DNA of 64,000 nucleotides, from the IMG/VR virus record IMGVR_UViG_3300022927_001391, positions 41,169 to 105,168 of that record. One strand, 5' to 3'. The DNA comes from a virus. The notes below the pieces were generated by a model. That model searched no databases. It had not been told where the DNA came from and saw nothing but the letters and a program-made list of their open reading frames with translations. The position numbers were made by a program, and so were the translations under genes. Shown piece after piece: positions 1 through 64,000 of the stretch. How positions within the stretch are numbered: position 1 is the stretch's first letter; the number at the start of each line of letters is the position of its first letter.

Positions 1-2
1 TC

Positions 3-191
3 AGTGATTGTGAACGTATTGTCGTATTCCTTGAGGACTGGCAGAGTGGTCATTACTTCGAGATAGATGGCTGTGGAAAAGTAAATTGGAAAAAGGGTGA
101 CTATGTTTACTGGAAAGGCGACACAGAACATATGGCTGCAAACTTAGGTACCACAAAGAGATACACACTTCAAATAACAGGACACAAATAA
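3..191 (+). CDS. 3' part of a 2OG-Fe(II) oxygenase/cupin-like protein (5'-truncated by window)
   Basis: Hand translation of frame 3: [23 protein letters not shown]...[34 protein letters not shown]. Similar to the C-terminal half of 41647..42186 (EDYCLGHF...WKQGDALLW...HLGANAG..KYTMQISG). Stop overlaps the purT ATG (TAATG). Not in the ORF track. Confidence 0.75.
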
Positions 192-1366
192 TGAAACGTA
201 TATTATTACTAGGTAGCGGTGAACTTGGCAAGGAGTTTGTTATCAGTGCTAAAAGACTTGGCTGTTATGTTGTTGCTTGTGATAGCTATGCAGGTGCGCC
301 GGCGATGCAAGTAGCAGATCAATATGTTGTTTTTGATATGTTAGATGGCGAAATGTTATCTAATATTATAGATGAATACAAACCAGATCTCATAGTACCA
401 GAGATTGAAGCTATCCGTACAGAAGTCTTACTGGAAAAGGAAACACAGGGTTATACAGTTGTTCCTACAGCAAGAGCAACTAACCTAACAATGAATCGAG
501 ATCGTATTAGGGATCGTGCAGTTGAACTTGGTTTGCGTACAGCAAAGTTTGAATATGCTGAGGATTTAGAAATACTACAAAGTGCTTGTAGACGGATTGG
601 GTTTCCCTGCGTTGTAAAGCCTGTAATGAGCTCAAGCGGTAAAGGACAGAGTGTAATTGATGAGGAGCGTGAGGTGGATGCTGCATGGAAATATGCAGTA
701 TCAGGCATGCGTGGCGACAGGCAGCGTGTTATTGTAGAAGAGTTTATTGATTTTGATTTAGAACTTACACTGCTAACTGTAAAGCAACATGATGGACCTA
801 CGCTTTTCTGTCCACCAATTGGTCATTATCAGGAGCGTGGAGACTATCAGTACAGTTGGCAACCTGCACTAGAACAAACTTTTACAGGGCATATTATCGA
901 AACACATGCACAAGAGATGGCAAAAATCATTACAGATGATTTGGGTGGTGCTGGTATATTTGGTGTAGAGTTTTTTGTTAAGACCAAAGGCAATAGTCCT
1001 GAGGTTATCTTCAGCGAACTGAGTCCACGCCCACACGATACTGGAATGGTAACCATGTTTACGCAAAACCTAAGTGAGTTTGACTTACATGCAAGAGCTA
1101 TACTGGGATTACCAATTGGTGAAATTAAACTGGTACGTCCGGGCGCAAGTCACGTTGTACTAGCACATGAAACTATACATGAGTTTATTATAAGCGGTAT
1201 TAACGATGCACTTAAAATACCAGACGTTGATGTAAGAGTGTTTGGTAAGCCTACGACTAGACCATATCGTAGAATGGCAGTTGTACTTGCACCTAGTTTA
1301 GAAATTGCAAAAGAAGCAGCCGGTAAAATTAGTGTGATAGATATTGCAAGTGATGCAGGTGCATAA
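191..1366 (+). CDS. purT: Formate-dependent phosphoribosylglycinamide formyltransferase (ATP-grasp)
   Basis: [61 protein letters not shown] are PurT signature motifs; 391 aa. Confidence 0.93.
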
Positions 1367-1968
1367 TGGAATACAAAATTTTAGATAAGTTTGAACATGC
1401 GCTTAGTGTATATACTGGTGCACCATTTGTTGTACTCACTGATAGTTGTACTCATGCTATTGAACTTTGTCTACGACTAAAGCATCCCAAAGGACCTGTA
1501 ATACTTCCCAAACACACCTACATTAGTATCCCAATGACAATACACAAGTTGGGATTAGAGTTATATTGGGACAAGGATTATAACTGGGAGTATGAATATC
1601 GTATTGCTCCTACAAATATCTGGGATAGTGCTAGAGCATTTGATGAAAATATGTATGTCAGCGGTCGTATGCAATGTCTAAGTTTTGGCTGGGATAAACG
1701 TTTGGCTATTGGTCATGGCGGTGCTATTCTACTTGATAGTAGGAGCGATTACTTCCAGTTAAAGCGTATGGCGTATGATGGCAGAACGTTAGATACTTCT
1801 CCTTGGGAGAATCAAACTTATTGGCGTTTAGGGTTTCATTACAATATGAGACTAGAAGATGCAGCAAAGGGCATAGATATGATGTTTCATCCAGAAGAAA
1901 TGCCAAACAAAGAAAGTCAGTTAAAGACTTATCCAGACTGTAGCAATATTAAAGTTGACTTATCTTAA
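1366..1968 (+). CDS. Short DegT/DnrJ-family PLP aminotransferase-like protein
   Basis: DSCTHAIELCL, WDSARAF, CLSFGWDKRLAIGHGGAIL (SFxxxK PLP lysine), GFHYNM; only 200 aa. Confidence 0.75.
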   Translation: MEYKILDKFEHALSVYTGAPFVVLTDSCTHAIELCLRLKHPKGPVILPKHTYISIPMTIHKLGLELYWDKDYNWEYEYRIAPTNIWDSARAFDENMYVSGRMQCLSFGWDKRLAIGHGGAILLDSRSDYFQLKRMAYDGRTLDTSPWENQTYWRLGFHYNMRLEDAAKGIDMMFHPEEMPNKESQLKTYPDCSNIKVDLS

Positions 1969-1983
1969 TTTATATCTTATAAT
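1955..1983 (+). promoter_or_regulatory. sigma70-type promoter for folE-yhhQ
   Basis: TTGACT (1955-1960), 17 bp, TATAAT (1978-1983), followed by AAGGA RBS and ATG at 2011. Confidence 0.75.
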
Positions 1984-2010
1984 TAAAAAAATTACAAAGG
2001 AACACAGTAC

Positions 2011-2691
2011 ATGAGAAAGACTTCCGATATTATTCGTAATCGCATTCGCGAGACAAACACACGTTTTCATTCTAATGATAACATTAGTGAGTTCATTGAA
2101 GAAGGTGAACTGACACTACTTCAACAAGAAGTTGAAGATAGATTCCAAGAAGTTCTCGATGCACTAATAATTGATACAGAGAACGATCACAATACACAAG
2201 AGACAGCCAAGCGTGTTGCCAAGATGTTTATTAATGAAACATTTGGCGGCCGTTACGCACCAATGCCACGGGTTACGGCATTTCCTAATATGGGTTACAA
2301 GAGCATGTATACCAGCGGCCCTATTAGTATCCGTAGTACCTGTGCTCACCACTTCCAAAACATCGTGGGCAACTGCTGGGTCGGAATTATCCCAGAAGAT
2401 GAAGTAATTGGTCTTAGTAAGTTCAATCGCATCATTCACCATATCGCTGAACGCCCACAGATTCAGGAAGAAATGACTACACAGATTGCAGAAGCATTAA
2501 AAGAATATGCAAAGACAGAGCATATCGCTGTAGTAGTTAAAGCTGAACATCATTGTATGACACATCGTGGTGTTCGCGAACATGAGAGCGATATGACTAC
2601 CGCAGTGATGTGTGGTGGATTTCTAAATGATCCAAGTGTAAAGCAGGAGTTTTACAACATCTGTTTGAGCATGAAGGGTCATAGTAACTAA
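2011..2691 (+). CDS. folE: GTP cyclohydrolase I
   Basis: ETAKRVAKM, STCAHHF, GLSKFNRI, RPQIQEEMT, AEHHCMTHRGV motifs with the Zn ligands. Confidence 0.95.
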   Translation: MRKTSDIIRNRIRETNTRFHSNDNISEFIEEGELTLLQQEVEDRFQEVLDALIIDTENDHNTQETAKRVAKMFINETFGGRYAPMPRVTAFPNMGYKSMYTSGPISIRSTCAHHFQNIVGNCWVGIIPEDEVIGLSKFNRIIHHIAERPQIQEEMTTQIAEALKEYAKTEHIAVVVKAEHHCMTHRGVREHESDMTTAVMCGGFLNDPSVKQEFYNICLSMKGHSN

Positions 2692-2705
2692 TCAGGGAGA
2701 AACAT

Positions 2706-3329
2706 ATGTTGAAGTTACTAGAAGGTGTAGATCGCAAGTTGGTTAATCAGCTTGTTATCATGCACGTAATCGTAATTGCACTTTCAAATTACTTGGTGCA
2801 GTTCAAGTTTAACCTGTTCCCAGGTGCTAACTTGCCATTCTTTGGTGAGTTTCCACTTGCAGTTGCAGCATTTACATTTCCAATTGTAGTTGTTGCCACT
2901 GACTTGACCGTCCGTATGGTGGGCAAGGAAGCAGGCAGGGCAGTTGTTGCCCTAGCAGTCATCCCAGCAATCATTGTAAGTATTTTGGTTGTTTGGGGCG
3001 GCGGTGCACCAGTTGAGAAGGCACTACGTATTGGTGCAGCAAGTGGTGTTGCATATGGCGTTGGTACAATGCTAGACGTTTATGTATTCCAGCATATTCG
3101 TGAGAAGTTCACAGAGATGTGGTGGGCTGCTCCAGCATTTTCAACAGTCTGTGCAAACGTACTAGACACTTATGCGTTCTTCTATACAGCATTTTATCCA
3201 GCACCTTGGGTACATGCTGTTGCGTTCAACCAAACAATTACAAAGATCGTTGTAGGGTTGATTGTGTTCCTACCAGCATATGGTTTCCTACTAGGCCATC
3301 TGCGTAAGAAACTAGGGCGTACTCTATAA
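2706..3329 (+). CDS. yhhQ: preQ0/preQ1 (queuosine precursor) transporter, VUT family
   Basis: Multi-TM protein; SNYLVQ, AFTFP..VATDLTVR, LDVYVF match YhhQ; adjacent to folE. Confidence 0.85.
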   Translation: MLKLLEGVDRKLVNQLVIMHVIVIALSNYLVQFKFNLFPGANLPFFGEFPLAVAAFTFPIVVVATDLTVRMVGKEAGRAVVALAVIPAIIVSILVVWGGGAPVEKALRIGAASGVAYGVGTMLDVYVFQHIREKFTEMWWAAPAFSTVCANVLDTYAFFYTAFYPAPWVHAVAFNQTITKIVVGLIVFLPAYGFLLGHLRKKLGRTL

Positions 3330-3342
3330 CAATAACGCTATG

Positions 3343-3375
3343 AAACGGAGGGTCCGTGTTGGGCCCTCCGTTTTC
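3343..3375 (+). terminator. Rho-independent terminator after yhhQ
   Basis: AAACGGAGGGTCC-gtgtt-GGGCCCTCCGTTT stem ending in a T run. Confidence 0.75.
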
Positions 3376-3391
3376 ATAAAGGACAACTTTA

Positions 3392-3694
3392 ATGCCAAAA
3401 ATATATGAATCACCAGACGGTGGTATTACTATACGTGCAAGAGAAATAGGCGATCCTATTTCAAGTACTATTACAATCGGGGGCTCGACCTCAACGGTGA
3501 CAAGTACTGGATTTGGAAATGCAGCTAACATTACCATAACTCCTCCAACTGATCCTCTTGAGGAATATTTGCAACAAAGACTTGATATGATGGACAAGTA
3601 TCCAGAATTAAAAGAAAAATGGGAAGAGTTTGCAGAGTTAGAACGCCATTACAAAGCCTGGGATTTACTTAATATAAAGGAAAGTAAAGTATGA
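3392..3694 (+). CDS. Hypothetical phage protein
   Basis: ORF with AAGGA RBS; IYESPDGG.T..R N-terminus; ends in an ATGA-type junction with the next gene. Confidence 0.6.
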   Translation: MPKIYESPDGGITIRAREIGDPISSTITIGGSTSTVTSTGFGNAANITITPPTDPLEEYLQQRLDMMDKYPELKEKWEEFAELERHYKAWDLLNIKESKV

Positions 3695-4011
3695 AATGGT
3701 TTGATAAATGGTTTTATAAACAAAGTAAAAAGGCGTGGGAATCGCAATCTTGTAATTCAACCCCTAGCGTCGACGCTAGGAGTATTCCTAACGTCCCTAC
3801 TCATGGTAGGCCTACTCCCAGTAATATAGGGGTAGAAGGATTAAATATGCAAGTTGCTAGAGCTACAGGTGGATATATAATTCAATTCAATAGATATGAT
3901 GGTCTTAACGACGTTAATAATAGTAATCTTTATATTATCAATGACGAAGATGATTTTGATACAAAAATTAGTAGTATTATTAAGTTGGAAATGTTTAAAC
4001 TTCCACATTAA
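3691..4011 (+). CDS. Hypothetical phage protein
   Basis: ORF coupled to the previous one, with RBS. Confidence 0.6.
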   Translation: MKWFDKWFYKQSKKAWESQSCNSTPSVDARSIPNVPTHGRPTPSNIGVEGLNMQVARATGGYIIQFNRYDGLNDVNNSNLYIINDEDDFDTKISSIIKLEMFKLPH

Positions 4012-4025
4012 CAAAAAATTTAAGA

Positions 4026-4058
4026 AACGGTAGACAAGTCTAGACTCTGTGTTATTAT
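4026..4058 (+). promoter_or_regulatory. Early-type promoter of the subtilase gene
   Basis: AAACGGTAGACA, 16 bp ending GTGT, TATTAT; same architecture as the promoter cassettes at 18.2-19.4 kb. Confidence 0.55.
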
Positions 4059-4113
4059 AAGAGTATGTTCAAGGTGAACATGCTCTTTTTAGTCAAACTA
4101 ACACGGGGTTAAA

Positions 4114-7100
4114 ATGACTTATAAGACACTAGCAAGCGCATTGCTCGCCACTACAATGCTGACAGCGTGTCAGGGTGGCGGAAGCGCAGTTAACACAGTA
4201 AAGCGTGAACTTAGTCCTACAGCGAATATCAATTTTGCTGCTATCTCAGGTGAAATTTCTGCTCTAGAGGCAGCAGTAATGGAAGCACAGGGCGCATCAA
4301 GCCTTAGTGCAATCCTTAATCCTACACAAGCAGACAAACATATGGCAGGAGACATTGTCAGCAAGATTGACAATGTTATAGCTAGTTGGGATAGCCATAA
4401 GGCAGAAATGAATGCCAAACTCTTGGCAGTAAAACTAGCTGATCCTGACTTTCAGAAAGCTGAAGCTGTAGTAAACATCCTCAAAAATCAGGTGCGTCCA
4501 CTTGTTGTTAACGTAACTGAAGGCAAGGCTTACGATACTACCAAGTTTGTCTTTATGGAAAAGAAAGAATCACTGGATAAGGTTATTGAAGATACTAAAA
4601 AGGATATCTTTAATAATGTTGTACCAACTCTTATTAGCTCAAGCACAAGCGCAGTAAAGGTATCTGAAACTACAGCTACAAGTTCGGCAGAGCGTATTAG
4701 TGAAACCGTTGTTACAGACGGTGAGCAGACAGTGCGTGGCGGCACTGGAATTAGTGACCTAACTCGTACTGCTAGCTGGACACGCACTACAACTAAGAAG
4801 ATGGTATATGATCGTAGCTGGAGTGTTACATTACAGAACGTAACAACCTCTGTATTCAGCGATGGTACAACTAAGACTGAAAATGGTGCAGAACGAGAAG
4901 TTCCTTATAAGGTAACTCTTGATGCATCACCGCAGGTAAGTACTGAATCGCTATCTAAAACTATTGCTTACAGTGTTAAAGAAAATAACGATCCTGCAAT
5001 TACGGTTACACGCGGTTCAGCGTCAGTCGAGAATGTATACGAAGATCGTGTAGAGAAGGTTACACAGAGTGATGGTAGCATTCTACACAATACGATTCGT
5101 AAGACAACTACAACGACTACCACGCCAGTTACTACTACTAAAACTTATCCTAAGATCAGCGTCTATACATATGAGGATGGACACTCGTTCACTCATGATG
5201 CTACGGATGAAGTTATTAGTAGTGTGGAAAACGAAGTAGTAGTAACTACTAGTGAGTCCACTATTAACTCAACTACTGAACATGTGGTTACCAAGGAAAC
5301 AACAACAAACGAAATCATTACTGAAGTAGTAGAGAGCGAGCCGGTATTTGATACTGTTTATGAGGATAAAACTACAACTGAAACAGTTGATAGCAAAATC
5401 ATTACAACAGTTACTCGTTACTATACCACTACAGCCACAGTAACAACTACTACTACCACAAAAACTACTCCAGTCACCAAGCAGATTTGGACTGATGGTA
5501 CTGAGAAGATTATTCGTGGTGACACTGTTACTGATGTAAAGACTGCTAGTACTGTTGCCAAGGATACCTGGACCAAGGTAATGAGCACCACAACCACAGA
5601 TGCGCCGGCTGATACTACGCCTATTGCTGACGATCACCCGGATATGGGAACTCGCACAGCAGGTTATAATACTGATCCAACAAGTTATCGTACATCAGAA
5701 TTTACAGGCACTAAAGGCGTAAACTTTCTGAGTGCTGTTAAAGCAGATGTTGCTTACTCACGTGGTTGGACAGGTAAAGGCAGTCTAATTACCATTGCTG
5801 ATACTGGCTGGGACAGAGATCATACAGATCTTTCTAGTGCGGTGAAGCATGAGTATAATACACTAACTGGCGGCACTAACACTTTTATGGATGACAACGT
5901 TGGTCACGGTAGTCATGTGTTGGGCATCGCGGCTGGGCGTAAGAACGGGTCAGGCATCCACGGTGTTGCATTCGATGCAGACGTAGCTGTAGTTAAGGTG
6001 ACTGACAGCACTGTTTATAGCTTCCAGCGAGCTAGAGCTGGCGCAGCATGGGCCAGAGATTTGGGTAGTATTGCTTTCAGTGCCAGTGCAAACTGGAATG
6101 AAGACAGTGCGTTCAGAAGCAGTATCGTAAATATCGGTTCTGGAATGAATTACAGTAATCACTGGTACTACGGTGAGAATGGATACAATGGTGCTGTAGA
6201 CGAAGCCAAGTTGTGGGCGACTGCACTAGGTAGCGAACAGATCCTTGTGAACAGTGCTGGTAACTTTGCTAAAGACTATGTATCAGGCAGTGCACAGATG
6301 GCCCATGCTACTGATGCAAATGGAAACCTTATTATGGGCGGACGCATGCTGATTGTTGGTAGCTATGATGTTACTAACAATAAAATCTCTAGTTTCAGCA
6401 ACAAGGCTGGTACTGTTTGTGCCACCTGGGACTTTACAAATAATCTCTGTAAAGATGCTGCAAGGGCTAGCGACTTCTATATCCTTGCTCCAGGCGAACG
6501 TATTGAAAGTGCTTACAAGGATGGCACAACTGTAACAATGAGTGGTACAAGTATGGCTGCTCCTGTGGTTACAGGATCACTTGCTATCCTACACCAGATG
6601 TGGCCACATATGAAAGGTGAAAACCTCGTTAAACTTGTTCTGCAGACTACTAACAAGGACCTGCCAGGTTACACTGTGGAAACACATGGACAAGGCATGT
6701 TGGACTTGGACAAGGCTACACAGCCTGTAGGTGCAACAGGTATTCCAACAAGCGGGCGTACGAGTGGTGCTATTGCTAACCTTGAAACACTAAGTGGTGG
6801 CGCTGCTGTCGGAAGTATTAGTAGCGATGCATTTGCGGCACTAAGTAATGTTACGGTGCTTGATAGCTTTGAGCGTGATTTTACAATCAATCTAAACAAC
6901 ACTCAAGCTATTGATACTCGTCCTGGATCGTCAACAGAAGCACTAAGTTTTGGTGCAAACTATGACGGTTATTGGAATCTTGCTAATGCCGGCGAAGGCA
7001 CTAGTGACTTGTTTGGTATTAGGACATCATTCAAGTTTGACCCAGATGCTAAAGCCAATGGCGACTGGGGCATGCGTACAGAGTATGATGTGCATAGTAG

Positions 7101-7662
7101 CGAAGAAACTACTATTACTGCCGCACTTGGAATGATTAAGGAGACAGGTAAGTTCCTTAACAACGTTCAGGAAGGCTTTATGGGAGTTGGTGAGTCACAC
7201 ACCACAAACTATGCAGGCTTGCGTCTCAATCACAAGTTTGATGAGAACTGGTTTGGGTTTGGTAACTTCCAGTTGGGCATGACAGACGTTGAGTCATCCA
7301 AGGAGTTTAGTCTAGTAACTGGGTACAGCACCCTAGTAAGTAACAGTTGGGGTGTCGGTGCAGGTTACAAGTTTACTAACGGGTGGACTGTTGGCGCTAA
7401 CTTTAGTCAGCCAATGACAGTTACAAGCGGTAAGATGAACTACAAGGTTCCAGTAGGACGTACACTTGACGGACAGGTATTATTTAATGAAGGAAGTGCT
7501 GATGCAAGTACGAAAAATATTGAATATGATACCGGTTTGTTTGTAAAATATAATGTAAACAATGTTGCACTTGCTGGCTATGCAGAGCATCGTAGCAATG
7601 TTGCAGGTGTCTCAGGTAACAATGAAGTTAACCTAGGCATGAAAGTGAACTTGAAGTTCTAA
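4114..7662 (+). CDS. Lipoprotein S8 (subtilisin-like) serine protease with Thr-rich stalk and autotransporter-like C-terminal beta-barrel
   Basis: Lipobox LTA-C; catalytic IADTG, GHGSHVLG, NSAGN, SGTSMAAP; C-terminal alternating beta strands ending KVNLKF. Confidence 0.85.
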   Translation: MTYKTLASALLATTMLTACQGGGSAVNTVKRELSPTANINFAAISGEISALEAAVMEAQGASSLSAILNPTQADKHMAGDIVSKIDNVIASWDSHKAEMNAKLLAVKLADPDFQKAEAVVNILKNQVRPLVVNVTEGKAYDTTKFVFMEKKESLDKVIEDTKKDIFNNVVPTLISSSTSAVKVSETTATSSAERISETVVTDGEQTVRGGTGISDLTRTASWTRTTTKKMVYDRSWSVTLQNVTTSVFSDGTTKTENGAEREVPYKVTLDASPQVSTESLSKTIAYSVKENNDPAITVTRGSASVENVYEDRVEKVTQSDGSILHNTIRKTTTTTTTPVTTTKTYPKISVYTYEDGHSFTHDATDEVISSVENEVVVTTSESTINSTTEHVVTKETTTNEIITEVVESEPVFDTVYEDKTTTETVDSKIITTVTRYYTTTATVTTTTTTKTTPVTKQIWTDGTEKIIRGDTVTDVKTASTVAKDTWTKVMSTTTTDAPADTTPIADDHPDMGTRTAGYNTDPTSYRTSEFTGTKGVNFLSAVKADVAYSRGWTGKGSLITIADTGWDRDHTDLSSAVKHEYNTLTGGTNTFMDDNVGHGSHVLGIAAGRKNGSGIHGVAFDADVAVVKVTDSTVYSFQRARAGAAWARDLGSIAFSASANWNEDSAFRSSIVNIGSGMNYSNHWYYGENGYNGAVDEAKLWATALGSEQILVNSAGNFAKDYVSGSAQMAHATDANGNLIMGGRMLIVGSYDVTNNKISSFSNKAGTVCATWDFTNNLCKDAARASDFYILAPGERIESAYKDGTTVTMSGTSMAAPVVTGSLAILHQMWPHMKGENLVKLVLQTTNKDLPGYTVETHGQGMLDLDKATQPVGATGIPTSGRTSGAIANLETLSGGAAVGSISSDAFAALSNVTVLDSFERDFTINLNNTQAIDTRPGSSTEALSFGANYDGYWNLANAGEGTSDLFGIRTSFKFDPDAKANGDWGMRTEYDVHSSEETTITAALGMIKETGKFLNNVQEGFMGVGESHTTNYAGLRLNHKFDENWFGFGNFQLGMTDVESSKEFSLVTGYSTLVSNSWGVGAGYKFTNGWTVGANFSQPMTVTSGKMNYKVPVGRTLDGQVLFNEGSADASTKNIEYDTGLFVKYNVNNVALAGYAEHRSNVAGVSGNNEVNLGMKVNLKF

Positions 7663-7674
7663 GGAGAAAAGGTA

Positions 7675-8133
7675 TTGAACCTAACTACGCTGACATATGA
7701 AAATGTAGAAGCACTACAGTTTGATACCAACCACGACCCCGTGAGACCCGAGCTTGACCTTAATTTTAGGTTGGGCCCGGGTCGTCGGGTTTATGTGTTG
7801 GAAACGGACGGTAAGTATCAGGCAGCAATTTGCGTTGCCTATACTAATGAAGTACCAACTACTGTAAAGGAACTTGACCTTATGAGTCAGGCTGCTTGTC
7901 AGGAAGATCAACACGGTTCTATTTGCGTAGCATATACAGTTTGGAGTCGTGCGCCACGTGCTGGCAGAGACGTTGTTTTTCGTTTGCTAGATGAATGTCG
8001 TGCAAATGATAAAGTCAAACGTCTTATTACACTAAGTCCAAAAACGGATATGGCACGGAGGTTTCACTTAAACAATGGAGCAGTTACTTTGCAGAACAAT
8101 ACTGCAACTGATAACTACGAATACAGTTTATGA
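7675..8133 (+). CDS. GNAT-like phage protein
   Basis: AYTVWS..PRAGR and TLSPKT.MARRFHL.NGA resemble GNAT motifs A/B; TTG start after AAGGAG. Confidence 0.5.
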   Translation: MNLTTLTYENVEALQFDTNHDPVRPELDLNFRLGPGRRVYVLETDGKYQAAICVAYTNEVPTTVKELDLMSQAACQEDQHGSICVAYTVWSRAPRAGRDVVFRLLDECRANDKVKRLITLSPKTDMARRFHLNNGAVTLQNNTATDNYEYSL

Positions 8134-8567
8134 ATATGTTCAAAGATAGGAAACGTGTAATCCTAGATCGCATTGGGCAGAAGCCCTACTTGGTTAGGTA
8201 TTACTTGTTTCTAAAAGATCGTAAATGGTTTCCATTTAATGTATTTTTACATAAGTTTTTACAAAGCGATCCGGATGAACTACACGATCATCCCTGGCCC
8301 TACTTCACGCTAATCTTACGTGGGGGTTATTGGGAGACTACTCCTAAAGGACGCTTCTGGCGTGGTCCAGGACACATGCGTTTTAGCGGTCCTAAGAGTC
8401 TACATCGTGTAGAACTAGAACCAGGAGTATGTGCTTGGTCACTATTCATTCCTGGTCCTAAACTACGTGAGTGGGGTTTCATTGTCAACGGCAAATGGAT
8501 GCACAATGAAAAGTATTTTGAATGGCGTAAGCAAAAGGTGAGAGATGAAAAAATTATATCTGTCTAA
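8130..8567 (+). CDS. Cupin-fold phage protein
   Basis: LHDHPW...GGYWE...HRVEL metal-binding cupin pattern. Confidence 0.65.
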   Translation: MNMFKDRKRVILDRIGQKPYLVRYYLFLKDRKWFPFNVFLHKFLQSDPDELHDHPWPYFTLILRGGYWETTPKGRFWRGPGHMRFSGPKSLHRVELEPGVCAWSLFIPGPKLREWGFIVNGKWMHNEKYFEWRKQKVRDEKIISV

Positions 8568-9057
8568 TCGAGATATTGAAAAGGGTGTACATAACGTTAT
8601 AAAGCAAATGTATGCTGACAACTGGCGGCCCGATTATATTGTAGGTATTACCAGAGGTGGATTAATTCCTGCTGTTCTAATGAGTCATCTTACAGGTATT
8701 AAAATGCACACACTGGATGTTCGTTTGCGTGATGGCGATGAACAAGAATCCAACTGTTGGATGGCAGAAGATGCATTTGGTATTTTCCAAATGGGTGGCA
8801 TATATGAAGATAAGAAAATTCTTATCCTAGACGATATTAACGATAGTGGTGCTACATTCCAATGGATTAAAGAAGATTGGCCGGCAGGCTGTCATCCAAA
8901 TGAACACCGATGGGATAAAGTTTGGAATCAGAATGTTCGCTTTGCAACTATTGTAAACAATCTTGCAAGTCCATTTAACATCGATTATACAAGCATTGAA
9001 ATTAACAAAGCTGAAGAAGATACATGGGTCGTATTCCCCTATGAGGAGTGGTGGTGA
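8545..9057 (+). CDS. Type I phosphoribosyltransferase (Gpt/Hpt-like)
   Basis: VGITRGGLIPA, ILILDDINDSGAT (PRPP loop), WVVFPYE. Confidence 0.85.
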   Translation: MKKLYLSNRDIEKGVHNVIKQMYADNWRPDYIVGITRGGLIPAVLMSHLTGIKMHTLDVRLRDGDEQESNCWMAEDAFGIFQMGGIYEDKKILILDDINDSGATFQWIKEDWPAGCHPNEHRWDKVWNQNVRFATIVNNLASPFNIDYTSIEINKAEEDTWVVFPYEEWW

Positions 9058-9419
9058 TGATTGAACTCTTAATAGCACTGCTAGTTAAGCACTGGCTCAG
9101 CGACTTCTGTTTACAAACTCCGTGGATGATCCAGGCAAAAAGTAAACCATTTGGTCTAGGTGGACTGATCCATGCAGCTATACACGGTGTCTTTACATTT
9201 GTTATTTGTTATTATTTTATTGGTTGGCCTTTTGCTCTATTTGTTGGATTAGCTGATTTCGCCGTACACTACACTATTGATTATTGTAAAGAACTAGTAT
9301 CGCGTGTTATGAAACTGACACCAGCACATCAGCAGTATTGGATATTGTTTGGTTTTGATCAACTATTACATATGTTAACATATGTTGCTATTTGGAGTTA
9401 TGCACGTGGCATTATTTGA
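9048..9419 (+). CDS. DUF3307-like membrane protein
   Basis: KHWLSDF.LQ, HAAIHG, HYTIDY.K, GFDQLLH His/Asp motifs in TM helices. Confidence 0.7.
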   Translation: MVVMIELLIALLVKHWLSDFCLQTPWMIQAKSKPFGLGGLIHAAIHGVFTFVICYYFIGWPFALFVGLADFAVHYTIDYCKELVSRVMKLTPAHQQYWILFGFDQLLHMLTYVAIWSYARGII

Positions 9420-9981
9420 AACACACAAAGACTGGATCTCAGAGGATGAACATGGCATGTTACAAGCATTGGTGTTGTATGCTCCACGCTGGCGTTTTGG
9501 TCAGGTAAGCGACAATACAATCCAACCAAACTATCCCATGTGGTTCCAAAACTTTTGGGATATTAGAACATTTGAGTTCAAACCAGATCAAGAGATAGTG
9601 ACCAATCTGTTACGTTCACTAAAAGATAGATTTTTAGAGTTATGCCCGGGCAATTATAAACTTGTTAGGTTTATGGCCAGTAGTAATACGTTTGGCATTG
9701 ATGGTGATATCCATACAGACTGGCCACATCCTGATGTAAGTATTACAGGTGTACTTTATACAGACAAGGTATGGGAACAGAACTGGGGCGGGGAAACGGC
9801 CTTTTATAAGGATGGTGTCGTAGAAGCTAGCGAATATGAACCCAGAAAGCTTATTACATTTGATAGTAGTATTGCCCATGTAGGCAAAGGGCCGCAGCGA
9901 CGTTGTAAGGAAATGAGAACAATTATAGCGTTTCAAGCAGTTAGCGAAGATGCTCTAAATGCTAAAATGAGAAAGAATTAA
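9400..9981 (+). CDS. 2OG-Fe(II) oxygenase (prolyl-hydroxylase-like)
   Basis: HTD...WGGET...FDSSIAH...R facial triad and 2OG Arg; start adjusted to the ATG after GGAG. Confidence 0.8.
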   Translation: MHVALFETHKDWISEDEHGMLQALVLYAPRWRFGQVSDNTIQPNYPMWFQNFWDIRTFEFKPDQEIVTNLLRSLKDRFLELCPGNYKLVRFMASSNTFGIDGDIHTDWPHPDVSITGVLYTDKVWEQNWGGETAFYKDGVVEASEYEPRKLITFDSSIAHVGKGPQRRCKEMRTIIAFQAVSEDALNAKMRKN

Positions 9982-10802
9982 TGATCATAACTGGCGATGG
10001 TGGATTAGATAACTGGTATAATGTCACTGTAAATACGTCATTGAACACATTTGAGGTTAATTTTAATCACAAGTCTCCGGCTCGACAACTGAATTTTTTT
10101 GAAGCTGCTGATTACACTGCAAGAACAATAGCTGAAAAATACAAAGATATCTTCCTAGGACTTAGTGGAGGCATGGATAGTCAATTTGTTGCTGAAACTT
10201 TGTATAAAAATAATATTAACTTTACACCATTAATAGGAATAAACCCTACTAATAATGATCATGAATTTGCTATAGATTGGTGTAATGCGCGGAATATAAA
10301 ATCTATCATTCTTGACTTAGAATTTTATTCACAAGATATTTTAAAAATTTATACGACCTTTTTAAAAAAAGTTCCGTTTGTTAATATAGGAAATTGCATA
10401 GATCTTTTTTTAAGTAGTATTGCAAAAAAACATTCTGGTCATTTAATAGTCGGTGGTCCTACACTTCCTTTAACACCTTATCACCCAAAGCAAGCTAGTA
10501 AAGAACCCATTTATTCTGTAGAGATAAGTGAATTTGCTCTTGAGTTGACCAATCAACTAATTGGTGGATTCTTCTTCTTTACTCCCGAAATTCTACTATC
10601 ACAGGCAATCAATCTAGATATTACAAAGACGGATGATTACTCTCGAGCTGCTTTATATAATTTTCCTGTCAGACATAAGACACTAGAATATAGATTATTT
10701 CCAGATTCTATTCATCTTAAACTAGTACATATAACTAAAAATAGAAAAATCAATAACCAAGATTGGTCAAAAACTAATCTCATTAACTTACTTCAGAATT
10801 AA
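9981..10802 (+). CDS. PP-loop (adenine nucleotide alpha-hydrolase) family protein
   Basis: LGLSGGMDS motif; AT-rich gene; lacks the QueC C-terminal Cys cluster. Confidence 0.55.
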   Translation: MIITGDGGLDNWYNVTVNTSLNTFEVNFNHKSPARQLNFFEAADYTARTIAEKYKDIFLGLSGGMDSQFVAETLYKNNINFTPLIGINPTNNDHEFAIDWCNARNIKSIILDLEFYSQDILKIYTTFLKKVPFVNIGNCIDLFLSSIAKKHSGHLIVGGPTLPLTPYHPKQASKEPIYSVEISEFALELTNQLIGGFFFFTPEILLSQAINLDITKTDDYSRAALYNFPVRHKTLEYRLFPDSIHLKLVHITKNRKINNQDWSKTNLINLLQN

Positions 10803-10803
10803 A

Positions 10804-10832
10804 TTGACTCTCAATCATAAATATCTTACAAT
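10804..10832 (+). promoter_or_regulatory. sigma70-type promoter of queD with embedded late-like CATAAATA
   Basis: TTGACT (10804-10809), 17 bp, TACAAT (10827-10832); CATAAATA at 10816-10823. Confidence 0.7.
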
Positions 10833-10843
10833 GTAATTACATT

Positions 10844-10901
10844 AGAGGACTAAGGTGTTCGACCCTCTTTAAATATTCCGCACACTCCATAACCAAGGAG
10901 T
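10844..10901 (+). ncRNA. Candidate preQ1-I-like riboswitch variant in the queD 5' UTR
   Basis: P1 AGAGG (10844-48)/CCTCT (10864-68); loop ends ...AC; AU-rich tail; loop GGTGT can pair with ACACT (10882-86), which overlaps an ACTCC/GGAGT anti-SD hairpin. Confidence 0.45.
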
Positions 10902-10907
10902 ATAAAC

Positions 10908-11381
10908 ATGGCAAAATATATTAGTACAAAAACATACAGGCATTTAGGTCCAGTAGCATACAGACAGTGGAGAGCAGATTCACACTGCAATCTTATCCAC
11001 GGATACGCATTAAGTTTCCATTTTGAATTTGAAACTGATGACCTAGATGCTCGTAACTGGGTAGTAGACTTTGGTGGATTACGTCCACTAAAGGATAGCT
11101 TAGAAGATTGGTTTGATCACACTCTGCTAGTAGCACAGGATGATCCAGACCGCGACACGCTACTAGAACTAGGCAAGAAAGGCCTAGCAAAGATTACAGA
11201 AGTTGAAAAGACTGGATGTGAAGGTCTGTCAGACTTTTTGTATGAATACGTAAACACAATATTTTTACCTAGTTGGGAACCTGGCACTAGGGTATGGTGC
11301 TGTAAGGTTGAGGTAAGAGAAACTGACTCAAATATGGCTATGCGAGTTGGTCACAGAGAAGATGGAGAATTCGATGTTTAA
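10908..11381 (+). CDS. queD: 6-carboxy-5,6,7,8-tetrahydropterin synthase
   Basis: HCNLIHGY, VVDFGGL, FDHT, GCE, VRET T-fold PTPS motifs; next to queE. Confidence 0.9.
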   Translation: MAKYISTKTYRHLGPVAYRQWRADSHCNLIHGYALSFHFEFETDDLDARNWVVDFGGLRPLKDSLEDWFDHTLLVAQDDPDRDTLLELGKKGLAKITEVEKTGCEGLSDFLYEYVNTIFLPSWEPGTRVWCCKVEVRETDSNMAMRVGHREDGEFDV

Positions 11382-11562
11382 ATGCATTATGAAATGGCTA
11401 GGAGTTGGAGACACACCTGCTGTTATTACAGAAGCTGAGCTTAACAAGATGACAAAGAAGCAAGTTGATGACTGGGCAGCAGATCATGGTATCAACCTCG
11501 ATCGTCGTCTTACAAAGGCTAAGATGATTGATGAACTAAAAAAACACGTAACTGTAGACTAA
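11374..11562 (+). CDS. Small protein with a HeH/Rho-N-like helical motif
   Basis: ELNKMTKKQVDDWAADHGINLDRRLTKAKMIDEL pattern; ATG 11374 after GGAG. Confidence 0.55.
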   Translation: MFKCIMKWLGVGDTPAVITEAELNKMTKKQVDDWAADHGINLDRRLTKAKMIDELKKHVTVD

Positions 11563-11571
11563 GAGGCGTCA

Positions 11572-12435
11572 ATGAAAGTAAGATATACTGAAGCGTTTTA
11601 TTCAGTTCAAGGAGAAGGTCGCTGGACAGGTGTGCCCAGTGTATTCCTTCGTATGTATGGTTGTAACTTTACTTGTCCTAAGTTTGGTATTGCTAGGAAC
11701 AGTAACGAAACAGCAGAGCCTCAGATCCAAAAGATTGTAGATGAGATTGATAACTATGATACACTTGAGGATCTCCCACTTGTGACTGTAGGGTGCGATA
11801 GCTATGCTGCTTGGCACCCTGCATTCAAACGTTTTCAACATGATGTAGACATTGATCAGCTGGTTGATGATCTACTTGCACTTACACCAACAGGTGCATG
11901 GTCATTGGATAATGGTCAGGATATCCATTTGGTAATCACAGGCGGTGAGCCTCTATTAGGTTGGCAACGAGCATATATACAGTTGCTAGAACATCCACGC
12001 ATGAAGGACTTGAAGAATGTCACGTTCGAAACTAATACTACACAATCTCTGTCAGAGGATTTCAAAACGTACCTCACAGATAATCAACAGGTACACATTA
12101 CATTCTCTTGCTCCCCTAAACTATCGGTTAGTGGACATACTTGGGTTGATGCTATCAAGCCTGATGTTGCTGTTAAGTACGCTAGTGTTCCTAACAGCCA
12201 CTTGTATCTTAAGTTCGTTGTTTCTGATGATGTTGACGTGGCAGAAGTTGATAGAGCTGTTGCAGAATATAGATCTGCGGGACTTGAAGCGCCGGTTTAC
12301 CTCATGCCTGTTGGCGGTACGACAGACAGTTACTTCAAAAACGGTCGTCAAGTCGCAGAGCTCGCCCTCGAAAAAGGCTACAGATATAGCCCACGCCTCC
12401 ACGTCGACGTCTTCGGTAACGCCTGGGGAACCTAA
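11572..12435 (+). CDS. queE: 7-carboxy-7-deazaguanine synthase (radical SAM)
   Basis: EAFYSVQGEG..G.PSVFLR..GCNFTC, GCDS, ITGGEPLL, FETN, SPKL, YSPRLH. Confidence 0.9.
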   Translation: MKVRYTEAFYSVQGEGRWTGVPSVFLRMYGCNFTCPKFGIARNSNETAEPQIQKIVDEIDNYDTLEDLPLVTVGCDSYAAWHPAFKRFQHDVDIDQLVDDLLALTPTGAWSLDNGQDIHLVITGGEPLLGWQRAYIQLLEHPRMKDLKNVTFETNTTQSLSEDFKTYLTDNQQVHITFSCSPKLSVSGHTWVDAIKPDVAVKYASVPNSHLYLKFVVSDDVDVAEVDRAVAEYRSAGLEAPVYLMPVGGTTDSYFKNGRQVAELALEKGYRYSPRLHVDVFGNAWGT

Positions 12436-12468
12436 CTTAGAAAATAAGTTACGTAAAGCTGGTGCAAT

Positions 12469-13026
12469 ATGAGAACAGTTTGGGTAAGACACGGACAAAG
12501 CGAATATAATGCTAAAAATTTAGCAACGGGTTGGCACGATCCTGATCTTACCCAACTTGGGGTAGAACAGGCATTTGAAACAGCTAGAATTTTAGCTCAA
12601 AGATACACAATGATCGCTAGTATACATACTAGCGATCTTCGTAGAGCAGTACAGACAGCTAGTATAATTTTACAAAGCTCGCCATGGTTTGTTGAGACAG
12701 AAATAGATAGTAGATTGCGTGAACGTGACTATGGTGATTGGAGCGGTAAAAACAAGGATGAAAACCGTTTAAGTGTAGGAGATGAAAGATTTTTATCTAT
12801 ACGCCGAGGCTGGGACATTGCTCCCCCTAACGGTGAGAGTTTGAAAGATACTGCTAGTAGAGTAGCAAATTATTTGGACAATATAGAACAAAGTAATCTT
12901 CCGATTATTTTTGTTTGTCACGGAAATACTATAAGAGCAGCAAGTGTGATTTTTGGAAAAAATACACCGGAATCTGTTGTAGATTGGGAAATAGAGACTG
13001 GAGGTTTCATAGAATGGGAATACTAG
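12469..13026 (+). CDS. Histidine phosphatase / dPGM-type phosphoglycerate mutase
   Basis: RHGQSEYN, TSDL.RA, LRERDYG, PPNGESLKDT, CHGNTIR. Confidence 0.85.
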   Translation: MRTVWVRHGQSEYNAKNLATGWHDPDLTQLGVEQAFETARILAQRYTMIASIHTSDLRRAVQTASIILQSSPWFVETEIDSRLRERDYGDWSGKNKDENRLSVGDERFLSIRRGWDIAPPNGESLKDTASRVANYLDNIEQSNLPIIFVCHGNTIRAASVIFGKNTPESVVDWEIETGGFIEWEY

Positions 13027-13382
13027 ACGACGCAAAAAGTGCTATGGGTTTGGGTAAAGCCAAACGTGTTGAGGAACCTAAGCCACGCGCACCTAAAAAA
13101 TCAGAAAAGGAAATTGCTACAGAAAAGGGTGAGCCCTGGGTTAGTGTCCTTAGTGTAGAAGTTGATCAGGAAAATCCTGGCAATGGTGCTTTTGAATTAG
13201 ACTGGAACCAACCTTTTATTAAATTGCTTTGGAAAAAAGGTTACCGTGACGAAAATGAAAACGATATGGTAGATCGCTGGTTTCAGGATGTCTGCAGGCA
13301 CGTGGTTATGGAAAGCTATGAAAAAGATGAAGCTATGGTAACTCGTAACGACTTAGGTGATGGCAGAGTAGAGTATAAATGA
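13014..13382 (+). CDS. Conserved hypothetical phage protein
   Basis: Start reassigned to ATG 13014 after GGAGG; ATEKGEPWV...FELDWN...DRWFQDVCR. Confidence 0.65.
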   Translation: MGILDDAKSAMGLGKAKRVEEPKPRAPKKSEKEIATEKGEPWVSVLSVEVDQENPGNGAFELDWNQPFIKLLWKKGYRDENENDMVDRWFQDVCRHVVMESYEKDEAMVTRNDLGDGRVEYK

Positions 13383-13495
13383 TACGAGCAGTTCCTGCTG
13401 AATATGCAAACCACTATTTAAATGGTAGCTGGGTTTTTAATTCTCTTATCACATTTTTAATACATAATGCCCTGCTATAAAAGAAGTAAATTATA

Positions 13496-14269
13496 ATGCT
13501 TGTCTATGTTAATGGAGATAGTCATAGTGCAGGAGCAGAGCTAGTAGAAGATTTCTGCTTTGCCATGGACGACAGAAGATACATTCATCTAGGTCGCACA
13601 CCACACCCTGAAGCTATACCCTATACCTTTGGATATTTTCTCAGCCAGAGTTTAAATGCTGGTTACTTCTTAGATGCAGAAAGTGCAGGTAGTAACCAGA
13701 GAATACTAAGAACTACAACTACATTCTTAGAAGAAAAATATAGTTCTCATACCACCATAATTATTGGCTGGAGTACATGGGAAAGAGAAGAATGGCTACA
13801 CGAAGATTTATACTATCAGGTTACAGCAAGCGGTACTGATAGTGTTCCAGCAGAACTTGTAGACAAATATAAACAATGGGTAACAGAGCAAACCCAACAA
13901 GAGTTGGCTAAAAAACAAAGGTACTGGCACAATAAAATCTATGAATTCCATTTAGATTTACAAAGTAAAAATATCTCACATTTGTTTTTTAATAGTTACA
14001 ATCACTTTAATATGTCTGATGCAGAAAAGTTTGATTGGCAAAACTGTTATATAAATCCCTATGAAGACGCAGGCACTTATTTTAACTGGTGTAAGGAACA
14101 CGGCTTTAAAACAGTCAACAATGGTTTACATTATGGAAGAGATGCCCAAATAGCCTGGGGAAAGTATCTGTTGCCCTGGTTGACAAACACCAATCAAAGT
14201 AGTATAATACAAGCAGTAAAGGTTAATCCCAACCAACAAGTAAAATTTGGACCTACGAGGACTGGATGA
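13496..14269 (+). CDS. SGNH/GDSL-like hydrolase or acyltransferase
   Basis: NGDSH, AGSNQRILR, C-terminal HYG. Confidence 0.65.
   Translation: MLVYVNGDSHSAGAELVEDFCFAMDDRRYIHLGRTPHPEAIPYTFGYFLSQSLNAGYFLDAESAGSNQRILRTTTTFLEEKYSSHTTIIIGWSTWEREEWLHEDLYYQVTASGTDSVPAELVDKYKQWVTEQTQQELAKKQRYWHNKIYEFHLDLQSKNISHLFFNSYNHFNMSDAEKFDWQNCYINPYEDAGTYFNWCKEHGFKTVNNGLHYGRDAQIAWGKYLLPWLTNTNQSSIIQAVKVNPNQQVKFGPTRTG
14180..14208 (+). promoter_or_regulatory. Consensus sigma70 promoter upstream of the exonuclease gene
   Basis: TTGACA (14180-85), 17 bp, TATAAT (14203-08). Confidence 0.75.
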
Positions 14270-15270
14270 CGACTTATCTACTAGTTGATACCGCTAACAC
14301 ATTCTTTCGTGCAAGACACGTTGCCCATCGTGGCATGGATTCATGGACTAAACTGGGCTTTGCAATTCATGTAACACTTAATGCTGTAAACAAAGCACAC
14401 AGAATCGCCGGGGCTGATCATGTAATATTTGCGCTGGAAGGCAGAAGCTGGCGTAAGGACTATTACACACCTTATAAGCGCAACAGGTCAGATGCAAGAG
14501 CAGCACTAACAGAAGCAGAGCAGGAAGAAGATAAACTGTTCTGGGAGGCATATGATGAACTTACGACATTCCTAAAAGATAGTTCAAATTGCAGCGTCCT
14601 TAGATGCGAAATTGCGGAGGCTGACGATATTATCGCACGGTTTATTAATATGCACCCTAACGACAACCACGTTATTGTTAGCAGTGATACTGATTTTGTT
14701 CAGCTAGTTAGTGATAACGTTCGTCAATACAACGGTATTCAAAATCATATGATTACCCTAGAGGGTATCTTTGACGATTATGGCAAGCCTGTTAAGGATA
14801 AAAAAACTGGGGAAGCAAAGATTGCTCCAGATCCAGAGTGGCTGCTATTTGAAAAATGCATGCGTGGTGATCCTACTGACAATGTATTCAGTGCTTATCC
14901 AGGTGTCCGAACCAAAGGCAGTAAAAATAAGGTAGGACTATTAGAAGCATATGAGGATCGTGCCAATCGCGGTTATAACTGGAATAACATGATGCTACAG
15001 CGTTGGGTAGATCATAACGGTGAAGAGCATCGTGTTCTCGACGACTACGAGCGCAATCGCACACTGGTGGATCTCACAGCACAGCCTGCAGAGATCAAAG
15101 AGTATGTTGACGAAACAATCCGTTCGCAGGTTACGGACAAGCACATGGGTATGGTTGGTGCTAAGTTCCTAAAGTTCTGCGGTAAGTATGAACTCAATAG
15201 GCTAGCTGAAGACGCTACAAAGTTTGCAGAATGGTTGAACAAAGGCTATGAATATGAAGTTACAAGCTAA
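14266..15270 (+). CDS. rnh: T4-like RNase H / 5'-3' flap exonuclease
   Basis: LLVD, SWRK..Y..YK.NR, EADDIIA, SSDTDFVQL, GDPTDNV motifs of the FEN/PIN fold. Confidence 0.88.
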   Translation: MTTYLLVDTANTFFRARHVAHRGMDSWTKLGFAIHVTLNAVNKAHRIAGADHVIFALEGRSWRKDYYTPYKRNRSDARAALTEAEQEEDKLFWEAYDELTTFLKDSSNCSVLRCEIAEADDIIARFINMHPNDNHVIVSSDTDFVQLVSDNVRQYNGIQNHMITLEGIFDDYGKPVKDKKTGEAKIAPDPEWLLFEKCMRGDPTDNVFSAYPGVRTKGSKNKVGLLEAYEDRANRGYNWNNMMLQRWVDHNGEEHRVLDDYERNRTLVDLTAQPAEIKEYVDETIRSQVTDKHMGMVGAKFLKFCGKYELNRLAEDATKFAEWLNKGYEYEVTS

Positions 15271-15724
15271 AGCTATTGTAGATAATACCTTCTGGATTAT
15301 CGAACGCAATGGCGAAAAGGTAGGTACCCTTCGCCACAGTAATGACTATGTGCTAACAGTAAATAGTAAAAACTTCCGTTATCCGGATTTGAAATCGCTG
15401 AGTACTAAGTTGGATATAGACTTTCAAAATAATTTAGTGAGGATTGAACCTGCCGGCAAAAAGCAGTTTGATGTACATGGGTATCCATGCAAGACATTAC
15501 CATTTAATGGTATTTTTGACCTAAAGCGTAAACTACCATTGTATACCAAGACTGAAAAAAGCCAATGCTTCTACTGCGCTGGATATTATGCAATCAATTT
15601 TGAGAACGGCTGGGTTCCTGCATATTGCCCTAAACTTATTACTTTGGGTAGAAACGAACATAAGGGACCATACAAAACAAAGTTAGAGATGCAGGAAGTT
15701 ATTAGAAACCTATCAAATGGCTAA
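15248..15724 (+). CDS. Hypothetical phage protein
   Basis: Coupled ORF; LPLYTK..KS.CFYCAGYY motif. Confidence 0.6.
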   Translation: MNMKLQAKAIVDNTFWIIERNGEKVGTLRHSNDYVLTVNSKNFRYPDLKSLSTKLDIDFQNNLVRIEPAGKKQFDVHGYPCKTLPFNGIFDLKRKLPLYTKTEKSQCFYCAGYYAINFENGWVPAYCPKLITLGRNEHKGPYKTKLEMQEVIRNLSNG

Positions 15725-15932
15725 AATCCCACACTTCGGCAATCTTGAAAAACTAGCAAGCAAATGTGCTTTAATTAAATCAGAAAATCTGATAATTAAT
15801 AAAACTGAAGCACAACACATTGCAATGGAATACCAGAAGCTTATTGGATACATAACTCAGATACAGGATGAGTTATTAGCTGAGCGAGAACGTCAGGCTA
15901 CTGAGATAGAGATCTTAGGTCCAAATTTTTAA
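15717..15932 (+). CDS. Hypothetical protein
   Basis: ORF overlapping the previous stop. Confidence 0.55.
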   Translation: MAKIPHFGNLEKLASKCALIKSENLIINKTEAQHIAMEYQKLIGYITQIQDELLAERERQATEIEILGPNF

Positions 15933-15951
15933 TAAACTACTCATATTTCCA

Positions 15952-15959
15952 GATAAATA
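15952..15959 (+). promoter_or_regulatory. Late-promoter-like GATAAATA
   Basis: One mismatch to T4 late TATAAATA, in the intergenic gap before 15985. Confidence 0.45.
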
Positions 15960-15984
15960 ATATTGTATTATAATTGGAAAATCC

Positions 15985-16281
15985 ATGAGTAGACCCAAGC
16001 CCACAGTTTTATTAGAAAAGGTTGATAAGCAGACTTACAAGTCTGATCAGGTCCTTGCTAGCGAAGGAATCTGGAGTGTATTCTATAAAAACCAACCTAT
16101 TAATCTAAAGAGTAGTAATATGCTTATTAGCTATCCTGGTCCTAAATATAAGAAGGTCTCATTCAGCAATCCAGGCCATGCTATAAATCTTGCCAAAAAG
16201 CTTAATAAGAATTTCAACTGCTCTGACTTCACGGTAGTATTACTGAGCAGTGGTGAGATCATCTACCCAGATGCCCAATAA
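15985..16281 (+). CDS. Conserved hypothetical phage protein
   Basis: MSRPKP...GPKYKKVSFSNPGHA.NLAKKLN; basic. Confidence 0.65.
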   Translation: MSRPKPTVLLEKVDKQTYKSDQVLASEGIWSVFYKNQPINLKSSNMLISYPGPKYKKVSFSNPGHAINLAKKLNKNFNCSDFTVVLLSSGEIIYPDAQ

Positions 16282-16639
16282 ACAAGAATACACACAAGCA
16301 TTTCTAAAAAACATTGAAACTACTACTGTGCCCGCCGGTGACGAGCTTGCATTCTTTTGGCTTAATATTAGAGATACTGGAGGGTTAAGGCTAACTGAAA
16401 ATGGGTATTTTTGTCTAGTAGAAGATATTAAGTTAGAAAGCTGGGAAATAGACATCCGTGAACAAAAGATAACCCAAAGGTTCCTTTTAGACTTGGATCG
16501 TTTTATGAACTGCCCCTACTATGTGCAGCGCGGCCGGTGGCCCAAAGTTATCCTGTTTAGTGAACAAACCTATTTCTGGCTGGTACTACATAACCAGGAT
16601 TTTGAAAGGTTCTTAAATGCCAACAAAATATCGTCTTAG
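16271..16639 (+). CDS. Hypothetical phage protein
   Basis: GGLRLT..G, CPYY motifs; ATG 16271. Confidence 0.6.
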   Translation: MPNKQEYTQAFLKNIETTTVPAGDELAFFWLNIRDTGGLRLTENGYFCLVEDIKLESWEIDIREQKITQRFLLDLDRFMNCPYYVQRGRWPKVILFSEQTYFWLVLHNQDFERFLNANKISS

Positions 16640-16931
16640 ACACAATAAGCACCTAGAAAACTGTCAGTGGTTACATCTAATAAGTGTAGATTTCCCTGAA
16701 ACTCGTCATAGGCCTTATGATTATGATTACTGGGGATATCGTAACGTAGAAATAATTGACAGTGTAGAAGAACAAAAGGAAACCATCCTGGGCCTACTAC
16801 ACGAAAGTTATGGGCCGCAGGATGGTTTATGGAATATAAGATGGAGTGACGCAGGTGCAGACATCAGATTTAAAACTGAATCTGATGCTGCTAGTTTCCT
16901 GATGCTGTATACCCTTCAGCCTATTAGTTAA
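16617..16931 (+). CDS. Hypothetical phage protein
   Basis: ORF; C-terminal W..RW....IRF..E.DA..F.M pattern. Confidence 0.55.
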   Translation: MPTKYRLRHNKHLENCQWLHLISVDFPETRHRPYDYDYWGYRNVEIIDSVEEQKETILGLLHESYGPQDGLWNIRWSDAGADIRFKTESDAASFLMLYTLQPIS

Positions 16932-18216
16932 CCTTTTTGTCGTAATAAGCCCAGTTACCAAATGCTGGCTTGATGTTATCCGGACCATGGATAATAAACA
17001 CAGTATCGCAGTAGAATTCGTCACCCCAGGTACCACAGGGATAACCATCAGTAAACATCACAAACCGGTTAGGCTGGATGTCGTTGTCCTTCATAAATTT
17101 CCAGTTACATTCAAACATCGTACCGCCACCGCCCTGGGGCTCATATGTCATGATGTCGTCGATGTTGGTAGCGTCAAACTCAGCGTAGTTATAGACTTCG
17201 GTATCGAAGCACCAGAGCTTGATCTTGAAGTCTGTGTACATATCCATGATGGCCTTAATCTCGCTAAAGAAATCACGGGCCTGTTCGTTGCTGATGCTGC
17301 CGCTCATATCCACAGCAACCGCAATATCAATGGTAGTCTCAGGAACCATGCCGGGCAGCAGGAAGTCACTGCCCCAGCTCTTACGGCTACGGCGCATAAA
17401 ACTGTAGTCGCTTTTGATTGAGCTTTCAATGCTCATCGCAAGCATGCTGCGCCAGTCCATCTTGGGCTCAGTAAGATCCTTAACAATGCGAGCAACACCT
17501 GCAGGAAGGTTACCAGCGCCACCAGCCTGCTTGGCACTGTTGATTAATGCTTCCTTAATCTCATCACGGATCTTCTTGCGCTCTTCGTCAGAATAAGTGG
17601 GCTTACCCGAGCTCTTGAGGTTACCGTTCTCGTCCTCACTAATGCCGCCAGAACCGCCCTCGCCATCATCGCCTTCAAGATGCTCGTCCAGCAGCATATC
17701 AATATACTGCTCTAGATCAATCTTTTCAGCGTTGTCATAGAGATCGTCGTAAATCTCCTCCATGCTCATATTGTAGTACTTACGGTCATGTAGAGCAGGC
17801 ACTGTAGTAATAAGCTCACCAATGCGGCTCTGCACCAGATCTCCGTTTACAGCAAAGTCAGCAGCAATGTTCGCAATCTGAGCGTCATGTTTGTTGAGCT
17901 TGCTACGGCCCAGATGCTCGTAGACATTGTGAAGTACCTCATGCCCAAACAGGAACTCTACTTCCTTGCTCTTGAGCATGTTGATGAACTTGCTATTATA
18001 ATAGAAGTGGCGACCGTCAGTAGCTGCTGTGGGCAACCACTGATCTGCATTCACAAGCGGCAACCGAGTTGCCATATTACCAAACCATGCTGCCTTGAGA
18101 AGCAGGCTAACGCGAGCAGTAGTGAGCTTCTCGCGAGCATCTAGATCTTCCTGACGAACTGTCTCGAACCCCACAGGGAGGTTTACGTGCTTCTTGTTTG
18201 CTGTAGTCGTGGTCAT
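16924..18216 (-). CDS. DUF2201-like metallopeptidase-VWA domain protein
   Basis: TAATDG, HEVLH (HEXXH), NIAADFAVN, VDMSGS (MIDAS), GGGGT, FTDG. Confidence 0.85.
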   Translation of the reverse strand: MTTTTANKKHVNLPVGFETVRQEDLDAREKLTTARVSLLLKAAWFGNMATRLPLVNADQWLPTAATDGRHFYYNSKFINMLKSKEVEFLFGHEVLHNVYEHLGRSKLNKHDAQIANIAADFAVNGDLVQSRIGELITTVPALHDRKYYNMSMEEIYDDLYDNAEKIDLEQYIDMLLDEHLEGDDGEGGSGGISEDENGNLKSSGKPTYSDEERKKIRDEIKEALINSAKQAGGAGNLPAGVARIVKDLTEPKMDWRSMLAMSIESSIKSDYSFMRRSRKSWGSDFLLPGMVPETTIDIAVAVDMSGSISNEQARDFFSEIKAIMDMYTDFKIKLWCFDTEVYNYAEFDATNIDDIMTYEPQGGGGTMFECNWKFMKDNDIQPNRFVMFTDGYPCGTWGDEFYCDTVFIIHGPDNIKPAFGNWAYYDKKVN

Positions 18217-18235
18217 ATGTATCTCCTATATGTAT

Positions 18236-18265
18236 ATATTAACATAAGGACAGCGGCTGTCAACC
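18236..18265 (-). promoter_or_regulatory. Early promoter cassette for the VWA gene
   Basis: GGTTGACA, 16 bp ending ATGT, TAATAT on the minus strand, then AGGAG RBS. Confidence 0.65.
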
Positions 18266-18267
18266 GC

Positions 18268-18558
18268 TTACCCCCCAATTTGCAGAGGGGTAAGCATGTT
18301 AGCAGGAACCTTCCAAACAGTGTTGGTATTGCCTTCGAACACATTCACCCACTTGCGACCAACCTTGCGGACCTTGCCCGTTACAGTTGAGCCAGTGCGG
18401 GTGGACTCAAAGCTGACAATATCACCAACCATCAGCTTGCGAATGTTCTGCTTAGTGAGCTGCTGACGACGCATCTTAATAGCATGGACGACATCGTCCA
18501 GCTGGCGGTCTGTCATCTGCTGAATATCTGCTACGACACTGTCTACTACGTGGATCAT
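18268..18558 (-). CDS. Hypothetical early protein (SH3/KOW-like C-terminus)
   Basis: GAGGAG RBS; VGDIVSF...GKV.KV...V.V....WKVPA.ML. Confidence 0.65.
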   Translation of the reverse strand: MIHVVDSVVADIQQMTDRQLDDVVHAIKMRRQQLTKQNIRKLMVGDIVSFESTRTGSTVTGKVRKVGRKWVNVFEGNTNTVWKVPANMLTPLQIGG

Positions 18559-18588
18559 CTCTTGCTCCTCAATTTCAACTTATAATGT

Positions 18589-18618
18589 ATAATAGCACGG
18601 ATGCTATTATCGTCAACC
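18589..18618 (-). promoter_or_regulatory. Early promoter cassette
   Basis: GGTTGACG, 16 bp ending GTGC, TATTAT; leader GAAATTGAGGAGCAAGAGATG. Confidence 0.7.
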
Positions 18619-18623
18619 AAAAA

Positions 18624-18683
18624 AACCCGCAGAAAACTACGATTCTATTATTTTTTTAAACCGCAGAAAACTGCGATTTTTTT
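18624..18683. repeat. Imperfect direct repeat of a palindromic unit between divergent promoters
   Basis: CCGCAGAAAACTACGATT and CCGCAGAAAACTGCGATT; the second contains the CGCAG-AAAA-CTGCG inverted repeat; flanked by A/T tracts. Confidence 0.75.
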
Positions 18684-18690
18684 AGGTTAG

Positions 18691-18724
18691 AAACGGTTGA
18701 CTATCTGGTTACCCGTGCTATTAT
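18691..18724 (+). promoter_or_regulatory. Early promoter cassette
   Basis: AAACGGTTGACT, 16 bp ending GTGC, TATTAT; leader GGAAATGAGGAGCAAGCATATG. Confidence 0.7.
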
Positions 18725-18755
18725 GAAGCATAAGTTGGAAATGAGGAGCAAGCAT

Positions 18756-18983
18756 ATGTTTATAAGCGAATGGAAGAAATCGGATTGGCGTACCACAGAA
18801 ACGTGGGAGTCGATCAACTGTTCGAGCGGTGATGTAACAATCACCAAGATTGGCGATGGATTCATGGGTCGCGACCCTAACGGCATGCTGGTTTCACAGT
18901 TTCCTGATACCTGGGAAAACACTGTTCGGATGATGGAATCTTGCTTTGATTGGCGTATAGATTTAGGTGAAAAAATAGCCTAA
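18756..18983 (+). CDS. Hypothetical early protein
   Basis: Start reassigned to ATG 18756 after GAGGAG. Confidence 0.6.
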   Translation: MFISEWKKSDWRTTETWESINCSSGDVTITKIGDGFMGRDPNGMLVSQFPDTWENTVRMMESCFDWRIDLGEKIA

Positions 18984-19016
18984 AACGGTTGACGAAACCC
19001 TTATACGTGCTAATAT
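18983..19016 (+). promoter_or_regulatory. Early promoter cassette
   Basis: AAACGGTTGACG, 16 bp ending GTGC, TAATAT; leader GGAAATGAGGAGCAAGCACATG. Confidence 0.7.
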
Positions 19017-19044
19017 GTATATATAGGAAATGAGGAGCAAGCAC

Positions 19045-19386
19045 ATGGACAAGATGTACAAAGTTATCGAAGATTTGGACAACAAGCGCAACGAGCAGGG
19101 TTTTGAGACTCGTTGGAGCATGTTTGGCGAAGAGATTGTTGATCTCAACGACCGTGTTGTTAACGAAGAGCGTGATATGTATCGTGTAACTTATCGTGCT
19201 TTTGACGAGAACCTGCAGGAATATGAGTTTAGCTCGTTCACTGCTACGAACACTGTAGAGGGTTTTTGGGCAGCGGCTGAGTCCGTTTTCCAGCAGGCCA
19301 GACGTGAAGTTGGTGATTGGCATGTGTTTGTCGAAGGCTTTAATCTCGTTGAGGATGGTAGCTTCCGGCTTACCACTGGCTCGTAA
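19045..19386 (+). CDS. Hypothetical early protein
   Basis: Start reassigned to ATG 19045 after GAGGAG; GDWHVFVEGF motif. Confidence 0.65.
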   Translation: MDKMYKVIEDLDNKRNEQGFETRWSMFGEEIVDLNDRVVNEERDMYRVTYRAFDENLQEYEFSSFTATNTVEGFWAAAESVFQQARREVGDWHVFVEGFNLVEDGSFRLTTGS

Positions 19387-19387
19387 A

Positions 19388-19417
19388 GGTTGACACATAG
19401 CACAGATGTGCTATGTT
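19388..19417 (+). promoter_or_regulatory. Early promoter cassette for the MoxR gene
   Basis: GGTTGACA, 16 bp ending GTGC, TATGTT; overlaps the ACATAGCAC/GTGCTATGT inverted repeat. Confidence 0.6.
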
Positions 19418-19445
19418 TAGATATTAGTTAAACAAGGAGAAAGAA

Positions 19446-20555
19446 ATGGCAGACATTGATGCCCGTACTGTTACTCTTGCAGAAGCCGAGAATCGTATCG
19501 TTCGTGCTTTCCGCAATAAGCTTCCGGTTTTCCTCTGGGGGCCTCCGGGTGTAGGCAAGAGCGAGCTTATGGCTGGCATTGCTGACAAGGGCACCTTGGG
19601 TAATACTGCCCTGGTAGATATCCGTGTTGCTCTTATGGAGCCTACGGACCTGCGTGGCATGCCGTTCCTTAGCAAGAGTCAGGATAACATGCTCTGGGCT
19701 CCCCCTGTGGATCTGCCCAGCGAGGAGATGGCTGCTGAGTATGATACTGTCATCCTGTTCCTGGATGAAATGAACTCAGCCGCGCCGGCTGTGCAGGCCG
19801 CTGCCTACCAGCTGATTCTCAACCGTCGCATCGGCACCTACAAGCTTCCCGATAACGTGGTTATCGTTGCTGCTGGTAACCGTGAGAGCGACAAGGGTGT
19901 TACCTACCGTATGCCCACTCCGCTGGCCAACCGTTTCGTCCACCTTGAGGTCCGTCCGGACTATGAGAGCTGGCTGAACTGGGCTGTTAACAACCAGATC
20001 AATGAAGATGTGGTGGGTTATATCAGCTTCGCCAAGCAGGATCTCATGGACTTTGATCCTCGCTCTAGCGGCCGCTCGTTTGCTACGCCGCGTAGCTGGA
20101 CCTATGTTAGCCGCTTCCTGGAGGACGACGCAATCTCTGACAGCGAGCTCACTGACCTAGTCAGCGGTTGCGTGGGTGAGGGTGTTGCGATTAAGTTTAT
20201 GGCGCACCGTAAGGTTGCCAAGGACATGCCGCATCCTGCGGATATCCTTGCTGGCAAGGTTAAGGAGCTCAAGATTAAGGAGATCAGCGCCCAGTATGCC
20301 CTGACTATTGGCATGTGTTACGAGCTCAAGAATGCCTACGACGACTTTGGTAAGAAGGACGCCAAGCGGTGGCACGAGATGGCTGACAACTTCTTCCGGT
20401 TCATGATGGACTTCTTCCCCACGGAGATGACTGTTATGGGTGCTCGTACGGCTATCACCAACTACAACCTGCCCTTCCAGCCGGACAAGCTGGCGAACTT
20501 TAAGGAGTTTTTTGACCGGTTTGGCAAGTATGTTGTTAAGGCTATGGAGAACTAA
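19446..20555 (+). CDS. MoxR-type AAA+ ATPase
   Basis: Walker A GPPGVGKS, Walker B LFLDEMN, AAGNR, PLANRF, TPRSW. Confidence 0.9.
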   Translation: MADIDARTVTLAEAENRIVRAFRNKLPVFLWGPPGVGKSELMAGIADKGTLGNTALVDIRVALMEPTDLRGMPFLSKSQDNMLWAPPVDLPSEEMAAEYDTVILFLDEMNSAAPAVQAAAYQLILNRRIGTYKLPDNVVIVAAGNRESDKGVTYRMPTPLANRFVHLEVRPDYESWLNWAVNNQINEDVVGYISFAKQDLMDFDPRSSGRSFATPRSWTYVSRFLEDDAISDSELTDLVSGCVGEGVAIKFMAHRKVAKDMPHPADILAGKVKELKIKEISAQYALTIGMCYELKNAYDDFGKKDAKRWHEMADNFFRFMMDFFPTEMTVMGARTAITNYNLPFQPDKLANFKEFFDRFGKYVVKAMEN

Positions 20556-20556
20556 G

Positions 20557-20826
20557 ATGACTGACCTTACACTCGCGGAAGACTTTGCGCCCTGGTGGGA
20601 GTTGTACAAGTACAAAGATCGTGAAATTCCAGCCAGGGAGTTTGGTGACCAAAAGGTTGTTTATAAGCATGGTAGCAACCGCGGATGGCCTGGCGATGAA
20701 GAGGATGTACAGTATTGGGTGGAACTTGAGAACGGATTTGCTGTAGGTATGCGTCATGGACGTGGACCCAGCGGCGCTCGTAGAGCACAGTATGCTGAAT
20801 TTCCTGTGGTTAGAATGAAAGCTTAA
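20557..20826 (+). CDS. Hypothetical protein
   Basis: ATG 20557 after GGAG; WVELENG.AVG motif. Confidence 0.6.
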   Translation: MTDLTLAEDFAPWWELYKYKDREIPAREFGDQKVVYKHGSNRGWPGDEEDVQYWVELENGFAVGMRHGRGPSGARRAQYAEFPVVRMKA

Positions 20827-20832
20827 CCAAGT

Positions 20833-21300
20833 CTAATTTTTAAGAAGTTTGGTTAGTTCCTCTATAACTTTGGAACACTGAGCGCTTTTGTGGAATAACA
20901 TCTGTATCTGCTCCTTAGCAGGTACAGATTCCACAATTTTTTGTAATAACGTAGTTTGCTCTAAGGTGTACAGCGCCATAATTTGATCGTTAGTAATGCT
21001 ATTAGATTGAATAAGTATGTTGCCTATCTCTACGGATATCTTTTCGCCGGCATCCCAGTCAGCTTTAAGATTTTCCTTTATAGCATTGGCACTAGCGGCA
21101 GGTTCAGTTTTTTCTAGGTCCTCCTTAAACGCCTGGTAAATATCAACATAAACTGCTGCTATTTTATATGAGGCCTGGCAGGATATTATAGAACTTAGTC
21201 CGTTACGTAACGTGTCTATTTTAGATTGAGCATACGCCATATTACTAAAGAGAAAAAAAGACAATAAAGTTAAGATTAATTTTGACTTCATGATAAACAA
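20833..21300 (-). CDS. Hypothetical secreted helical protein
   Basis: Signal peptide MKSKLILTLLSFFLFSNMAYA|Q; two Cys; lone antisense AT-rich gene. Confidence 0.65.
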   Translation of the reverse strand: MFIMKSKLILTLLSFFLFSNMAYAQSKIDTLRNGLSSIISCQASYKIAAVYVDIYQAFKEDLEKTEPAASANAIKENLKADWDAGEKISVEIGNILIQSNSITNDQIMALYTLEQTTLLQKIVESVPAKEQIQMLFHKSAQCSKVIEELTKLLKN

Positions 21301-21339
21301 CCTTTATCATATACTTATACATATATCTAGGAGATAACA

Positions 21340-21612
21340 ATGACAGATGAAACACAAGTAGAAACAAGCGAGACAGAAGCAGAAGCAGAACAGGCCGAAG
21401 CGCCTGCTGCACCCAACTTAGAAATTAATGACCTAGTTTTGGTCGCTAATGTAATCCAGGCAGTAGCACAGAGGGGCGCCATTCGTGCCAACGAGATGGC
21501 TACTGTAGGCAATCTATACAACAAACTAATGGCATTTCTAACAGCTAACGGTGCGATTGCTGCGCCACAGGCTGATGAGGCTGAAGAACAAACAGGAGAT
21601 ACTGATGCTTAA
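21340..21612 (+). CDS. Hypothetical acidic phage protein
   Basis: AGGAG RBS; L.INDL...I.AV.QRGA..A.EM..VG.LYNKL. Confidence 0.65.
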   Translation: MTDETQVETSETEAEAEQAEAPAAPNLEINDLVLVANVIQAVAQRGAIRANEMATVGNLYNKLMAFLTANGAIAAPQADEAEEQTGDTDA

Positions 21613-22237
21613 ACATGTTGGGAGACAAGGTGGGGAGAACGTCGTAGTAGTTTTCCGTGAAGTTCCCGGTGAGGAACATATGTGCCTGGTAGTTTACCCA
21701 GGTCAACTACCCACATCATTTCATGATGACCTTATGCGGTGTATTGAGAGTAACGCAGGACAATCATCAAGTCATCTAGGCGAAGCAATGAGTCGTGTAG
21801 TAGGTACTGATGGTCGTAATCTGCTACAAGCAGTACATGCAGAACGATGGATGAAGAAGATTCGTTGTCAGGATGTTATCATGACTCCAGTACCAAATAA
21901 ACCAGGCGCTCGGTTAGATGAAATTAACAAGATCATTGCTGAAATGGAATCAGGTGCAGATGCTGCCAAGCGTATGGCAGAGATTGATGCACAAGCTGGT
22001 CTAGCAGATCCGGCTAAGACTATTGACAATACAGCATATGCTGCAAGTGCTCAGGGTGTACTAACTGATGCAGATATTGCTGCAGACCTGCTGAAGCAGG
22101 CAACACAAATGGAATCACAGATTGCAGGACTACAGGCAGAAGTTGCACGTCTTACTGAAGAAGCAACTGCACTTGATCCGAGTGTTGCTCCAGCACCTGC
22201 TCCTAAGAAGCGTGGCCGTAAGAAGGCTGCTGCCTAA
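21605..22237 (+). CDS. Conserved hypothetical phage protein (coiled-coil, basic tail)
   Basis: Start reassigned to ATG 21605 (MLKHVGR) after GGAG; C-terminal KKRGRKK. Confidence 0.65.
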   Translation: MLKHVGRQGGENVVVVFREVPGEEHMCLVVYPGQLPTSFHDDLMRCIESNAGQSSSHLGEAMSRVVGTDGRNLLQAVHAERWMKKIRCQDVIMTPVPNKPGARLDEINKIIAEMESGADAAKRMAEIDAQAGLADPAKTIDNTAYAASAQGVLTDADIAADLLKQATQMESQIAGLQAEVARLTEEATALDPSVAPAPAPKKRGRKKAAA

Positions 22238-22917
22238 TGAAGGTAAGCCTGGTTAGTTTTAGTCAAGCCAGTCCAGAGTTTTTAACTGAACACGGTCTTA
22301 CTGACGCAGATGTGCAGGACCTTATTGCGTTCTGTGCTAGAGTCAGCAACCCTAGTGGACAGTTAAACATGGAAACTAGCGCCAAGCTCATCAAATATCT
22401 CATCAAACACAAGCACTGGTCTCCCCTAGAAATGGTTAGTGCTTGTATGGAGATTGAAACTACTCGTGACATAGCAAGGCAGATCCTACGTCACAGGAGT
22501 TTTAGTTTCCAGGAATTTAGTCAACGCTATGCTGATCCCACAAAGGATTTAGAGTTCGTTACCCGTGAAGCACGTTTGCAGGATACTACAAACAGGCAGA
22601 ACAGCATTGATACAGAAGATGCTAGTCTACAAGCAACATGGGAAAATAAACAGCTCAATGTTATCGAAGCTGCTCAAAAGGCATATGCGTGGGCTATTGA
22701 GAATGGTATTGCTAAAGAACAAGCCAGAGCTGTATTGCCTGAGGGCAATACAGTAAGCCGCATGTATATGAACGGTACGCTACGTAGTTGGGTACACTAC
22801 ATTGAACTACGTGGTGCTAATGGTACTCAAAAAGAACACATGGATATTGCCCATGCGTGTGCACGAGTAATTGCAGATGTGTTCCCACTTGCGGACGAAA
22901 TGTTTGAATGGACGTAA
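22237..22917 (+). CDS. thyX: FAD-dependent thymidylate synthase
   Basis: HWSPLEM, RQILRHRSFSFQEFSQRY, EQARAVLP, GTLRSW.HY..LR, TQKEH. Confidence 0.95.
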   Translation: MKVSLVSFSQASPEFLTEHGLTDADVQDLIAFCARVSNPSGQLNMETSAKLIKYLIKHKHWSPLEMVSACMEIETTRDIARQILRHRSFSFQEFSQRYADPTKDLEFVTREARLQDTTNRQNSIDTEDASLQATWENKQLNVIEAAQKAYAWAIENGIAKEQARAVLPEGNTVSRMYMNGTLRSWVHYIELRGANGTQKEHMDIAHACARVIADVFPLADEMFEWT

Positions 22918-23180
22918 CTCACAACTGGGTACCTAAACATTCATACCCACAAGGTTGCGGTTACTGGAAAGTATACGAACATCAAATACCCCTCGAGCGT
23001 GATGGTGTAATTGGCGAGAGCATATGGTGGGCGGCAAATAAATGTAAAAGTCGCTGGGGTTGGTATTTTACAGAACATGACAGTCATGCTGTTACAGGCA
23101 ATGCTGTTATGACATTTGAAGATCCTAAAGAAATGGTTTTTTGGGCAATACGTTGGCTAGCAGAACATAGGAAAAAATAA
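22908..23180 (+). CDS. Hypothetical Trp-rich protein
   Basis: ORF coupled to thyX. Confidence 0.55.
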   Translation: MDVTHNWVPKHSYPQGCGYWKVYEHQIPLERDGVIGESIWWAANKCKSRWGWYFTEHDSHAVTGNAVMTFEDPKEMVFWAIRWLAEHRKK

Positions 23181-23449
23181 TGGCAAAAGTTATTAAGAAA
23201 ATTATTACTACTCCACCTGATATAGATAGTATTACTCAAAAGCTTGGTATTGGTAGATTAGAACTGGTCAGCATTGCAGCTAATATAGCCAGAACTAAAA
23301 GGGTAAAAGCTACCGAGGCATTGTGGATGCTGGATCGGGGCGAAGTGGCCTTGGAGCAAGTTCGAGAAAATATTGTTCTACAGTTACAAAAACACGTTCC
23401 AGAACTGGAACAAAAGCAAGAAGATGATACGCCTACACAATCTGAATAG
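23180..23449 (+). CDS. Hypothetical protein
   Basis: TAATG-coupled ORF. Confidence 0.55.
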   Translation: MAKVIKKIITTPPDIDSITQKLGIGRLELVSIAANIARTKRVKATEALWMLDRGEVALEQVRENIVLQLQKHVPELEQKQEDDTPTQSE

Positions 23450-24416
23450 ACTATACGAGGAACTATCTCCAAGTTTAGAACGCATGAACGACCTGGTTTT
23501 AAAATCAGGTCGTGTCATGTTGGGCGAATTTACTGAAAAATTTGAAAACAGAATAGCAACTGTTGCTGGTGTTGAACATGCCGCAGTAGTAGGCAGTGGC
23601 AGTGATGCCTTGTATTATGCTCTAATAGCAGAAAAGGTAGATGGACCAGTAGCAATGCCTGCGCAAACATTTATTGCTACTAGCAATAGCATCGCAAGAG
23701 CAGGATGTCAGCCTGTGTGTATTGACATTAAACCTAATGGATTGCTTGATTGGAATTTAGTTCCGCAAGAGATTGAAACAGCGGTATGGGTAGGATTGTT
23801 TGGAAACACTGAACATATTCCTGATGACTGTTTTGTAATAGAAGATGGTGCTCAACATTTTGGAGCGCCCTTACAAGCAGACACTGCTGCTTACAGTTTT
23901 GATCCCACAAAAGCATTACCCAACTTTGGCAATGGTGGTGCTGTAGTAAGCTGGGATAAAAAGGTTATTGATAGAGTAAAAGAATTACGTAGACATCATA
24001 CAGTAGACGGGCATGTTGGTGGCAATAGTATTATGAGCGAGCGTGATTGTGCTGAGATGCTAGTTAAATTAGATCATTTCCCGTTCTGGCAAGAGCGTAG
24101 ACAGGAGATTGCTAGAGATTATCATCAGCAGTTAGGCAGATACGTAAAGTGTGTAACTGATGCAGATGGACAAGTTAGTAAGTTTGTTATTGAAACATCA
24201 CGTAGAGCTGACTTACAAGCACATCTAACACATCGTAAAATAGAAACAAAACGTGCCTATAGTGAGCCTATTGCTACACTAGACAGAGCAGTGGCAAACT
24301 GTCATAAGTTTTTACAGTTGCCTTGCGATCCATATATGACTGATGAAGAACTGTTAGCTGTTGTAGTGGCTATCAAAGAATTCTTTGAGGAAAGCCCACT
24401 CGAAGGTTTGCTGTAG
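23424..24416 (+). CDS. DegT/DnrJ/EryC1/StrS NDP-sugar aminotransferase
   Basis: GSGSDAL, TFIAT, IEDGAQHFG, YSFDPTKALPNFGNGGAV; start adjusted to ATG 23424. Confidence 0.85.
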   Translation: MIRLHNLNRLYEELSPSLERMNDLVLKSGRVMLGEFTEKFENRIATVAGVEHAAVVGSGSDALYYALIAEKVDGPVAMPAQTFIATSNSIARAGCQPVCIDIKPNGLLDWNLVPQEIETAVWVGLFGNTEHIPDDCFVIEDGAQHFGAPLQADTAAYSFDPTKALPNFGNGGAVVSWDKKVIDRVKELRRHHTVDGHVGGNSIMSERDCAEMLVKLDHFPFWQERRQEIARDYHQQLGRYVKCVTDADGQVSKFVIETSRRADLQAHLTHRKIETKRAYSEPIATLDRAVANCHKFLQLPCDPYMTDEELLAVVVAIKEFFEESPLEGLL

Positions 24417-25595
24417 ATCATTTCCATCTTGAACATACTTGACTGCATCTTCAGCACCTCGCACACTCCACTCACCGTTCTCACCATTACCAACTGTACT
24501 CCATTGCTCTAGTCTATAACGACTCTCAATGTCCGACTGTTGAGTAAGTTTAACACACTCACGAAACGCTGTACGCCAAGTTTCATATGGTGTGGTGTTA
24601 AAGTCAGCAGTGCTTCCTACGACAGGTACTACACCATGTCTAGCACTTAGCGTAAAATCCAATCCCCATTCTGTAGCATCTAACACCATCTGTTTGTGGT
24701 ATGCAATAATACCCATGTGCCCATATTCTAGTCCGTTAACAGGATTACGACTATGAAATATCCAGTGTTTGGGCCCTTGTAGCCAGTCCGGTTGCCACTT
24801 AAAATTAAAGTCGGGCTCGACGATACACTTAGCAAACACGTTAAAGAACCAGGGTGTTTCGCTTATCTCAGCACAGGCTTTGTATGCTTGTGCTCTGCCT
24901 GTGACGCCGTCTATGCGCTTGGCTCTAGGGCACTGTGCCTTTAACAGAAACCAGTTTTTATCGGCGTTTTTTTCACCATTACTAAGATATACAACATCTA
25001 GTGGCTTTTCTTCTATATTATAGTCCGTATGACGCAATATGTATGGGTAGTCATAGAATTGGTCCTTAAAATGCTGTTTACAGTCCCTAGGCACTAGTAG
25101 TACACTGCCGCTCTGTGTAAAGGCGTGTAGATCACGTTTTTTCCATAGACTGGGATCATAGTTAATGTCTGCGGGAGTTTGCTTGTGCCATGCATATAGG
25201 CTTGTTTGTTCATTCAAACTATCAACTGTAGGCCACTCATAACGCTGTATATAGGGCTCTGTATGCCAGTTGATATGCTTGTACCACTCTAGTAGTTTAA
25301 GGCCCTCTTGTTGACGCTTAAAAGCAGCTACAGGCACTAGGAAAGTATCCCCAAACTGCTGGTTACCGCTAGCCCAACAGTGTATCTGATCTGCTTCCCA
25401 GGGTGCAGGTTGCCATGTAAAATCAAATGTTGCATAATTGCAACAGTCTGCTACAATCCACACATACTCTGTACGAGCACGGTTAACACACCTACGTATT
25501 GTATCTAGGTGTGTACCGTTCCAACGAGTGTATTGTGTGTGGGCTGGTAGGTCAACAGTATTACCTGTAATCTGCATGCAAAAGATATCAAACAT
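24354..25595 (-). CDS. Glycosyltransferase-like protein (GT-A-like, two domains)
   Basis: C-terminal half parallels 42187..43113 (YLS..E, RIDGV.G, NP/AVNGL.YG, WR..FRE.VK); N-terminal half has EYVWIVAD. Confidence 0.55.
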   Translation of the reverse strand: MFDIFCMQITGNTVDLPAHTQYTRWNGTHLDTIRRCVNRARTEYVWIVADCCNYATFDFTWQPAPWEADQIHCWASGNQQFGDTFLVPVAAFKRQQEGLKLLEWYKHINWHTEPYIQRYEWPTVDSLNEQTSLYAWHKQTPADINYDPSLWKKRDLHAFTQSGSVLLVPRDCKQHFKDQFYDYPYILRHTDYNIEEKPLDVVYLSNGEKNADKNWFLLKAQCPRAKRIDGVTGRAQAYKACAEISETPWFFNVFAKCIVEPDFNFKWQPDWLQGPKHWIFHSRNPVNGLEYGHMGIIAYHKQMVLDATEWGLDFTLSARHGVVPVVGSTADFNTTPYETWRTAFRECVKLTQQSDIESRYRLEQWSTVGNGENGEWSVRGAEDAVKYVQDGNDLQQTFEWAFLKEFFDSHYNS

Positions 25596-25596
25596 T

Positions 25597-26247
25597 CTAT
25601 AAAAACTTATTCATAATGAAATCAGCTATAGCCCTATGTCCTATTCTGTTAGGATGCATTTCACATGGCCTTATAAAATTTTGAACATCACTATTATTAT
25701 CTTGTAGCCAACATGAAAAATCTCCACAATGTGGATATTCTGCAAAGTAATTTTGTGTGTCAAAAACTTCTTTGACTAAACAAGAACGTTTACTAATTAA
25801 CCATGCGTTATCTGGAATCAGATCGTACAAGAAACTTTCTGCTAACTGCCCTGCAAATAAATTTACAAAGTAGCACTGTATACCCAAATCCTGGCACCAT
25901 TTATATAAAATATAAAGAGTTTGGCTTGCAACTATGTCATCATTGTAGTCGTTGCCAGTCATTTGTAGTATGCGAAGTTCACTAATTTCTTGGGCAGTGC
26001 CTTCTGAATAATCTATGTAGTTATTGTAATCTTTGTAAAACATCTGTCTACTTGGATCTGTCAAACAAAAAATTGCTATACTAAAATCTTTTCGTACCTC
26101 ATTAAAACGTCTAAGTAATCCAGGAATACTTGTTCCGTTAACACCATAGTTGTTTGATCCTAACAAACAAGGAAAAGACCACTTACTATCTAACTCAGCT
26201 CCATATACCCAACTATCTCCAAAAAAAACTACACGATTAAAATCCAA
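25597..26247 (-). CDS. SGNH/GDSL-like protein
   Basis: FGDSWVYG, NYGVNGTS, HPNRIGH. Confidence 0.7.
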   Translation of the reverse strand: MDFNRVVFFGDSWVYGAELDSKWSFPCLLGSNNYGVNGTSIPGLLRRFNEVRKDFSIAIFCLTDPSRQMFYKDYNNYIDYSEGTAQEISELRILQMTGNDYNDDIVASQTLYILYKWCQDLGIQCYFVNLFAGQLAESFLYDLIPDNAWLISKRSCLVKEVFDTQNYFAEYPHCGDFSCWLQDNNSDVQNFIRPCEMHPNRIGHRAIADFIMNKFL

Positions 26248-27202
26248 GATACTGCTCCCTATTATTAATTAAAAAATTAGTTTCCTGTTCAATCCAATTG
26301 AGTGTGTTTAGACTGCGTTGGACATTCTTTCGATACACATTTCTATTATGATTAAATCTAGATTCGAGTTGAACGATATCATATTCTGTTAACGGTATTT
26401 TACTTAACCTCAATACTTCTTGCTGGAATCTCCACATACGGACATCATGATTAGACTCATTGTCAAAACTTGTATCAACAATGTTATCAAAAACATCAAA
26501 TCCTAAATTTTTAAGATACTGGTAAGTGCCCCTGGGTCCATAGATAAGAGGTATGTAGCCCCATAAAAAAGGTTTAATACTTTTTTCTGTTAATCCTATA
26601 TAATTTTCTGTACAGTAGGTTTCTGCACATACGTCAAACAAAAAGTTATGCACAGGATAGAAGTTTCCTACATTGGGACCTATATCCCTATGTACTTTGT
26701 CCTCCAAAAAGTTTTTATACGGTTGTTCTATTTCATCTTCTATATAGCCGCGCTGGCTATTATTATTATAACTTGCATATGATAAATCTAATAACTGGTT
26801 GTCTTTAAAAAAATAAAATAGTTCTTTTCTTGGCTTAGTAGGTCGGTTGTTAAGGAAACAAAAAGTTTTCTCAAGGGAGACTTTCCTAAGTTTAGGCAAC
26901 TCATCAAAAGTATGATCAAAATTTACAGCATTCTGAAATTTTAAAAATAATAATTCGGGTCTATAAACATAGTTAAAGTTTGAAAAATGATTGATAAACA
27001 GAGAGGGATAATAACAAAAACTGTACAGTCTGTAATATTTTGTGTAAAGGTTGTTTATTTTTTTGTCAGTAACCTGTTTTACCCATTCAACAATATCTTT
27101 ATCAAAATTGTCGTCCCAATGGATTAATGTTACTATACTCGACCGTTCGTTTTTCCAGTAAATATCATGGTAAATTTCAAAATTTGATAATTTAGGAATC
27201 AC
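26237..27202 (-). CDS. GT-B/GT10-like glycosyltransferase
   Basis: FLNNRP..PR, ET...TEKSIKPF, LKNLGFDVF, SFDNE. Confidence 0.55.
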   Translation of the reverse strand: MIPKLSNFEIYHDIYWKNERSSIVTLIHWDDNFDKDIVEWVKQVTDKKINNLYTKYYRLYSFCYYPSLFINHFSNFNYVYRPELLFLKFQNAVNFDHTFDELPKLRKVSLEKTFCFLNNRPTKPRKELFYFFKDNQLLDLSYASYNNNSQRGYIEDEIEQPYKNFLEDKVHRDIGPNVGNFYPVHNFLFDVCAETYCTENYIGLTEKSIKPFLWGYIPLIYGPRGTYQYLKNLGFDVFDNIVDTSFDNESNHDVRMWRFQQEVLRLSKIPLTEYDIVQLESRFNHNRNVYRKNVQRSLNTLNWIEQETNFLINNREQYLGF

Positions 27203-27662
27203 TTAATTGCTCCACTGGTATGTTACATTCCTGCAGAAACTTTAGTCCAGCATCCAGTCTATATGGATGCACATAATACACTTCACTAATGCCGCTTTGA
27301 TATAAAAGTTTAGCACATTCCATACAAGGTTGATGTGTTATAAAAGCACTGGCACCTTCGCCGCTCTCACTACAGCGAGCAAGTTTCGCGATAGCATTAG
27401 ACTCTGCATGAAGCACTTCTGGTTTAGTAACTAACTCCTTTGTTACCTCAATCTTAGATACTTTAGAAAAGACCTCATCTTCACATTCATTAGTCCAGCC
27501 GCTGGGCATCCCATTGTAGCCAATGCTAATAACACGATTGTCTTTAACAATCACACAACCAACCTTTAATCTGACAGCAGTACTACATTCAGCATATGCA
27601 AACGCTGCTTTCATGTGTGCTACTTTGTGCTTTTCTTTCACAGTCCTAAATCCATTCTCCAT
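27192..27662 (-). CDS. dCMP deaminase
   Basis: VGCVIV, GYNG.P.G, HAESNAI, PCMECAK. Confidence 0.92.
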   Translation of the reverse strand: MENGFRTVKEKHKVAHMKAAFAYAECSTAVRLKVGCVIVKDNRVISIGYNGMPSGWTNECEDEVFSKVSKIEVTKELVTKPEVLHAESNAIAKLARCSESGEGASAFITHQPCMECAKLLYQSGISEVYYVHPYRLDAGLKFLQECNIPVEQLSDS

Positions 27663-27985
27663 GGATACATCGTATAGCCAAGAGGACGTAAGACGAACTC
27701 TTCAAATAGTATAATGACAACAATACCAAATACCCATTGCACCCAACGTGGCCATGTTGCTTGCCAGCGTGTAAATGGACGTAATATCCATGCCAATATA
27801 TTGGTTACCTTGCCCCAGAACCAATCACCTACACTAAAGGGAGGAACTTTCCACAGTACTACAGGAACTATTAACCACCATACCCACTGTGGATAATCAT
27901 CATTAGGATCATCTATTACAATCATTAGAACTAGTAGTGCTAGTAGGTATGCACCGATCCATTTTTTCATATGTGCTAGGAACAT
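27638..27985 (-). CDS. Trp-rich membrane protein
   Basis: About 3 hydrophobic segments; in operon. Confidence 0.55.
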   Translation of the reverse strand: MFLAHMKKWIGAYLLALLVLMIVIDDPNDDYPQWVWWLIVPVVLWKVPPFSVGDWFWGKVTNILAWILRPFTRWQATWPRWVQWVFGIVVIILFEEFVLRPLGYTMYPWRMDLGL

Positions 27986-29502
27986 ACTCTTACTCCATAT
28001 TTCTTTTCAAAACGATTTGCGTCTGTGCGATCATTTACCATTGGCTCTCCACGAATATTAAGACTAGTGTTTAGTAGCATAGGACAGTCCGTTAACACAT
28101 ACCATTTCTCTAATAAATCTCTAGCACCCGTCTTATCATCCTTGCCCACGGTTTGCACACGGCTCGTACCGTCATGATGTACAATGGCAGGAAAACGTTC
28201 AGGGTGCTTGCACTTATAGGTATGTTGCATATATGGACTTTTATCCCCGTCCATTTTAAAATAATCTTGTGCATGTTCCTCGAGTATCATAGGCGCAAAA
28301 GGTCTAAACTTTTGTCTACGTTTGATTTCGTTTACGCGGTCCTTGATATCTGCACCACGTGGATCAGCAAGTAGACTACGATTACCTAGGGCACGTGGAC
28401 CAAACTCTGCACGACCACTTGCAACTCCTACAATACCTTCACGCTGTAGCTCACCAATAATCTCTTCACTTGGATATTCTCCAGGAATGTTTGTGCCTAA
28501 ATACGGCCCTTGCCAGTTTAACTGTTTACCATATGCTAGCGCGGCTGCGCCTAGACTTGAACCACAGTCTCCTGGATTAGGCATAATCCACATATCATTC
28601 CATATATCTCTGATGTGACTGTTTGCCACACAATTAAGAGCAACTCCACCCATGAACACACAATTTTGTAAGTGTAAACCCCAACGTGTGCCTGCAAGTT
28701 GTCGCATAAAAGTTCCTAAAAAACGTTCTGTGGTTAACTGAGTTGCACGAGCAAGAGTCTCTTTGCCGTATTCAGCACCAAACTCGTATTCTATGCCTGT
28801 ATGAAAGTTTCGTTTAAATTTTTGTTTGTGATCCTGATCAATAGCCATTTCCCATACGTCACGATATGCATCTTTTTTACCGTATGCAGCCATACCCATT
28901 AGAATGTATTCTTCTTCCATAGGCTTCAAGCCTACACGATGTGTCATAGCACTATAAAATAAACCTAGACTATGAGGATAAAGCTGACGATATAATCTTT
29001 GATATTGTGCATGACCATCGTCGTCATACCAAGCTCGCCATGCTGTAATAGTATCCCATTCTCCTATGGCATCGATGACGACAACCATTGCTTCTTCAAA
29101 TGGGCTAGTTTGAAATCCTGCTGCTGCATGACTCAAGTGATGGCTGTATGTACGAATTCTTCTAGTAGGTCGACTGTCCATGCTAACAGATGTTGGCATA
29201 ACATCATTGAGGTAAGGACTTAGATGTGCCCTAGGACTTTTATCGTTCAAAGCCTTTCGCCATTCACCGCTATAAATTTGACGTGTCTTTTTTAGCCAAG
29301 GACGTTCATACCATGCAATTACATCAGGCATCCCGTATCCTAGTGCCTCTTGCATAATGCCATCATTAAGTTCAGCATCATTTTTAATTTTGCTATAGCG
29401 TTCGCTATGACCAGCAAATAATATATTGCCGTTACCGTCTACAACACTCACACCAGCATCATGAAAGCCGGCGCTCACACCCATGTATGTTTTAATTTTC
29501 AT
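27976..29502 (-). CDS. O-carbamoyltransferase (NodU/CmcH/TobZ family)
   Basis: GFHDAG, HHLSHAA, DAIGE, MGMAAYG, GGVALNC, GDCGSSLGAA, EFGPRALGNRS, FRPFAP, DGTSRVQTV, LNTSLN..GEP. Confidence 0.93.
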   Translation of the reverse strand: MKIKTYMGVSAGFHDAGVSVVDGNGNILFAGHSERYSKIKNDAELNDGIMQEALGYGMPDVIAWYERPWLKKTRQIYSGEWRKALNDKSPRAHLSPYLNDVMPTSVSMDSRPTRRIRTYSHHLSHAAAGFQTSPFEEAMVVVIDAIGEWDTITAWRAWYDDDGHAQYQRLYRQLYPHSLGLFYSAMTHRVGLKPMEEEYILMGMAAYGKKDAYRDVWEMAIDQDHKQKFKRNFHTGIEYEFGAEYGKETLARATQLTTERFLGTFMRQLAGTRWGLHLQNCVFMGGVALNCVANSHIRDIWNDMWIMPNPGDCGSSLGAAALAYGKQLNWQGPYLGTNIPGEYPSEEIIGELQREGIVGVASGRAEFGPRALGNRSLLADPRGADIKDRVNEIKRRQKFRPFAPMILEEHAQDYFKMDGDKSPYMQHTYKCKHPERFPAIVHHDGTSRVQTVGKDDKTGARDLLEKWYVLTDCPMLLNTSLNIRGEPMVNDRTDANRFEKKYGVRVCS

Positions 29503-29600
29503 TTGTAAATAAAAGGATCTCTTTTACGTAGTTCTTTTAGTCGCTTGCGATACTGTATCTCAAGTTTAATTCTATTAATAAGGTTGCGAATCCATTTCAT
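29499..29600 (-). CDS. 33-aa basic micropeptide ending RDPFIYK
   Basis: Hand translation MKWIRNLINRIKLEIQYRKRLKELRKRDPFIYK*; TAATG overlap upstream and ATGA overlap with the carbamoyltransferase. Confidence 0.75.
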   Translation of the reverse strand: MKWIRNLINRIKLEIQYRKRLKELRKRDPFIYK

Positions 29601-30670
29601 TATAATAATCCTAGTGCTTGCATCTGCACATTTTCATAGTCTTCATCGTCTACAGTATAATTAAAGTAGTAGGGAACACCATCTACTTCAATAATATGTA
29701 TGTTTAAGAGAGGGCTCATCATATCCCAAATCTGTTCAGGATCGGTTGTTCCAAAACTACTTAGTACATCTACTTGCCCTAGTGGCAAATAACCTAAACT
29801 AAGCATGGGATCATTTATGTCTTTACTGTTTTCTGTAAGCCAAGAGTAATACTTGTCCATAGTACTATCATGCCAGGGTTGATCACCACCACGTACTACA
29901 TCACGACCCCATTCAATATCAAACTCTCCGCTATAATATTTTAAATCTGTAATTGCTTCGCATACAGCATTGGTAAGTTTAGGCGCACCTTCATCACGGA
30001 AAACTTCGAAGTATGTTTTACCGATCTGACACCAGTGCATATAAACACCACCAAATACACGATCATATCCGTTAGTTATAAATCCATCGCGATATTCGTC
30101 TTGTAAATGTAAGCGTGGAGCATTTAAAAATGTAGTGATCTGGCTAGGACGAGTCCAGTAGGGATTACGCTCATGCTTTACACGACTAAGAATATACGAT
30201 TCCATTTCGTGGCACAGATTATTCAATTGTCTGATACTATACTTTACATATGGGTTAGCTTCATGATAGTACTGGCTCATGTTGCCAACCGTGCCTTGTA
30301 ATATTTCAAAATGATTGTGTAGCATATTAAACGTGTCGTGTTTAATATACTCAGGATCTTTATCAAACTTATATTTGTCTGGATGGTACCAAACAGTATC
30401 CAGAGTATACTCTTCATCAATATTATATTTTAGAGGGCTCCTATTAATACGAGTAATATGCCGATTAAGGTCAGATAGCATTGCTTCCAGACCACGTGTC
30501 TGTTTTGGAAACCCCATAAAGCAAAAGTTCTTTTCCAAGTGTAGCCCACGCTCGAGAATATCTACTAGAGCAGACTTCCATGCACGAGCCAAGGGAATAT
30601 CGTGGGGAGTTATTGTGTAGTCTAACTCACCGCCACCTTTGTAAGGGCTTTTAAGAACTACTCGTATCAA
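29600..30670 (-). CDS. Conserved hypothetical protein (His/Glu motifs)
   Basis: LHNHFE, LNNLCHEME; in operon. Confidence 0.65.
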   Translation of the reverse strand: MIRVVLKSPYKGGGELDYTITPHDIPLARAWKSALVDILERGLHLEKNFCFMGFPKQTRGLEAMLSDLNRHITRINRSPLKYNIDEEYTLDTVWYHPDKYKFDKDPEYIKHDTFNMLHNHFEILQGTVGNMSQYYHEANPYVKYSIRQLNNLCHEMESYILSRVKHERNPYWTRPSQITTFLNAPRLHLQDEYRDGFITNGYDRVFGGVYMHWCQIGKTYFEVFRDEGAPKLTNAVCEAITDLKYYSGEFDIEWGRDVVRGGDQPWHDSTMDKYYSWLTENSKDINDPMLSLGYLPLGQVDVLSSFGTTDPEQIWDMMSPLLNIHIIEVDGVPYYFNYTVDDEDYENVQMQALGLL

Positions 30671-31949
30671 TGCTTGCCCACCATTGCTTTAGTTTACCAT
30701 ACACCCAAGGATCATTACCAATTCTTAAGGTATCTATAAACTTTAAACCACTCCTACGACTGTCGTATAGGTCCATTCGTTTTTTGGCTTTTCGTCTAGC
30801 CTCTTGATATGTGTCGGGATACTCTTCAGCAAACGTAGGCCGATTGAGTAAGTTTACCAACACATCATGCATTGCCCCATTGGTTAGAGGAAGTACACGA
30901 TTTATTATAGCATGAAGCTCTTGCTTGGGCAAGAATAAAGGAGACATTGCAATATCTGGCGTAAACGCAAAACACACCTTTACTAATAGATCCACATTTA
31001 ACTCATTGGCTAGCTCTTGTATTTTTAGAATTTGGCCTAGTCCAGGCGTAGTTAGTGTAAAGTCCAGTCGCATTTGTCTACGATGCTTGCTATGTTCTAA
31101 ACCTTGCTTGAAGTTTTCTATAAACTTGTTATAGTTTAATCCAGTACGTATGTACTCTCCAACCTCACCAACACCGTCAAGGCTAGCACAGATTTGCCAG
31201 TCTCTTACCTTCGCAAGTATGTCAGTATAAAGGTTGCAACCACCTAACTCAATACGGCTAAGGTTGGTATTGTACCTAGCGTATATACGTGGACCATCTC
31301 CAAGTTCTATAATGCGTTGCATATACCGCCAGTGCTGTTCATACATAAGTGGCTCTCCGCCCACCCAGTATATTTCCTCAACGCGATGTTCCTCGACTGC
31401 ACTAGCAAACTCCTGTTCTACAGTATCTTTTTGAAACTGGTCAATGGCTTGCTTTACAGATGTTTCCATCCAAGGTTCTATTTTACCATCCATACGTGCT
31501 TCTGCTTCCCAACTGCTACTCAGCATTGGACCGCACATACGACACTTAAAGTTGCATAGGTTAGTAAAACGATAGTCCCAACTAACAGGCTGCATACTAG
31601 TATAGCCTGTGTCATCCGTTGTTCGTGCTATGTCATCATACTTGTGTTTGAATAAATGCCAAAAGTAATCACGGTAAACATCTGTGTTAAGTAACTTCTT
31701 GTCACATACTTCACACTCAGGTGGTAGTTCGTTTGCTAGCATTTGACGTCGTACTCTGCGAATATGTTCGCCATTCCACCATTCTTCTAGTGTTTGTGGC
31801 ACATATTCATTTGTGCCATCAGCAGTGTCTATATACTGACGGAAGTTTTGTGCAGGTTCTCTGCTAGCACAACATAACCTACGCTCTGTCTGTGGACTTA
31901 GATAGGTATGCGTCCAGGGAGCCATACATAGGTTATCTGGTTTATCCAT
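30651..31949 (-). CDS. Radical SAM protein with N-terminal SPASM/twitch-like domain
   Basis: CMAPW..CC..CEVC; CNFKCRMC; GGEP; YNTN. Confidence 0.88.
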   Translation of the reverse strand: MDKPDNLCMAPWTHTYLSPQTERRLCCASREPAQNFRQYIDTADGTNEYVPQTLEEWWNGEHIRRVRRQMLANELPPECEVCDKKLLNTDVYRDYFWHLFKHKYDDIARTTDDTGYTSMQPVSWDYRFTNLCNFKCRMCGPMLSSSWEAEARMDGKIEPWMETSVKQAIDQFQKDTVEQEFASAVEEHRVEEIYWVGGEPLMYEQHWRYMQRIIELGDGPRIYARYNTNLSRIELGGCNLYTDILAKVRDWQICASLDGVGEVGEYIRTGLNYNKFIENFKQGLEHSKHRRQMRLDFTLTTPGLGQILKIQELANELNVDLLVKVCFAFTPDIAMSPLFLPKQELHAIINRVLPLTNGAMHDVLVNLLNRPTFAEEYPDTYQEARRKAKKRMDLYDSRRSGLKFIDTLRIGNDPWVYGKLKQWWASIDTSSS

Positions 31950-32925
31950 TTATAAACTCTAGTATTTTTTCTTTAGTTTGCATGTTGCGTTTGTTAATCA
32001 CATCAAAAAACTTATTGTAAAAATAGTCATAATTATAATCAACTTGATCCTGTTGGTCGAGATCAAAACTAAAGTTGCTTATTAAGTTTTTGACATAATC
32101 AACTCTTTCGAAATCCCATTCTTCGTCCCAATTAATACCAAAATAATCTTCAAACGTTTCAAATCCTAATCCACGTAACCGTGCGTAGCCTAATCTTTGT
32201 CCAGTCATTACAAACATACTCTTTGATACTATTGGTTTAATAATTTTTTCTGTCAAATAACCATGCAATCTGTTATCATGACTATTGCATAAACTTTCAT
32301 TTGTCCAAATTAATTTGCAATCATTACAAATTACATTGTCAGTTGACCATTGATCTCCGGCGATACTGCGTTTTGGTATATTATATTTTGACTGATACGT
32401 CGGGTTAACCGGGTTTTCCAACCACGTATACTGTGTATCAGGATAATTATCCAACAGATGTTTGAGTATTTCCTCTTTATGCCAATCAGCTCTACGATTT
32501 AGACAACCAAATGTATATTGCCTTTGGTTTAAATTCTTTCTTGGTATTTTTGCAAACCATTTAAAATTAGGATGTGTATACCAGTGTAAATGTTCCATAT
32601 GAAAATATGTTACATCTAAGGTGTTCACAGTGTCACCTAAATGTTGACTTGTTATTATAATTTTTCTGCCGGTATACTTCTTTATGGTGTCTACCAAGTC
32701 AATATTCTCACATTCGCCTAAATTTGTTATAATATAGGTATCGTAACCTTTGGGGGGCGGCTTTTGACTCCAATCTCCTGTCATTACAAGATACGTATTG
32801 GTTTTATCTGTGACGTGTTTTAAAAATTCTAGATCTGTGCCACACTCTTGATAATATTTTCCAAATTCATAATTGTCTAGTGTACCATTATACAAGGTAA
32901 AGCCTAATATTTCCCATTCATTCAT
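31942..32925 (-). CDS. GT-B/GT10-like glycosyltransferase
   Basis: CLNRR, TEKIIKPI, LRGLGFETF. Confidence 0.55.
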   Translation of the reverse strand: MNEWEILGFTLYNGTLDNYEFGKYYQECGTDLEFLKHVTDKTNTYLVMTGDWSQKPPPKGYDTYIITNLGECENIDLVDTIKKYTGRKIIITSQHLGDTVNTLDVTYFHMEHLHWYTHPNFKWFAKIPRKNLNQRQYTFGCLNRRADWHKEEILKHLLDNYPDTQYTWLENPVNPTYQSKYNIPKRSIAGDQWSTDNVICNDCKLIWTNESLCNSHDNRLHGYLTEKIIKPIVSKSMFVMTGQRLGYARLRGLGFETFEDYFGINWDEEWDFERVDYVKNLISNFSFDLDQQDQVDYNYDYFYNKFFDVINKRNMQTKEKILEFING

Positions 32926-34060
32926 AACCTATTAATCTCGCAACTTCTGGATGTGTATCTGCAAAACTTACGCCTCTAAACTTATCTGTCTCACGTATTT
33001 TTGCAAATATCTTCTCTGGATCAATTACAGGCTGAGAAAGTGTAATTGCTTTAATACTACGGATCTGATCTGCATAGTCACTGTGCATAACTATTGCCTT
33101 GTCTAGTCTATGCATAAACTCTGCATGTGCATCGCGAGGTAGATTGAGTAAACTATACTCCTCAGGATCATGCATTAGATTAAAGTGTATGTCATCTATT
33201 CCACTCTGCTTTGCCCAGTTAAGTATCTCAGTCATGTAATAAGTGTTCTGTAGATTCCAAGTAATACACAACTGCAAACTAAATGGATAGCCTTGTTCCT
33301 TCATTTCAATGAAACGTTTGATATTACGATTTACTGTACGCCACTTTGCGCCATCACGTTCATACTCAAAACGTTTGCCGGTATTGTCTATGCTAAATGC
33401 AATCTGTACATGTTTAAAGTGCCGCCATACTTCATGCTGTTTGGGGAACTGTGTGCCATTTGTGTTATAGTGGATGTCAATCTCGCCTGCATGCCCCTGA
33501 TCCACTGCACGTTGTAGTAAATCAAAATGCTGTTTAATAAGGAAAGGTTCACCTCCAGTAAATTCAAAGTACTTTAGATTTGGTAGTAGGCTATCCAAAT
33601 TGTCCCAAAAACCTTGACTGCGTCTTGGCCATTGGCCCTCTCGTAACCACTGCTTGGCAATATGCTTGTCCCCAAACTGTGCAATTTGTTCTTGTGCCCA
33701 TTTACTGCTACTCCAACTGCCGCATATGCGACATTTAAGATTACAGATGTTGCCTAGTTTAAGATCAAGGAATATTAGGTCAGGTTCAAAAGGTACGTGC
33801 TTAAACTTTTCCAACATGTATTCACGCTTGGACTTTTTTCCAGCCGTTTCTTCAATCCAACAGCGTTCACACTGTTCAGGCTGTTTACCTTGTTCAAAAG
33901 TTTCTCGCAACTCTTGCATTGCACTGCTGTTAAATGCTTCTTCTAAAGTATGTGTACGCAAGTTTAATCCAGGTAGTTCACCTTTGTACAAACAACAGGG
34001 ACGAACACCGCCTAGTGGTGTTGTTTCCAAACTAATCCATGGCAGTATACATTTATGCAT
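32918..34060 (-). CDS. Radical SAM protein with N-terminal SPASM/twitch-like domain
   Basis: Start reassigned to MHKCILPW; PCC, CERC, CNLKCRIC, GGEPF, YNTNGT. Confidence 0.88.
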   Translation of the reverse strand: MHKCILPWISLETTPLGGVRPCCLYKGELPGLNLRTHTLEEAFNSSAMQELRETFEQGKQPEQCERCWIEETAGKKSKREYMLEKFKHVPFEPDLIFLDLKLGNICNLKCRICGSWSSSKWAQEQIAQFGDKHIAKQWLREGQWPRRSQGFWDNLDSLLPNLKYFEFTGGEPFLIKQHFDLLQRAVDQGHAGEIDIHYNTNGTQFPKQHEVWRHFKHVQIAFSIDNTGKRFEYERDGAKWRTVNRNIKRFIEMKEQGYPFSLQLCITWNLQNTYYMTEILNWAKQSGIDDIHFNLMHDPEEYSLLNLPRDAHAEFMHRLDKAIVMHSDYADQIRSIKAITLSQPVIDPEKIFAKIRETDKFRGVSFADTHPEVARLIGYE

Positions 34061-35366
34061 AGTCTTGTAATCTTTCGAGTTCAGGGAATACGCTGAAGAA
34101 ACTTTCATTGCGCCAACGATCAAGTTCCTTAGCCCGCATAACAAACTCATGAATGAGCTTGCTGTTATCAGTTGTTTGCATATACTTTACTGCACTCTTA
34201 AACCCATTTGTAGCTCTTGTTAAATGATCCTGCGGTTCAAGCCATGCAATATGTTCATTGTATATATCTACTAGTTCAGTCTTCATGTCATTGGGTAGTA
34301 CATCCAAACGGAAACGCACAGGATCTTGTAATATATTAACATTCCAATCACTGGGTTTGACTAGTCCTAGCTCTACCCATTCTCTATGAAAGTTAACAAT
34401 ATTATAACTGTTCATCAGGCTTAGTGTTGAACTTACATAAAAATCTACAGTAGGACACTTCTCTAGCATACGTTCTCTGTTTGCTACAATCTTACTCCAC
34501 TCTGTACCTTTACGCATGAGCTCACCACGTGCATAGTTTGCATCCAAACTTGCCCCAATGCTTACAATGTCAAACTCATTCCACATGTCCAGCACATCCT
34601 GCTGTTTGAATACTAGCTCTGTAAAGTTTGTATTGTAGTTTAGTCTAACATCTGTGCGGCCTCTGCGTAATAGTTCACGAAGCAATTTGTAATGCTCTGC
34701 CATCATTAGTGGTTCACCACCTGCAAAGTAAATGTTTTCTATGCTGTCTATGTGTGGTTCTAACTGTTCCCACATGTCCATTTCGTAGCGTCCTGCGTAC
34801 TGCACGTTGGGATGATCCTGTGGTAACCAACTCATCTTCTTTGCTTCTTTTACCCAGTTGCTGCTAAAAATATCACCGCATGTACGACAAGCTAGGTTAC
34901 ATAAATTACTAAAGCGTATGTCATAGTACTTGAGTTCAAAACGATCTAGTGTTCCGTCATCTAGTGTTTCATCTACAACCGCAATGTGATGACCTTCATT
35001 TTTGTTTTGACTGTAGCGCATGCTAACAAAGCCTGCTGCTTCCTGTTCATAACATTTGGTACACTGTTTGCAAGGTTTATCTGCTAACATGTTACGACGC
35101 ATTTCACGTAATGGTTCGTCGTTCCATACTTCAGCCATAGTCTGTTCACGCAGGTTACCAACTGGATGTTCCATTAGTCCCAAGCAACAAGGATAGGCAC
35201 GGCCATCTGGAAACGCATGCAAGTGAATCCATGGCAGTATACAAAATGATTCACTGGTTAACAGTCTGTCACGCTGCACGTCTGTAAGATCTTCTACATC
35301 AATGTACACAGGTTTACGTGTATGATAATCGTAGTTTTTATAATAATTTTCTAATTTGTCTGTCAT
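34053..35366 (-). CDS. Radical SAM protein with N-terminal SPASM/twitch-like domain
   Basis: FCILPW, PCC, CTKC, CNLACRTC, GGEP, YNTN. Confidence 0.88.
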   Translation of the reverse strand: MTDKLENYYKNYDYHTRKPVYIDVEDLTDVQRDRLLTSESFCILPWIHLHAFPDGRAYPCCLGLMEHPVGNLREQTMAEVWNDEPLREMRRNMLADKPCKQCTKCYEQEAAGFVSMRYSQNKNEGHHIAVVDETLDDGTLDRFELKYYDIRFSNLCNLACRTCGDIFSSNWVKEAKKMSWLPQDHPNVQYAGRYEMDMWEQLEPHIDSIENIYFAGGEPLMMAEHYKLLRELLRRGRTDVRLNYNTNFTELVFKQQDVLDMWNEFDIVSIGASLDANYARGELMRKGTEWSKIVANRERMLEKCPTVDFYVSSTLSLMNSYNIVNFHREWVELGLVKPSDWNVNILQDPVRFRLDVLPNDMKTELVDIYNEHIAWLEPQDHLTRATNGFKSAVKYMQTTDNSKLIHEFVMRAKELDRWRNESFFSVFPELERLQDYA

Positions 35367-36709
35367 AGACTGTTATACCATTCAGCTAATTCTGGGAAAG
35401 TCTCAGTAAAGTTTTTATTCCTGCGCACATCATACTGCCTATAAAACTTTTTAAAGTCGTTGTGTAGTTTAGGCATTTCAAACGCTTCACTATGCGGCGT
35501 TTCTACTGTACGCAAATATGTTACCAGTCGTTCCAACTGTCCTTGTTCAAACTGATGCATTGGCGTGCTGCGGTTAAGGTACTTGGGTGCCCAACGTTTG
35601 TATAAGTCTTCTAGTCTATCAGCGTGACGATTACGAATATCATTAGGAAGTACTAAGGGCGACTGAAAACTTGGAAAGCGTAATATATTTAAACTGAATA
35701 CTGCAAAGTTATTTCCTAACAGTTTTCTTGCTTGTAATATTTGATCGATTAGATCCGGTAGTGTTTCTAAACACAATGCGTTAATGGTCATCATACAATG
35801 TGTACCGATGCCTGCCTCACTTAATTTACAAATATTTTCCCACCAGTATTCAAAGTCCAAACCATCACGAATATATTCTGCTCTTGCACTAGTGCTTTCA
35901 CAACTTGTATAAACATCCAAACTAGGCAAATAACTACGTGCGCTTATTAGTCTATCAATGAATTCCTGCTTACCGCCTAAGTTACTATTAATAGCAAGTT
36001 TGGTTTGACTTTTGTCTACGTTAGCTTTGAACCAATCTATCAAACGCCACAAGTCTGCACTCATTGTTGGCTCACCGCCGGTTACTCGTAGTTCACGTAG
36101 TGTACTGTGGAGATCAGTTTCCCACCATTTAAAAAATGCTTCTACGTAAGGATTTCTATCCTCCACCCCATAAAGCTGGCTACTACTATGAACGTGAGTA
36201 AAGTGGTTGCGGCCATCACTAACAAGGCCTTGATAACTACCATTTGTTTTTAAGTCCTTTACCCATGTGCTACTAAAAGCAGGATTACAATAACTGCAAG
36301 CAAAATTGCAGGTACGATCAAAGGCAATTTCGAGTGTTCGGAGATTGACGTCACTATCATGCGGGCTATTTCGCGCATCTTGTAATTCCTCATCAGTATA
36401 TATCTTACTTTTGTATACACGGTCACTTATAAAGTTAGAACCCATGTCCTCTATTTTCCAACAGTATTCACAACCCTGTGGTCGTTCCCCACACTGCATT
36501 TGTCGTCTTTGTTCTTTTTTCTCCGGTGTATTATGTAACAGTTTTGGGTTTGCTTCTACCTCAACAGGATCTACTTTATGTGGCAATGGATGATGGCAAC
36601 TGGTGGTCATGCCACTACCTAACCATATGGTGGCATTGTACCACTTAGCACCGCAGAAGGTCGGACTAAGTTTATCGAGGACCTGCTGCTTGTAGGTTAG
36701 ATCATCCAT
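35363..36709 (-). CDS. Radical SAM protein (twitch-like, AKW subtype)
   Basis: FCGAKW, SCHHP, CEYCW, CNFACSYC, GGEP. Confidence 0.88.
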   Translation of the reverse strand: MDDLTYKQQVLDKLSPTFCGAKWYNATIWLGSGMTTSCHHPLPHKVDPVEVEANPKLLHNTPEKKEQRRQMQCGERPQGCEYCWKIEDMGSNFISDRVYKSKIYTDEELQDARNSPHDSDVNLRTLEIAFDRTCNFACSYCNPAFSSTWVKDLKTNGSYQGLVSDGRNHFTHVHSSSQLYGVEDRNPYVEAFFKWWETDLHSTLRELRVTGGEPTMSADLWRLIDWFKANVDKSQTKLAINSNLGGKQEFIDRLISARSYLPSLDVYTSCESTSARAEYIRDGLDFEYWWENICKLSEAGIGTHCMMTINALCLETLPDLIDQILQARKLLGNNFAVFSLNILRFPSFQSPLVLPNDIRNRHADRLEDLYKRWAPKYLNRSTPMHQFEQGQLERLVTYLRTVETPHSEAFEMPKLHNDFKKFYRQYDVRRNKNFTETFPELAEWYNSL

Positions 36710-37731
36710 TCAAAGATATGTTCCATTTTGTATTCTTGTTCACTACTGAACTCATAAAAACGTTCTTTATTATAACGTAGATCGTCTAGCATGTCACTAT
36801 ACATACTAGTCAAATCCTGTGTTTGTAAATGCTCTAACACTTGCCACACAGTATCGTGAGGGCCTTGTGTTTCAGCTGGTATATGATCCCAGTAATGATT
36901 GAATGTTTTAAACCCATGATTACGCATCCATGCATAGGTTTTAGGATTTCCGTGTACAATGTATGGACGTAATCCTATTGTAGCTTTCCACATTTTCTCC
37001 GTAACTAACAACGGTTGCCATTCGTCAAAAACAGTTTCACTGATAATGTTCAAGAAATGATTCTGCCATAAATCTAGTCTGCCTAATGTTACTAGATCAT
37101 TCGGAATACCTGCAAAATCATCATGACTGCCGTTGTGCAGATAGTTTTCTGGATAGTCTTCGATAGTTATTGGTTCCCAGTGTTGTATGCCACCTTGCCA
37201 GTCAATTCCCTCTTGTGGTCCACCTAGTGTCACTATACCATGTTTGAGTAAATCTCTTAGTCTAAGTATTTCAGTTATCTCAACTCTATGTAATCTAGGT
37301 TTGCGTTGATATAGCATGTACATGTATATAGGTTGTTGCATAACTACTTGATCTTCAGTGTACTTTGGCATTAAGTCTTTGCCAATTAGTCCATGGAAGT
37401 TCCATTCATAGGGACTGTTTTCAAACATGCCTATACGGTAAATGTTTTTGATATTATATTTCTTTACAATACTATCTAGATCTTCGCTGGTAAGATATAC
37501 CGGATCAATTACACTTAGTAAAAACAAGTTATCAAAATCGTGCGTAAAGCTCATTGCACGTTTATATTCGTTGTTTTCAAACTGACTACCAAACCAAGTT
37601 GTATTAATAACGAGATTACGATCGTTAGGAAAAGCACTAGCTACTTGTTGTACTGTGCTGTCAAAAATGTGTTTTTCTTCAGGGCCATATTGCCAACTAA
37701 TTGGAAAATGAGTGCCTACACGTTCTAGCAT
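36697..37731 (-). CDS. GT-B/GT10-like glycosyltransferase
   Basis: RKPRLHR, IISET, TEKMWK, GFKTF. Confidence 0.55.
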   Translation of the reverse strand: MLERVGTHFPISWQYGPEEKHIFDSTVQQVASAFPNDRNLVINTTWFGSQFENNEYKRAMSFTHDFDNLFLLSVIDPVYLTSEDLDSIVKKYNIKNIYRIGMFENSPYEWNFHGLIGKDLMPKYTEDQVVMQQPIYMYMLYQRKPRLHRVEITEILRLRDLLKHGIVTLGGPQEGIDWQGGIQHWEPITIEDYPENYLHNGSHDDFAGIPNDLVTLGRLDLWQNHFLNIISETVFDEWQPLLVTEKMWKATIGLRPYIVHGNPKTYAWMRNHGFKTFNHYWDHIPAETQGPHDTVWQVLEHLQTQDLTSMYSDMLDDLRYNKERFYEFSSEQEYKMEHIFEWMI

Positions 37732-38555
37732 TAGATCATATTCCTAACACCGTCTCTGAAACTGGTTGGGCATTCTAGACCCAAGCTCTTCATACGAGTA
37801 GTATCTGCATATCTATGACCTGCACCTTCTGGCTCATCAGTGTCTCGCTCTACAGGCACACGCTCTCCCCATATAAGTTCATAGATAGTTTCCGCGACTT
37901 CAATAAAGTCAATTGGAATACCTGTTCCAATATTGACTGTTATACTATCATCTCTTTGGATTAGCGTGTTCCAAATAGCCAGTGCATCGTCAATATAAAC
38001 CCAGTCACGTGTTTGTGTCCCGCTACCCCATACACTACACTGCTTACGTTTGGCACGTTCGATAATAGCAGGTAGCGGATAGTCCATGCTCTGTCCAGGT
38101 CCATATATACTAAAAGGTCTAACAACCATACTAGGTATTTTGCAAAACTCTAGCATACGTTCTGCCATAAGTTTTTCCATACCGTATAAGTCAAACGTAT
38201 CACTACTGCCAAATGTATCCTCTTGCATAGGAGTACCAGTTTTATGCTGTAGGTCCACGGGATATGCTGCACAACTACTTGGGTAAAGTATTTTACCACA
38301 ATGCTGTTCTGCCCAACTAAAGGCAATCCTATCTAGTTCAGCGTTCTCTGCAATACGCCAATAGTTATTATCGATACCTTTGCGTCCTCCTACGTAGGCT
38401 GCAAAATGTATGAGCACATCAAAGTTTTCATTGGGCATACCCTTGCGTATGTCTTCTTGAATGTCCATGCCTGTAACAGCATGACCTTGATCTGCAAAAT
38501 ATTTTTGTGCGTGGCTACCTAAAAAGCCTCTGTTACCTGTAATTAATATTTTCAT
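37731..38555 (-). CDS. NAD-dependent NDP-sugar epimerase/dehydratase
   Basis: ITGNRGFLG, SSCAAY, YGMEK (YxxxK), RPFSIYGPG, GSGTQTRDWVYIDD. Confidence 0.9.
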   Translation of the reverse strand: MKILITGNRGFLGSHAQKYFADQGHAVTGMDIQEDIRKGMPNENFDVLIHFAAYVGGRKGIDNNYWRIAENAELDRIAFSWAEQHCGKILYPSSCAAYPVDLQHKTGTPMQEDTFGSSDTFDLYGMEKLMAERMLEFCKIPSMVVRPFSIYGPGQSMDYPLPAIIERAKRKQCSVWGSGTQTRDWVYIDDALAIWNTLIQRDDSITVNIGTGIPIDFIEVAETIYELIWGERVPVERDTDEPEGAGHRYADTTRMKSLGLECPTSFRDGVRNMI

Positions 38556-39393
38556 ATACGTACTCTGCCCATTGTTTGTGATAGTCTGCTAACGGATGTT
38601 GATTACGGAATATATTAGTATCTGAGTAATGCTGTTCTCTGTATTCAACACTGTCTATTAGCTGTAACATCCATTGCTTAAAGTCTACTAGTTGTTTACC
38701 GCTAACAAACTCTTCGATAGTCAGCAGTCTTTCAACTGCTGTCATATCTGTATAGACACATTTGTCGTCAGTAATTCCTATTGTTTTGTACCAAGCGTCA
38801 AAACTTGAAGTGAAACCTAAACTATCTATCATATTAGTAGTAAGGTATAGATTAACGTGAGGAAACTGTAAACTGTTGCGTATTTGTTTTATAGCCGTTG
38901 TATTTAACAATTCCAAAAGACTGTAATAATCATTAGGTGTGTTTATATTTTGTTTGAACCACTCTACGTAGTCAAAGTCATGATCAATATCTGTGTTAAA
39001 CATTCTACCAGCACCTGTAAACACACAGACTACTAGGATCTTTTCATAGTTTAACAATGGCACAATATTGGCAAACTCAGTTATCCTGTTAGCCATCCAT
39101 TGATTTCCTTGAGCACACAATGCGAGATTTAACCAGTCCGAGCCCATCATACCTGAGAGTTGGTTTCCCCAAACGGATTTTAATCTATAGTCATCGTCAG
39201 AGTTGTTCTCGCTTATATCGCTACCCCAAGTCCAACTATCTCCGACAGTAACTAGTAGAATGTTGCTTGATCTGCTTACAAAGTCAAAAGTGTTTGTAGG
39301 AGTTAGATACCAGCTATTAGTGCTATCAGCGATAGTAAAATACCTAGGAAGTACTTCTTTAGCTAAAACTATTGGCAATGTATTTGCACTCAT
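38533..39393 (-). CDS. SGNH/GDSL-like protein
   Basis: VGDSWTWG, NLA..AQGN, HPL..YH; exact start uncertain. Confidence 0.65.
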   Translation of the reverse strand: MSANTLPIVLAKEVLPRYFTIADSTNSWYLTPTNTFDFVSRSSNILLVTVGDSWTWGSDISENNSDDDYRLKSVWGNQLSGMMGSDWLNLALCAQGNQWMANRITEFANIVPLLNYEKILVVCVFTGAGRMFNTDIDHDFDYVEWFKQNINTPNDYYSLLELLNTTAIKQIRNSLQFPHVNLYLTTNMIDSLGFTSSFDAWYKTIGITDDKCVYTDMTAVERLLTIEEFVSGKQLVDFKQWMLQLIDSVEYREQHYSDTNIFRNQHPLADYHKQWAEYVYENINYR

Positions 39394-40729
39394 TCCAAAA
39401 CTCTGACATTTCAGGAAATGTTTCTAAAAAGTTCGTACCGCGTCTGCGATCATGTTCACTAAAAAATCTATAAAAGTCTGCTCTGCGTGTATCAATGTCA
39501 CTTACATTATCCACACCTTGCATCCATGCTAGATCACGTCTCATCTTTAGTACTTCGTAGTCCTTAAATCCGTGCATCTCATCTAAATTGGATTCCATAA
39601 ATTTTATACAGTCTTTAAGATATAACTGATATGCCGGAGTTAATATCTGCATACTTTGCCATTCAGGAGTATACAGTAATGGAGTATCAAACCAAATACG
39701 CTGATAACTTTTGGTATAAGTCTTGCGAAGGTATAAAATATACTCTAGCAGTTTCTGCAGACTAATAATACTTAAATTATTCATTGTAATTATCAAGGTA
39801 AGACTGGAACGCTCAGGAACCTCTTTTATAAACTGTTCAATGCGTGACTTACAAAGTTCAAAGTCAAGTCCATGCCTAATGTATTCTGCTTGTGCACCCC
39901 AAGTATCCAAGCTGACAAACTGCATGAAGTGTTCTATTTGTTCGCCAGTGCATAGTCGTTTAACATAGTCCATGTAGCGAGTAAAGATACGTTCGTCCAC
40001 ACTAAAGTTACTTGTTACGTTTAAGTGAAGATCAGGCTTTGGGTTCTCAAGTACATAATCAAACACACGATAGGTGTTTGGATCCATGGTAGGTTCGCCG
40101 CCGGTCATACGAAAGTGTTTAAGGTCTTTGTATAGGTCTGGCCACCAACGCCAGAATGCTTCACGATATGGATTAGTGTCCCTATTAGGAATAGGCTTAC
40201 GTTCGCCTTTAAAATGTGCAGGATCATTATGAGGAGTGCTTGTAGGATAAGCACCAAACTCATCTGCTTCACGTTCCCATGTACTGCTAAACTGTGGACT
40301 ACAATAACTACACTTTAGATTACAACTGTTATTAAAGTTAACTTCTACGTAACTGGGATTAACATCTGCTTGTGGGTTTGCTACAATGTCTTCGAATGCC
40401 TCCATAGCCCAAGGCTCACCGCTGCGATAATGCCTATCACTGAGGTCACCGTTTTTCTCAATATTCCAACAGTAGTTACATTCGGCACACTTTACACCTG
40501 CCATCATTTCGGCACGTCGTTCTTTCTTGTGTGCTGTATTGTGTAGTGCGCTTGGATTACTTGCTAGTGGCTCTACGGGTATGCGGTGCAATGGGGGATG
40601 GTAGCAACTGTTAGTATGCCCTGTTGTTAGATGTAAACTAACTTGTTTCCATTTTGCCAAGCAGAAACTGCCGCTAACACCTGCCATACGTGCTTTTGCT
40701 ATGTTTGCGTCTGTCAGATAGTCACTCAT
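39359..40729 (-). CDS. Radical SAM protein (twitch-like, AKW subtype)
   Basis: FCLAKW, SCYHP, CNYCW, CNLKCSYC, GGEP. Confidence 0.88.
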   Translation of the reverse strand: MSDYLTDANIAKARMAGVSGSFCLAKWKQVSLHLTTGHTNSCYHPPLHRIPVEPLASNPSALHNTAHKKERRAEMMAGVKCAECNYCWNIEKNGDLSDRHYRSGEPWAMEAFEDIVANPQADVNPSYVEVNFNNSCNLKCSYCSPQFSSTWEREADEFGAYPTSTPHNDPAHFKGERKPIPNRDTNPYREAFWRWWPDLYKDLKHFRMTGGEPTMDPNTYRVFDYVLENPKPDLHLNVTSNFSVDERIFTRYMDYVKRLCTGEQIEHFMQFVSLDTWGAQAEYIRHGLDFELCKSRIEQFIKEVPERSSLTLIITMNNLSIISLQKLLEYILYLRKTYTKSYQRIWFDTPLLYTPEWQSMQILTPAYQLYLKDCIKFMESNLDEMHGFKDYEVLKMRRDLAWMQGVDNVSDIDTRRADFYRFFSEHDRRRGTNFLETFPEMSEFWNECKYIANSFS

Positions 40730-41657
40730 TGGCTAACTCTATCAAACGTTGTTGATTATTTTTAAGCCTGTCAGTTATAGTGTTGTAGTCTACAGGGTTT
40801 CGCATAAACTTTTGTAAACTATTAAAAACTTTATCCACTCTTATATAGCTGCTTTCGGTATCATAGGTTTTATCTAGTATATCATCGAACGTATCAAAAC
40901 CTAATTCTCTGAGATTACGCTCATAGTTAGGACTTCCTATTACTAGAAAAAGTCTACCGTAATATATTGGCCTAAATATTTTTTCTGTCATAAAAAAAGT
41001 TCCAGAAGCTATATTTGTTTCGCACACAATTTCAATAGCTATATTATTATACGTTTCATGCCAAATTGGATCCAAGTCAAATCTACAAATCTGTGTAAAT
41101 GTATCTTGTGTACCGAAATGAAAATTTTTATCTATAATATCACTATAGGGCAGGATTGGTTTTATTTCCTGCCATTTTTCGTTGTTTTCACAAATAAAGG
41201 GAGTGAAATCACAGTTGGATTCTAAAGTATTATTAATGTTTACATGGCAAGTAGCGATACAGTTTTGCATCTTTCTTGATTTCCAAAATGCATATAAACG
41301 TTCATTAGTACCTCTACCTGTAAACAAACCAAAATTATTTTTATATGGATTGTTGAAGTCAATAGGTTTTAAATTTTTTGGCAGTAGACGGTTTTTAACT
41401 GTATTTACAACAAATGTTTCACTTTTGCCTAGCCTATCTGTAGATTCAAAAGTTATATTACTATACGGAATATGAAGTTTATTGGCAATGTCTTTTACTA
41501 TATTTTCTATACCATTGGCAACAATATCCCAGCCATCAGTACCTAAACTTAAAACAATAGGTTTACCTGTTTTATGTATTGCTGCTATTTCTAGTGCTAG
41601 AAGATGAGTGTCTCTAATGTGACTAGCACCGCAGTATTTTGTTAAATCAATCTTCAC
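40722..41657 (-). CDS. GT-B/GT10-like glycosyltransferase
   Basis: EIVCET, TEKIFRPI, LRELGFDTF, YDTE; start probably GTG 41657. Confidence 0.55.
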   Translation of the reverse strand: MKIDLTKYCGASHIRDTHLLALEIAAIHKTGKPIVLSLGTDGWDIVANGIENIVKDIANKLHIPYSNITFESTDRLGKSETFVVNTVKNRLLPKNLKPIDFNNPYKNNFGLFTGRGTNERLYAFWKSRKMQNCIATCHVNINNTLESNCDFTPFICENNEKWQEIKPILPYSDIIDKNFHFGTQDTFTQICRFDLDPIWHETYNNIAIEIVCETNIASGTFFMTEKIFRPIYYGRLFLVIGSPNYERNLRELGFDTFDDILDKTYDTESSYIRVDKVFNSLQKFMRNPVDYNTITDRLKNNQQRLIELANE

Positions 41658-42186
41658 GCAAAAACCCACTAATTTGCATGGTGTATTTGTCTTGCATGCC
41701 TGCATTAGCACCAAGATGTATTACACTGCTATCCCATAGTAATGCATCACCTTGTTTCCAATGTGTAAAGTTTTTAAATTCCTTACCGTCTTCGCTATAC
41801 TGTATAAAATGTCCCAGACAGTAATCTTCCATATGTATATTGGCACGTACTTTAAGTTCTGTTCTTTCAGGAAATTTTTTATTGATCTGATAAAATGTAT
41901 CTCTATGTAGTGGTATAACACAACCTGGGGGTTGTTTAATGGCGCTGACAGTAACAACTTCGATACCTATCTGATTGCCAATTTCATCGAAATCAATATC
42001 ATCCTTAGTATACCATAACTGATGTATGCGAGTATTAAGGTATTCGTAAGCAGTAGGTGCACCATATTTTTTATGAAGATCTGTTAGTTCATGTACCTGA
42101 TGACTAATACAACTACCTTCATGTAATGTAAAGTCTGCTTGTAAAAACTTGTCGTAATCTATATTTAATTTAAGTTTCTTAAACAT
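41647..42186 (-). CDS. 2OG-Fe(II) oxygenase-like protein
   Basis: QPPG..IPLHRD (HxD), HLGANAG, YTMQISG. Confidence 0.7.
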   Translation of the reverse strand: MFKKLKLNIDYDKFLQADFTLHEGSCISHQVHELTDLHKKYGAPTAYEYLNTRIHQLWYTKDDIDFDEIGNQIGIEVVTVSAIKQPPGCVIPLHRDTFYQINKKFPERTELKVRANIHMEDYCLGHFIQYSEDGKEFKNFTHWKQGDALLWDSSVIHLGANAGMQDKYTMQISGFLRED

Positions 42187-43113
42187 TTACCATCCTTCAA
42201 CTTTCCTAATAACTTCTAGTTCTGTAGTCATAGGATCATATGCGTGATAAGTCTGACTGTAGTAGTGTTTAAAGAACCGGCTCTCTTCTGCTGTATAATC
42301 CACAATAGGAAGTTCTAGTTTACGTCTAAGTTGCACACCATATTCTGTAAAGTTAGTATCCAACCAAGATTGTTCTTCTTCCCAAATCTGATCAAGGGCT
42401 GCAAAGTCTCTTACTTCATGCCAGTCCCAGTCTGTCAGCATGAGCTTGTATGTGCCATAACGTGCACCATACATTGCTTCATAACCATACTCAGTGTCCT
42501 GTCCTACACTTTGCCAGATGCAGAGCTTGTCAAAGTTTTTTGCGTGTACCTGCTGTTTGAATTCTTCCAGTGTAGGCTTGCGTCCTTTCATCAAACACAT
42601 CTTTACACCTTCTCTGAATCCTGCACGCCACGCATGTTTAGCATCGCCATTAGGATAGGTAGTACTATATACATTGTTCATTGGAATGTACTTGCTGTCG
42701 TAGCAAAACTCTACTACGGTTTCGTCACTACCATCTGTTGCTTCGTGTGTTTGCATATTATTTACAAACTCACGTGTCCAACAACTAAGTCCACCATTGC
42801 CGTACATAAGTCCGTTAACAGCGTTACGTGCTTTCCAACGAAACACACAATCCTCATGCTCGGGCTTAATATCTAACTGTAGGTCAAAGAATGATTCGTC
42901 AGGTATATTGTCTCCGTCTATGAGAACAAAGCGTTCTGTTTCACTTGCTGCGGCGGCTGCTTTGTGTGCTGCGTCACTGCCTTCAACGCCATCCACACGT
43001 TTAGCCCAAGGCACAATGTTTTGTATCCTTACCCAAAACTCTTCTTTCTGTGGTTCGTCGTAGCTTAGATAGATGCAGTCTAAGTCAGCTATGTCTACTA
43101 GTTGTCCAGCCAC
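42187..43113 (-). CDS. GT-A-like glycosyltransferase
   Basis: YLSYDEP, RVDGVEGSDAAHKA, FVLIDGDN (DxD), NGLMYGNGG, WRAGFREGVK. Confidence 0.6.
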   Translation of the reverse strand: MAGQLVDIADLDCIYLSYDEPQKEEFWVRIQNIVPWAKRVDGVEGSDAAHKAAAAASETERFVLIDGDNIPDESFFDLQLDIKPEHEDCVFRWKARNAVNGLMYGNGGLSCWTREFVNNMQTHEATDGSDETVVEFCYDSKYIPMNNVYSTTYPNGDAKHAWRAGFREGVKMCLMKGRKPTLEEFKQQVHAKNFDKLCIWQSVGQDTEYGYEAMYGARYGTYKLMLTDWDWHEVRDFAALDQIWEEEQSWLDTNFTEYGVQLRRKLELPIVDYTAEESRFFKHYYSQTYHAYDPMTTELEVIRKVEGW

Positions 43114-43328
43114 TCATGCAACCTTGCTACATCTTCGTGACTGTCTGTTATAACACGAATACCACGTGCATATACTGTGCGGTCTAGTTCGTAAGTAGAA
43201 CTAAATGACTGTTCACAAAACTGTTTTAGCTCTGTAAATAGTTCTTGATTGTCCTTAAACTGACTTTCTAGAATTTGCTCGCCCTTTTCTACACTATGGG
43301 GCAGAGGAACAAATACTTCATTTTGCAT
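43098..43328 (-). CDS. Hypothetical protein
   Basis: Coupled ORF with AGGAG RBS. Confidence 0.55.
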   Translation of the reverse strand: MQNEVFVPLPHSVEKGEQILESQFKDNQELFTELKQFCEQSFSSTYELDRTVYARGIRVITDSHEDVARLHEWLDN

Positions 43329-43635
43329 TTTGAATCTCCTTTATACAAAAATATGGATTATTTTTTAAAGTAATTGCTGGTGTTACTTGCCAATATACAT
43401 GGATAGCTGTATCTATATCTACGATTTTGCCATCTTGAACACGCTGTCTCAGAGGATATACTAGTGTATCTTCTGATATAACAATATAATCTTCAGTCCA
43501 GTGTTCTGCTTTATTTACGTGACACCAGTTAATAATTTCACCAGTTTCTTTATTATAACGCAAACGAACTTCCAGTTCAATTTTAGTGCGCTTTTGTAGC
43601 TTTTTAGCTATTAATTGTTCTAACTCTGTACTCAT
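43318..43635 (-). CDS. Hypothetical protein
   Basis: Coupled ORF; RLRYN..TGEI. Confidence 0.55.
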   Translation of the reverse strand: MSTELEQLIAKKLQKRTKIELEVRLRYNKETGEIINWCHVNKAEHWTEDYIVISEDTLVYPLRQRVQDGKIVDIDTAIHVYWQVTPAITLKNNPYFCIKEIQNAK

Positions 43636-44449
43636 ATCTATCTATCAATTCTGGAGTGCAAAATGTTTTATCGAAATAATGGAACGGATACTGTTGCGCA
43701 TACCCGCCTACAATTAGATCAAAGTCGTCTGTTAGTGTCCATGGTACAGCATCCTGCCAGCGCATGCTATTCTTCCAGTTATTAATAGCTGGCTTCATGT
43801 GTGTAAATGTAGGATAACTTAATTTGTTTGAACAAGGTATTCCAAGATTTGACTGGGCCAATCCATATAGAACATCAGTGTCAGGTTTGTCATAGATGCT
43901 ATACTCAAGAACACTGTCACGCAACTCAGCCCAATGGTGTATCGCCTGCTCAATAGCTCTACAGAAGCCCACACTAGTCCTACTATACCTAAAATATGAA
44001 AACCCATTATAAGCATCATCAAGGGAATTGGCATCAAAAAACTTCCTGTAGTAACGTGTTTGGGCAATATTACCCTGATAGTCTCTTACACTATTAGTAT
44101 AGCACACATCTTGTAATCTACAACCATTCCACCAGTGGTCCAAACTGCGAGGAATCAGCATGTCGCTTTCTACTTTAAATGTTTCCTTAAAAGGTGTAAC
44201 ATTCATTACCCACGCTTCGTTATAGAAAGGCTCTGTGTGTGGTACTGTAATAATGTGATCAAAGGTTTTACGTTGCTGTTCTGTAATGGTCGCCTCAGAT
44301 TCAGCATCAACTACTACAGCAAATCTATTATGCTTACAGGTTGCTTTTACACTAAGAGCAAGCAAATAGGCGAGGTCAACATAGTTTGTTGTCTCACTAT
44401 TCTGTGCAAATGTTAGCCAACCCTGTGGTTCTACTTTTTCTCGATACAT
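43604..44449 (-). CDS. GT8-like glycosyltransferase
   Basis: AQN....YV.LAY.LA.S, TPFKETFKVESDML, TDVLYG, FTHMK, PFHY..K. Confidence 0.6.
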   Translation of the reverse strand: MYREKVEPQGWLTFAQNSETTNYVDLAYLLALSVKATCKHNRFAVVVDAESEATITEQQRKTFDHIITVPHTEPFYNEAWVMNVTPFKETFKVESDMLIPRSLDHWWNGCRLQDVCYTNSVRDYQGNIAQTRYYRKFFDANSLDDAYNGFSYFRYSRTSVGFCRAIEQAIHHWAELRDSVLEYSIYDKPDTDVLYGLAQSNLGIPCSNKLSYPTFTHMKPAINNWKNSMRWQDAVPWTLTDDFDLIVGGYAQQYPFHYFDKTFCTPELIDRYEYRVRTINS

Positions 44450-44601
44450 AAACCGACTTCTGTTTGTTCTACTATTAATATATCGCCTTCTTTCCAGCCT
44501 GTCATTTCTAATAGCTCTGCAGGTAGATTCATTATAACATTGTTGGGATCATCCTGAATGTCTTCAAAAATATCTTTGACTTTAAATGTTAGCGTAGTCA
44601 T
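44431..44601 (-). CDS. AbrB/MazE-type swapped-hairpin DNA-binding protein (56 aa)
   Basis: Hand translation MTTLTFKVKDIFEDIQDDPNNVIMNLPAELLEMTGWKEGDILIVEQTEVGLCIEKK*; LP.E....GWKEGD.L motif; below the ORF-track cutoff. Confidence 0.7.
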   Translation of the reverse strand: MTTLTFKVKDIFEDIQDDPNNVIMNLPAELLEMTGWKEGDILIVEQTEVGLCIEKK

Positions 44602-45364
44602 ACAATGCTCCGTATATTTCTGGATCCTGTAAGCAGGCTTTGTTCATACAGTGTAGGTTTACACCTTTAAGTTTAACAGCATTATACTTGTCACCGTCTT
44701 GATAGCGTATGCGTAGTTCATCTCCGTTAGCAGAATAGATAGTGTCCATTGTACTCAAACTACCCAGTGGATGATTAAAGTAGGTACCACTAGCATAGCC
44801 ATTCATAAGCTGATGTGCAATTGTTAGACTAAAGTCATTGCGATATTTGCCTGCTACAAATCCCCAAAACTTTGCATAGTAACGCCAGTTGGCTTGTACG
44901 TTCTTCATCATTTCAAATATATTATGGGCTAGGTCGCACTTGCGAAAGTAAACGACCGTAGCCCATAACATTGGATGGCCGGCCCTGGTCATCCTTTGAT
45001 CGTTACGGAAACTATTTGTGGAGGTAACATCCCATACACGATCATAACATAAAAACTCATTTGTACTACCAAAGTACTGCTTAAGATTATCATTAAAAGT
45101 AAGGTAGTCTACGTCTATTAAGAGTGTTTCATCATAAGGGCTTAAATCATATGCCAGTGTTCTATCACTGTTGTACCAGGGCACTGTGACAACTTCGCCT
45201 TCATGCCAGCGGAATGCTCTAGTATTGCCAGGCCGCGCTTCACCTACATATATATGTGTTTCAATGTCTAAATGTTTTTCTACAAGTTTGGCAGCTAGTT
45301 TAGCAAACCCTATGTAGTCTATTGTTTCATGTGGTGTAGCAAGTAGTAGTGCACCCTTACTCAT
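44582..45364 (-). CDS. GT8-like glycosyltransferase
   Basis: SPYDETLLIDVDY (DxD), WATVVYF.K, YRNDFSL.IA, HCMNK. Confidence 0.6.
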   Translation of the reverse strand: MSKGALLLATPHETIDYIGFAKLAAKLVEKHLDIETHIYVGEARPGNTRAFRWHEGEVVTVPWYNSDRTLAYDLSPYDETLLIDVDYLTFNDNLKQYFGSTNEFLCYDRVWDVTSTNSFRNDQRMTRAGHPMLWATVVYFRKCDLAHNIFEMMKNVQANWRYYAKFWGFVAGKYRNDFSLTIAHQLMNGYASGTYFNHPLGSLSTMDTIYSANGDELRIRYQDGDKYNAVKLKGVNLHCMNKACLQDPEIYGALYDYANI

Positions 45365-46034
45365 CTAAGATACTATCCAATAAAAAATCAGCATAAGCAG
45401 CATGCCCTTTTTCATCAGGATGACCTGCCCATCCATATTGATCATGATCCCAGGGTGTTAGATTATTATCTTGCATTATTTGGTGCAAACTATTTTCAAA
45501 CATGTTTATAAATCTAGGTCTGGACTGTATTTGTTCGTATATTTTATTAGCAAATACAAAATCATTGTCAATGTCAAAGTTGAAACCTAAATTATGTATT
45601 ATAAAATTTTTATTATTGTGGCTAAGATAATCATGTAGTTGAAGTAGATTAAACAGAACATTTACTTCCATATACTGCCAGTCAAATAATTGTTGTGTTT
45701 CTCTAGTAGCATCAGTAATTTGAAAACTTTTAATACTGTCCTCTTCTCTCCATCTTTTATATTCGTTGTCTCTAATACTATAGCTAGGAACATCATCTGT
45801 GAAGTGTTCTAAACGTTGTACAACTCCTATGCCAATAAGCATAAGACTGTCTTGTTCACTTAGACTGTACCTAATAGCTGATCTTATAATTTGGGCAGGG
45901 CTTTTCCGGGTAAATCCATAGTGCTCTAAATCTAAACCTAGTCTTTGTGCTAATATATGACCAGTTGTTGTTTTTTGTCCGGCAGGCAATGCCATACTAT
46001 GACTATCCCCATCGTAATATAATTTTTTAGTCAT
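45357..46034 (-). CDS. SGNH/GDSL-like protein
   Basis: DGDSHS, GHPDEKGH. Confidence 0.65.
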   Translation of the reverse strand: MTKKLYYDGDSHSMALPAGQKTTTGHILAQRLGLDLEHYGFTRKSPAQIIRSAIRYSLSEQDSLMLIGIGVVQRLEHFTDDVPSYSIRDNEYKRWREEDSIKSFQITDATRETQQLFDWQYMEVNVLFNLLQLHDYLSHNNKNFIIHNLGFNFDIDNDFVFANKIYEQIQSRPRFINMFENSLHQIMQDNNLTPWDHDQYGWAGHPDEKGHAAYADFLLDSILDE

Positions 46035-46357
46035 AGTTGTTCTACACGTCTAACCTTTTTTAATTCAGCATGTTGATTGTGCCAATCATTCATTACTTCG
46101 TACCAGCGTTGTCTACAGTGTACTAACATGTCACAAGCATCTGTAATCTTTACTGGATTATCGTAGTCGTCTACGAGATATAGCAGTTCATCTGCTGGCC
46201 ATGTTGCTAGTAGGGCTATTAGTTCTACTGTAACTTTAAACTGTCCACCATCATATGTGATAGTGAGACGCTGTTCCTGTTGTTCTTTAAGAGCCAAGCG
46301 TTGACGATTGTGGTCAAGACGCTGGCGTGCGAATTGTTCAAATGTTTCTAAGGTCAT
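46031..46357 (-). CDS. Conserved hypothetical phage protein
   Basis: Start reassigned to ATG 46357 (the track's TTG is a -35 box); GGQFKV..ELI, DDYDNP..I. Confidence 0.65.
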   Translation of the reverse strand: MTLETFEQFARQRLDHNRQRLALKEQQEQRLTITYDGGQFKVTVELIALLATWPADELLYLVDDYDNPVKITDACDMLVHCRQRWYEVMNDWHNQHAELKKVRRVEQL

Positions 46358-46364
46358 GTAAGAT

Positions 46365-46393
46365 AGTATAACAGGGCTCGAAAGCCCTGTCAA
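46365..46393 (-). promoter_or_regulatory. sigma70 promoter with a 20-nt UUCG hairpin in its spacer, heading the modification operon
   Basis: Minus strand TTGACA-gggctttcgagccctgt (17)-TATACT; ACAGGGCT-TTCG-AGCCCTGT hairpin at 46371-46390. Confidence 0.75.
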
Positions 46394-46399
46394 TTACTA

Positions 46400-47341
46400 T
46401 TAAGATTCTGTGTTAACTGTTGTTGCCCAGCTGGGTGTGCCCCAGGTTGCACTAATGTATGTAGTAGCGGGTGCTTGATAACTGAATGTTGTTGTCTTGC
46501 TACCATCTACTTGGTCAAGAACGTTATAAATGTTCTTGTTGTATGATGTTTCGTCTGCTGCGTCGTCAACCCACTCACTCTTGAGTGTCATTACAGTTGA
46601 ACTTCCTGCTGCTGCATTAAGATTTGTTGTAAGTTGAATGTAATTTGCTGTGTATGGAGCACTATCTTCTAATTGTTTAAACACTATTGTTGGTGTTGCG
46701 TTCATATCCCAAAAACCTTCGTTTGTTAGGTTAGTATCAGGTGTACCTGATCCGCCACTCTTGCCACTTGTTGTATTGTAAATGTAGTATGTACCACATG
46801 CTGTGGCAAGTGCTGCCCACTCGTTGTACTTGTCATCAGCAGTACCACCTGATATACTCCAATCTACGTATACACGGCCGCCTGCGTTAAAGAAGTAACG
46901 CATTGCATTAGTACTAGTAAATGTAAGTGTATCGGTTTGTGTAATTGTATTTGTAAATGTTCCGCTTACTACTGCTGTATCTGTAACTGCTGTTGCGTAT
47001 CCTGCTGCTACACTCGCTACAGCAATCTGTGCACCATCGATGACTCCAATGTCTGCTGCTAGTGTGCTAAACGCACTAATTGTATTACCAGCACTTGGGT
47101 TTGCAACTTCATCAATTGTAATACCACCGTCTTGACCGTAGTGATCACTGAGTGAACGAACTCTATCTAGTAGTGTACTCCACTGTGTTGCAGTAACAGT
47201 ATTTCCTGCACTAACTGCGGATACAGTTGTGCCCTGGCCAATGCCACGATTTCCTGTACCTGTTCCCCACAAAGCATTAACGCTTGTAACAAATCCATTG
47301 TAGTGTGTGGCTGCGATTGTATCACCAGATGTATATGCCAT
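46400..47341 (-). CDS. Virion structural protein (Ser/Thr/Gly-rich, tail-associated)
   Basis: MAYTSGDTI.A..YN, RYFFNAGG motifs; beta-rich composition; structural neighbourhood. Confidence 0.65.
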   Translation of the reverse strand: MAYTSGDTIAATHYNGFVTSVNALWGTGTGNRGIGQGTTVSAVSAGNTVTATQWSTLLDRVRSLSDHYGQDGGITIDEVANPSAGNTISAFSTLAADIGVIDGAQIAVASVAAGYATAVTDTAVVSGTFTNTITQTDTLTFTSTNAMRYFFNAGGRVYVDWSISGGTADDKYNEWAALATACGTYYIYNTTSGKSGGSGTPDTNLTNEGFWDMNATPTIVFKQLEDSAPYTANYIQLTTNLNAAAGSSTVMTLKSEWVDDAADETSYNKNIYNVLDQVDGSKTTTFSYQAPATTYISATWGTPSWATTVNTES

Positions 47342-47356
47342 GTTTTGTTCTTCCTA

Positions 47357-48796
47357 TTAGTTAATTGTTACGAAGGCTTCTACTGTTCCGGTACCTTCGG
47401 TTGTTTTGGATTCGATAGCACGGCCAATTACGTTAAATGATGTTGCTTCACCGGGGTGTGCTGCTCTTGCCAGTCCGTTACCTGCACTAACTAGTCTATC
47501 ACCTTTATTTATTAGGCCAGTCACATTTACTGGTGTTCTGCCCGCAACAGCGACCGGAGAACCATCTCTTAGTTTAGCGTTCATTAGGTATGCTGGTTGA
47601 TTGCTAATTACACCAAATACAGTATCACTTAGTTCTTCGTTAACACGAGTAATTTCTGCTGCACCTCCTAGTGCAACAACTGTACCAGGAGCATACTGTG
47701 CGTCTGCAGCAAAGTTTTCTGCAACGTCAGCGTATTGTGCGCTTGTTGCTACACCATAGAATGTATCTGCATACACTGCATTAAACGGTGTACCACTTGA
47801 ACCAATGTCCTGTGTTCCATCTAAGCTTAGTAGGTCACCACTGAGTGTTGCTGTAAGTAATGTGCTTGTTGCGTTATCAACATAATTCTTTGTTGCTACA
47901 CCATTGCTAGTTGTTGGATCACCAGCAACTACTAGTCTTGATGTTGCACCATCAATTGTTAGTGCAGTTGTAGTAACACCACCATCATTTACTTTAAAAA
48001 TAAGGTCGCCGTCGCTGGTCACGTTTGAAACTGTAACATCGCTACCGCTTACGCCCACTGTAAAGTCACTGTCAACACCAACAACAATACCAGTATCGTT
48101 TAGGATACTTAGTACGCCGCTTGTGCTATCACTAGCATCAGCACGTAAGAAGTTTGCTGCTGCTACGCCGCCTAGTGCGTCTGCGTCTGTTGCTGTACCC
48201 TGGAACTTAGCACCACTAACTGTTGAACTTAGCTGTACACCTGGCTTAATTGTGGAGAAGCCGCCAAGTGCGCTCTGTGGTGTAAATTCTGTGTCTTTGC
48301 TAACAGTACCAACTACAGTGTTTGCTACATATAGTTTAACAACTACGTGGTCTGTAGCACCGCTATCTGTAACTGTTTCAACAATAGCACCAGAAGTACC
48401 AGATCCGCTAGTAAATGCTGGACCAATAGTTACGAAACTAGAACCGTTATAAACCTTTAACTGTCCGTTGGTTGTATCCCACCAAAGATCGCCAGTTACA
48501 CTACCAGTTGGTGTGCTAGCACTAGCTGTACTCGAGCTAACAGTTTTAAATGCAGTGCCAGTATAAACCTTAAGTAGGCTATTTGTACTGTCCCACCACA
48601 TCTGTCCAGCCACTGGGCTGCTTGGTGCGCTAGTATTACTAAAATTTTCTAATAATTTAACGAAGTTTTCGTTAAGGAACTCGCCGTATCCAGCGTAGTT
48701 CTTACCAACAAGTGTTATGTCAGTAGTGGTATCGATCGTACCGTCTGAAACAGTTGTTAGCACTGTACCACTGGTTTTATTAATTGTATAAGCCAT
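47357..48796 (-). CDS. Tail fibre/baseplate-associated protein with C-terminal AQYADxAE domain
   Basis: LVGKNYAGYGE..NENF.KLLENF, repeated G.LWWD.T...LKVY.G, ATK.YVD, AQYADVAE. Confidence 0.7.
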   Translation of the reverse strand: MAYTINKTSGTVLTTVSDGTIDTTTDITLVGKNYAGYGEFLNENFVKLLENFSNTSAPSSPVAGQMWWDSTNSLLKVYTGTAFKTVSSSTASASTPTGSVTGDLWWDTTNGQLKVYNGSSFVTIGPAFTSGSGTSGAIVETVTDSGATDHVVVKLYVANTVVGTVSKDTEFTPQSALGGFSTIKPGVQLSSTVSGAKFQGTATDADALGGVAAANFLRADASDSTSGVLSILNDTGIVVGVDSDFTVGVSGSDVTVSNVTSDGDLIFKVNDGGVTTTALTIDGATSRLVVAGDPTTSNGVATKNYVDNATSTLLTATLSGDLLSLDGTQDIGSSGTPFNAVYADTFYGVATSAQYADVAENFAADAQYAPGTVVALGGAAEITRVNEELSDTVFGVISNQPAYLMNAKLRDGSPVAVAGRTPVNVTGLINKGDRLVSAGNGLARAAHPGEATSFNVIGRAIESKTTEGTGTVEAFVTIN

Positions 48797-48826
48797 ATCG
48801 TTTAGTTCTCCACAAACTTTATAAAT

Positions 48827-48834
48827 TATTTATC
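48827..48834 (-). promoter_or_regulatory. Late-promoter-like GATAAATA
   Basis: Intergenic, about 30 bp upstream of the 48796 start. Confidence 0.5.
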
Positions 48835-48854
48835 ATTAAAATAATATTGTAGTT

Positions 48855-49538
48855 TTATAAACTCGTTAAATTGGTAAGAGTCTGAATACGAATTGTATAA
48901 TCTATCTGTATTAATCTGTTCAAACTCTTTTGTACAGGATGGAAAATAACATGAGTAAGTAGCTTTCCAGTATTAACTGTACCTGCCCAGCTCTTTAACC
49001 CTAACTCGTCAAATGTAAAGTTTTCGTTGAAGTTGCTGGTATTGTCAAATGCCTGCTGTCCGCTAGGCTCGCCATAGTCAAGCAAACAACTTACTACAAC
49101 ATCAGTATAAATGTTACCGCTAACGTGGCTTACAGTAAGTTTGTTTCTGCCCTGATCTGTATTTAGGCTAGAATTATCATCTACTACTTTATAGTATGTT
49201 TGGTTATATAATGCTGCGTTAGCGCCAGTACTGTTGGCTGGCAGATATGTAATAACGCCAGTAGGGTCTACACTAGTCCCGCCGTTGCCAAACGCCATTT
49301 CATGTATAAAGCCGGTTGTTTTGTTAGCAATGCTAAGAGCAAGTGCTTCGCTCATATTTTCGTAATGGATCGCGTTACGTTTGTTTACAAAGTCCTCACC
49401 AGTCTCAGGGTCAAAAATTCGAATATGTCCTTCCATGAGAACACCGCCGTTTTCCCGTAATCCTGGCTTGGTTTTGTCTCGCTGCTCATCAGTCATGTTG
49501 TTCTCTTCTGTCATTATAGTTATACCTTTAGGACACAT
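48855..49538 (-). CDS. Virion structural protein (baseplate/tail-associated)
   Basis: GHIRIFDP, MAFGNGGT, FDELGL, LLTHVIFHPVQKSLNRLIQIDYT; true start may be a few codons downstream. Confidence 0.6.
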   Translation of the reverse strand: MCPKGITIMTEENNMTDEQRDKTKPGLRENGGVLMEGHIRIFDPETGEDFVNKRNAIHYENMSEALALSIANKTTGFIHEMAFGNGGTSVDPTGVITYLPANSTGANAALYNQTYYKVVDDNSSLNTDQGRNKLTVSHVSGNIYTDVVVSCLLDYGEPSGQQAFDNTSNFNENFTFDELGLKSWAGTVNTGKLLTHVIFHPVQKSLNRLIQIDYTIRIQTLTNLTSL

Positions 49539-52402
49539 TCAATAAGTTTTTCACCTGTATCAGCATTTGTTTCAAGAGCTATGCCAACACGAGCGCCATC
49601 TGCTGTCGCACTAGCAACACCGTCGTGATCCGCATAAACCGCTTGACCCTTTACTACTGAACCTACTACTCTCACAGGAACACGACCTACTAGTGCGACA
49701 GCAACGCCGTTTTCTAAATCGCTATTCATTAGATAGGCTGGTGCAGTACTTATCACACCTACAGGTATGCTGTCTTGTTTACAATATGTTACTTCTGCAC
49801 CGCCACCAACTGTCATTACTGTACCAAATGGATATTCTGCATCTGGTAGATAACGTTCTGCTAAGTCAGCGTATTGCGCTGCTGTGGTTGTAGCAGTGAT
49901 AGTGCCTGCACTAAAGTTACCGCTACCATCACGGAATACAATAGTACTTGCAGTATTTGAGCTTGTAGCATTGGATGTAACAGTAAATGTCGCACCTTCT
50001 GCGCTTGCGCTGCCAGTTAGTCCATTACCGCTTACTGCGCCTGCTGCAACGTAGTTACCAGTTGTGTCTGTACCTAGTGCAACTGAGTTGGCAGCGATCG
50101 TTGTAGTAATGCTAATATTGCCAGATCCATTAAATGATGCGCTCGTTCCGGTCACATCACCTGTCAAACTTAGAGTACGAGCAGTTTGCCAAGCTGTTGC
50201 CGTGGTAGCGTTGCCACTTAGTGAAGCAGTAATTGTGCCTGCTGTTAGATTTCCATATGCAAAATTAGCATCGCCAGTATCAATTGTGGTTCCGGTGGGC
50301 TCTGCTCCGTAATCACCAAACAGCTTCCACATACCACCATCACTAGCGTCACGGAATAAACCAGCATGAGCTGCTCTACTACCATTGTAATAATGTCCAG
50401 CAAATCCAATATCTACTAAGTCACTAGACTCGTTCCCAACTGCCAAACGGATTAAAGGATCAGCAACATCCAAGTCAGTAGCACTGACTGTTGTCGTCGT
50501 ACCCAATACGCTCAAGTTGCCTGTGACTTCCAAAGCGCCACCAACACTTAAATCATTTGTAATTGTTACATCACTTGGCAATCCTATTGTTACAGTATTA
50601 TCTGTAACTGCTGTTTCGATCTCATTTGCTGTACCACTAAATGTAAGTGTATCAGTACCAAGAGTAATTGTATCTGTACCACTGTCACCAGCAATATCTG
50701 TAGTTGTCACTATGCTAGATGTTTGTGTGTCAACATATTCTTTTGTAGCAGCATCAGAGTTTACAGTTGGAGTTGCTAGATTAGTAATTTTGTTGGCGCC
50801 AACATCAATTGTCTGACTGCCTGCTACCGTAAATCCAGCGTCAAAATCAGCACTTGTGGAAAAAGTTATAGCATTGCTAAATGTAATAGCGCCTGTTACT
50901 GTACTACCAATACTTGTAATGTCACTTAAATTACCTGTTGTAATAACTGTACCACTAACATCAGGCAGTGTAACTGTGCGATCTGCGGTTGGATCTGTAA
51001 CAGTTAGTGTAGTTTCAAAAGCGTTGTCAGTAGCACCTTCAAAAACGATGTTGGCAGCAGTAGTAATATCACCGGAAATATCCAATCCTGTTAGTGTGCC
51101 TACACTTGTAATATTTGTTTGTGCTACGGTGGTAAGTGTTCCTGCTAGATTTGTTGCTGTTACTGTATCAATGTAAGCTTGTGCCCATTCTGTACCTACT
51201 GCACCTAAGTCATAAGTGCTATCTACGCCTGGCAGTAAATCACCTGTAATGTTTACTGTTCCTGTACCATTGGTAACGATGTTGATATCGTTATTAGTGA
51301 CAAGATTGCTGATTGTGTTACCACCAATTTCAATATTACCGAAGTCTGGTGCAGCAGTAAGAGCAATGCTAATATCGTCTGTATTTTCAGTTACACTAAA
51401 ATTGCTGTCAAAAATTAGCGTTTTCAGTTTGAAATCTACACCAACTTTAGTTTTAAAAATCTCAGCACCTGTACCCACATTTGAAATTGTGTTTGCTTCA
51501 CCGCCAGATGCTCCAGGTGCAACTGCTGGTTCCCATTCTCCGTCCATAGCGTTCCATGTTAAAACATCGTTTGCATTAGGCGTAGCACTTGTAACATCCA
51601 CGTCACTTAGGTCGCCAATACTTGCTGCTGCGATGCGAGCGTCTGATCTAGCATTTGTATAGTATAAGTTCGATGCACCTTCTGGCAATACATCTGTATT
51701 AACCTGATTTGCGCCAGTACCAAAATCAATATGTGTATCATTAATACCATCTGCTGCTAGTACAACATTACCGCTAGTTACTATAAAGTTTGTAGTATCA
51801 AAACTTGCTATGCCCTTGTTAGATATACTTGCATCTTCAGCACTAATAGTTAATGTGTCACCACTCTGTGCAGTGTCAATACCTTCACCACCTGTTACTG
51901 TAAGGGTGTCGCCTAGATCAATAGCTGTGCTACCACTATCGCCTGCCAGTGTAATAGTACTGTTTGTAATACTACTATTAGGAATACTTGCTAGAGCAAT
52001 TACACCAGTGCCAGCAGTGTAGGTAATACCAGTAGCCGTTGTAGCACTGAAATGGGCTCGTACTTCACTTGCGCTAGGTCCAGTGTAGGTTATAACACCT
52101 GTTGTACTATTGTAACTTAGACTGCCATCACCACCACTATCTGTAACACTAATAGCAGCTCTAGCTCTGGTATTTGTGAAGTACATAGTTCCGCTAGTTA
52201 CGCTAGCACTAGGGTCTTCCGTTAAGTCTGATGTATCAATAACTAAATTATTTGTGGATGCGCTAGTAATTGCAACTCCATTAATAGTTTTTACATAGTT
52301 ATTTTCCAAATCGTTAGTTCTAGTATTCAGATCAGAAAAGTTTCCATCTACTTCTGTAAATGTAAGTGGTGTACTTTTACTACTACGGAGAACTATTGCC
52401 AT
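49520..52402 (-). CDS. Tail fibre-like protein with C-terminal AQYADLAE domain
   Basis: LT..EVD.NF..L N-terminus, repeated LY(Y/F)T..R and AGDSG modules, AATKEYVD, AQYADLAERY...GRVPVRV.G. Confidence 0.7.
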   Translation of the reverse strand: MAIVLRSSKSTPLTFTEVDGNFSDLNTRTNDLENNYVKTINGVAITSASTNNLVIDTSDLTEDPSASVTSGTMYFTNTRARAAISVTDSGGDGSLSYNSTTGVITYTGPSASEVRAHFSATTATGITYTAGTGVIALASIPNSSITNSTITLAGDSGSTAIDLGDTLTVTGGEGIDTAQSGDTLTISAEDASISNKGIASFDTTNFIVTSGNVVLAADGINDTHIDFGTGANQVNTDVLPEGASNLYYTNARSDARIAAASIGDLSDVDVTSATPNANDVLTWNAMDGEWEPAVAPGASGGEANTISNVGTGAEIFKTKVGVDFKLKTLIFDSNFSVTENTDDISIALTAAPDFGNIEIGGNTISNLVTNNDINIVTNGTGTVNITGDLLPGVDSTYDLGAVGTEWAQAYIDTVTATNLAGTLTTVAQTNITSVGTLTGLDISGDITTAANIVFEGATDNAFETTLTVTDPTADRTVTLPDVSGTVITTGNLSDITSIGSTVTGAITFSNAITFSTSADFDAGFTVAGSQTIDVGANKITNLATPTVNSDAATKEYVDTQTSSIVTTTDIAGDSGTDTITLGTDTLTFSGTANEIETAVTDNTVTIGLPSDVTITNDLSVGGALEVTGNLSVLGTTTTVSATDLDVADPLIRLAVGNESSDLVDIGFAGHYYNGSRAAHAGLFRDASDGGMWKLFGDYGAEPTGTTIDTGDANFAYGNLTAGTITASLSGNATTATAWQTARTLSLTGDVTGTSASFNGSGNISITTTIAANSVALGTDTTGNYVAAGAVSGNGLTGSASAEGATFTVTSNATSSNTASTIVFRDGSGNFSAGTITATTTAAQYADLAERYLPDAEYPFGTVMTVGGGAEVTYCKQDSIPVGVISTAPAYLMNSDLENGVAVALVGRVPVRVVGSVVKGQAVYADHDGVASATADGARVGIALETNADTGEKLIECVLKV

Positions 52403-52428
52403 CTTTATTATATTCCTGCTTTATTCTA

Positions 52429-52436
52429 TATTTATA
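52429..52436 (-). promoter_or_regulatory. T4-type late promoter TATAAATA
   Basis: Exact TATAAATA on the minus strand in the gap before 52402. Confidence 0.65.
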
Positions 52437-52446
52437 TAAACTTTCG

Positions 52447-55400
52447 TTAGGGTCTTACCTCAACATAACCGTCCTCTACATATCCATCTTCTAGATAATA
52501 TGGAGAGTTACTCTCTGCTATGAAGTTGGGTACAAATGCTTCTCGTGCTCTTAAGAATCTAGCATTCACACTATTACTTGCCTGTAAGCCAGCACCATTA
52601 GCTGCTGATCCTACTCCAGCATCATACCATATATGTGTATGCGTATTAGTTTCTGGTAAATTTTGATCAGAACTTGCATCAATCACTCTTGTACCTACAC
52701 GGTGTATTGTAGCAAATCTGGTGCCAGCAGTACTTCTTCTAATATTGGTAATATAATTGTCTTCTGTGTTAATTTCCCAATAAGTTACACGCTCATTGCC
52801 AACAAAAATTACACCTGGATTATCACTGTCTACACTTGCCTGTGGTAGCTTACTGACATCATCCACATAGATTTTTGTATCAGTTGGGTATAAGTTTTGT
52901 GTTAATTCTGTTGTATTATCAGCGGCAATTCTCAAATATTCATAATCACCCAGCATGTTTTTAAAGATTCTAAAACCAATAGTTGGTTGGACGACATTTT
53001 CTGTAAAATGAGATATAACTATTATACTAGTAGAATCAATAGTTTGACCAGATAAGTCAATAACGTTTCCATTTTCAATTATAAACTGTCCGGGATGTAG
53101 TTTTACACCGTTTAACGTTATCCACAAATTATTGCTATTGGTTACTGTACGATCCAGGGCATATTTGCTAGGAGAGCTACCAGCTAGTGATATTCCGTCA
53201 AAGTCGCCAGAGTCAAAGCTATCATCGTCAAATCCTATTACTGTTTCTAAAATCTCCGAACCTAATCCTACGAATACCTTGGTTTGTATACGTAATGGAT
53301 CATGGTTAGCAAATGTTGTAACATACAATTTATCACCTGTACTGAAACTTACGCTGCTAGTAAGTGTAATAGTGTTTCCATCTACTAGATATTCTGCTCC
53401 TGTTCTCACACTTACAATAACTGTATCACCTGAGCTTGGTGCAGTATAGAATGTTATAGTTCTTAAACTACTGCCATCTGTTGGATCAACAACATAATCA
53501 ATACTTGCTACTTTGTTGGTTGGTGGATTTAGTGTACTACTGTCATCTTTGCTTATGACAGTTACTCGGATATCACCATCGTTAACAAGAGCGCTTTCTT
53601 CTGCTGTGCCTGGGATACTATAAGTTACTGTACTACCATCGCCCACATAGTGCTTTGCGTTTGTTGGTCGTAGTCTTAAATTGTTAAGTTCAACAATAAC
53701 ATTGCCCTCAAAAGGTTGAGCATATCGTACAGTTTTATTCAACTCGTATGTATTAGTACCAGAAGTTAAGGTTATTTCCTGAGTATCGATCTCAGTATAC
53801 GCTTGTCTGCTAGGATCTTTGTTGAAAGCAAACACGTGAACATGATCATTTTCTGCAGGAACGTCATTTAATATAAGGATGCTAAGTCCATTGTCTTGCA
53901 CTGTATATTCTGCTGTTGACAAGGTTTCACCATTTATCAATACAAGATATTGTTGTGCTAAGTCGTAATTGATACCTAAAGTAAATGTAAATGTTTCACC
54001 ATCTGTAAAGAACGATTCCTCATGCACGGGCTTTTCACCAGTGTTACCAAAACTGTAAATGTACACTGTTTGACCTACAGTAGGTGCAGTAGCTAATGTT
54101 ACTGTTCTATTCAAATAATTTTTAGTGAATGATCTAACAGGTGTAGCGTTTAAGTACACAAACACGTTTTCTACATCTTGTGCTTTTGTAGTATTACTAA
54201 AAATAAACGTATTAGTTGTGCCATCCCCTTCATAAGATCTAAACACTGTTTCAACGCCATTACCATCCCATTCAAAATCATCACTAGGATCTGTAAAGAC
54301 TTCCATATCCAATGTGTCAAATACTATACCTGGTATTACTTCTTCTGGCGCATGACTATTGTATTCATCTACAAACTGTCCACCATTTACATCAATATCT
54401 TCTGGACGAGTTCCTAATGCTAGGTCCTGGAACGTACTCTTAATAATGCTATCAAGTGCGCTAGCACCACTTAATACTGTAAGTCCGTCAGTATCAATAT
54501 CAAAATCGTCAAAACCAACATTATCAAATGCCGCTGTGTCCCAGCCTGGTTCTCTTTCAAAGCCAGCGCCAGATACTCTTACACCTTTATAATCAGTTCC
54601 GCGCTGTAATAGGTCTAGATCGTCACCAAGCATGCCGGCTGTAGGAGTATAAAATGCAGCAATCCTATCAGCATTACTTGCTAGATTTTCATCTGCATAA
54701 ACTTCTAATACTGTAGTTCCGCTTGAGTTCTCTACACTGAAAGTACTGCCGCTGGTAAACCCACCTGAAACGATGCATTTATACACTTCTTGAGAACCTG
54801 TAACTGAGTTATAGTAGGAAATTAAATCATTTTGACTATAAGATGTATTAGCTGCCCAGTTCATAACTGTTGAACTGTAGGTAATTCTATCAAACTTCAT
54901 GCTAATATCAAATTCACGATTTGTATTATTAGCCATTCTGGCTAGTAGAATACATCCTGTTCCAGCACCAGTTACTGTAATAGTAGGAGTAGTAATATAA
55001 CCGCTACCAGGATTTGTAATTCTTACTCTAATAATATTATTAGTATTACTAACAGCAACTACAGTCGCTCTTACTCCGCCAGCAAGATCTGGTGCACTAA
55101 CAGTAACTATCGGATCCTGAATATAACCAGACCCAGCAGCATATATTTCTACGCTTGACAGGAAGTAACTATAATTTTTACTCCAGGGATTATTCAAACC
55201 CTGTGTACGGAGTATTTCATCGCCACTGTAATCACCACTGGGCTTTCTAAACAGCATTAGATTTTCATCATAAAATGCATGAACGTCAAAGTCGGTTACG
55301 TCTCCGTCAAAATTATCATTACCATCAAATTTAGATACATATTCTCTGATCTTGGTATGGTACGGTTTTACCTCGTTTATATAATCTTCAATAAGGTGAT

Positions 55401-58400
55401 CATTGTCATTCTTAAATGTTGGATACTGTGCAAGGGATCTTAACTTATGCAATACAGTTAAGAAACTTGTTTTAAATACCCAGTCGACCTGGTTAACTGA
55501 CTCGTGTAGACTATATTCTATTAATCTAAAGAATAACTGATTGAAATAAATTGCTCGATCGTCAATGAATATTTCGTTCTTTAGGGCTTTGAGAATATTT
55601 CTAACTTCCTGAACCGGTATTTTGTCAAAGTAATTGAAGTCAAATACATCGTTATCAAATCCAATAAAACTGCCATAGTAGGAACTTGTATAATCATAGA
55701 TACTAGATTTTAGCTGGATAGTTCCACGCTCTATAATTACTTCACGCCAGGTTCCGTTACTCTGGTAAACAAAGAAACTAAAATTGCCATCATCGTTTGT
55801 AGTTACTTTAGCTAACTCACCTACAGTTGCATTTAAAGTTAATAGACCAGCTTCGTTACTAACCTGATAATTGGGAATAGTTAACTCATTGTACCCGTCA
55901 GCATACCAGGTTGCATACTCCCAGAATTTTGTAGTATCGTAACTCTGTACCTTAGTAAGGAACCAGGTTTTGTCTGCCTGTAAGGTGTAAATTGTCCACA
56001 AATCGTCAAGTGTCTCATCATTGTCTACTAGCACCTTGTAGCCAGTTGATAAAGTAATAGTATTTAGATAATCTCTCTCTACTATGCTTGCTACTTTTGT
56101 ATTCCATTCTCCACTTACTATTGTAGGTTGCAATTCGCTACTAAACAACGAAGTCAACGTACTCTGCCTAATTACTGGGTAACTCTTAAATATTTTGTTT
56201 GTATAATCAACTAATACCTTTAGAGCCTGCTGCCTGTTAACAAACATTGTTTGTCTAGGTCTTAATCCTATACCATATTTTTCAGCATCGCTCAGGGTAG
56301 GGTCAGGAACAACACCGCCTAGGCTATCTTGTCCTGCTAAACTGTCTACTAGTTTGTTATAGATTCTTGCAGGTAGTTGCTGCGCAGGGTTATTTTCCTG
56401 AACCAGGTCCCATTCACTGTGTAGTATTCCGTCATTGTTAACAACATCGTAGTTCACAGCTAGTACTAGATCATCACTTTTTAGATCATTTTTAATATTG
56501 GTGATTGATAGTGCATTTTGAGCAAGCACTTGGATAAATTTTAAGCCTGCGCTTTTTGGATCTTCAATTAATTGAGCGACGCTACTTGTACTAATATTTC
56601 TAAACGCGACTTCAGGAACCTCTGTGCTATTTTTTACCCAGAAGTAGTATTTTGTGACTGTGGTTCCTGCGGCAGGATCAAACTGCACAGTTGTTGCAAA
56701 GTTTGAATCATCAGGGTGCTTTACTTCTCCTGATCCTGTATATTCACTAGGCAATACTGCGCTTTCTACCCATTCATAAATGTCAATGCTACTGCCTGGG
56801 AAAAATCTTCCCCAATAGGTTGTTCTATAGTCTAAATCACCTTGCTCATAATCCAACACAGCACAAGCTGACAAATCCCACCAAACTTTACCTACTCGCT
56901 CATCGTTCCATGCTGCACCTGGCATTTGGGTTCCTGTATTACTCACTGTATAGACAGCAGGGTCATAACCTAATACATAGTCTATCTCAGCTTGCGCAGG
57001 TCCTGCTATTTTTTGTTTGTAAGGGTCTATATAATCAATAACACTGACTACAGATCGAGAAACGTTGTCGTATATAGACACTCTGTTTACCCTATCAACG
57101 TCGACCTTGGAATTTTCTGATCTATATGGCTGCCATGCGCTTGCTCTTGAGAAATTATTAAACTGATACCAACCACCAGCATTCTGAGCATAGGCATCAT
57201 CTAGTGGGGCGCCTACTAAGAGTTTGTCATCGTTAAAAGCTAATGCAGCACCAAACTGATCCAAATAACTGATGTCATTACTAACTAGTTGCTGAACATA
57301 AATTAACTTTTGTGTATTAGATACAGTTTCTGGTGACACTGCATCCAAGGTTTCATATATATAGACAGCACCGCTCTGAGTAATCACATCAACAAACTTA
57401 GTACTGTTGTTATCAAATGTTGTTAGGTATTCACCATAAGTTTCACTAGTTGTGACTGTGTCAATGTCAAATCTTGTTTTAGCCAGTGAACTTGCTCTAT
57501 CACTGGATACGGCAAGATTTTGTTTTACAGTTCCATCCACACTTACATACTTGTCAAATGCTACATGCTGACCATAGTTCTCATTTTCTTTTAGAAGAGG
57601 ATGATTCAACTGCTGTGTCATTACATAAGGGTTGAACTTAATACCATCCTTGAATGATGTTCCAGTGCCGGGTCTAATTTTAAGTTTTTTGTTCTTGTTA
57701 ATACTTGTGCTAGTTACAACAATCGTGTCACTATCTGTACCGACTGCTGGTGTAATTAGACTTATGCTAGCATTATTAATATCAGTAATTAGATTAGCAA
57801 CTGTGCTGCCAGTACTGGATACAGTTACTAGCCAATCATTAATATAGAAAGTGTCACCGCTAGTATAACTTATTCCAGTGTCACTGTTGCTAGTTACACT
57901 TCCGTAGCGCAACCCAGCATCAGTAAACACATAAACACTGCCAGTGTTAGGATTAAGCTCATCTTCCCCCGGAACGCCTACAGCAATCATAGCGCCGGTT
58001 GGGTCTACTGATACACTAGTACCAAATAGCTCGCCATCTGTTGGCTCCTCACTGTTCATGTTCTGATCTAGTTTTTGTACTTCAGCAAAGTTACCAGTAA
58101 ACACTTTTATAGTATCAGTGCTCTGTGGCTCATATCTAAAGCTGATAGTGTTTGAAGATCTAGTATAACGATTTTCACTACTGTCACTATCAAACCCACC
58201 AAAAGCGCCATCTGCAAGCGTCTGTTCAACACCATTTACTTCAATATACTCGACAGAACTTATTGTTTCATCGGTTGTAAAGTCCACAGTAGAACCATCG
58301 CCGGCAAAGTTTTGTAAAATGTTACTGAACACATAAACCTCACCAGCATCACTAATAAGTGTACTATCAGCATTAGCCACATCAGCGTATGGAGCACCAA

Positions 58401-61400
58401 CAACAACTGTTCCGCCGTCTGTGCTGCAATCAATGCTATAACCAAACTGATCACCAGCCATTGTATCACTGCCTATGATAGTATCAATTAATTCAAAGTG
58501 GGTTTCTTCTCTAATAACAACATTAAGTCCAACAGCAGGCGCAATGGTAAATGTAATATCTGACCCGGACAAAGTAAAGTCTTTATAGGGAAGATATACC
58601 TTTCCATTGCCGTCCTCTACATACAAACTAATACCTGTAACTGGTGTAAATCCTAATGCATATGTTACTGAAGACCCGTCAGCCGTAAGTGTTACGAGTT
58701 CGTTATCTTTGGTGAGTCTGTCTTTTCTAGCATACACATATACACTATTAGCACCAGGAGCACCAACGAACATATATCTGTCATTTTGTGACATACACAT
58801 ACTAAAACCAAAATTATCACTAACACTAGCACCGTTCAAATAAATTGGTTGGCGCAAATTAAAGTTGCCAGCACCATCGCGTTCATAAACAAATACAGCG
58901 CCTCTGTTACTATTTGTATCAGGAGCACCAACAGCGTACCAGTTGTTACCTCCAGCGACACTAGCGCCAAATCTTGCGACTGATGCACCAATGTCGTTAA
59001 CTGTTAGAGTGACAGTTTCCTCTAGTACTCTGCTTGGATTCAATACATAAGGAACTACGTTACCAACTGATCCGGCGTCGGGGATACCAACTAGAGCACT
59101 TAAACTGTTTTTACCAATAACTATGCTTGTTCCTAAATGTCCATCACCTTCTGTAGATGTGGTTGTTTGAATAGTTGCAGTACTCCAGGGCTCTGCTTTT
59201 TTCAGTGCTGACCATTTACCCAAATTGTTTGTATCAACCCAGGCTATCTCATTTTTATTCCAACCGTAGGGAGGTGTAAAATTAGAAAGATCTGTAATTT
59301 GTTCAAAGCGTACTGATTCCAATTTCCACAATGTAACTGAAAGATTGTCTATGGCTTCGTCAATTTCAATGTCCTGTTCTACAGTTAAAGTATTGTTTGT
59401 TGTTGAAGCTAGTTTAAAAAATCCTCCAAATGGCGGATCTAGTCTTACAACAACTTTGTCATTTTTCACAAGTCCATGGTTAGAATCTGTGGTAAATGTC
59501 AACAATCCATTTGTAGAAGATTGAATGCCTGTGATATTTGTAGTAACTTCAGTAACTCTTAATATATCCCAACTGTTGTTGTCAGACTTTGCTACCCAAA
59601 TCTTTGACCCTCTGCCAATCTGACTTAAATTACTATTAAGAGAACTTATATTGTTGATATCAAACAATGTTAGATCTATATCATCAATGCGTGGATAACC
59701 AGCATTGCTAATATCATCTTTATTTGAGCCTGAGCGTAAACTGAATAAGTTTTTAGTATAATTGTTAGGAACTTTATAAAGGTCTACCTGCTTAAATCCC
59801 AAGTAGTCAGGATTACTTACAGTATCTCCTGAGTCTAAAAATTCTATCACAACTGGATTGTTTTGTGATTGTGCTTCTGGCAAAATTACTTCAACTACTT
59901 GGTTACTATCAATGCTGCCATATTCACCAACTCTGAACGCCCATTCTTCAAAGAAATCTACCTCTTGATCTAGGTTTGTTAGATCTGCCTTTGTTAATTT
60001 GTTGATAACTTCAGGTGTGCCCTTGCCTTTAATCATGCCCTGATAGAACTTAACCTGGCTTACATCATCCAAACCTATGTTCTCTAAATAATCTCTACTA
60101 CGGAAACCTATTGTTCCTTTAGCAGCATGATCAGTACTAGTTTCCAAATTAACATTATCAATATCAAAGAAGTCAGTAAATCTCTGTGCCTTATTACTAA
60201 TATTTGGCACTAGGCCTGTTCTTTGATTTGGACTTAGTATCCAATTGTTATAATCAAATACAAGTGTACCACCATGATCTTTGGCAGCAACATAAATTTT
60301 GTTATTGAAACTTACGTAATCTGCTCGTTTATAATCTTTGTCCTGCTGCCATAAATCGTATTCACTATCATTGATAAAATAACCAGGAGCATGGATAGTA
60401 CCATTCCAACTACCTGCCTTAGTACCAACAATTTTCATGCGCTCCTGTCTATTGCCCAATTCTGGTTGATAGATAATATCGTTGAAAATTGTAGAGTTAT
60501 TAAACACTATAACATGTTCATACTGAATAGGATCTAGTACAGCACTATACAAATATGTTTTGTCTGGATTGATAGTAATTGTTGTATTATTATCAATACG
60601 ACGAACATTATAATCCACCTTCTTAATAGGCTGGTTGTTAGCATCACGCAATGTTATACGTCTACTAAAATCATCAGTAGTTGTAAACTCTCGTTCAACT
60701 TCTAAAATATCATAGCAAGGACTTGCGCTGAATACGCTGTCATTTGGCCAAATTTGTTGTGTCCAAAAAACAAACTCTTGAGCAGTTAGGGTAAAATCCT
60801 TAACTTCTCCATTAACAGTACTATTAAATACCAAACCTTTAGATTCCAGATACCTTTGGTAACTAACAAACAAATCACATACTTGCTGCACACTTGTGAG
60901 TGTGACTCCATATGGAATATCTGCTGTATAATTTTCAAAATCATTGAATACAAATATGTTTGTATTGCCAACTGTCTTTATAATTCTATTTGTAGAATTC
61001 ACACTAGGAATAATTCTAAAATAGGGATTGTCTATGTCGTAGCCGGTAATCTGATAACCGTCTGATCTTTTAATAACTTGTATACCACTATAAGTTACTT
61101 TGTCAACAGGAGTGCTTTTTAAAGTAATTAAACTATAATCGTCGTCTGGTATGAAAACAGTTTGGTTGCTACTATTAGGGGTAGCACTCTCAGCTACAAC
61201 TTTTAGGAAATTTTTATCACTAAAGCCAGCAAGTTTGTAGGCAAGGTTTAATCCAAGGTTTCTAATCCTAGTGTTATAATCTGTAGGATTTAGATCCATA
61301 TATTTGAGGTAATTGTACAAGAACTGGTTTGCACCTTCAACGCGATTTATATTACCATTATCTGTAACACCATGCATGTGGAAATCACTAATTACAGGCC

Positions 61401-63999
61401 TATAACTCTTGCCTGTTTTAAGTAACTGATTAAACTCTGTGTTTAGTTGTATTAAGTTTGTATCATATAGCAAACCAAAATATTTTGCAGGTTGTTGTAG
61501 CATTGCAATTAATTGCATTGCGAATGGATATTCACTACTACGAACCCAAGCAGTTTCTACTGGGCTCTCATCTCCAAAGGCCCATGGATCATTAGTGTTA
61601 GAACTTACAGCGTCTATTGTTAAGAAATCCGATGGTGCTCGTAGTACGCCCTGTTGGTCAACTGGCACAACACTTGTAAGGCCAGGACGCTTATAATTTT
61701 TTTGTATTGAAAAATCTTCATTGATTATACCATTGTACAATTTACCTGCTTCTAGATCTTCCCAGAGTACTGTATTACCAGCAGTATAAGGAGCCTCGCC
61801 ATACCTATCATCCCACCAGGTAGGTTTTTGTGTTTGACCTAACATCTCCCAGGGTGTTAGATGTGGCGTATCAGTATCATAAAGCCAGCGATAGATAGCA
61901 CGCCAGCTGCCAGGCAATTTTGTATTAGTTAATTTTTCAACACTGTTTTTATAGTTCCAGCTAAATTTATTTTCTTCTGTAAAGGTACTATTTTTGTAAC
62001 TATCCAAGCGGTTTTTTTGTGCCCAGGATCCAAACAACCCACGAATAATACTTAACTGTTCGTTTCTATCAGCCAGTGTGGATCTAAAGTAACCGGGCAG
62101 TAGATCGCTAAAATCAAATAGATCTTTTCTATACTGAGTTTTAATATTATTATAGATACGCTTTTCTAGTTCTAGAATAATATCATCTCTTAAATCGTTA
62201 TAGGCGGCCCATTTACTACCGTCATGTCCTTGTATGATATTAAGTGTAGTACTGAAGGTATTATCAGCGTAAACTCTAGGAGTATATTTTGGCCATAGTC
62301 CTAGTTTTGTTGGCGTTGGTGGTACGAAACTACCGTCTGTGTTGGTGTACTCTACCATCTCAATAACATCACCAACTTGTAATACTACATCGTTAGTAAA
62401 AGTAACTTTTGGTTCATCTGTATCAAAAGAATAGTCCACGCCTTCAGTTAACAGTAGTACATTTTGTCCTCTTACTCTATAAACAAGTAATCCGCGAGTG
62501 CTTATTGAAGTTAAATCGAACTGGTTGTTAAATTCAAATGTTCTTTCTGTAGCGTCGTCAATAGTATAATACACAGTTGTTTTTTGACTGCCCCAGGGAA
62601 GCATGTCACTATAATAAAACGCAAATTCTTCGTTTTTACTACCTACCATAAACTCAAGTATCTGATCAACACATCCACGAATATTTCTAAGATCTAAATC
62701 AAGTTTATTCATGTTATCAATAAACTTGTTTTTAAATCTTGAGTATTCCTCCATACTAAATCTTAAAGCATTAACTATACTAGCATCAGTATTTGTAAAG
62801 AGATATAATGGTAAAATAGATCCCGCACTGTGCTGTAGAATCTTGCCAGGATATTGTTTTACTGGCAAATCTCGTGTGTTATTGCTACCCAGGGCAACTC
62901 CTGTAAATTCTTTAATTGTCCTAGTAGACTCTACTAGATGGTTTCTAATTTGTCCCAGTGTAAGGTTTTCAAAGTCACCATTATTTGCATTGTTTTCTAA
63001 GTTTTTAGGAACTTCATAATAACCTAATAGGTTTTTATAAGTGCTATAAACCTTAATAGTAATATTATCATTTGGTGCAAGAGCAGAATTAAATGTAATA
63101 TACCATCTGTTGTTTGTTTCTACAACACTATATTTCTGCTTGTACTGGAAAGTGCCATTCACGTAAACTAACAAACTTTCGTCTGATCTATCTTCTGGCT
63201 CGCTGCCAATCTCAAAACTATATAATTCATCGGTTACAGTATATTCAACAATCTGGAACTGTCTACTTTCACTGGCAATTTTCGTCCATCCATTCAGCAG
63301 TGTCTTTACTGTGCCTGTTCTGTCATACTGATGTACATGGCCGCTTTTAACAATAACATTTACTTGACCAGTTCCTGTTTTTGTATAAGCAAACGAATCT
63401 GAAATAAAATTATTGTCAAATACAATATCACCTACGTTGTTAAAGTTTTTATAGCTAAGGCCAAAATTAAGAATACTATCATTTACACCATTAAGATTTC
63501 TCTTATAGCTAAAGAGTTTAGTGCCAGCAAAGTTAGTGCTAGGATATGAGGTTACAGTGCTAAAACTATTATGAGCACCATCAAACACATCAAACAATGG
63601 TTCTTGATTTAACTTAGTTTTTTGTTGAGCTAGTCCCCATGCACTATTTTTGTAATAGTAAACAACACCCTGATTGCTTGCTCCTAAGGAACTAAGCACA
63701 TTTGTATTTTCAGGCACTGTGTCAATTTGTACTAGATTGATAATTTTAGCAGTGTTAACGTTGCTGTCCTCATCAATAAAATCTACACGATAAACTTTAT
63801 TTCTTACATGTGGATCTGTATCACTAGCAAAAATAACTGTCATGTCAGGTGTAAGAGCAATGCCGTCAGCAAAGTATCCAGTAGTTCCATTTACATTGCT
63901 AAGTGCATCGTCTTGTTCAGTATCAATAATACTAACTGGTGCCTTACTAGTAATTCCCATATTATAGAGATGCAAATTAGGTATAAATTCTATAATTGG
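52447..63999 (-). CDS. Giant virion structural protein (baseplate-wedge-like) with FG-GAP propeller, 5'-truncated
   Basis: Frame stays open to the window edge (...PIIEFIPNLHLYNMG); more than 3,850 aa; FG..(V)..VGAP repeats, GDG.T..F repeats, YINEVKPYHTKIRE motif. Confidence 0.75.
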   Translation of the reverse strand, partial: PIIEFIPNLHLYNMGITSKAPVSIIDTEQDDALSNVNGTTGYFADGIALTPDMTVIFASDTDPHVRNKVYRVDFIDEDSNVNTAKIINLVQIDTVPENTNVLSSLGASNQGVVYYYKNSAWGLAQQKTKLNQEPLFDVFDGAHNSFSTVTSYPSTNFAGTKLFSYKRNLNGVNDSILNFGLSYKNFNNVGDIVFDNNFISDSFAYTKTGTGQVNVIVKSGHVHQYDRTGTVKTLLNGWTKIASESRQFQIVEYTVTDELYSFEIGSEPEDRSDESLLVYVNGTFQYKQKYSVVETNNRWYITFNSALAPNDNITIKVYSTYKNLLGYYEVPKNLENNANNGDFENLTLGQIRNHLVESTRTIKEFTGVALGSNNTRDLPVKQYPGKILQHSAGSILPLYLFTNTDASIVNALRFSMEEYSRFKNKFIDNMNKLDLDLRNIRGCVDQILEFMVGSKNEEFAFYYSDMLPWGSQKTTVYYTIDDATERTFEFNNQFDLTSISTRGLLVYRVRGQNVLLLTEGVDYSFDTDEPKVTFTNDVVLQVGDVIEMVEYTNTDGSFVPPTPTKLGLWPKYTPRVYADNTFSTTLNIIQGHDGSKWAAYNDLRDDIILELEKRIYNNIKTQYRKDLFDFSDLLPGYFRSTLADRNEQLSIIRGLFGSWAQKNRLDSYKNSTFTEENKFSWNYKNSVEKLTNTKLPGSWRAIYRWLYDTDTPHLTPWEMLGQTQKPTWWDDRYGEAPYTAGNTVLWEDLEAGKLYNGIINEDFSIQKNYKRPGLTSVVPVDQQGVLRAPSDFLTIDAVSSNTNDPWAFGDESPVETAWVRSSEYPFAMQLIAMLQQPAKYFGLLYDTNLIQLNTEFNQLLKTGKSYRPVISDFHMHGVTDNGNINRVEGANQFLYNYLKYMDLNPTDYNTRIRNLGLNLAYKLAGFSDKNFLKVVAESATPNSSNQTVFIPDDDYSLITLKSTPVDKVTYSGIQVIKRSDGYQITGYDIDNPYFRIIPSVNSTNRIIKTVGNTNIFVFNDFENYTADIPYGVTLTSVQQVCDLFVSYQRYLESKGLVFNSTVNGEVKDFTLTAQEFVFWTQQIWPNDSVFSASPCYDILEVEREFTTTDDFSRRITLRDANNQPIKKVDYNVRRIDNNTTITINPDKTYLYSAVLDPIQYEHVIVFNNSTIFNDIIYQPELGNRQERMKIVGTKAGSWNGTIHAPGYFINDSEYDLWQQDKDYKRADYVSFNNKIYVAAKDHGGTLVFDYNNWILSPNQRTGLVPNISNKAQRFTDFFDIDNVNLETSTDHAAKGTIGFRSRDYLENIGLDDVSQVKFYQGMIKGKGTPEVINKLTKADLTNLDQEVDFFEEWAFRVGEYGSIDSNQVVEVILPEAQSQNNPVVIEFLDSGDTVSNPDYLGFKQVDLYKVPNNYTKNLFSLRSGSNKDDISNAGYPRIDDIDLTLFDINNISSLNSNLSQIGRGSKIWVAKSDNNSWDILRVTEVTTNITGIQSSTNGLLTFTTDSNHGLVKNDKVVVRLDPPFGGFFKLASTTNNTLTVEQDIEIDEAIDNLSVTLWKLESVRFEQITDLSNFTPPYGWNKNEIAWVDTNNLGKWSALKKAEPWSTATIQTTTSTEGDGHLGTSIVIGKNSLSALVGIPDAGSVGNVVPYVLNPSRVLEETVTLTVNDIGASVARFGASVAGGNNWYAVGAPDTNSNRGAVFVYERDGAGNFNLRQPIYLNGASVSDNFGFSMCMSQNDRYMFVGAPGANSVYVYARKDRLTKDNELVTLTADGSSVTYALGFTPVTGISLYVEDGNGKVYLPYKDFTLSGSDITFTIAPAVGLNVVIREETHFELIDTIIGSDTMAGDQFGYSIDCSTDGGTVVVGAPYADVANADSTLISDAGEVYVFSNILQNFAGDGSTVDFTTDETISSVEYIEVNGVEQTLADGAFGGFDSDSSENRYTRSSNTISFRYEPQSTDTIKVFTGNFAEVQKLDQNMNSEEPTDGELFGTSVSVDPTGAMIAVGVPGEDELNPNTGSVYVFTDAGLRYGSVTSNSDTGISYTSGDTFYINDWLVTVSSTGSTVANLITDINNASISLITPAVGTDSDTIVVTSTSINKNKKLKIRPGTGTSFKDGIKFNPYVMTQQLNHPLLKENENYGQHVAFDKYVSVDGTVKQNLAVSSDRASSLAKTRFDIDTVTTSETYGEYLTTFDNNSTKFVDVITQSGAVYIYETLDAVSPETVSNTQKLIYVQQLVSNDISYLDQFGAALAFNDDKLLVGAPLDDAYAQNAGGWYQFNNFSRASAWQPYRSENSKVDVDRVNRVSIYDNVSRSVVSVIDYIDPYKQKIAGPAQAEIDYVLGYDPAVYTVSNTGTQMPGAAWNDERVGKVWWDLSACAVLDYEQGDLDYRTTYWGRFFPGSSIDIYEWVESAVLPSEYTGSGEVKHPDDSNFATTVQFDPAAGTTVTKYYFWVKNSTEVPEVAFRNISTSSVAQLIEDPKSAGLKFIQVLAQNALSITNIKNDLKSDDLVLAVNYDVVNNDGILHSEWDLVQENNPAQQLPARIYNKLVDSLAGQDSLGGVVPDPTLSDAEKYGIGLRPRQTMFVNRQQALKVLVDYTNKIFKSYPVIRQSTLTSLFSSELQPTIVSGEWNTKVASIVERDYLNTITLSTGYKVLVDNDETLDDLWTIYTLQADKTWFLTKVQSYDTTKFWEYATWYADGYNELTIPNYQVSNEAGLLTLNATVGELAKVTTNDDGNFSFFVYQSNGTWREVIIERGTIQLKSSIYDYTSSYYGSFIGFDNDVFDFNYFDKIPVQEVRNILKALKNEIFIDDRAIYFNQLFFRLIEYSLHESVNQVDWVFKTSFLTVLHKLRSLAQYPTFKNDNDHLIEDYINEVKPYHTKIREYVSKFDGNDNFDGDVTDFDVHAFYDENLMLFRKPSGDYSGDEILRTQGLNNPWSKNYSYFLSSVEIYAAGSGYIQDPIVTVSAPDLAGGVRATVVAVSNTNNIIRVRITNPGSGYITTPTITVTGAGTGCILLARMANNTNREFDISMKFDRITYSSTVMNWAANTSYSQNDLISYYNSVTGSQEVYKCIVSGGFTSGSTFSVENSSGTTVLEVYADENLASNADRIAAFYTPTAGMLGDDLDLLQRGTDYKGVRVSGAGFEREPGWDTAAFDNVGFDDFDIDTDGLTVLSGASALDSIIKSTFQDLALGTRPEDIDVNGGQFVDEYNSHAPEEVIPGIVFDTLDMEVFTDPSDDFEWDGNGVETVFRSYEGDGTTNTFIFSNTTKAQDVENVFVYLNATPVRSFTKNYLNRTVTLATAPTVGQTVYIYSFGNTGEKPVHEESFFTDGETFTFTLGINYDLAQQYLVLINGETLSTAEYTVQDNGLSILILNDVPAENDHVHVFAFNKDPSRQAYTEIDTQEITLTSGTNTYELNKTVRYAQPFEGNVIVELNNLRLRPTNAKHYVGDGSTVTYSIPGTAEESALVNDGDIRVTVISKDDSSTLNPPTNKVASIDYVVDPTDGSSLRTITFYTAPSSGDTVIVSVRTGAEYLVDGNTITLTSSVSFSTGDKLYVTTFANHDPLRIQTKVFVGLGSEILETVIGFDDDSFDSGDFDGISLAGSSPSKYALDRTVTNSNNLWITLNGVKLHPGQFIIENGNVIDLSGQTIDSTSIIVISHFTENVVQPTIGFRIFKNMLGDYEYLRIAADNTTELTQNLYPTDTKIYVDDVSKLPQASVDSDNPGVIFVGNERVTYWEINTEDNYITNIRRSTAGTRFATIHRVGTRVIDASSDQNLPETNTHTHIWYDAGVGSAANGAGLQASNSVNARFLRAREAFVPNFIAESNSPYYLEDGYVEDGYVEVRP

Positions 64000-64000
64000 T

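Follow-up and report, generated by a model that had tools for sequence, protein, structure and literature searches.

PurT formylates glycinamide ribonucleotide (GAR) with formate and ATP, which is the third step of de novo purine synthesis and supplies C8 of the purine. GTP cyclohydrolase I (GCH-I, encoded by folE) is an established source of formate, and sugar pathways of the Arn/Fdt type (Ugd, ArnA and ArnB; FdtA, FdtB and FdtF) use a PF00551 transferase that depends on N10-formyl-THF. PurT consumes formate independently of THF (PMC10882993), and purT was named among viral auxiliary metabolic genes in a survey of marine viromes (PMC10653327). Both the modified base fdPreQ1 and the enzyme predicted to make it, DpdN, have been described, as has the DpdL-type dDG system of Cellulophaga phage phiST, which comprises FolE, QueD, QueE, DpdL and DpdA, with no QueC (PMC10516641). 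The terms aminotransferase, PurT and YhhQ have 0 occurrences each in the main text of that paper.

Here, we describe a purT gene in a window of 64,000 nucleotides, which forms the terminal part of a 105-kb phage fragment from IMG/VR amounting to about 29% of its genome. Most likely, this giant freshwater phage carries an ordinary, host-type PurT beside genes for modified guanine to keep purine supply going. The protein shares its three-domain ATP-grasp architecture with E. coli PurT (PDB 1kj8, 1eyz); the two are about 55% identical across 380 residues (counted from the alignment) and have the same ATP, Mg and GAR ligands. The protein of the window differs in being phage-encoded, in belonging to a shorter-form freshwater subclade and in its neighbourhood of sugar and deazaguanine genes. 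Like DpdN, it is encoded by a phage, is related to a GAR formyltransferase of the purine pathway and has deazaguanine genes in its vicinity. However, DpdN is a PurN-type, folate-dependent PF00551 enzyme accompanied by the full preQ1 route from FolE to QueF, whereas the window encodes a PurT of the ATP-grasp type whose GAR site is intact, in a cluster of the DpdL (7-deazaguanine) type in which no QueC was found. The neighbourhood resembles that of phiST, with FolE, QueD-like and QueE-like proteins, a T-fold protein with the motif LxxxHRHxF, a 485-aa protein with the motif DSGGFQ, and no QueC. To this set, the clade of the window adds a GT-B glycosyltransferase, an SDR, an NDP-sugar dehydrogenase, a cupin, a short DegT-like protein, a YhhQ-like protein and PurT. 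Megablast of positions 1-8000 against deposited phages returned no match.

Organization of the locus

The features discussed below are as follows.

1..191, + strand: 3' end of the cupin-fold gene g173 (173 aa), whose start lies 330 bases upstream of the window and whose end overlaps purT at a TAATG
191..1366, + strand: purT, predicted formate- and ATP-dependent GAR transformylase, 391 aa (HMM scores, domains, ligand residues, tree)
1366..1968, + strand: DegT-like protein, 200 aa, PLP-binding domain only (partial Pfam match), TAATG-coupled to purT
1955..1983, + strand: promoter-like site TTGACT-N17-TATAAT, directly 5' of folE (consensus match only)
2011..2691, + strand: folE, GTP cyclohydrolase I (PF01227, phrog_2197, motif alignment)
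2706..3329, + strand: YhhQ-like queuosine-precursor transporter (TIGR00697, NF008406 and Vut_1 matches)
8545..9057, + strand: divergent type I phosphoribosyltransferase, most like xanthine/guanine PRTase (PF00156, NF006613 matches)
10804..10832, + strand: second promoter-like site, TTGACT-N17-TANAAT, upstream of queD
10908..11381, + strand: queD-like gene, PTPS/QueD family (PF01242, TIGR03367 matches)
11572..12435, + strand: divergent queE-like radical SAM gene (QueE NCBIfam models matched at the N-terminus)

The initial annotation had described purT as TAATG-coupled to a DegT-like aminotransferase gene and followed by folE. The overlap is indeed present at 1364-1368, and another TAATG, at 189-193, joins the start of purT to the 173-aa gene upstream of it. 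Both purT and folE lie in the same stretch, but the DegT-like gene intervenes between them. Under a longest-ORF model, 72 of the 110 same-strand neighbour pairs of this genome overlap, 12 of them by a single base. Start/stop overlap is thus the default here, and the coupling of purT to the DegT-like gene says little about a shared function.

That no other pur gene is present holds for the families searched, PurN/Formyl_trans_N, AIRS (PurM/PurL) and PurA, across the whole 105-kb record (about 29% of the genome).

A probably canonical PurT

The product of 191-1366 scores 518.3 bits on TIGR01142 (517.9 bits in the whole-record search) and 540.7 bits on NF006766, with equivalog cut-offs of 502.15 and 339, respectively. 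It is composed of a preATP-grasp domain (PF22660, residues 1-97), an ATP-grasp domain (PF02222, 111-297) and PurT_C (PF21244, 318-375), and thus shows ATP-grasp instead of the Formyl_trans_N fold (PF00551). A PHROG search returned no family for PurT, nor for the DegT-like protein, the cupin, the GT-B or the 485-aa protein. The margin over the TIGR01142 cut-off is just 16 bits, a point that we counted against the canonical reading.

All 14 ligand residues examined (G21/E22/L23, E82, R114, K155, E195, E203, E267, E279, D286, K355, R362 and R363) are identical to those of E. coli PurT. The same 14 are invariant in 27 phage PurTs, and 13 of them in 44 bacterial PurTs, R114 being kept in 43 of the 44. 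The ATP and Mg ligands, which we take from the Thoden/Holden structures and UniProt P33221 to be R114, K155, E195, E203, E267 and E279 (E. coli numbering), are among them. The GAR ligands E22/L23, E82, D286, K355, R362 and R363 are invariant in all 71 sequences compared. Moreover, the protein retains 141 of the 143 columns conserved in at least 95% of bacterial PurTs, and the two exceptions are conservative (I to L, L to M). Judged from these residues, it is probably a canonical PurT that formylates GAR.

Origin of the phage gene

A PurT standing apart from ordinary host enzymes would have suited a new function, but the phage-versus-bacterial tree nests the clade of the window within bacterial PurTs (SH-aLRT 97), as sister to PurT of freshwater Pelagibacterales, with which it shares 73-78% identity. 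Its stem and tip lengths are similar to those of this sister group, and the short branch gives no sign of acceleration. The subclade consists of a shorter form of PurT found in Pelagibacterales, Limnohabitans and a few other freshwater bacteria, and a long branch (0.99) sets it apart from the PurT typical of Pseudomonadota. By sequence, purT is a host-derived auxiliary metabolic gene whose nearest cellular relatives are found in freshwater Pelagibacterales; Pelagibacterales-like bacteria are therefore indicated as donors of the gene, and possibly as hosts. No PurN above cut-off was found in two Pelagibacterales MAGs, which may be incomplete, so that PurT would be the sole GAR transformylase in such cells.

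PurT in other phages

Six related contigs encode a PurT 76-94% identical to that of the window, with the same neighbours, and credible PurT genes occur in dozens of contigs of uncultured large phages. Among deposited phages (50,697 records), tblastn yielded 11 hits, all below 60% identity and none a convincing PurT; they comprise faecal 'Bacteriophage sp.' fragments that lack annotation, two contigs deposited as Acinetobacter phage MD-2021a, one of them 378 kb long, and hits at the level of PurK, at about 26%, all of them phages by label.

In loci L014, L015, L022 and L036, PurT directly follows PurA, and other phage PurTs are found within T4-like gp45-gp44-gp62-RegA modules. Most phage PurT loci belong to one of these two contexts, with no deazaguanine gene close by. 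Such nucleotide and replication contexts favour the canonical purine role.

The deazaguanine genes and the sugar-tailoring run

FolE matches PF01227 (158.9 bits) and phrog_2197 (182.5 bits), and it keeps the C-x-H-H and H-x-C zinc-site motifs in an alignment to solved GCH-I. It lies below the NCBIfam equivalog cut-offs (175 versus 202) and is thus a divergent member of the GTP cyclohydrolase I family. The promoter-like site next to folE agrees with the consensus at 11 of 12 positions and is conserved in a relative (L007). TTGACT-N17-TANAAT occurs twice in the 64 kb, where 0.06 copies are expected, upstream of folE and of queD only. The YhhQ-like protein reaches 89.6 bits on TIGR00697 (cut-off 50.95), 139.7 on NF008406 (cut-off 252) and 76.5 on Pfam Vut_1, and the phosphoribosyltransferase-like protein reaches 51.8 bits on PF00156 and 41.9 on NF006613, far under the cut-off of 138.

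The QueD-like protein scores 53.7 bits on PF01242 and 32.7 bits, under cut-off, on TIGR03367. The QueE-like protein has no Pfam hit and is matched by QueE NCBIfam models at the N-terminus only (E 7e-12, far under cut-offs), but its gene is conserved beside queD in related loci. The LxxxHRHxF motif of the T-fold protein is as for DpdL. The DSGGFQ motif is invariant in the 485-aa protein and presumably TGT-like; it is the one feature behind the name DpdA, as no Pfam, NCBIfam, PHROG or PDB sequence hit was obtained even with a 12-sequence profile. No QueC (PF06508) is encoded in the 105-kb record, about 29% of the genome.

Upstream of folE, a GT-B, an SDR, an NDP-sugar dehydrogenase, the cupin, PurT and the DegT-like protein are encoded in an overlapping six-gene run. 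Taken alone, the embedding of PurT among sugar enzymes would suggest a shared pathway. The product of g173 has no Pfam or PHROG hit; its H-x-D...H residues are invariant in 11 homologues, and the best fold matches of its model (pLDDT 72) are Fe/2OG dioxygenases and small cupins.

The neighbour annotated as a DegT-like aminotransferase does match DegT_DnrJ_EryC1, at 52 bits, but over profile positions 24-87 of 360 only. It is a PLP-binding domain of 200 aa, shorter than a full two-domain DegT protein (about 360-390 aa), and belongs to a family of 2529 clusters with a length of about 200 aa throughout. K111 and D87 are invariant in 30 homologues; from our reading of the motif, they would be the Schiff-base lysine and the pyridine-binding aspartate. 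The predicted structure (pLDDT 94.8) matches sugar aminotransferases, among them perosamine synthase, ArnB and WbpE, with TM-scores of about 0.65-0.72 over the query and about 0.32-0.41 when normalised to the targets. The gene is present in 39 further viral records, about 30 of which also carry DpdA/DpdL/FolE/QueD/QueE. PurT is encoded in 0 of these 39, one of which is 317 kb long and 89% complete. The short DegT-like, cupin and glycosyltransferase genes that travel with DpdL-type clusters represent the more interesting biology of this stretch.

Possible roles of PurT beside deazaguanine genes

The initial annotation had proposed that PurT may N-formylate preQ1 or an amino sugar independently of folate. 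In such a scheme, a neofunctionalised PurT-like enzyme would transfer the formyl group to the amine that the DegT-like enzyme produces, as in an Arn/Fdt-like route, or to preQ1, in place of a PurN-type enzyme such as DpdN. The precedent of fdPreQ1 and the overlapping run speak for it, the run with its SDR, NDP-sugar dehydrogenase, cupin and DegT-like PLP enzyme resembling an N-formyl amino-sugar pathway minus its formyltransferase, and no PF00551 formyltransferase is encoded in the 105-kb record. Unlike the Arn/Fdt pathways, with which it shares these four kinds of enzyme, the window combines the lack of a PF00551 protein with a DegT-like protein of only 200 aa and a PurT substrate site that shows no change. 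The phosphoribosyl and glycinamide ligands of GAR are all kept, along with nearly all conserved columns, with no acceleration of the branch, and the same type of PurT lies beside PurA or in replication modules of other phages. Start/stop overlap, being the default in this genome, lends the run little weight. With no QueC in the record, the only visible source of preQ1 is import. Furthermore, the 39 other viral records with the DegT-like gene have neither PurT nor a PF00551 enzyme, so formylation is not a conserved step after the DegT-like enzyme. We consider such a new formyltransferase highly improbable, and the proposal finds no support. A PF00551 formyltransferase replacing PurT in PurT-less relatives was sought in 47 related records and found in none.

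The absence of QueC, together with ATP-grasp chemistry (a carboxylate and ATP yield an acyl phosphate and then an amide), could also point to a ligase that activates the carboxylate of 7-carboxy-7-deazaguanine (CDG) and couples it to an amine in a pathway that lacks QueC. PurT has a small formate pocket, and it is missing from all 39 other records with the DegT-like gene, about 30 of which have clusters of this QueC-less type; the chance that PurT acts in this way is close to nil. The CDG-ligase reading was rejected on the conservation of the PurT residues. The gene might instead be a neutral passenger, a host purT captured recently and of no benefit to the phage, as its identity to cellular PurT and its patchy distribution among related phages would allow. 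This is very unlikely, as purT is intact and its active site conserved across the six contigs, despite their divergence, and in at least five other phage lineages, which indicates purifying selection.

The most likely explanation remains that PurT serves purine supply. A captured purT would have come to lie between the cupin gene and the short DegT-like gene within a single clade of uncultured giant phages, the three genes forming the end of the overlapping sugar-tailoring run, just 5' of a folE-yhhQ unit that would have its own promoter. PurT would then keep folate-independent formylation of GAR running during infection, while GTP would be drawn on for DNA replication and for 7-deazaguanine synthesis by FolE, QueD, QueE and the DpdL-type T-fold protein. 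We infer the enzymatic activity, the timing of expression and the physiological benefit; what was observed is that the protein belongs to the PurT family and keeps its active site, together with its position in the tree and the context of its gene. Against purine supply, a lone pur gene could raise the flux of the pathway only if step 3 limits it or if expression by the host breaks down. The analysis sets aside as unsupported the attractive idea that PurT formylates a modified base or sugar without folate, and the gene most likely ranks as a purine-supply auxiliary gene.

A refinement of this canonical explanation, which does not exclude it, links PurT more closely to FolE. Still acting as a GAR transformylase, PurT could re-fix the formate released by FolE, one per GTP, into C8 of new purine; in a variant, it would make purine synthesis less dependent on folate while H2NTP, a folate precursor, is diverted to deazaguanine. 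The chemistry of both formate release by GCH-I and its THF-independent use by PurT is established. The window also encodes ThyX, the type of thymidylate synthase that spares folate from oxidation to dihydrofolate, which we counted in favour of the loop. Conversely, the promoter-like site of folE is common only to queD, so that PurT lies upstream of this site and not behind it. FolE is encoded in only 8 of 39 records with PurT, deazaguanine genes are missing from the surroundings of most phage PurTs, and PurT is absent from the 39 other DegT-like records although about 30 have a deazaguanine module; these are raw counts, and most records are fragments of 1-30%. The loop is thus a tentative possibility, whereas a role in either purine supply or formate recycling is plausible.

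The expected co-occurrence of PurT with deazaguanine genes, loose as these counts leave it, was borne out in three phage lineages. No more than about 5 kb separates PurT from FolE/QueD/QueE or from a DpdA-like/T-fold cluster in the clade of the window, in L010, where purT lies 24 bases after queD, and in L036. These PurTs occupy three separate places in the tree, and a single clade was rejected (delta lnL 90, p-AU 0.0015, AU test), so that the juxtaposition arose, or was renewed, more than once. It is conceivable, if unlikely, that giant phages put PurT beside 7-deazaguanine genes at least two to three separate times to close a one-carbon loop from FolE formate to purine C8, making the GTP drain of DNA hypermodification folate-independent. 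The recurrent placement itself hints that purine or one-carbon supply limits such DNA modification.

Genomic context of purT

The IMG/VR record, of which the window covers bases 41169-105168, comprises 105,168 bases and is a fragment of a giant phage with a genome of roughly 350 kb, since CheckV rates it 29% complete. The gene order described in the initial annotation, with purT coupled to a DegT-like gene through a TAATG overlap and followed by folE, was borne out.

Genes around purT (window coordinates)
starts 330 bases before the window, plus strand, 173-aa gene (3' end in the window), directly 5' of purT
191-1366, plus strand, purT
1366-1968, plus strand, DegT-like gene, 200 aa
2011-2691, plus strand, folE
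2706-3329, plus strand, YhhQ-like precursor transporter, directly 3' of folE

TAATG overlaps occur at both purT junctions. Further 5', L004 (an upstream part of the same record, numbered as window coordinates plus 9168) carries genes for a GT-B-sized protein (349 aa), an SDR epimerase/dehydratase (279 aa) and an NDP-sugar dehydrogenase (405 aa). From the GT-B to the DegT-like gene, six genes each overlap the next, purT being the fifth. Neighbouring genes overlap by default in this genome (72 of 110 pairs on the same strand, longest-ORF model), and the coupling of purT alone therefore carries little weight.

The 173-aa protein is a cupin in which an H-x-D...H triad is invariant. The DegT-like protein, which consists of the PLP domain only, belongs to a family of ~200-aa proteins (2529 clusters) in which K111 and D87 are invariant; we read these as the putative Schiff-base lysine and pyridine-binding aspartate. 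The predicted structure (pLDDT 94.8) resembles the PLP domain of sugar aminotransferases (perosamine synthase, ArnB, WbpE). In T4-like loci L194, L196 and L197, a cupin and a sugar dehydrogenase accompany the DegT-like gene without deazaguanine genes, and in L193 and L195 a cupin only. The best reading of this protein is an enzyme of a sugar pathway. A second, full-length DegT-family aminotransferase (347 aa) is encoded at 23373-24416.

On the deazaguanine side, no QueC was found in the 105-kb record, and the T-fold protein bears LAHPHRHIF, thus sharing the LxxxHRH motif of DpdL, the proposed CDG decarboxylase of QueC-less phages (Cui, Hutinet and colleagues, PMC10516641). The main text of that study mentions no aminotransferase, and its reconstitution of dDG with DpdL and DpdA alone failed. 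A 485-aa protein encoded before the window (L004 2617-4074), tentatively named DpdA-like, has an invariant DSGGFQ motif, but searches of Pfam, NCBIfam, PHROG and PDB sequences matched nothing, including with a profile of 12 sequences. In this QueC-less cluster, the YhhQ-like preQ0/preQ1 transporter directly follows folE.

Consensus matching identified TTGACT-N17-TATAAT at 1955-1983, overlapping the last DegT-like codons 28 bases before folE, as the best promoter-like site of the region; it is also kept in the related contig L007. TTGACT-N17-TANAAT has only two copies in 64 kb (0.06 expected), the other one (10804-10832) being directly before queD. Because both genes are preceded by this rare motif, with the spacer end ATATCTTA in common, folE-yhhQ and queD-queE may be co-regulated units. 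purT lies 5' of the folE site, as part of the sugar-gene run. Terminators were not detected, so read-through is possible.

A canonical PurT by sequence

PurT scores 518.3 bits against TIGR01142 (cut-off 502.15) and 540.7 bits against NF006766 (cut-off 339), possesses the preATP-grasp, ATP-grasp and PurT_C domains, and aligns to E. coli PurT (PDB 1kj8/1eyz) with E 3e-105. We take the E. coli GAR ligands (Holden-laboratory structures, UniProt) to be G21/E22/L23, E82, D286, K355, R362 and R363, and the ATP and Mg ligands to be R114, K155, E195, E203, E267 and E279. All are identical in the window PurT. In a 72-sequence alignment, the 14 ligand positions are invariant in the other phage PurTs (27/27), and 13 are invariant in the 44 bacterial proteins, R114 being found in 43. 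Among the 143 columns at least 95% conserved in bacterial PurTs, the window protein departs at two, both conservatively (I to L, L to M). This pattern is that expected of an enzyme constrained like cellular PurT, and we are confident in predicting a canonical formate-dependent GAR transformylase. In close relatives L007 and L042 (10001-11224), PurT is 409 aa, ~18 residues longer.

In a tree computed with IQ-TREE (LG+C20 PMSF), the window and related contigs L005-L009 form a clade sister to a Pelagibacterales pair (SH-aLRT 97), with stem and tips no longer than those of this sister; PurT thus nests among ordinary host enzymes, as the proposed phylogeny was meant to check. The closest cellular PurTs come from freshwater Pelagibacterales metagenome-assembled genomes (73-78% identity), one being a 666-kb chromosome, followed by Limnohabitans (66-69%) and typical Pseudomonadota (52-57%). 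A Limnohabitans genome has a clear PurN. In the two Pelagibacterales genomes (G040, G041), no PurN exceeds the cut-off, formyltransferase-family matches reaching 38-59 bits only; hence PurT may be the sole GAR transformylase in cells of the likely donor type, bearing in mind that such assemblies can be incomplete. These Pelagibacterales may need formate for GAR formylation. They are also candidates for the donor or host of the phage, whose genome is predicted at ~350 kb.

Distribution and link to deazaguanine genes

PurT was found in 39 IMG/VR loci, nearly all of which represent a small part of a genome predicted to be large. No PHROG family covers it, and no convincing phage PurT was found among 50,697 deposited phage records; purT is listed among the AMGs of a marine virome survey (PMC10653327). 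The window clade retains the order SDR, dehydrogenase, cupin, PurT, DegT-like, even where the DpdA-like gene, GT-B and FolE are rearranged. In viral locus L010, a DegT-like gene, a cupin-like ORF, FolE and QueD precede PurT, 24 bases after queD, and QueE follows; in L036, a DpdA-like gene, a T-fold gene and GT-B precede PurA-PurT. L014, L015 and L022 carry PurA-PurT without a nearby deazaguanine gene, and ~16 T4-like loci encode the gp45 clamp, the gp44/62 clamp loader, RegA, PurT and an RNase H-like protein. Large uncultured phages therefore carry PurT repeatedly as an auxiliary gene, frequently in a nucleotide or replication context.

The eight deazaguanine-linked PurTs, grouped from gene context prior to tree building, fall in three places in the tree. 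Constraining them to one clade is 90 log-likelihood units worse (p-AU 0.0015), so the juxtaposition originated, or was re-established, on more than one occasion. The suggested co-occurrence thus recurs, but is not obligatory: the short DegT-like gene is present in 45 viral loci, 39 of them not closely related to the window, and PurT is missing from every one of these 39, among them a 317-kb record with a completeness rating of 89%. In ~30 of these 39, it lies a few hundred bases 5' of FolE, in the order DpdA-like, T-fold, ..., DegT-like, FolE, QueD, QueE. Such DpdA-like/DpdL-type clusters (~30, L160-L192) occur on diverse viral contigs. Moreover, PF00551 formyltransferases are absent from 47 related records and from the window's own record. 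Since those 39 records lack both PurT and PF00551 enzymes, formylation is no conserved step after the DegT-like enzyme; likewise, the absence of PF00551 from the records searched means that PurT displaces no folate-dependent enzyme. PurT is a lineage-specific insertion into a sugar-plus-deazaguanine module.

Proposed role

The initial annotation proposed either recycling of FolE-released formate or a new N-formyltransferase for preQ1 or an amino sugar; its observation stood, its interpretation only in part. The intact GAR site and ordinary branch length contradict the latter activity, as do the relatives without PurT or formyltransferase. Reuse of FolE-released formate by PurT is a chemically sound hypothesis, compatible with the repeated juxtaposition of PurT and deazaguanine genes. 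Most likely, though less certainly than the identity of the enzyme, PurT would sustain a folate-independent purine supply, which would suit a phage replicating ~350 kb of DNA and converting GTP into a 7-deazaguanine. The window also encodes the thymidylate synthase ThyX (22237-22917), which is not known to oxidize folate to dihydrofolate. PurT is itself independent of tetrahydrofolate (PMC10882993).

Other features of the window

A divergent type I phosphoribosyltransferase gene (8545-9057) is situated between the S8 protease region and queD. Its product, nearest to xanthine/guanine phosphoribosyltransferase (41.9 bits, far below the cut-off), could act either in salvage of guanine freed by base exchange or in phosphoribosylation of a deazaguanine base. 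The 1182-aa product of 4114-7662 has a subtilase S8 domain and is conserved 3' of yhhQ in relatives. A histidine-phosphatase (phosphoglycerate-mutase-like) gene (12469-13026) lies immediately 3' of the queE-like gene, and a 3842-aa ORF occupies the window end (52447-63975, minus strand).

Follow-up and report, generated by a model that had tools for sequence, protein, structure and literature searches.

The queD(-queE) message of this phage opens with a 43-nt H-type pseudoknot (positions 10844 to 10886 of the window, the whole 64,000-nt stretch of DNA that was analyzed), and a covariance model built here identifies the same knot in 232 phage loci representing 175 distinct sequences. The knot is conserved, is linked to one gene, and competes with helices that occlude the ribosome site, and it most likely constitutes a new, mostly phage-borne riboswitch controlling translation of a phage DNA-modification enzyme. 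On balance, we favor the reading that the leader is an H-type pseudoknot acting in cis as a translational ON switch for queD(-queE), probably stabilized by a small molecule.

The source is an uncultured salt-marsh phage, and the window encodes FolE, a YhhQ/Vut_1 transporter, QueD, and QueE, which places the leader in a 7-deazaguanine pathway context. The initial annotation of this DNA had picked out a promoter, a stem AGAGG/CCUCU closing a 15-nt loop with AC at its end, a loop-tail pairing GGUGU/ACACU, and a hairpin ACUCC/GGAGU over the Shine-Dalgarno (SD) sequence, and every letter of these is where it had been placed. The elements, with the pseudoknot as delimited here, are as follows.

10804 to 10832, + strand: sigma-70-like promoter, with TTGACT (10804 to 10809), a 17-nt spacer, and TACAAT (10827 to 10832); 10 of 12 matches
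10844 to 10848, + strand: 5' strand of P1, AGAGG, forming 5 bp with 10864 to 10868
10849 to 10853, + strand: loop L1, ACUAA, opening with the N-C-U of the motif family
10854 to 10861, + strand: 5' strand of P2, GGUGU followed by U10859 (mismatch), C10860, and G10861
10862 to 10863, + strand: loop L2, AC, with the C directly 5' of the P1 3' strand invariant
10864 to 10868, + strand: 3' strand of P1, CCUCU, closing the 15-nt loop that ends in AC
10869 to 10878, + strand: loop L3, UUAAAUAUUC, with A invariant at its positions 3, 5, and 7, and ending in UC
10879 to 10886, + strand: 3' strand of P2, C10879, G10880, C10881 (mismatched with U10859), and ACACU; duplex estimate, -6.2 kcal/mol
10884 to 10888, + strand: anti-SD strand ACUCC, of which 10884 to 10886 are common to P2; the hairpin is present in the minimum free energy (MFE) structure, -6.3 kcal/mol
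10897 to 10901, + strand: SD sequence GGAGU, pairing with ACUCC and starting 10 nt past the knot
10908 to 11381, + strand: QueD-like gene, 157 amino acids, ATG at 10908 (PF01242, 2.6e-14; phrog_2389, 8.7e-41), with a CxxxHGY signature
11572 to 12435, + strand: QueE-like radical-SAM gene (phrog_2076, 9.2e-53; NCBIfam QueE models below their cut-offs)

From the placement of the promoter, the transcript is predicted to start at about 10839 to 10840. Promoters lie no more than 20 nt before P1 in 30 of 123 distinct leaders of the motif family, compared with 9 of 615 control windows; promoter-like sites in general are not above chance between 7000 and 17000 (23 observed versus 29.9 ± 5.8 in shuffles). 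In four metatranscriptome runs, RNA contigs start at 10847, 10857, and 10880, a weak hint given that contigs cannot show a start, and 10354 to 10839 is uncovered, an absence that by itself proves nothing. Both queD and queE are covered by RNA contigs, and queE probably shares an operon with queD. The upstream open reading frame (ORF) at 9981 to 10802 was considered as a divergent QueC and rejected, as its PP-loop similarity is sub-threshold (nadE, 19.2 bits; NAD_synthase, 15.7 bits) and PF06508 does not match it.

The pairing of GGUGU with ACACU stands as initially annotated, but P2 runs further inward than had been described: beyond the U10859·C10881 mismatch, C10860 pairs with G10880 and G10861 with C10879, giving seven pairs in total. 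Because P2 extends past the mismatch, L2 comprises only AC and L3 is confined to 10869 to 10878. The general form of P2 is five variable pairs, an invariant U·C mismatch, and then a C:G and an R:Y pair, the last of which is G:C in the window and A:U in most relatives. The folding energy of the leader is ordinary, with an MFE of -11.4 kcal/mol and a z-score of -0.11 (85 of 200 shuffles reach it). The features of this single leader are not above chance; it is the comparison among phages that lifts the pseudoknot above it.

The initial annotation had proposed collecting queD leaders of related phages, and the loop-tail pseudoknot upstream of queD proves to be conserved in them, with covariation in both P1 and the pseudoknot helix. 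In the gapless alignment A2 (35 distinct sequences), 9 of 12 pairs vary at both positions, and 96.7% of cells are paired, a percentage inflated by a filter that demanded pairing, versus 75.5% in shuffled alignments (0 of 500 reach the observed value). The covariation score is 0.598 versus 0.182 when shuffled (0 of 500), and does not exceed 0.167 in slid controls. P1 is 100% paired in A2, with covariation at three of its five pairs and invariant G-C at the top two, and it is 98.5% paired in A3, an alignment of 82 distinct sequences not fitted to P1, in which all five outer P2 pairs covary. The P1 sequences of the phage family include AGCGG, AGUGG, UGCGG, and ACCGG, among others. G·U pairs are common in A2, and because these would be A·C on the other strand, the fold is assigned to the RNA of the + strand. 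A3 and A4 are derived from the model, with A4 serving for hit counting only; the MAFFT alignment A1 puts the P2 5' strand one column off in a GC-rich group and was used for no pair counts. We note that the pairing filter on the A2 sequences leaves the contrast with the bacterial-genome null unaffected.

At least 184 loci have A:U or G:C as the inner P2 pair and one has A·C, and G·U never turned up in the complete scans. The patterns TCA...CTGC and TCG...CCGC occur in at least 116 and at least 118 stretches, respectively, and the model matches 94 of 100 and 90 of 100 of the loci listed from these scans. Complete scans for non-pairing combinations of the inner pair returned 31 and 22 stretches, with the motif present in only one of them (L465).

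A2 has 16 invariant positions, and many of these are unpaired bases at the helix junction. The conservation of the loop letters rests on 26 distinct sequences ascertained through the protein, because the search patterns of the other two locus sets fixed those letters; in this set, A31, A33, A35, T37, and C38 are invariant. The C before the P1 3' strand is invariant both there and in A2, as are the C and U of L1 in A2. L1 varies in length, with N-C-U followed by 0 to 5 nt, and starts with UCU in 41, ACU in 33, and CCU in 30 of 104 distinct sequences. L2 is 2 or 3 nt long, and among the 100 of these 104 sequences in which it is 2 nt, the base before the invariant C is U in 72, C in 19, and A in 9. 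L3 is 10 nt long, with the invariant A at 3 of 10 places and further A's at variable places.

The knot is closely tied to queD. A QueD-like gene is the first ORF downstream in 183 of 188 distinct leaders (136 of 141 by a strict finder), and the QueD proteins of these loci are 25.5 to 100% identical (median, 56.6%). Approached from the protein side, the motif is present in 48 of 79 evaluable related queD loci, always on the strand of the gene; the other 31 have neither the motif nor a gap before queD, and the element is thus dispensable. QueD itself is the sole protein that travels consistently with the motif. Single-sequence tblastn recovered a same-strand QueE homologue downstream of the motif in 54 of 140 loci, and a small ORF in 20. 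Full-length QueC was not found in motif carriers, which therefore probably make neither preQ0 nor preQ1. CxxxHGY was considered as a marker of motif-linked QueD proteins and rejected, as motif-less relatives and phage ACP17 have it too. The window holds no second copy of the motif.

In the searches made, the motif is mostly phage-borne. In bacterial and archaeal genomes searched with the same pattern, 1 of the 121 matches listed is real in having both P1 and P2. It lies on a 5.5-kb contig (L300) of a Bacteroidetes metagenome bin, with a second copy on another short contig of that bin, and both contigs are read as phage fragments. A search with the model came up empty in 150 other Bacteroidetes genomes, where G044 served as a positive control, and likewise in 151 genomes from the same phylum as a Haemophilus genome, where no positive control gave a signal. 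Among cultured phages, the motif was not found in the searches made. The closest cultured QueD is that of ACP17 (72% identity), and neither ACP17 nor Xanthomonas phages X1 and BUDD has a gap before queD able to hold the motif. When two leaders were compared by blastn with GenBank phages, which is a weak way of looking for a 45-nt element, nothing relevant came up, with 16 Streptococcus hits (E = 0.5) in capsid genes.

The arrangement of the helices suggests how the knot may act. The initial annotation had the pseudoknot and the SD-hiding hairpin as mutually exclusive, and the folding model agrees, in that the predicted unpaired probability of the window's SD rises from 0.04 in the free fold to 0.70 with 10844 to 10886 engaged. 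Across the family, the 3' tail of P2 pairs better with its own ribosome site (mean, -7.09 kcal/mol) than with permuted partners (-6.15 ± 0.10 kcal/mol; 0 of 200 reach). The occluded site differs, being the SD (ACUCC/GGAGU) in the window and the start codon in many relatives: in a fixed register over the start codon, at least six of eight pairs form in 51 of 120 leaders, and the base before AUG covaries (C:G in 33, U:A in 8, and G:C in 7). In a crude two-state model of 188 leaders, the ribosome site clearly opens in 61, changes little in 120, and shows the opposite in 7.

We propose that the knot RNA acts in cis, on translation, with the 3' strand of P2 doubling as a strand of the helix that would hide the ribosome site. 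Because formation of the knot precludes the occluding helix and vice versa, and the two are predicted to be about equally stable, whatever stabilizes the knot would free the ribosome site, and the direction would be that of an ON switch. Biosynthetic genes are not usually controlled by ON switches. The stabilizer is most likely a small molecule held at the conserved unpaired nucleotides and, by analogy with preQ1-I, may present a guanine-like face, belong to the 7-deazaguanine or pterin pathway, and be read by the invariant C. A more specific version, which we advance tentatively as falling a little short of an even chance, is that the motif is a new, essentially phage-only class of ON riboswitch in which the pseudoknot binds an intermediate or product of a QueC-less 7-deazaguanine route and so licenses translation of QueD and QueE; candidate ligands would be dihydroneopterin triphosphate, CPH4, CDG, and 7-deazaguanine.

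Several other explanations can be weighed. It is hardly credible that the pairing is chance complementarity in an AT-rich gap, or that it reflects a DNA-level signal instead of an RNA fold. The z-score of -0.11 and promoter-like sites no commoner than in shuffles fit such an origin, but P1 and P2 both carry compensating changes, the G·U pairs become A·C on the opposite strand, every hit lies on the strand of the gene, both helices occur in 1 of 121 listed bacterial matches against 94 of 100 and 90 of 100 listed phage loci, and the 25 to 100% range of QueD identity speaks against one recent clone. A diverged but ordinary preQ1-I riboswitch, binding preQ1 or preQ0 and turning queD OFF, is improbable as well, and membership of the motif in that class is not supported. 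According to PMC11625349, the hallmarks of preQ1-I (treated also in PMC10622847) are a 5-bp P1 with an invariant G-C top, an invariant C 5' of the P1 3' strand, and an A-containing L3, and the specificity cytosine is preceded by U in type I or by A in types II and III. In preQ1-I RNAs, the A-rich L3 docks into the minor groove of P1. The initial annotation had called the element preQ1-I-like, and much of the likeness holds: the motif is a small H-type pseudoknot, with covariation of both helices in the phage family, a 5-bp P1 topped by conserved G-C pairs, the invariant C (preceded in the window by A, as in types II and III), and conserved adenines in L3, and it lies in leaders of 7-deazaguanine pathway genes with a predicted translational action. 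A preQ1-I RNA with an AGAGG/CCUCU P1, mentioned in that annotation, is indeed present in a Bacillus sp. genome (L325); the match is a coincidence, given that P1 covaries among the phage sequences. The likeness does not extend to class membership or to P2. No family among the Rfam 15 models matches the leader, and the search with the Rfam preQ1-I model RF00522 (gathering score, 39 bits) that had been proposed gave nothing in the window at gathering and nothing on 10780 to 10930 (151 nt) even at E ≤ 10. At that threshold, the three matches in the whole 105-kb record are weak (13.6, 9.5, and 9.2 bits) and lie away from the leader; RF00522 is also silent on the motif in 10 other loci, and as a control it scores 40.5 to 46.8 bits on Bacillus, Listeria, and Neobacillus RNAs. 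The blindness is mutual, as the model built here misses three genuine preQ1-I RNAs. In favor of a relationship, it does give on preQ1-I a 4.5-bit partial match of the P1 3' strand and L3, but at E = 5.9. P2 has about four pairs in preQ1-I and buries the SD, whereas that of the motif has seven pairs with the conserved U·C, and the SD, at least 10 nt past the knot, is predicted to be freed, not buried, when P2 forms. L1 is UU or UC in preQ1-I and N-C-U plus 0 to 5 nt in the motif; every preQ1 class covered in PMC11625349 turns its gene OFF, whereas the wiring of the motif predicts ON; the motif comes from phage contigs, and the bacterial genomes searched did not yield it, save on the short contigs of one metagenome bin; and its carriers, with no full-length QueC found, probably do not make preQ0 or preQ1.

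A conserved pseudoknot that serves as a cis-regulatory RNA and senses no metabolite is unlikely, if far from negligible. It could be an operator bound by a protein (for example, in autoregulation by QueD or QueE), an element sensitive to temperature or ions, or a folding timer, whereby the nascent RNA starts out as the knot and the message then rearranges into the occluded form. Small autoregulatory pseudoknots are known in phages, such as that in the T4 gene 32 leader. The structure and its competing helices, which are the observed elements, suit this explanation too, and P2 (-6.2 kcal/mol) and the anti-SD hairpin (-6.3 kcal/mol) are near-isoenergetic in the absence of ligand. However, A2 keeps 16 positions invariant, many of them unpaired and at the helix junction, and among the 16 is a cytosine located where preQ1-I has its specificity base (PMC11625349); the platforms vary between SD and start-codon occlusion around a constant core, which is the usual pattern of an aptamer; and besides QueD no protein co-travels with the motif, given that tblastn recovered QueE at 54 and the small ORF at 20 of the 140 loci.

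Guanidine-III, SAM-II, and SAM-V are also single H-type pseudoknot aptamers of 40 to 50 nt, and guanidine-III is a translational ON switch. Their models gave no match to the motif in the Rfam scans, and their gene contexts are different. In PMC9004378, riboswitches are called "a rare feature in phages," and the glutamine riboswitches of marine phages are of the glnA motif, a class that bacteria also have; the queD-leader knot differs in that the bacterial genomes searched did not reveal it, with the exception of short contigs of one metagenome bin. The pathway system of ACP17 has the same context, with FolE, QueD, and QueE but no QueC, and a T-fold protein with the DpdL signature (LAHPHRHIF, at G000:C1:37087) is found in the pathway context. 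The word "riboswitch" has no occurrence in the paper describing the ACP17-type pathway, and no publication describing the queD-leader motif was found in the non-subscription literature searched.

Phage riboswitches have so far been rare and drawn from bacterial classes (PMC9004378), and a phage class governing DNA modification would be new biology. The modification pathway is used against host restriction, and the queD-leader knot would be the first known metabolite-sensing RNA to govern hypermodification of a viral genome. It would also add to the smallest known aptamer fold a variant whose logic is reversed and whose ligand may be new, useful for recognition studies and engineering. Its strict association with QueD, in phages that lack full-length QueC, offers a way into the dDG branch of 7-deazaguanine chemistry, which is poorly understood, and a 43-nt RNA with 175 natural sequence variants makes the question directly testable. 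The ligand of this RNA would reveal which metabolite the phage monitors.

The queD leader fills the 105 bases that separate the stop codon of the ORF at 9981-10802 from the ATG at 10908. The source record, from an uncultured phage, is a 105-kb fragment (completeness estimate, 29%) and is present in salt-marsh metagenomes. The initial annotation had proposed a preQ1-I-like pseudoknot with an anti-Shine-Dalgarno (anti-SD) switch here, and all of its element coordinates are correct in the window sequence. The H-type pseudoknot (10844-10886, 43 nt) has two helices, P1 and P2, and three loops, L1 to L3, and P2 is longer than had been described: past a U10859.C10881 mismatch, C10860:G10880 and G10861:C10879 pair too.

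Leader elements and surrounding genes (window positions)
2011-2691, FolE
2706-3329, YhhQ/Vut_1 transporter
8545-9057, phosphoribosyltransferase-domain protein (PF00156, 7.3e-14), amid deazaguanine genes
9981-10802, 273-aa ORF directly upstream of the leader, with only sub-threshold similarity to PP-loop ATPases
10804-10809, promoter -35 TTGACT, then a 17-base spacer
10827-10832, promoter -10 TACAAT
10844-10848, P1 5' strand AGAGG, then a 15-base loop with AC at its end
10854-10858, P2 loop strand GGTGT, complement of ACACT at 10882-10886
10864-10868, P1 3' strand CCTCT, then an AU-rich stretch
10882-10886, P2 3' strand ACACT
10884-10888, anti-SD strand ACTCC, complement of the SD GGAGT
10897-10901, Shine-Dalgarno GGAGT
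10908-11381, QueD-like gene starting at ATG 10908 (PF01242, 2.6e-14; phrog_2389, 8.7e-41)
11572-12435, QueE-like gene, downstream of the QueD-like gene

By itself the leader does not fold beyond chance (minimum free energy, -11.4 kcal/mol; z = -0.11). The window QueD protein has 420 relatives in IMG/VR, and the upstream regions of the best 80 of these (80-100% identical) share one architecture in which the helix letters differ. P1 occurs as AGAGG/CCTCT, AGCGG/CCGCT, and CCGG/CCGG, P2 as GGTGT/ACACT, GACAC/GTGTC, GGCAT/ATGCC, and GGCG/TGCC, and loop and tail are coupled, TCG occurring with CCGC and TCA with CTGC. An alignment of 35 distinct 47-nt sequences (A2) is gapless, so that alignment fitting is impossible in it; 96.7% of its 420 cells are paired, versus 75.5 ± 1.4 in shuffles (0/500 as high), a percentage inflated because the finder admitted only sequences with P1 5/5 and P2 at least 4/5. 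Both sides change in 9 of the 12 pairs. Covariation scores 0.598, compared with 0.182 in shuffles (0/500 as high) and at most 0.167 with the structure slid by 1 to 3 columns. A covariance model (R1) built with P2 as its only structure gave a second alignment (A3, 82 distinct sequences), in which P1 is 98.5% paired though left out of the fit, its middle pair being C:G in 49 sequences, A:U in 21, and U:A in 12, and all five outer P2 pairs covary. Conservation and covariation of P1 and the pseudoknot in homologous queD leaders, which bear directly on the proposal of the initial annotation, were thus found.

Two scans show that the filter did not make this signal. With the letters of both helices unconstrained, the loop-and-tail pattern occurs in at least 116 stretches of IMG/VR, R1 matching 94 of the first 100 loci listed; bacterial and archaeal genomes hold at least 121 matches in at least 120 stretches, one with both helices among the matches listed. 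Four loop/tail letter combinations were then scanned for the inner R:Y pair of P2. Among the loci listed, R1 matches 94/100 for TCA...CTGC and 90/100 for TCG...CCGC, the Watson-Crick combinations, and complete scans for the non-Watson-Crick combinations gave 31 stretches (TCA...CCGC) and 22 (TCG...CTGC), with an R1 match in only 1 of these 53 loci. That locus (L465, minus strand) has two copies of the motif, at 9176-9222 and 11408-11453 with 2.2 kb between them, one canonical with a 3-nt L2 and the other with A.C for the inner P2 pair. Since the G:C form accompanies several different P1 sequences (AGAGG, AGTGG, ACCGG, and AGCGG), the inner pair changed more than once.

Variants of the motif were also seen. 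A subgroup (L332, L353, L358, L389, L406, L410, L413, L418, and others) has loop GGCA-UCG and tail CCGC-CGCC, with an additional A.C beside the invariant U.C; every member has the stronger G:C as its inner pair, as though the one offset the other. The leaders of L329, L397, and L426 have GUGG...CCAC and a long L1 insertion (GAUGGAUUCAAGG...); they fit the loop-and-tail pattern, yet give no R1 match at E≤0.01, and may represent a variant carrying an additional element.

R1 has 232 hits in total (175 distinct sequences) among the loci listed, with at least nine contigs entering twice by different routes, as judged from contig names. The window has one copy, and hits are always on the strand of the gene. 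The first ORF carries the QueD-type CxxxHG[YH] signature in 183 of the 188 distinct leaders listed and is QueD-like by blast clustering in 136 of 141; the ORFs placed first in the five exceptions to the clustering are of 58 aa (L080 and L081), 88 aa (L067), a cupin (L177), and an unnamed 243-aa protein (L188), and in L067, L080, and L081 queD is present 200-340 nt beyond. Motif-linked QueD proteins are 25.5-100% identical in pairs (median, 56.6%). Among the best 80 of the 420 protein-derived loci, 47 have full R1 hits and L003 has one cut by the contig end; the other 31 (L029 not being judgeable) lack any hit at E≤1 and have queD directly against the gene before it. Single-sequence tblastn, which sets lower bounds, places a QueE homologue downstream on the same strand in at least 54 loci and FolE upstream in at least 36. 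The motif is also on two short contigs (C2 and C25; L300/L501 and L500; 61 and 36.3 bits) of a Bacteroidetes metagenome bin (G044); both probably come from phages and were binned with a possible host, the only hint of one.

A sigma-70-like promoter ends within the 20 nt before P1 in 30 of the 123 distinct leaders compared, as against 9 of 615 control windows, and in the remaining leaders the knot directly follows the preceding gene's stop codon, a position that fits control at translation rather than transcription. Between 7000 and 17000, promoter-like sites do not exceed their number in shuffled sequence. Three metatranscriptome runs gave contigs that start at 10847, 10857, and 10880 and extend into queD and queE, with zero coverage of 10354-10839, a weak hint of a transcript start near 10839. 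One further contig (run X17, record 10) matches 10870-10906, the 3' half of the leader, and then diverges (loose end) into another QueD N-terminus, so that an RNA library must contain a related phage with that leader.

The 3' strand of P2 would double as part of a helix masking the ribosome site. In the window, the ACUCC/GGAGU hairpin (-6.3 kcal/mol) and the P2 duplex (about -6.2) have 10884-10886 in common, and the SD is unpaired at 0.04 in the free fold and 0.70 with 10844-10886 engaged. Over 188 distinct leaders, the duplex that each tail forms with the ribosome site of its own leader is worth -7.09 kcal/mol on average, versus -6.15 ± 0.10 with permuted partners (0/200 permutations as low). 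The tail's partner is the start-codon region in 120 leaders, the SD in 38, both in 10, and a site between them in 1, with weak pairing in 19. In an earlier set, 51 of 120 distinct leaders have at least 6 of 8 pairs in a fixed register over AUG, and the nucleotide preceding AUG changes in step with its tail partner (C:G 33, U:A 8, G:C 7). A crude two-state model of the 188 leaders predicts little change in 120, closing in 7, and clear opening in only 61, so the ON direction is a supported inference and not a result.

PMC11625349 describes preQ1-I as an H-type pseudoknot in which UC/AC, with C as the specificity base, precedes the 3' strand of P1; L3 is A-rich and lies above a conserved G-C floor, UU stands atop P1 (types I and III), and P2 is short, burying SD bases so that the gene is switched off. 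Compared with that account, the phage knot has the H-type fold, the C, G-C pairs topping P1, and an L3 containing A's, but lacks the UU, and its P2 is neither short nor SD-burying, with wiring that predicts ON. The Rfam preQ1-I model (RF00522) is silent at E≤10 on the window leader and gives no hit on 10 other motif instances. Three Bacillota RNAs reach 40.5-46.8 bits with RF00522 but only chance-level hits with R1. Because those last two features fail and the models are blind to each other, we do not file the knot under preQ1-I; strict membership is highly improbable, and the knot would instead work like a preQ1-I relative with a longer P2 and reversed wiring. The best RF00522 hit in the source record (G000:C1:24844-24883; 13.6 bits, E = 0.25) is far under the 39-bit gathering score and was taken as chance.

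Gene content disfavors preQ1 as the ligand. No full-length QueC was found in the 31 motif-bearing IMG/VR records, which include two jumbo genomes (completeness estimates, 98% and 100%); their best QueC-like matches are partial PP-loop or C-terminal (at most 30 bits), and a motif-less relative has QueC at 169.8 bits. About 4 kb upstream of the window's first base (from G000:C1:37087 of the source record), a 151-aa T-fold ORF, without detectable PF01242, has LAHPHRHIF, which is the signature LxxxHRHxF of DpdL, the CDG decarboxylase proposed in the QueC-less phages phiST and ACP17 (PMC10516641); 13 loci have a homologue some 4.7 kb ahead of the motif. The closest cultured QueD is that of ACP17 (72% identity). 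CxxxHGY, with tyrosine where the second zinc-binding histidine stands, replaces the canonical CxxxHGH in all but one of the 131 motif-linked QueD-like proteins of full length (130 of 131; window 10908-11381; L003-L198, L319-L321), and is shared by relatives that lack the motif and by the QueD annotated in phages ACP17, X1, and BUDD. The carriers, as judged from their genes, probably make 7-deazaguanine instead of preQ0 or preQ1.

In the literature searched, no paper tied a riboswitch to phage 7-deazaguanine genes: the word is absent from PMC10516641, the passages of PMC4342423 consulted touch on preQ1 only by citing a review, and PMC9004378 reports marine phages with glutamine riboswitches. 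That the structure is real is virtually certain, and this pseudoknot is widespread, uncatalogued, and located mostly in phage sequences. Three features point to an aptamer over a passive structure: unpaired nucleotides where the helices meet do not vary (L1, N-C-U; L2, C; L3, A-x-A-x-A and UC; the U.C mismatch), platforms differ on a constant core, and the competing states are near-isoenergetic. We therefore lean toward a metabolite-sensing ON riboswitch, for which the ligand might be a pterin or a 7-carboxy/7-deazaguanine intermediate.

Follow-up and report, generated by a model that had tools for sequence, protein, structure and literature searches.

The 64 kb stretch of DNA analysed in this study (the window) is part of a fragment of a PA5oct-like jumbo phage, the full record of which is 105 kb long. 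The region discussed here is built around two genes. Positions 16924..18216 on the minus strand encode a 430 aa protein with a metallopeptidase (HExxH) domain and a VWA (MIDAS) domain, the partner and putative adaptor of a 369 aa MoxR-like AAA+ ATPase, which is encoded at 19446..20555 on the plus strand. The VWA protein matches the Pfam families DUF2201_N (E 4.8e-34; 118.6 bits, cut-off 23.2) and DUF2201/VWA (39.9, cut-off 26.4) and belongs to phrog_1314 (E 6.5e-99). The ATPase matches AAA (27.4, cut-off 21.2) and AAA_5 (25.2, cut-off 22) and belongs to phrog_1297 (E 1.7e-101); against AAA_3, the MoxR model proper, it scores 23.5, under the Pfam cut-off of 27. In alignments of 15 and 17 relatives, the HExxH (H92, E93, H96) and MIDAS (D303, S305, S307, T339, D390) residues of the VWA protein, as well as the Walker A (G32..K38 S39) and Walker B (D107 E108) residues of the ATPase, are invariant. 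The initial annotation had named the two genes as a MoxR AAA+ ATPase and a DUF2201-like VWA/HEXXH protein that are functional partners and point apart around a promoter hub, and its observations are confirmed as a whole, although its interpretation is only partly supported.

Structure prediction agrees with these assignments. In a fold comparison the VWA model gave Z 11.8 (rmsd 2.9, 134 residues aligned), and it resembles the NorD VWA chain of the NorQ–NorD VWA complex (9qh8_G, Z 10.6) and BchD (2x31, Z 9.6), while the sequence matches of the ATPase to solved chains are marginal (midasin, E 7.8e-4). Predicted pairing of the two proteins scored 0.46 (three runs: 0.63, 0.46 and 0.24; best control 0.01), with at least 57% of contacts agreeing between runs and a partner pLDDT of at least 74. 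Of 157 solved complexes, 116 attain the pass mark applied, as do 2 of 215 mismatched pairs; the passes scoring 0.60 or less comprise 18 of the 157 solved complexes and both mismatches. The prediction lends weak support to the idea that the two proteins pair, and since a like complex has already been solved, the pass may reflect memory.

The 1.2 kb hub between the divergent genes contains five near-identical sigma70-type promoter/RBS cassettes. Matches to the pattern GGTTGAC-N14-TG-N-TANNNT occur five times in the window, all within 18236–19417 (0.01 expected from 100 shuffles), and are absent from the rest of the 105 kb record; these five sites served to define the pattern, yet it recurs before orthologous genes in relatives. 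The cassette of the VWA gene (18236..18265, minus strand) reads GGTTGACA-N-TGtTAATAT followed by an AGGAG RBS, and that of the ATPase (19388..19417, plus strand) reads GGTTGACA-N-TGcTATGTT followed by AAGGAG. The same promoter class precedes both genes in the related loci L004, L019, L013 and L015, and the 121Q ATPase is preceded by consensus TTGACA...TGaTATAAT-type sites. The remaining cassettes serve small genes: that of p96 (18589..18618, minus strand) is the inverted copy of a 58 nt promoter/RBS repeat (76% complementary), and those of p75 (18695..18724) and p113 (18987..19016) lie on the plus strand. Between the divergent promoters, at 18624..18684, are two 27 nt direct repeats, each with a short hairpin and a T run, where terminator-like matches are predicted at +18662 and -18642.

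The small genes differ in their distribution. The gene for p96 (18268..18558, minus strand) encodes a protein with a putative C-terminal small beta-barrel; the Pfam model Phage_ProQ_C_like matches 4 of 8 family members, below the cut-off (best E 0.0013). In 13 loci a homologue is located 350–1040 bp upstream of the ATPase, which identifies p96 from its genomic context as a conserved companion of the ATPase/VWA module. The gene p75 (18756..18983, plus strand; its actual start codon is the ATG that follows a GAGGAG RBS) is lineage-specific and occurs elsewhere only in the close relative L036. Directly upstream of the ATPase lies p113 (19045..19386, plus strand), with homologues in the same position in L033 and L037 and a further copy in L036; a 173 aa minus-strand ORF overlapping it is less conserved (84% vs 94% for p113, compared with L036). 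Finally, p89 (20557..20826, plus strand) starts 1 nt past the ATPase stop codon and, judging from this spacing, its translation is probably coupled to that of the ATPase; a gene 58–70% identical to it follows the ATPase in L003, L004, L009, L019 and L013.

The initial annotation had called the region an island, and this label is misleading since the two genes belong to a core whose synteny is conserved, their back-to-back arrangement being the only novelty. Across the IMG/VR relatives the order FEN, gp326-like, gp330-like, ATPase, VWA, ThyX is kept, and PA5oct retains it from FEN to VWA, with no ThyX match. Identities of the ATPase to relatives run parallel to those of FEN (81/81, 80/76, 66/68, 63/68, 52/60 and 49/50%). 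The 120 best of 8000 scored homologues have E values of at most 1e-20, and some are on contigs as long as 360 kb. On these comparisons, jumbo phages of the PA5oct/121Q type inherit the pair vertically as a core module. In 31 of the 32 IMG/VR loci showing both genes, the two share a strand, with the VWA gene downstream of the ATPase; only L036, the VWA gene of which is 98% identical, is also divergent. Compared with the window, L036 lacks p96 and has the segment 18678–19028 inverted, with inverted promoter cassettes on either side; in L036 this segment carries p75. The divergent layout is thus, from these alignments, a recent local rearrangement common only to the window and one near-identical contig, and we suspect that the repeated promoter cassettes are its cause. 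In addition, the ATPase cassette (19385–20543) is 91.7% identical to L003 while its flanks are 70–80% identical, which shows that relatives have recently recombined.

The composition of the region is clearly unusual, and the claim that the pair is richer in GC and in C- and G-ending codons is borne out. GC per 1 kb over 17001–21000 is 0.485, 0.462, 0.505 and 0.489 (up to 0.58 in 150 nt windows), compared with a maximum of 0.457 elsewhere and 0.397 for the genome. GC3 reaches 0.651 in the ATPase, 0.568 in the VWA gene and 0.588 in p96, against 0.318 (G3 0.152, C3 0.166) in 113 other ORFs, where the maximum is 0.451. However, the real signature is a loss of third-position A and not a general loss of AT. 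A3 is 0.027 in the ATPase, 0.096 in the VWA gene, 0.095 in p96 and 0.098 in p113, compared with a background of 0.316 ± 0.050 and a minimum elsewhere of 0.203, whereas T3 of these genes (0.32–0.39) is that of the background (0.366). NNA codons are thus near-totally excluded from the ATPase (10 of approximately 368 third positions counted), and codon fractions of the pair in the window are AAA 0.08, CAA 0.00, ATA 0.00, AGA 0.00, CCA 0.03 and GGA 0.02. In p75, A3 is 0.216, and the atypical stretch persists weakly to 20826 through p89 (GC3 0.43, A3 0.23).

The same bias is found across the clade. In 21 loci, which are phylogenetically related and hence not independent samples, A3 lies below the neighbour mean in 20 for the ATPase (mean -0.132, Wilcoxon p 1.9e-6) and in all 21 for the VWA gene (-0.099), PA5oct, 121Q and Phosso included; in 16 of them the A3 of the ATPase is undercut by none of the neighbouring ORFs. 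T3 is not shifted (10 down, 11 up; p 0.81). The ATPase bias is missing in L033 (0.36 vs 0.34) and weak in L015 and L017. Between the window and most relatives, differences at synonymous sites have reached saturation (proportion 0.62–0.88), and because the bias persists nonetheless it is not a passive relic.

These data bear on two explanations that do not invoke translation. The genes could be a moron acquired horizontally from a GC-richer phage or host and not yet ameliorated, as might be suspected from a composition that changes at gene boundaries, from the separate promoter of each gene (in PA5oct each has a separate terminator as well; PMC7318152, sheet S4) and from the L003-like segment. 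This is largely refuted and improbable: the pair is syntenic in every relative showing the region and diverges in step with flanking core genes, the bias recurs in mutually saturated lineages, and the best 120 of the 8000 homologues include no named bacterial one. In PA5oct the two genes moreover form separate GC-rich patches 2.9 kb apart. T3 of the pair is undepleted, unlike that of the truly GC-rich PA5oct genes gp38 (0.08) and gp98 (0.03). A second possibility is that the repeated promoter cassettes, and in PA5oct a homing endonuclease, have made a recombination hot spot subject to GC-biased gene conversion or to a local mutational bias. The hub is visibly recombinogenic (inversion, deletion, mosaic identity), and the PA5oct pair is separated by, among others, a homing endonuclease gene. 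Such a process would be expected to lower A and T alike, in intergenic DNA as well as at every codon position. What falls is A at third positions only, in the coding sense and in genes on both strands, and the AT-rich genes that separate the PA5oct pair show no such effect (GC3 0.18–0.22). The depletion of A without T refutes this explanation, which we regard as highly improbable.

An explanation in terms of tRNA supply is suggested by PA5oct; because the 105 kb fragment contains no tRNA gene, the argument is carried over from there. The PA5oct tRNAs read UUA, ACA, AGA, CCA, GGA and UCA, plus AAC, AGC and AUG (including Table S8). The family fractions of the six A-ending codons are 0.04, 0.00, 0.08, 0.00, 0.16 and 0.03 in the PA5oct ATPase and VWA genes, compared with 0.50, 0.38, 0.46, 0.21, 0.33 and 0.15 in ten bulk genes, and the pair thus avoids exactly those codons for which the phage supplies tRNAs. 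Its usage does not mirror that of the host, since the T-ending codons GCT and GGT, rare in PAO1 (0.04 and 0.10), stay common in it (0.45 and 0.33).

The initial annotation had further proposed that the genes are first-expressed, for which we find no direct support. The published PA5oct early genes are gp34–gp105 and gp450, a list without the orthologue gp335; neither gp335 nor gp340 is named among them in the text, and none of the 32 listed promoters is theirs (PMC7318152). Among the 40 annotated CDS of 240 nt or longer in the early block defined by RNA-seq (PMC7318152, section 6), GC3 exceeds 0.45 in 14 and 26 are not GC3-rich; outside this block, gp335, gp340 and gp272 are the only annotated CDS above that value. 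In all four metatranscriptome runs, contigs from RNA libraries that match the window identically fall on the ATPase, which speaks to presence only.

The module might instead be an abundant late chaperone-protease that processes structural proteins during virion assembly, its codon bias reflecting very high expression only. Iyer et al., drawing a parallel with the MoxR–vWA tail chaperones of ATV, proposed structural-protein processing in jumbo phages of group 2.2 (PMC7824862). It would fit an abundant late or assembly protein that gp335 was detected in purified virions by ESI-MS/MS (7 peptides, 22.6% coverage; PMC7318152, sheet S5), and the 121Q pair adjoins head and tail genes. Furthermore, small genes behind the same promoter motif in L013, L009 and L015 have ordinary A3 (means 0.33, 0.31 and 0.32 vs 0.29, 0.29 and 0.37), so that neither promoter class nor timing alone accounts for the bias, as would follow if amount, not timing, matters. 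High expression alone produces a weaker form of the bias, because the PA5oct major capsid (0.118) and ClpP (0.089) genes are partly depleted of phage-tRNA codons (compared with 0.383); the ATPase, at 0.020, is biased far more strongly than the capsid gene, presumably the most abundant late product. In addition, late genes could use the phage tRNAs, the pair has host-type -35 and extended -10 promoters, and its neighbours in this clade include genes of replication and nucleotide metabolism (FEN, ThyX). The MoxR ATPase of the distant Vequintavirus Bas54 is reported to be dispensable on E. coli K-12 and needed only against the defence system DS-28 (PMC13716836), which is also the sole experimental hint towards an anti-defence role. 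Taken together, we regard a purely late assembly function as rather unlikely.

We therefore favour, as probable though not certain, the view that the region is a local copy of the vertically inherited MoxR/VWA core module from which A-ending codons have been purged for translation by host tRNAs. Selection for the host tRNA pool is the best reading of the comparative data, and the proposal that codon usage is tuned to this pool and not imported holds up, as the bias is A3-specific, clade-wide, persistent at saturation and directed against phage-tRNA codons. Each gene carries a strong host-type promoter (sigma70, extended -10) and Shine–Dalgarno cassette of its own. The ATPase and VWA genes, and here also p96 and p113, would have lost A-ending and kept T-ending codons because G34/I34 tRNAs read both NNC and NNU and C34 tRNAs read NNG, so that a GC-richer host's tRNA pool could translate them rapidly and abundantly, with no need to wait for the NNA-reading tRNAs that the phage supplies. 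The driver of this selection may be either early timing or amount itself. By analogy with NorQ–NorD, CbbQ–CbbO and RavA–ViaA, the ATPase ring may remodel a client held by the VWA MIDAS site, which the fused zinc peptidase could then cut; a host defence target, a takeover target or a virion protein are candidate clients. A role in host takeover aimed at host defence proteins, as initially put forward, is speculation.

The gene pair itself is already in print (Iyer 2021; N4 gp24/gp25), whereas its codon signature, striking yet most likely explained by host-tRNA translation, was not found in literature searches or in the PA5oct paper searched for 'codon'. The closest known system is the MoxR AAA+/metallopeptidase–vWA pair of jumbo phages in group 2.2, which combines the same two families (Iyer et al., 2021, Viruses 13:63, PMC7824862). 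Its named members PA5oct gp335/gp340 (49% identical for the ATPase and 40% for the VWA protein) and 121Q gp563/gp564 share the neighbourhood and the GC3/A3 anomaly. Unlike in these phages, in the window the VWA gene has moved upstream and is inverted, and p96 and p113 are also codon-biased; unlike in PA5oct, no homing endonuclease lies between the partners. More distant homologues of both proteins (854 phage records match the ATPase and 683 the VWA-peptidase) include coliphage N4 gp24/gp25 and other N4-like and rV5-like pairs, at approximately 23–30% identity (N4 gp25: 23.5% over 84% of the query). In Vequintavirus, too, the peptidase gene and the MoxR gene are on opposite strands, separated by a few kb, and the codon anomaly is absent from N4 and the Vequintavirus MaxTheCat. 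The cellular NorQ–NorD, CbbQ–CbbO, RavA–ViaA and BchI–BchD systems likewise combine an AAA+ ring with a MIDAS-bearing VWA adaptor, but the phage VWA protein differs in its N-terminal HExxH domain and has no evident metal-cofactor client. Differences between early and late codon usage, and compensation by phage tRNAs, are familiar from phages such as T4, in which genes read by host tRNAs avoid the codons served by phage tRNAs. Compared with such systems, the effect described here centres on a single pair of conserved genes and approaches total exclusion of NNA codons.

It had been proposed in the initial annotation that a MoxR ATPase gene and a VWA-metallopeptidase gene diverge around a promoter hub and are both richer in GC and in codons ending in C or G than the AT-rich remainder of the sequence. 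Both ORFs, the ATPase gene at 19446-20555 on the plus strand and the VWA gene at 16924-18216 on the minus strand, are present as described, as is a hub with five promoter cassettes, and the compositional anomaly is confirmed as real and is well explained. In 1-kb steps the GC content is 0.46-0.51 over 17001-21000 compared with 0.397 for the record, and GC3 (the GC fraction at third codon positions) is 0.651 in the ATPase gene, 0.568 in the VWA gene and 0.588 in p96, a small gene of the hub. The mean is 0.318 for the 113 ORFs outside the island, which served as background within the 120 that a simple longest-ORF caller delivered, and the pair lies above this mean and also above the highest value found elsewhere (0.451). 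The A fraction at the same positions (A3) is 0.027 in the ATPase gene, 0.096 in the VWA gene, 0.095 in p96 and 0.098 in p113, another gene of the hub, against a background of 0.316 +/- 0.050 and a minimum elsewhere of 0.203; the T fraction (T3) of the depleted genes is 0.32-0.39 against 0.366. Codon by codon, the fractions in the module and in the background are 0.08 and 0.59 for AAA, 0.00 and 0.54 for CAA, 0.00 and 0.30 for ATA, 0.00 and 0.32 for AGA, 0.03 and 0.42 for CCA, 0.02 and 0.22 for GGA, and 0.02 and 0.26 for TTA, so that ATA, AGA and CAA are unused. Codons ending in T are maintained or increased in the module (GCT 0.49, GGT 0.51, CGT 0.53, ACT 0.46, GTT 0.47), and the G-ending AAG, CAG and GAG reach 0.92, 1.00 and 0.74. 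The loss of A3 follows the coding sense on both DNA strands, which ties it to the message and not to replication.

A patch of this kind could be a horizontally acquired island or moron, and the term island, which the initial annotation had used, holds for the atypical composition but not in the evolutionary sense. A moron should be patchily present in close relatives, but the pair was found, in syntenic position, in every relative that shows the region. A GC-rich donor should have brought low A3 together with low T3, but T3 in the pair (0.32-0.34) is near the background (0.366) and showed no shift across 21 related loci (10 down, 11 up). No bacterial donor was seen among the best 120 of 8000 scored homologues (E <= 1e-20), all of which are metagenomic and some of which lie on contigs of up to 360 kb. 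The families are large: the two members of the pair match 854 and 683 phage records and at least 8000 metagenomic proteins at E <= 1e-20. The window covers bases 41169-105168 of an IMG/VR record that is linear, is 105,168 bases long and has a CheckV completeness of 29, which makes it a fragment of a jumbo phage; its nearest cultured relatives are PA5oct-type Pseudomonas jumbo phages, with 49% protein identity in the ATPase and one 244-nt stretch of DNA at 76%. When nine PA5oct queries were used, DNA polymerase alone was matched in the fragment, and no homologues of the PA5oct capsid, portal or sheath were found there. A scan of IMG/VR gave 37 related loci, 32 of them with fetched DNA spanning both genes, and a VWA-domain partner lies beside the ATPase gene in the window and in all 32. 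In 31 of these it is downstream on the same strand; the sole exception is L036, a near-identical contig whose VWA gene is 98% identical to that of the window. The two genes are also co-directional in PA5oct, 121Q, Phosso and N4, and in one Vequintavirus the peptidase gene is on the opposite strand. The order FEN/RNase H, gp326-like, gp330-like, ATPase, VWA, ThyX is kept across the IMG/VR relatives and, from FEN/RNase H to VWA, in PA5oct, where ThyX was unmatched, and FEN identity and ATPase identity vary together across the relatives. On these comparisons the pair is an old core module in which the back-to-back layout alone is new.

The codon bias extends across the relatives. In a comparison of 21 loci, which are related rather than independent and from which one near-duplicate was dropped, A3 lay below the mean of the neighbouring genes for the ATPase in 20 loci and for the VWA gene in all 21. 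In AT-rich jumbo phages few genes are as strongly tuned to the host as this pair, the ATPase topping its neighbourhood in 16 of the 21 loci, where no neighbouring ORF undercuts its A3. In PA5oct, GC3 is 0.67 for the ATPase (gp335) and 0.50 for the VWA protein (gp340) against 0.22 for the neighbours, and AT-rich genes between the two are unaffected; GC3 of the ATPase gene is also raised in 121Q (+0.15) and Phosso (+0.17), and no codon anomaly was found in N4 or in one Vequintavirus. Most lineages differ from one another to saturation at synonymous sites (pS 0.62-0.88), and a bias not under selection would therefore have decayed. PA5oct has 12 tRNAs of its own, which serve codons that its pair avoids, namely UUA, ACA, AGA, CCA, GGA and UCA, and ATA is avoided too; this independence of codon usage from phage tRNAs was tested against the PA5oct tRNAs alone, no tRNA genes having been found in the 105-kb record. 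The PA5oct pair still makes frequent use of T-ending codons that the host genome seldom uses, so it is not a copy of host DNA, and the PA5oct genes that are genuinely GC-rich, gp38 and gp98, carry a different signature, with T3 of 0.08 and 0.03. A clade-wide and gene-specific bias, the saturation of synonymous sites and the match to the PA5oct tRNAs together favour translational selection over import or biased conversion, and we would argue that the bias reflects selection for the host tRNA pool; the tuning to that pool put forward in the initial annotation is borne out by the same three points, whereas the first expression and the anti-defence role proposed along with it are no more than possible, so that its interpretation is supported in part. 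By standard wobble rules, NNU codons share G34 or I34 tRNAs with NNC codons and NNG codons have C34 tRNAs, and it is the NNA codons alone that need U34 tRNAs; GC-rich hosts have few of these, and the phage brings its own. The host tRNA pool would thus select against NNA codons, and the ATPase and VWA mRNAs would be readable without phage-supplied U34 tRNAs. GC-rich patches in phage genomes are then not necessarily foreign DNA, and separating A3 from T3 tells selection from import. The partitioning of codons between early and late phage genes is a known idea. Our literature search brought up no paper that ties MoxR-VWA to codon usage, and this includes the codon passages of the PA5oct paper.

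Such strong host tuning implies that the phage needs rapid or large-scale production of the pair with what the host provides, and the bias may be driven either by early expression from the host RNA polymerase, before phage tRNAs are available, or by abundance, as for virion assembly, rather than timing. The upstream promoters are predicted to be of the host sigma70 type expected of an early class, with a host-type -35 and an extended -10, a prediction made from the match to the consensus (10 of 12 hexamer positions plus the TG). In PA5oct, where gp34-gp105 form an early block by RNA-seq (PMC7318152), genes of high GC3 are concentrated in that block: of its 40 annotated CDS with a length of 240 nt or more, 14 exceed a GC3 of 0.45, outside it gp335, gp340 and gp272 are the only annotated CDS to do so, and with a longest-ORF caller 16 of 20 ORFs above 0.45 fall within it. 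However, the remaining 26 of the 40 early-block genes are not GC3-rich, gp335 is not named among the early genes in the text of the same paper nor present in its promoter list (PMC7318152), A3 is not lowered in the small genes that promoters of the cassette class precede in L013, L009 and L015, and the same codon avoidance recurs in milder form in the PA5oct genes for capsid and ClpP. The PA5oct paper also places terminators after gp335 and gp340 and reports peptides of gp335 associated with the virion (PMC7318152). As a general marker of codon class the promoter class failed in L013, L009 and L015; the link between the two holds in the window (five genes, A3 0.106 vs 0.300), in L004 and in L019. 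The early-transcribed terminal-repeat block of PA5oct (7.5-38 kb, gp35-gp104), which holds the 14 GC3-rich genes, contains both kinds of gene, gp38 and gp98 being also poor in T3 like host DNA and gp35, gp80 and gp88 having the A3-only pattern, and it therefore mixes imported and codon-tuned genes. RNA-library contigs identical to the window lie on the ATPase in all four metatranscriptome runs, which speaks to presence only and not to ranking or timing; three of these runs leave 24009-27343 barely covered or bare, and low cover proves nothing. In thyX (22532-22822), RNA contig joints at 22532>22690 and 22751>22822 skip 157 and 70 bases in three or four runs, with short flanks and unlike continuations; other organisms with conserved stretches of thyX, and not an intron, are their most likely source.

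The hub between the two genes holds three small genes, p96, p75 and p113, and five copies of one promoter/RBS cassette, which reads GGTTGAC-N14-TG-N-TAnnnT, followed after about 20 nt by GAGGAG or AGGAG and the ATG, with one copy each ahead of the VWA gene, p96, p75, p113 and the ATPase gene. The pattern, which was derived from these five sites themselves, occurs five times in the window, where 0.01 occurrences are expected, and is otherwise absent from the 105-kb record; in L004, L019, L013, L009 and L015 it is independently present upstream of the orthologues of the ATPase, VWA and small genes. The positions of the cassettes place the true starts of p75 and p113 at 18756 and 19045; longer forms of both ORFs were rejected in favour of these starts downstream of the cassettes, and a 173-aa ORF on the minus strand (18877-19398) was rejected likewise. 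The divergent promoters of p96 and p75 have two 27-nt direct repeats (18624-18684) right between them, each consisting of a short hairpin of the CGCAG-AAAA-CTGCG type and a T run, which could serve as weak terminators, as UP elements or as a site for a regulator. The p96 gene (18268-18558) belongs to a family of small beta-barrel proteins of about 90-96 aa, encoded a short way upstream of the ATPase gene in several lineages (13 loci, among them L022:9272-9550 and L033:8961-9227), with a C-terminal SH3/Sm-like barrel seen through weak matches to ProQ_C-like and MS-channel beta-domains, and p96 may belong to the module as a third component. At the outer ends, the VWA and p104 ORFs converge with an 8-base overlap (16924-16931), and p89 (20557-20826), whose start codon is 1 base past the ATPase stop, converges with a signal-peptide gene (20833-21291) at a distance of 6 bases (20826-20833); these junctions leave no room for a terminator. 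Pairing of the ATPase mRNA's 3'-UTR with its own RBS was rejected, since p89 follows so closely and the plus strand carries no complement of the RBS further on.

Comparison with relatives shows the hub to be unstable. Between the window (18561-19047) and L036 (5279-5787), on a 94%-identical contig, a 351-bp segment with p75 (18678-19028) is inverted, and p96 (18270-18560 in this comparison) is absent from L036. The break points are marked by inverted and direct copies of the 58-nt cassette, and recombination between cassettes thus appears to reshuffle the hub. In L003 (9940-11101), the ATPase gene with its promoter (19385-20543) is 91.7% identical in DNA and the matching flanks are 70-80% identical, and this indicates that the ATPase gene and cassette were exchanged recently, on their own, between phage lineages.

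As to the proteins, the 369-residue ATPase has a Walker A motif (GPPGVGKS, residues 32-39) and a Walker B motif (LFLDE, 104-108) that are invariant across 17 sequences, and it passes the curated cut-offs of the Pfam families AAA (27.4 vs 21.2) and AAA_5 (25.2 vs 22). The MoxR-specific models AAA_3 (23.5 vs 27) and bpMoxR (15.8 vs 27) stay below theirs, no NCBIfam profile matched, a sequence search of solved structures gave a marginal match to midasin, and PADLOC returned nothing beyond a weak DolB AAA match (E 0.0011). Its motifs and its VWA partner gene fit a MoxR-type AAA+ ATPase, which would form a hexameric ring with ATPase activity. The 430-residue VWA protein is a DUF2201_N metallopeptidase (118.6 vs 23.2) fused to a DUF2201 VWA domain (39.9 vs 26.4), in which the HExxH zinc site (H92, E93, H96) and a complete MIDAS (DxSxS...T...D; D303, S305, S307, T339, D390) are invariant in 15 sequences. 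Its AlphaFold model (pLDDT 74.7) has a clear VWA fold at residues ~292-430 (Z 11.8, rmsd 2.9, 134 aligned residues), the NorQ-NorD VWA complex is among its structural matches (Z 10.6) and Foldseek gave integrin I-domains (E ~6e-4); a sequence search of solved structures gave no real match. Modelled alone (pLDDT 75.5, pTM 0.75), the N-terminal domain, a candidate zincin fold, had only HExxH enzymes as best structural matches, all weak (Z <= 4.7), and no Foldseek match at E <= 0.001. The VWA and ATPase proteins match the large phage families phrog_1314 and phrog_1297, respectively, at E ~1e-99 to 1e-101. Phrog_1314 and many GenBank records, e.g. 121Q gp564, name the VWA-metallopeptidase 'HNH endonuclease' or 'anti-sigma factor'; the former label conflicts with the metallopeptidase and VWA domains, and both appear to be propagated mis-annotations. 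Co-folding of the ATPase with the VWA protein gave a score of 0.46 (runs 0.63, 0.46 and 0.24; best control 0.01), with contact agreement of at least 57% and a partner pLDDT of at least 74. Of 157 solved complexes 116 pass the mark used, as do 2 of 215 mismatched pairs, but just 18 of the 157, plus both passing mismatches, pass with scores of 0.60 or less, and because a like complex has already been solved the pass may reflect memory. The co-fold lends weak support to a predicted binding of the two proteins.

The pair is present in hundreds of sequenced phages, and codon analysis offers a concrete handle on its role. A possible counter-defence role is hinted at by the HIDEN-SEQ study, which found the MoxR ATPase of Vequintavirus Bas54 to be needed only against the defence system DS-28 (PMC13716836); the homology of the window ATPase to this gene rests on the sequence from the congeneric Bas57 (30.5% identity, E 1e-31). 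If the module were a first-response counter-defence machine, its near-total avoidance of NNA codons would proof it against attack on tRNAs: translation of the ATPase and the protease could go on despite a shortage of U34 tRNAs (Lys-UUU, Gln-UUG, Glu-UUC and others), their cleavage by host anticodon nucleases or their loss in host shut-off. NNA avoidance combined with a private promoter class would then mark out a small 'tRNA-independent regulon' in jumbo phages, but we consider this scheme improbable. The gene pair itself is already known: N4 gp24/gp25 are the same pair, co-directional and without the codon anomaly, and in group 2.2 jumbo phages it was proposed by Iyer et al. (2021) to act in virion assembly with proteolytic processing (PMC7824862). 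Against these systems, the features new to the window are its inverted VWA gene, a hub with five exclusive cassettes, the spread of the bias to p96 and p113 and the A3 of 0.027.
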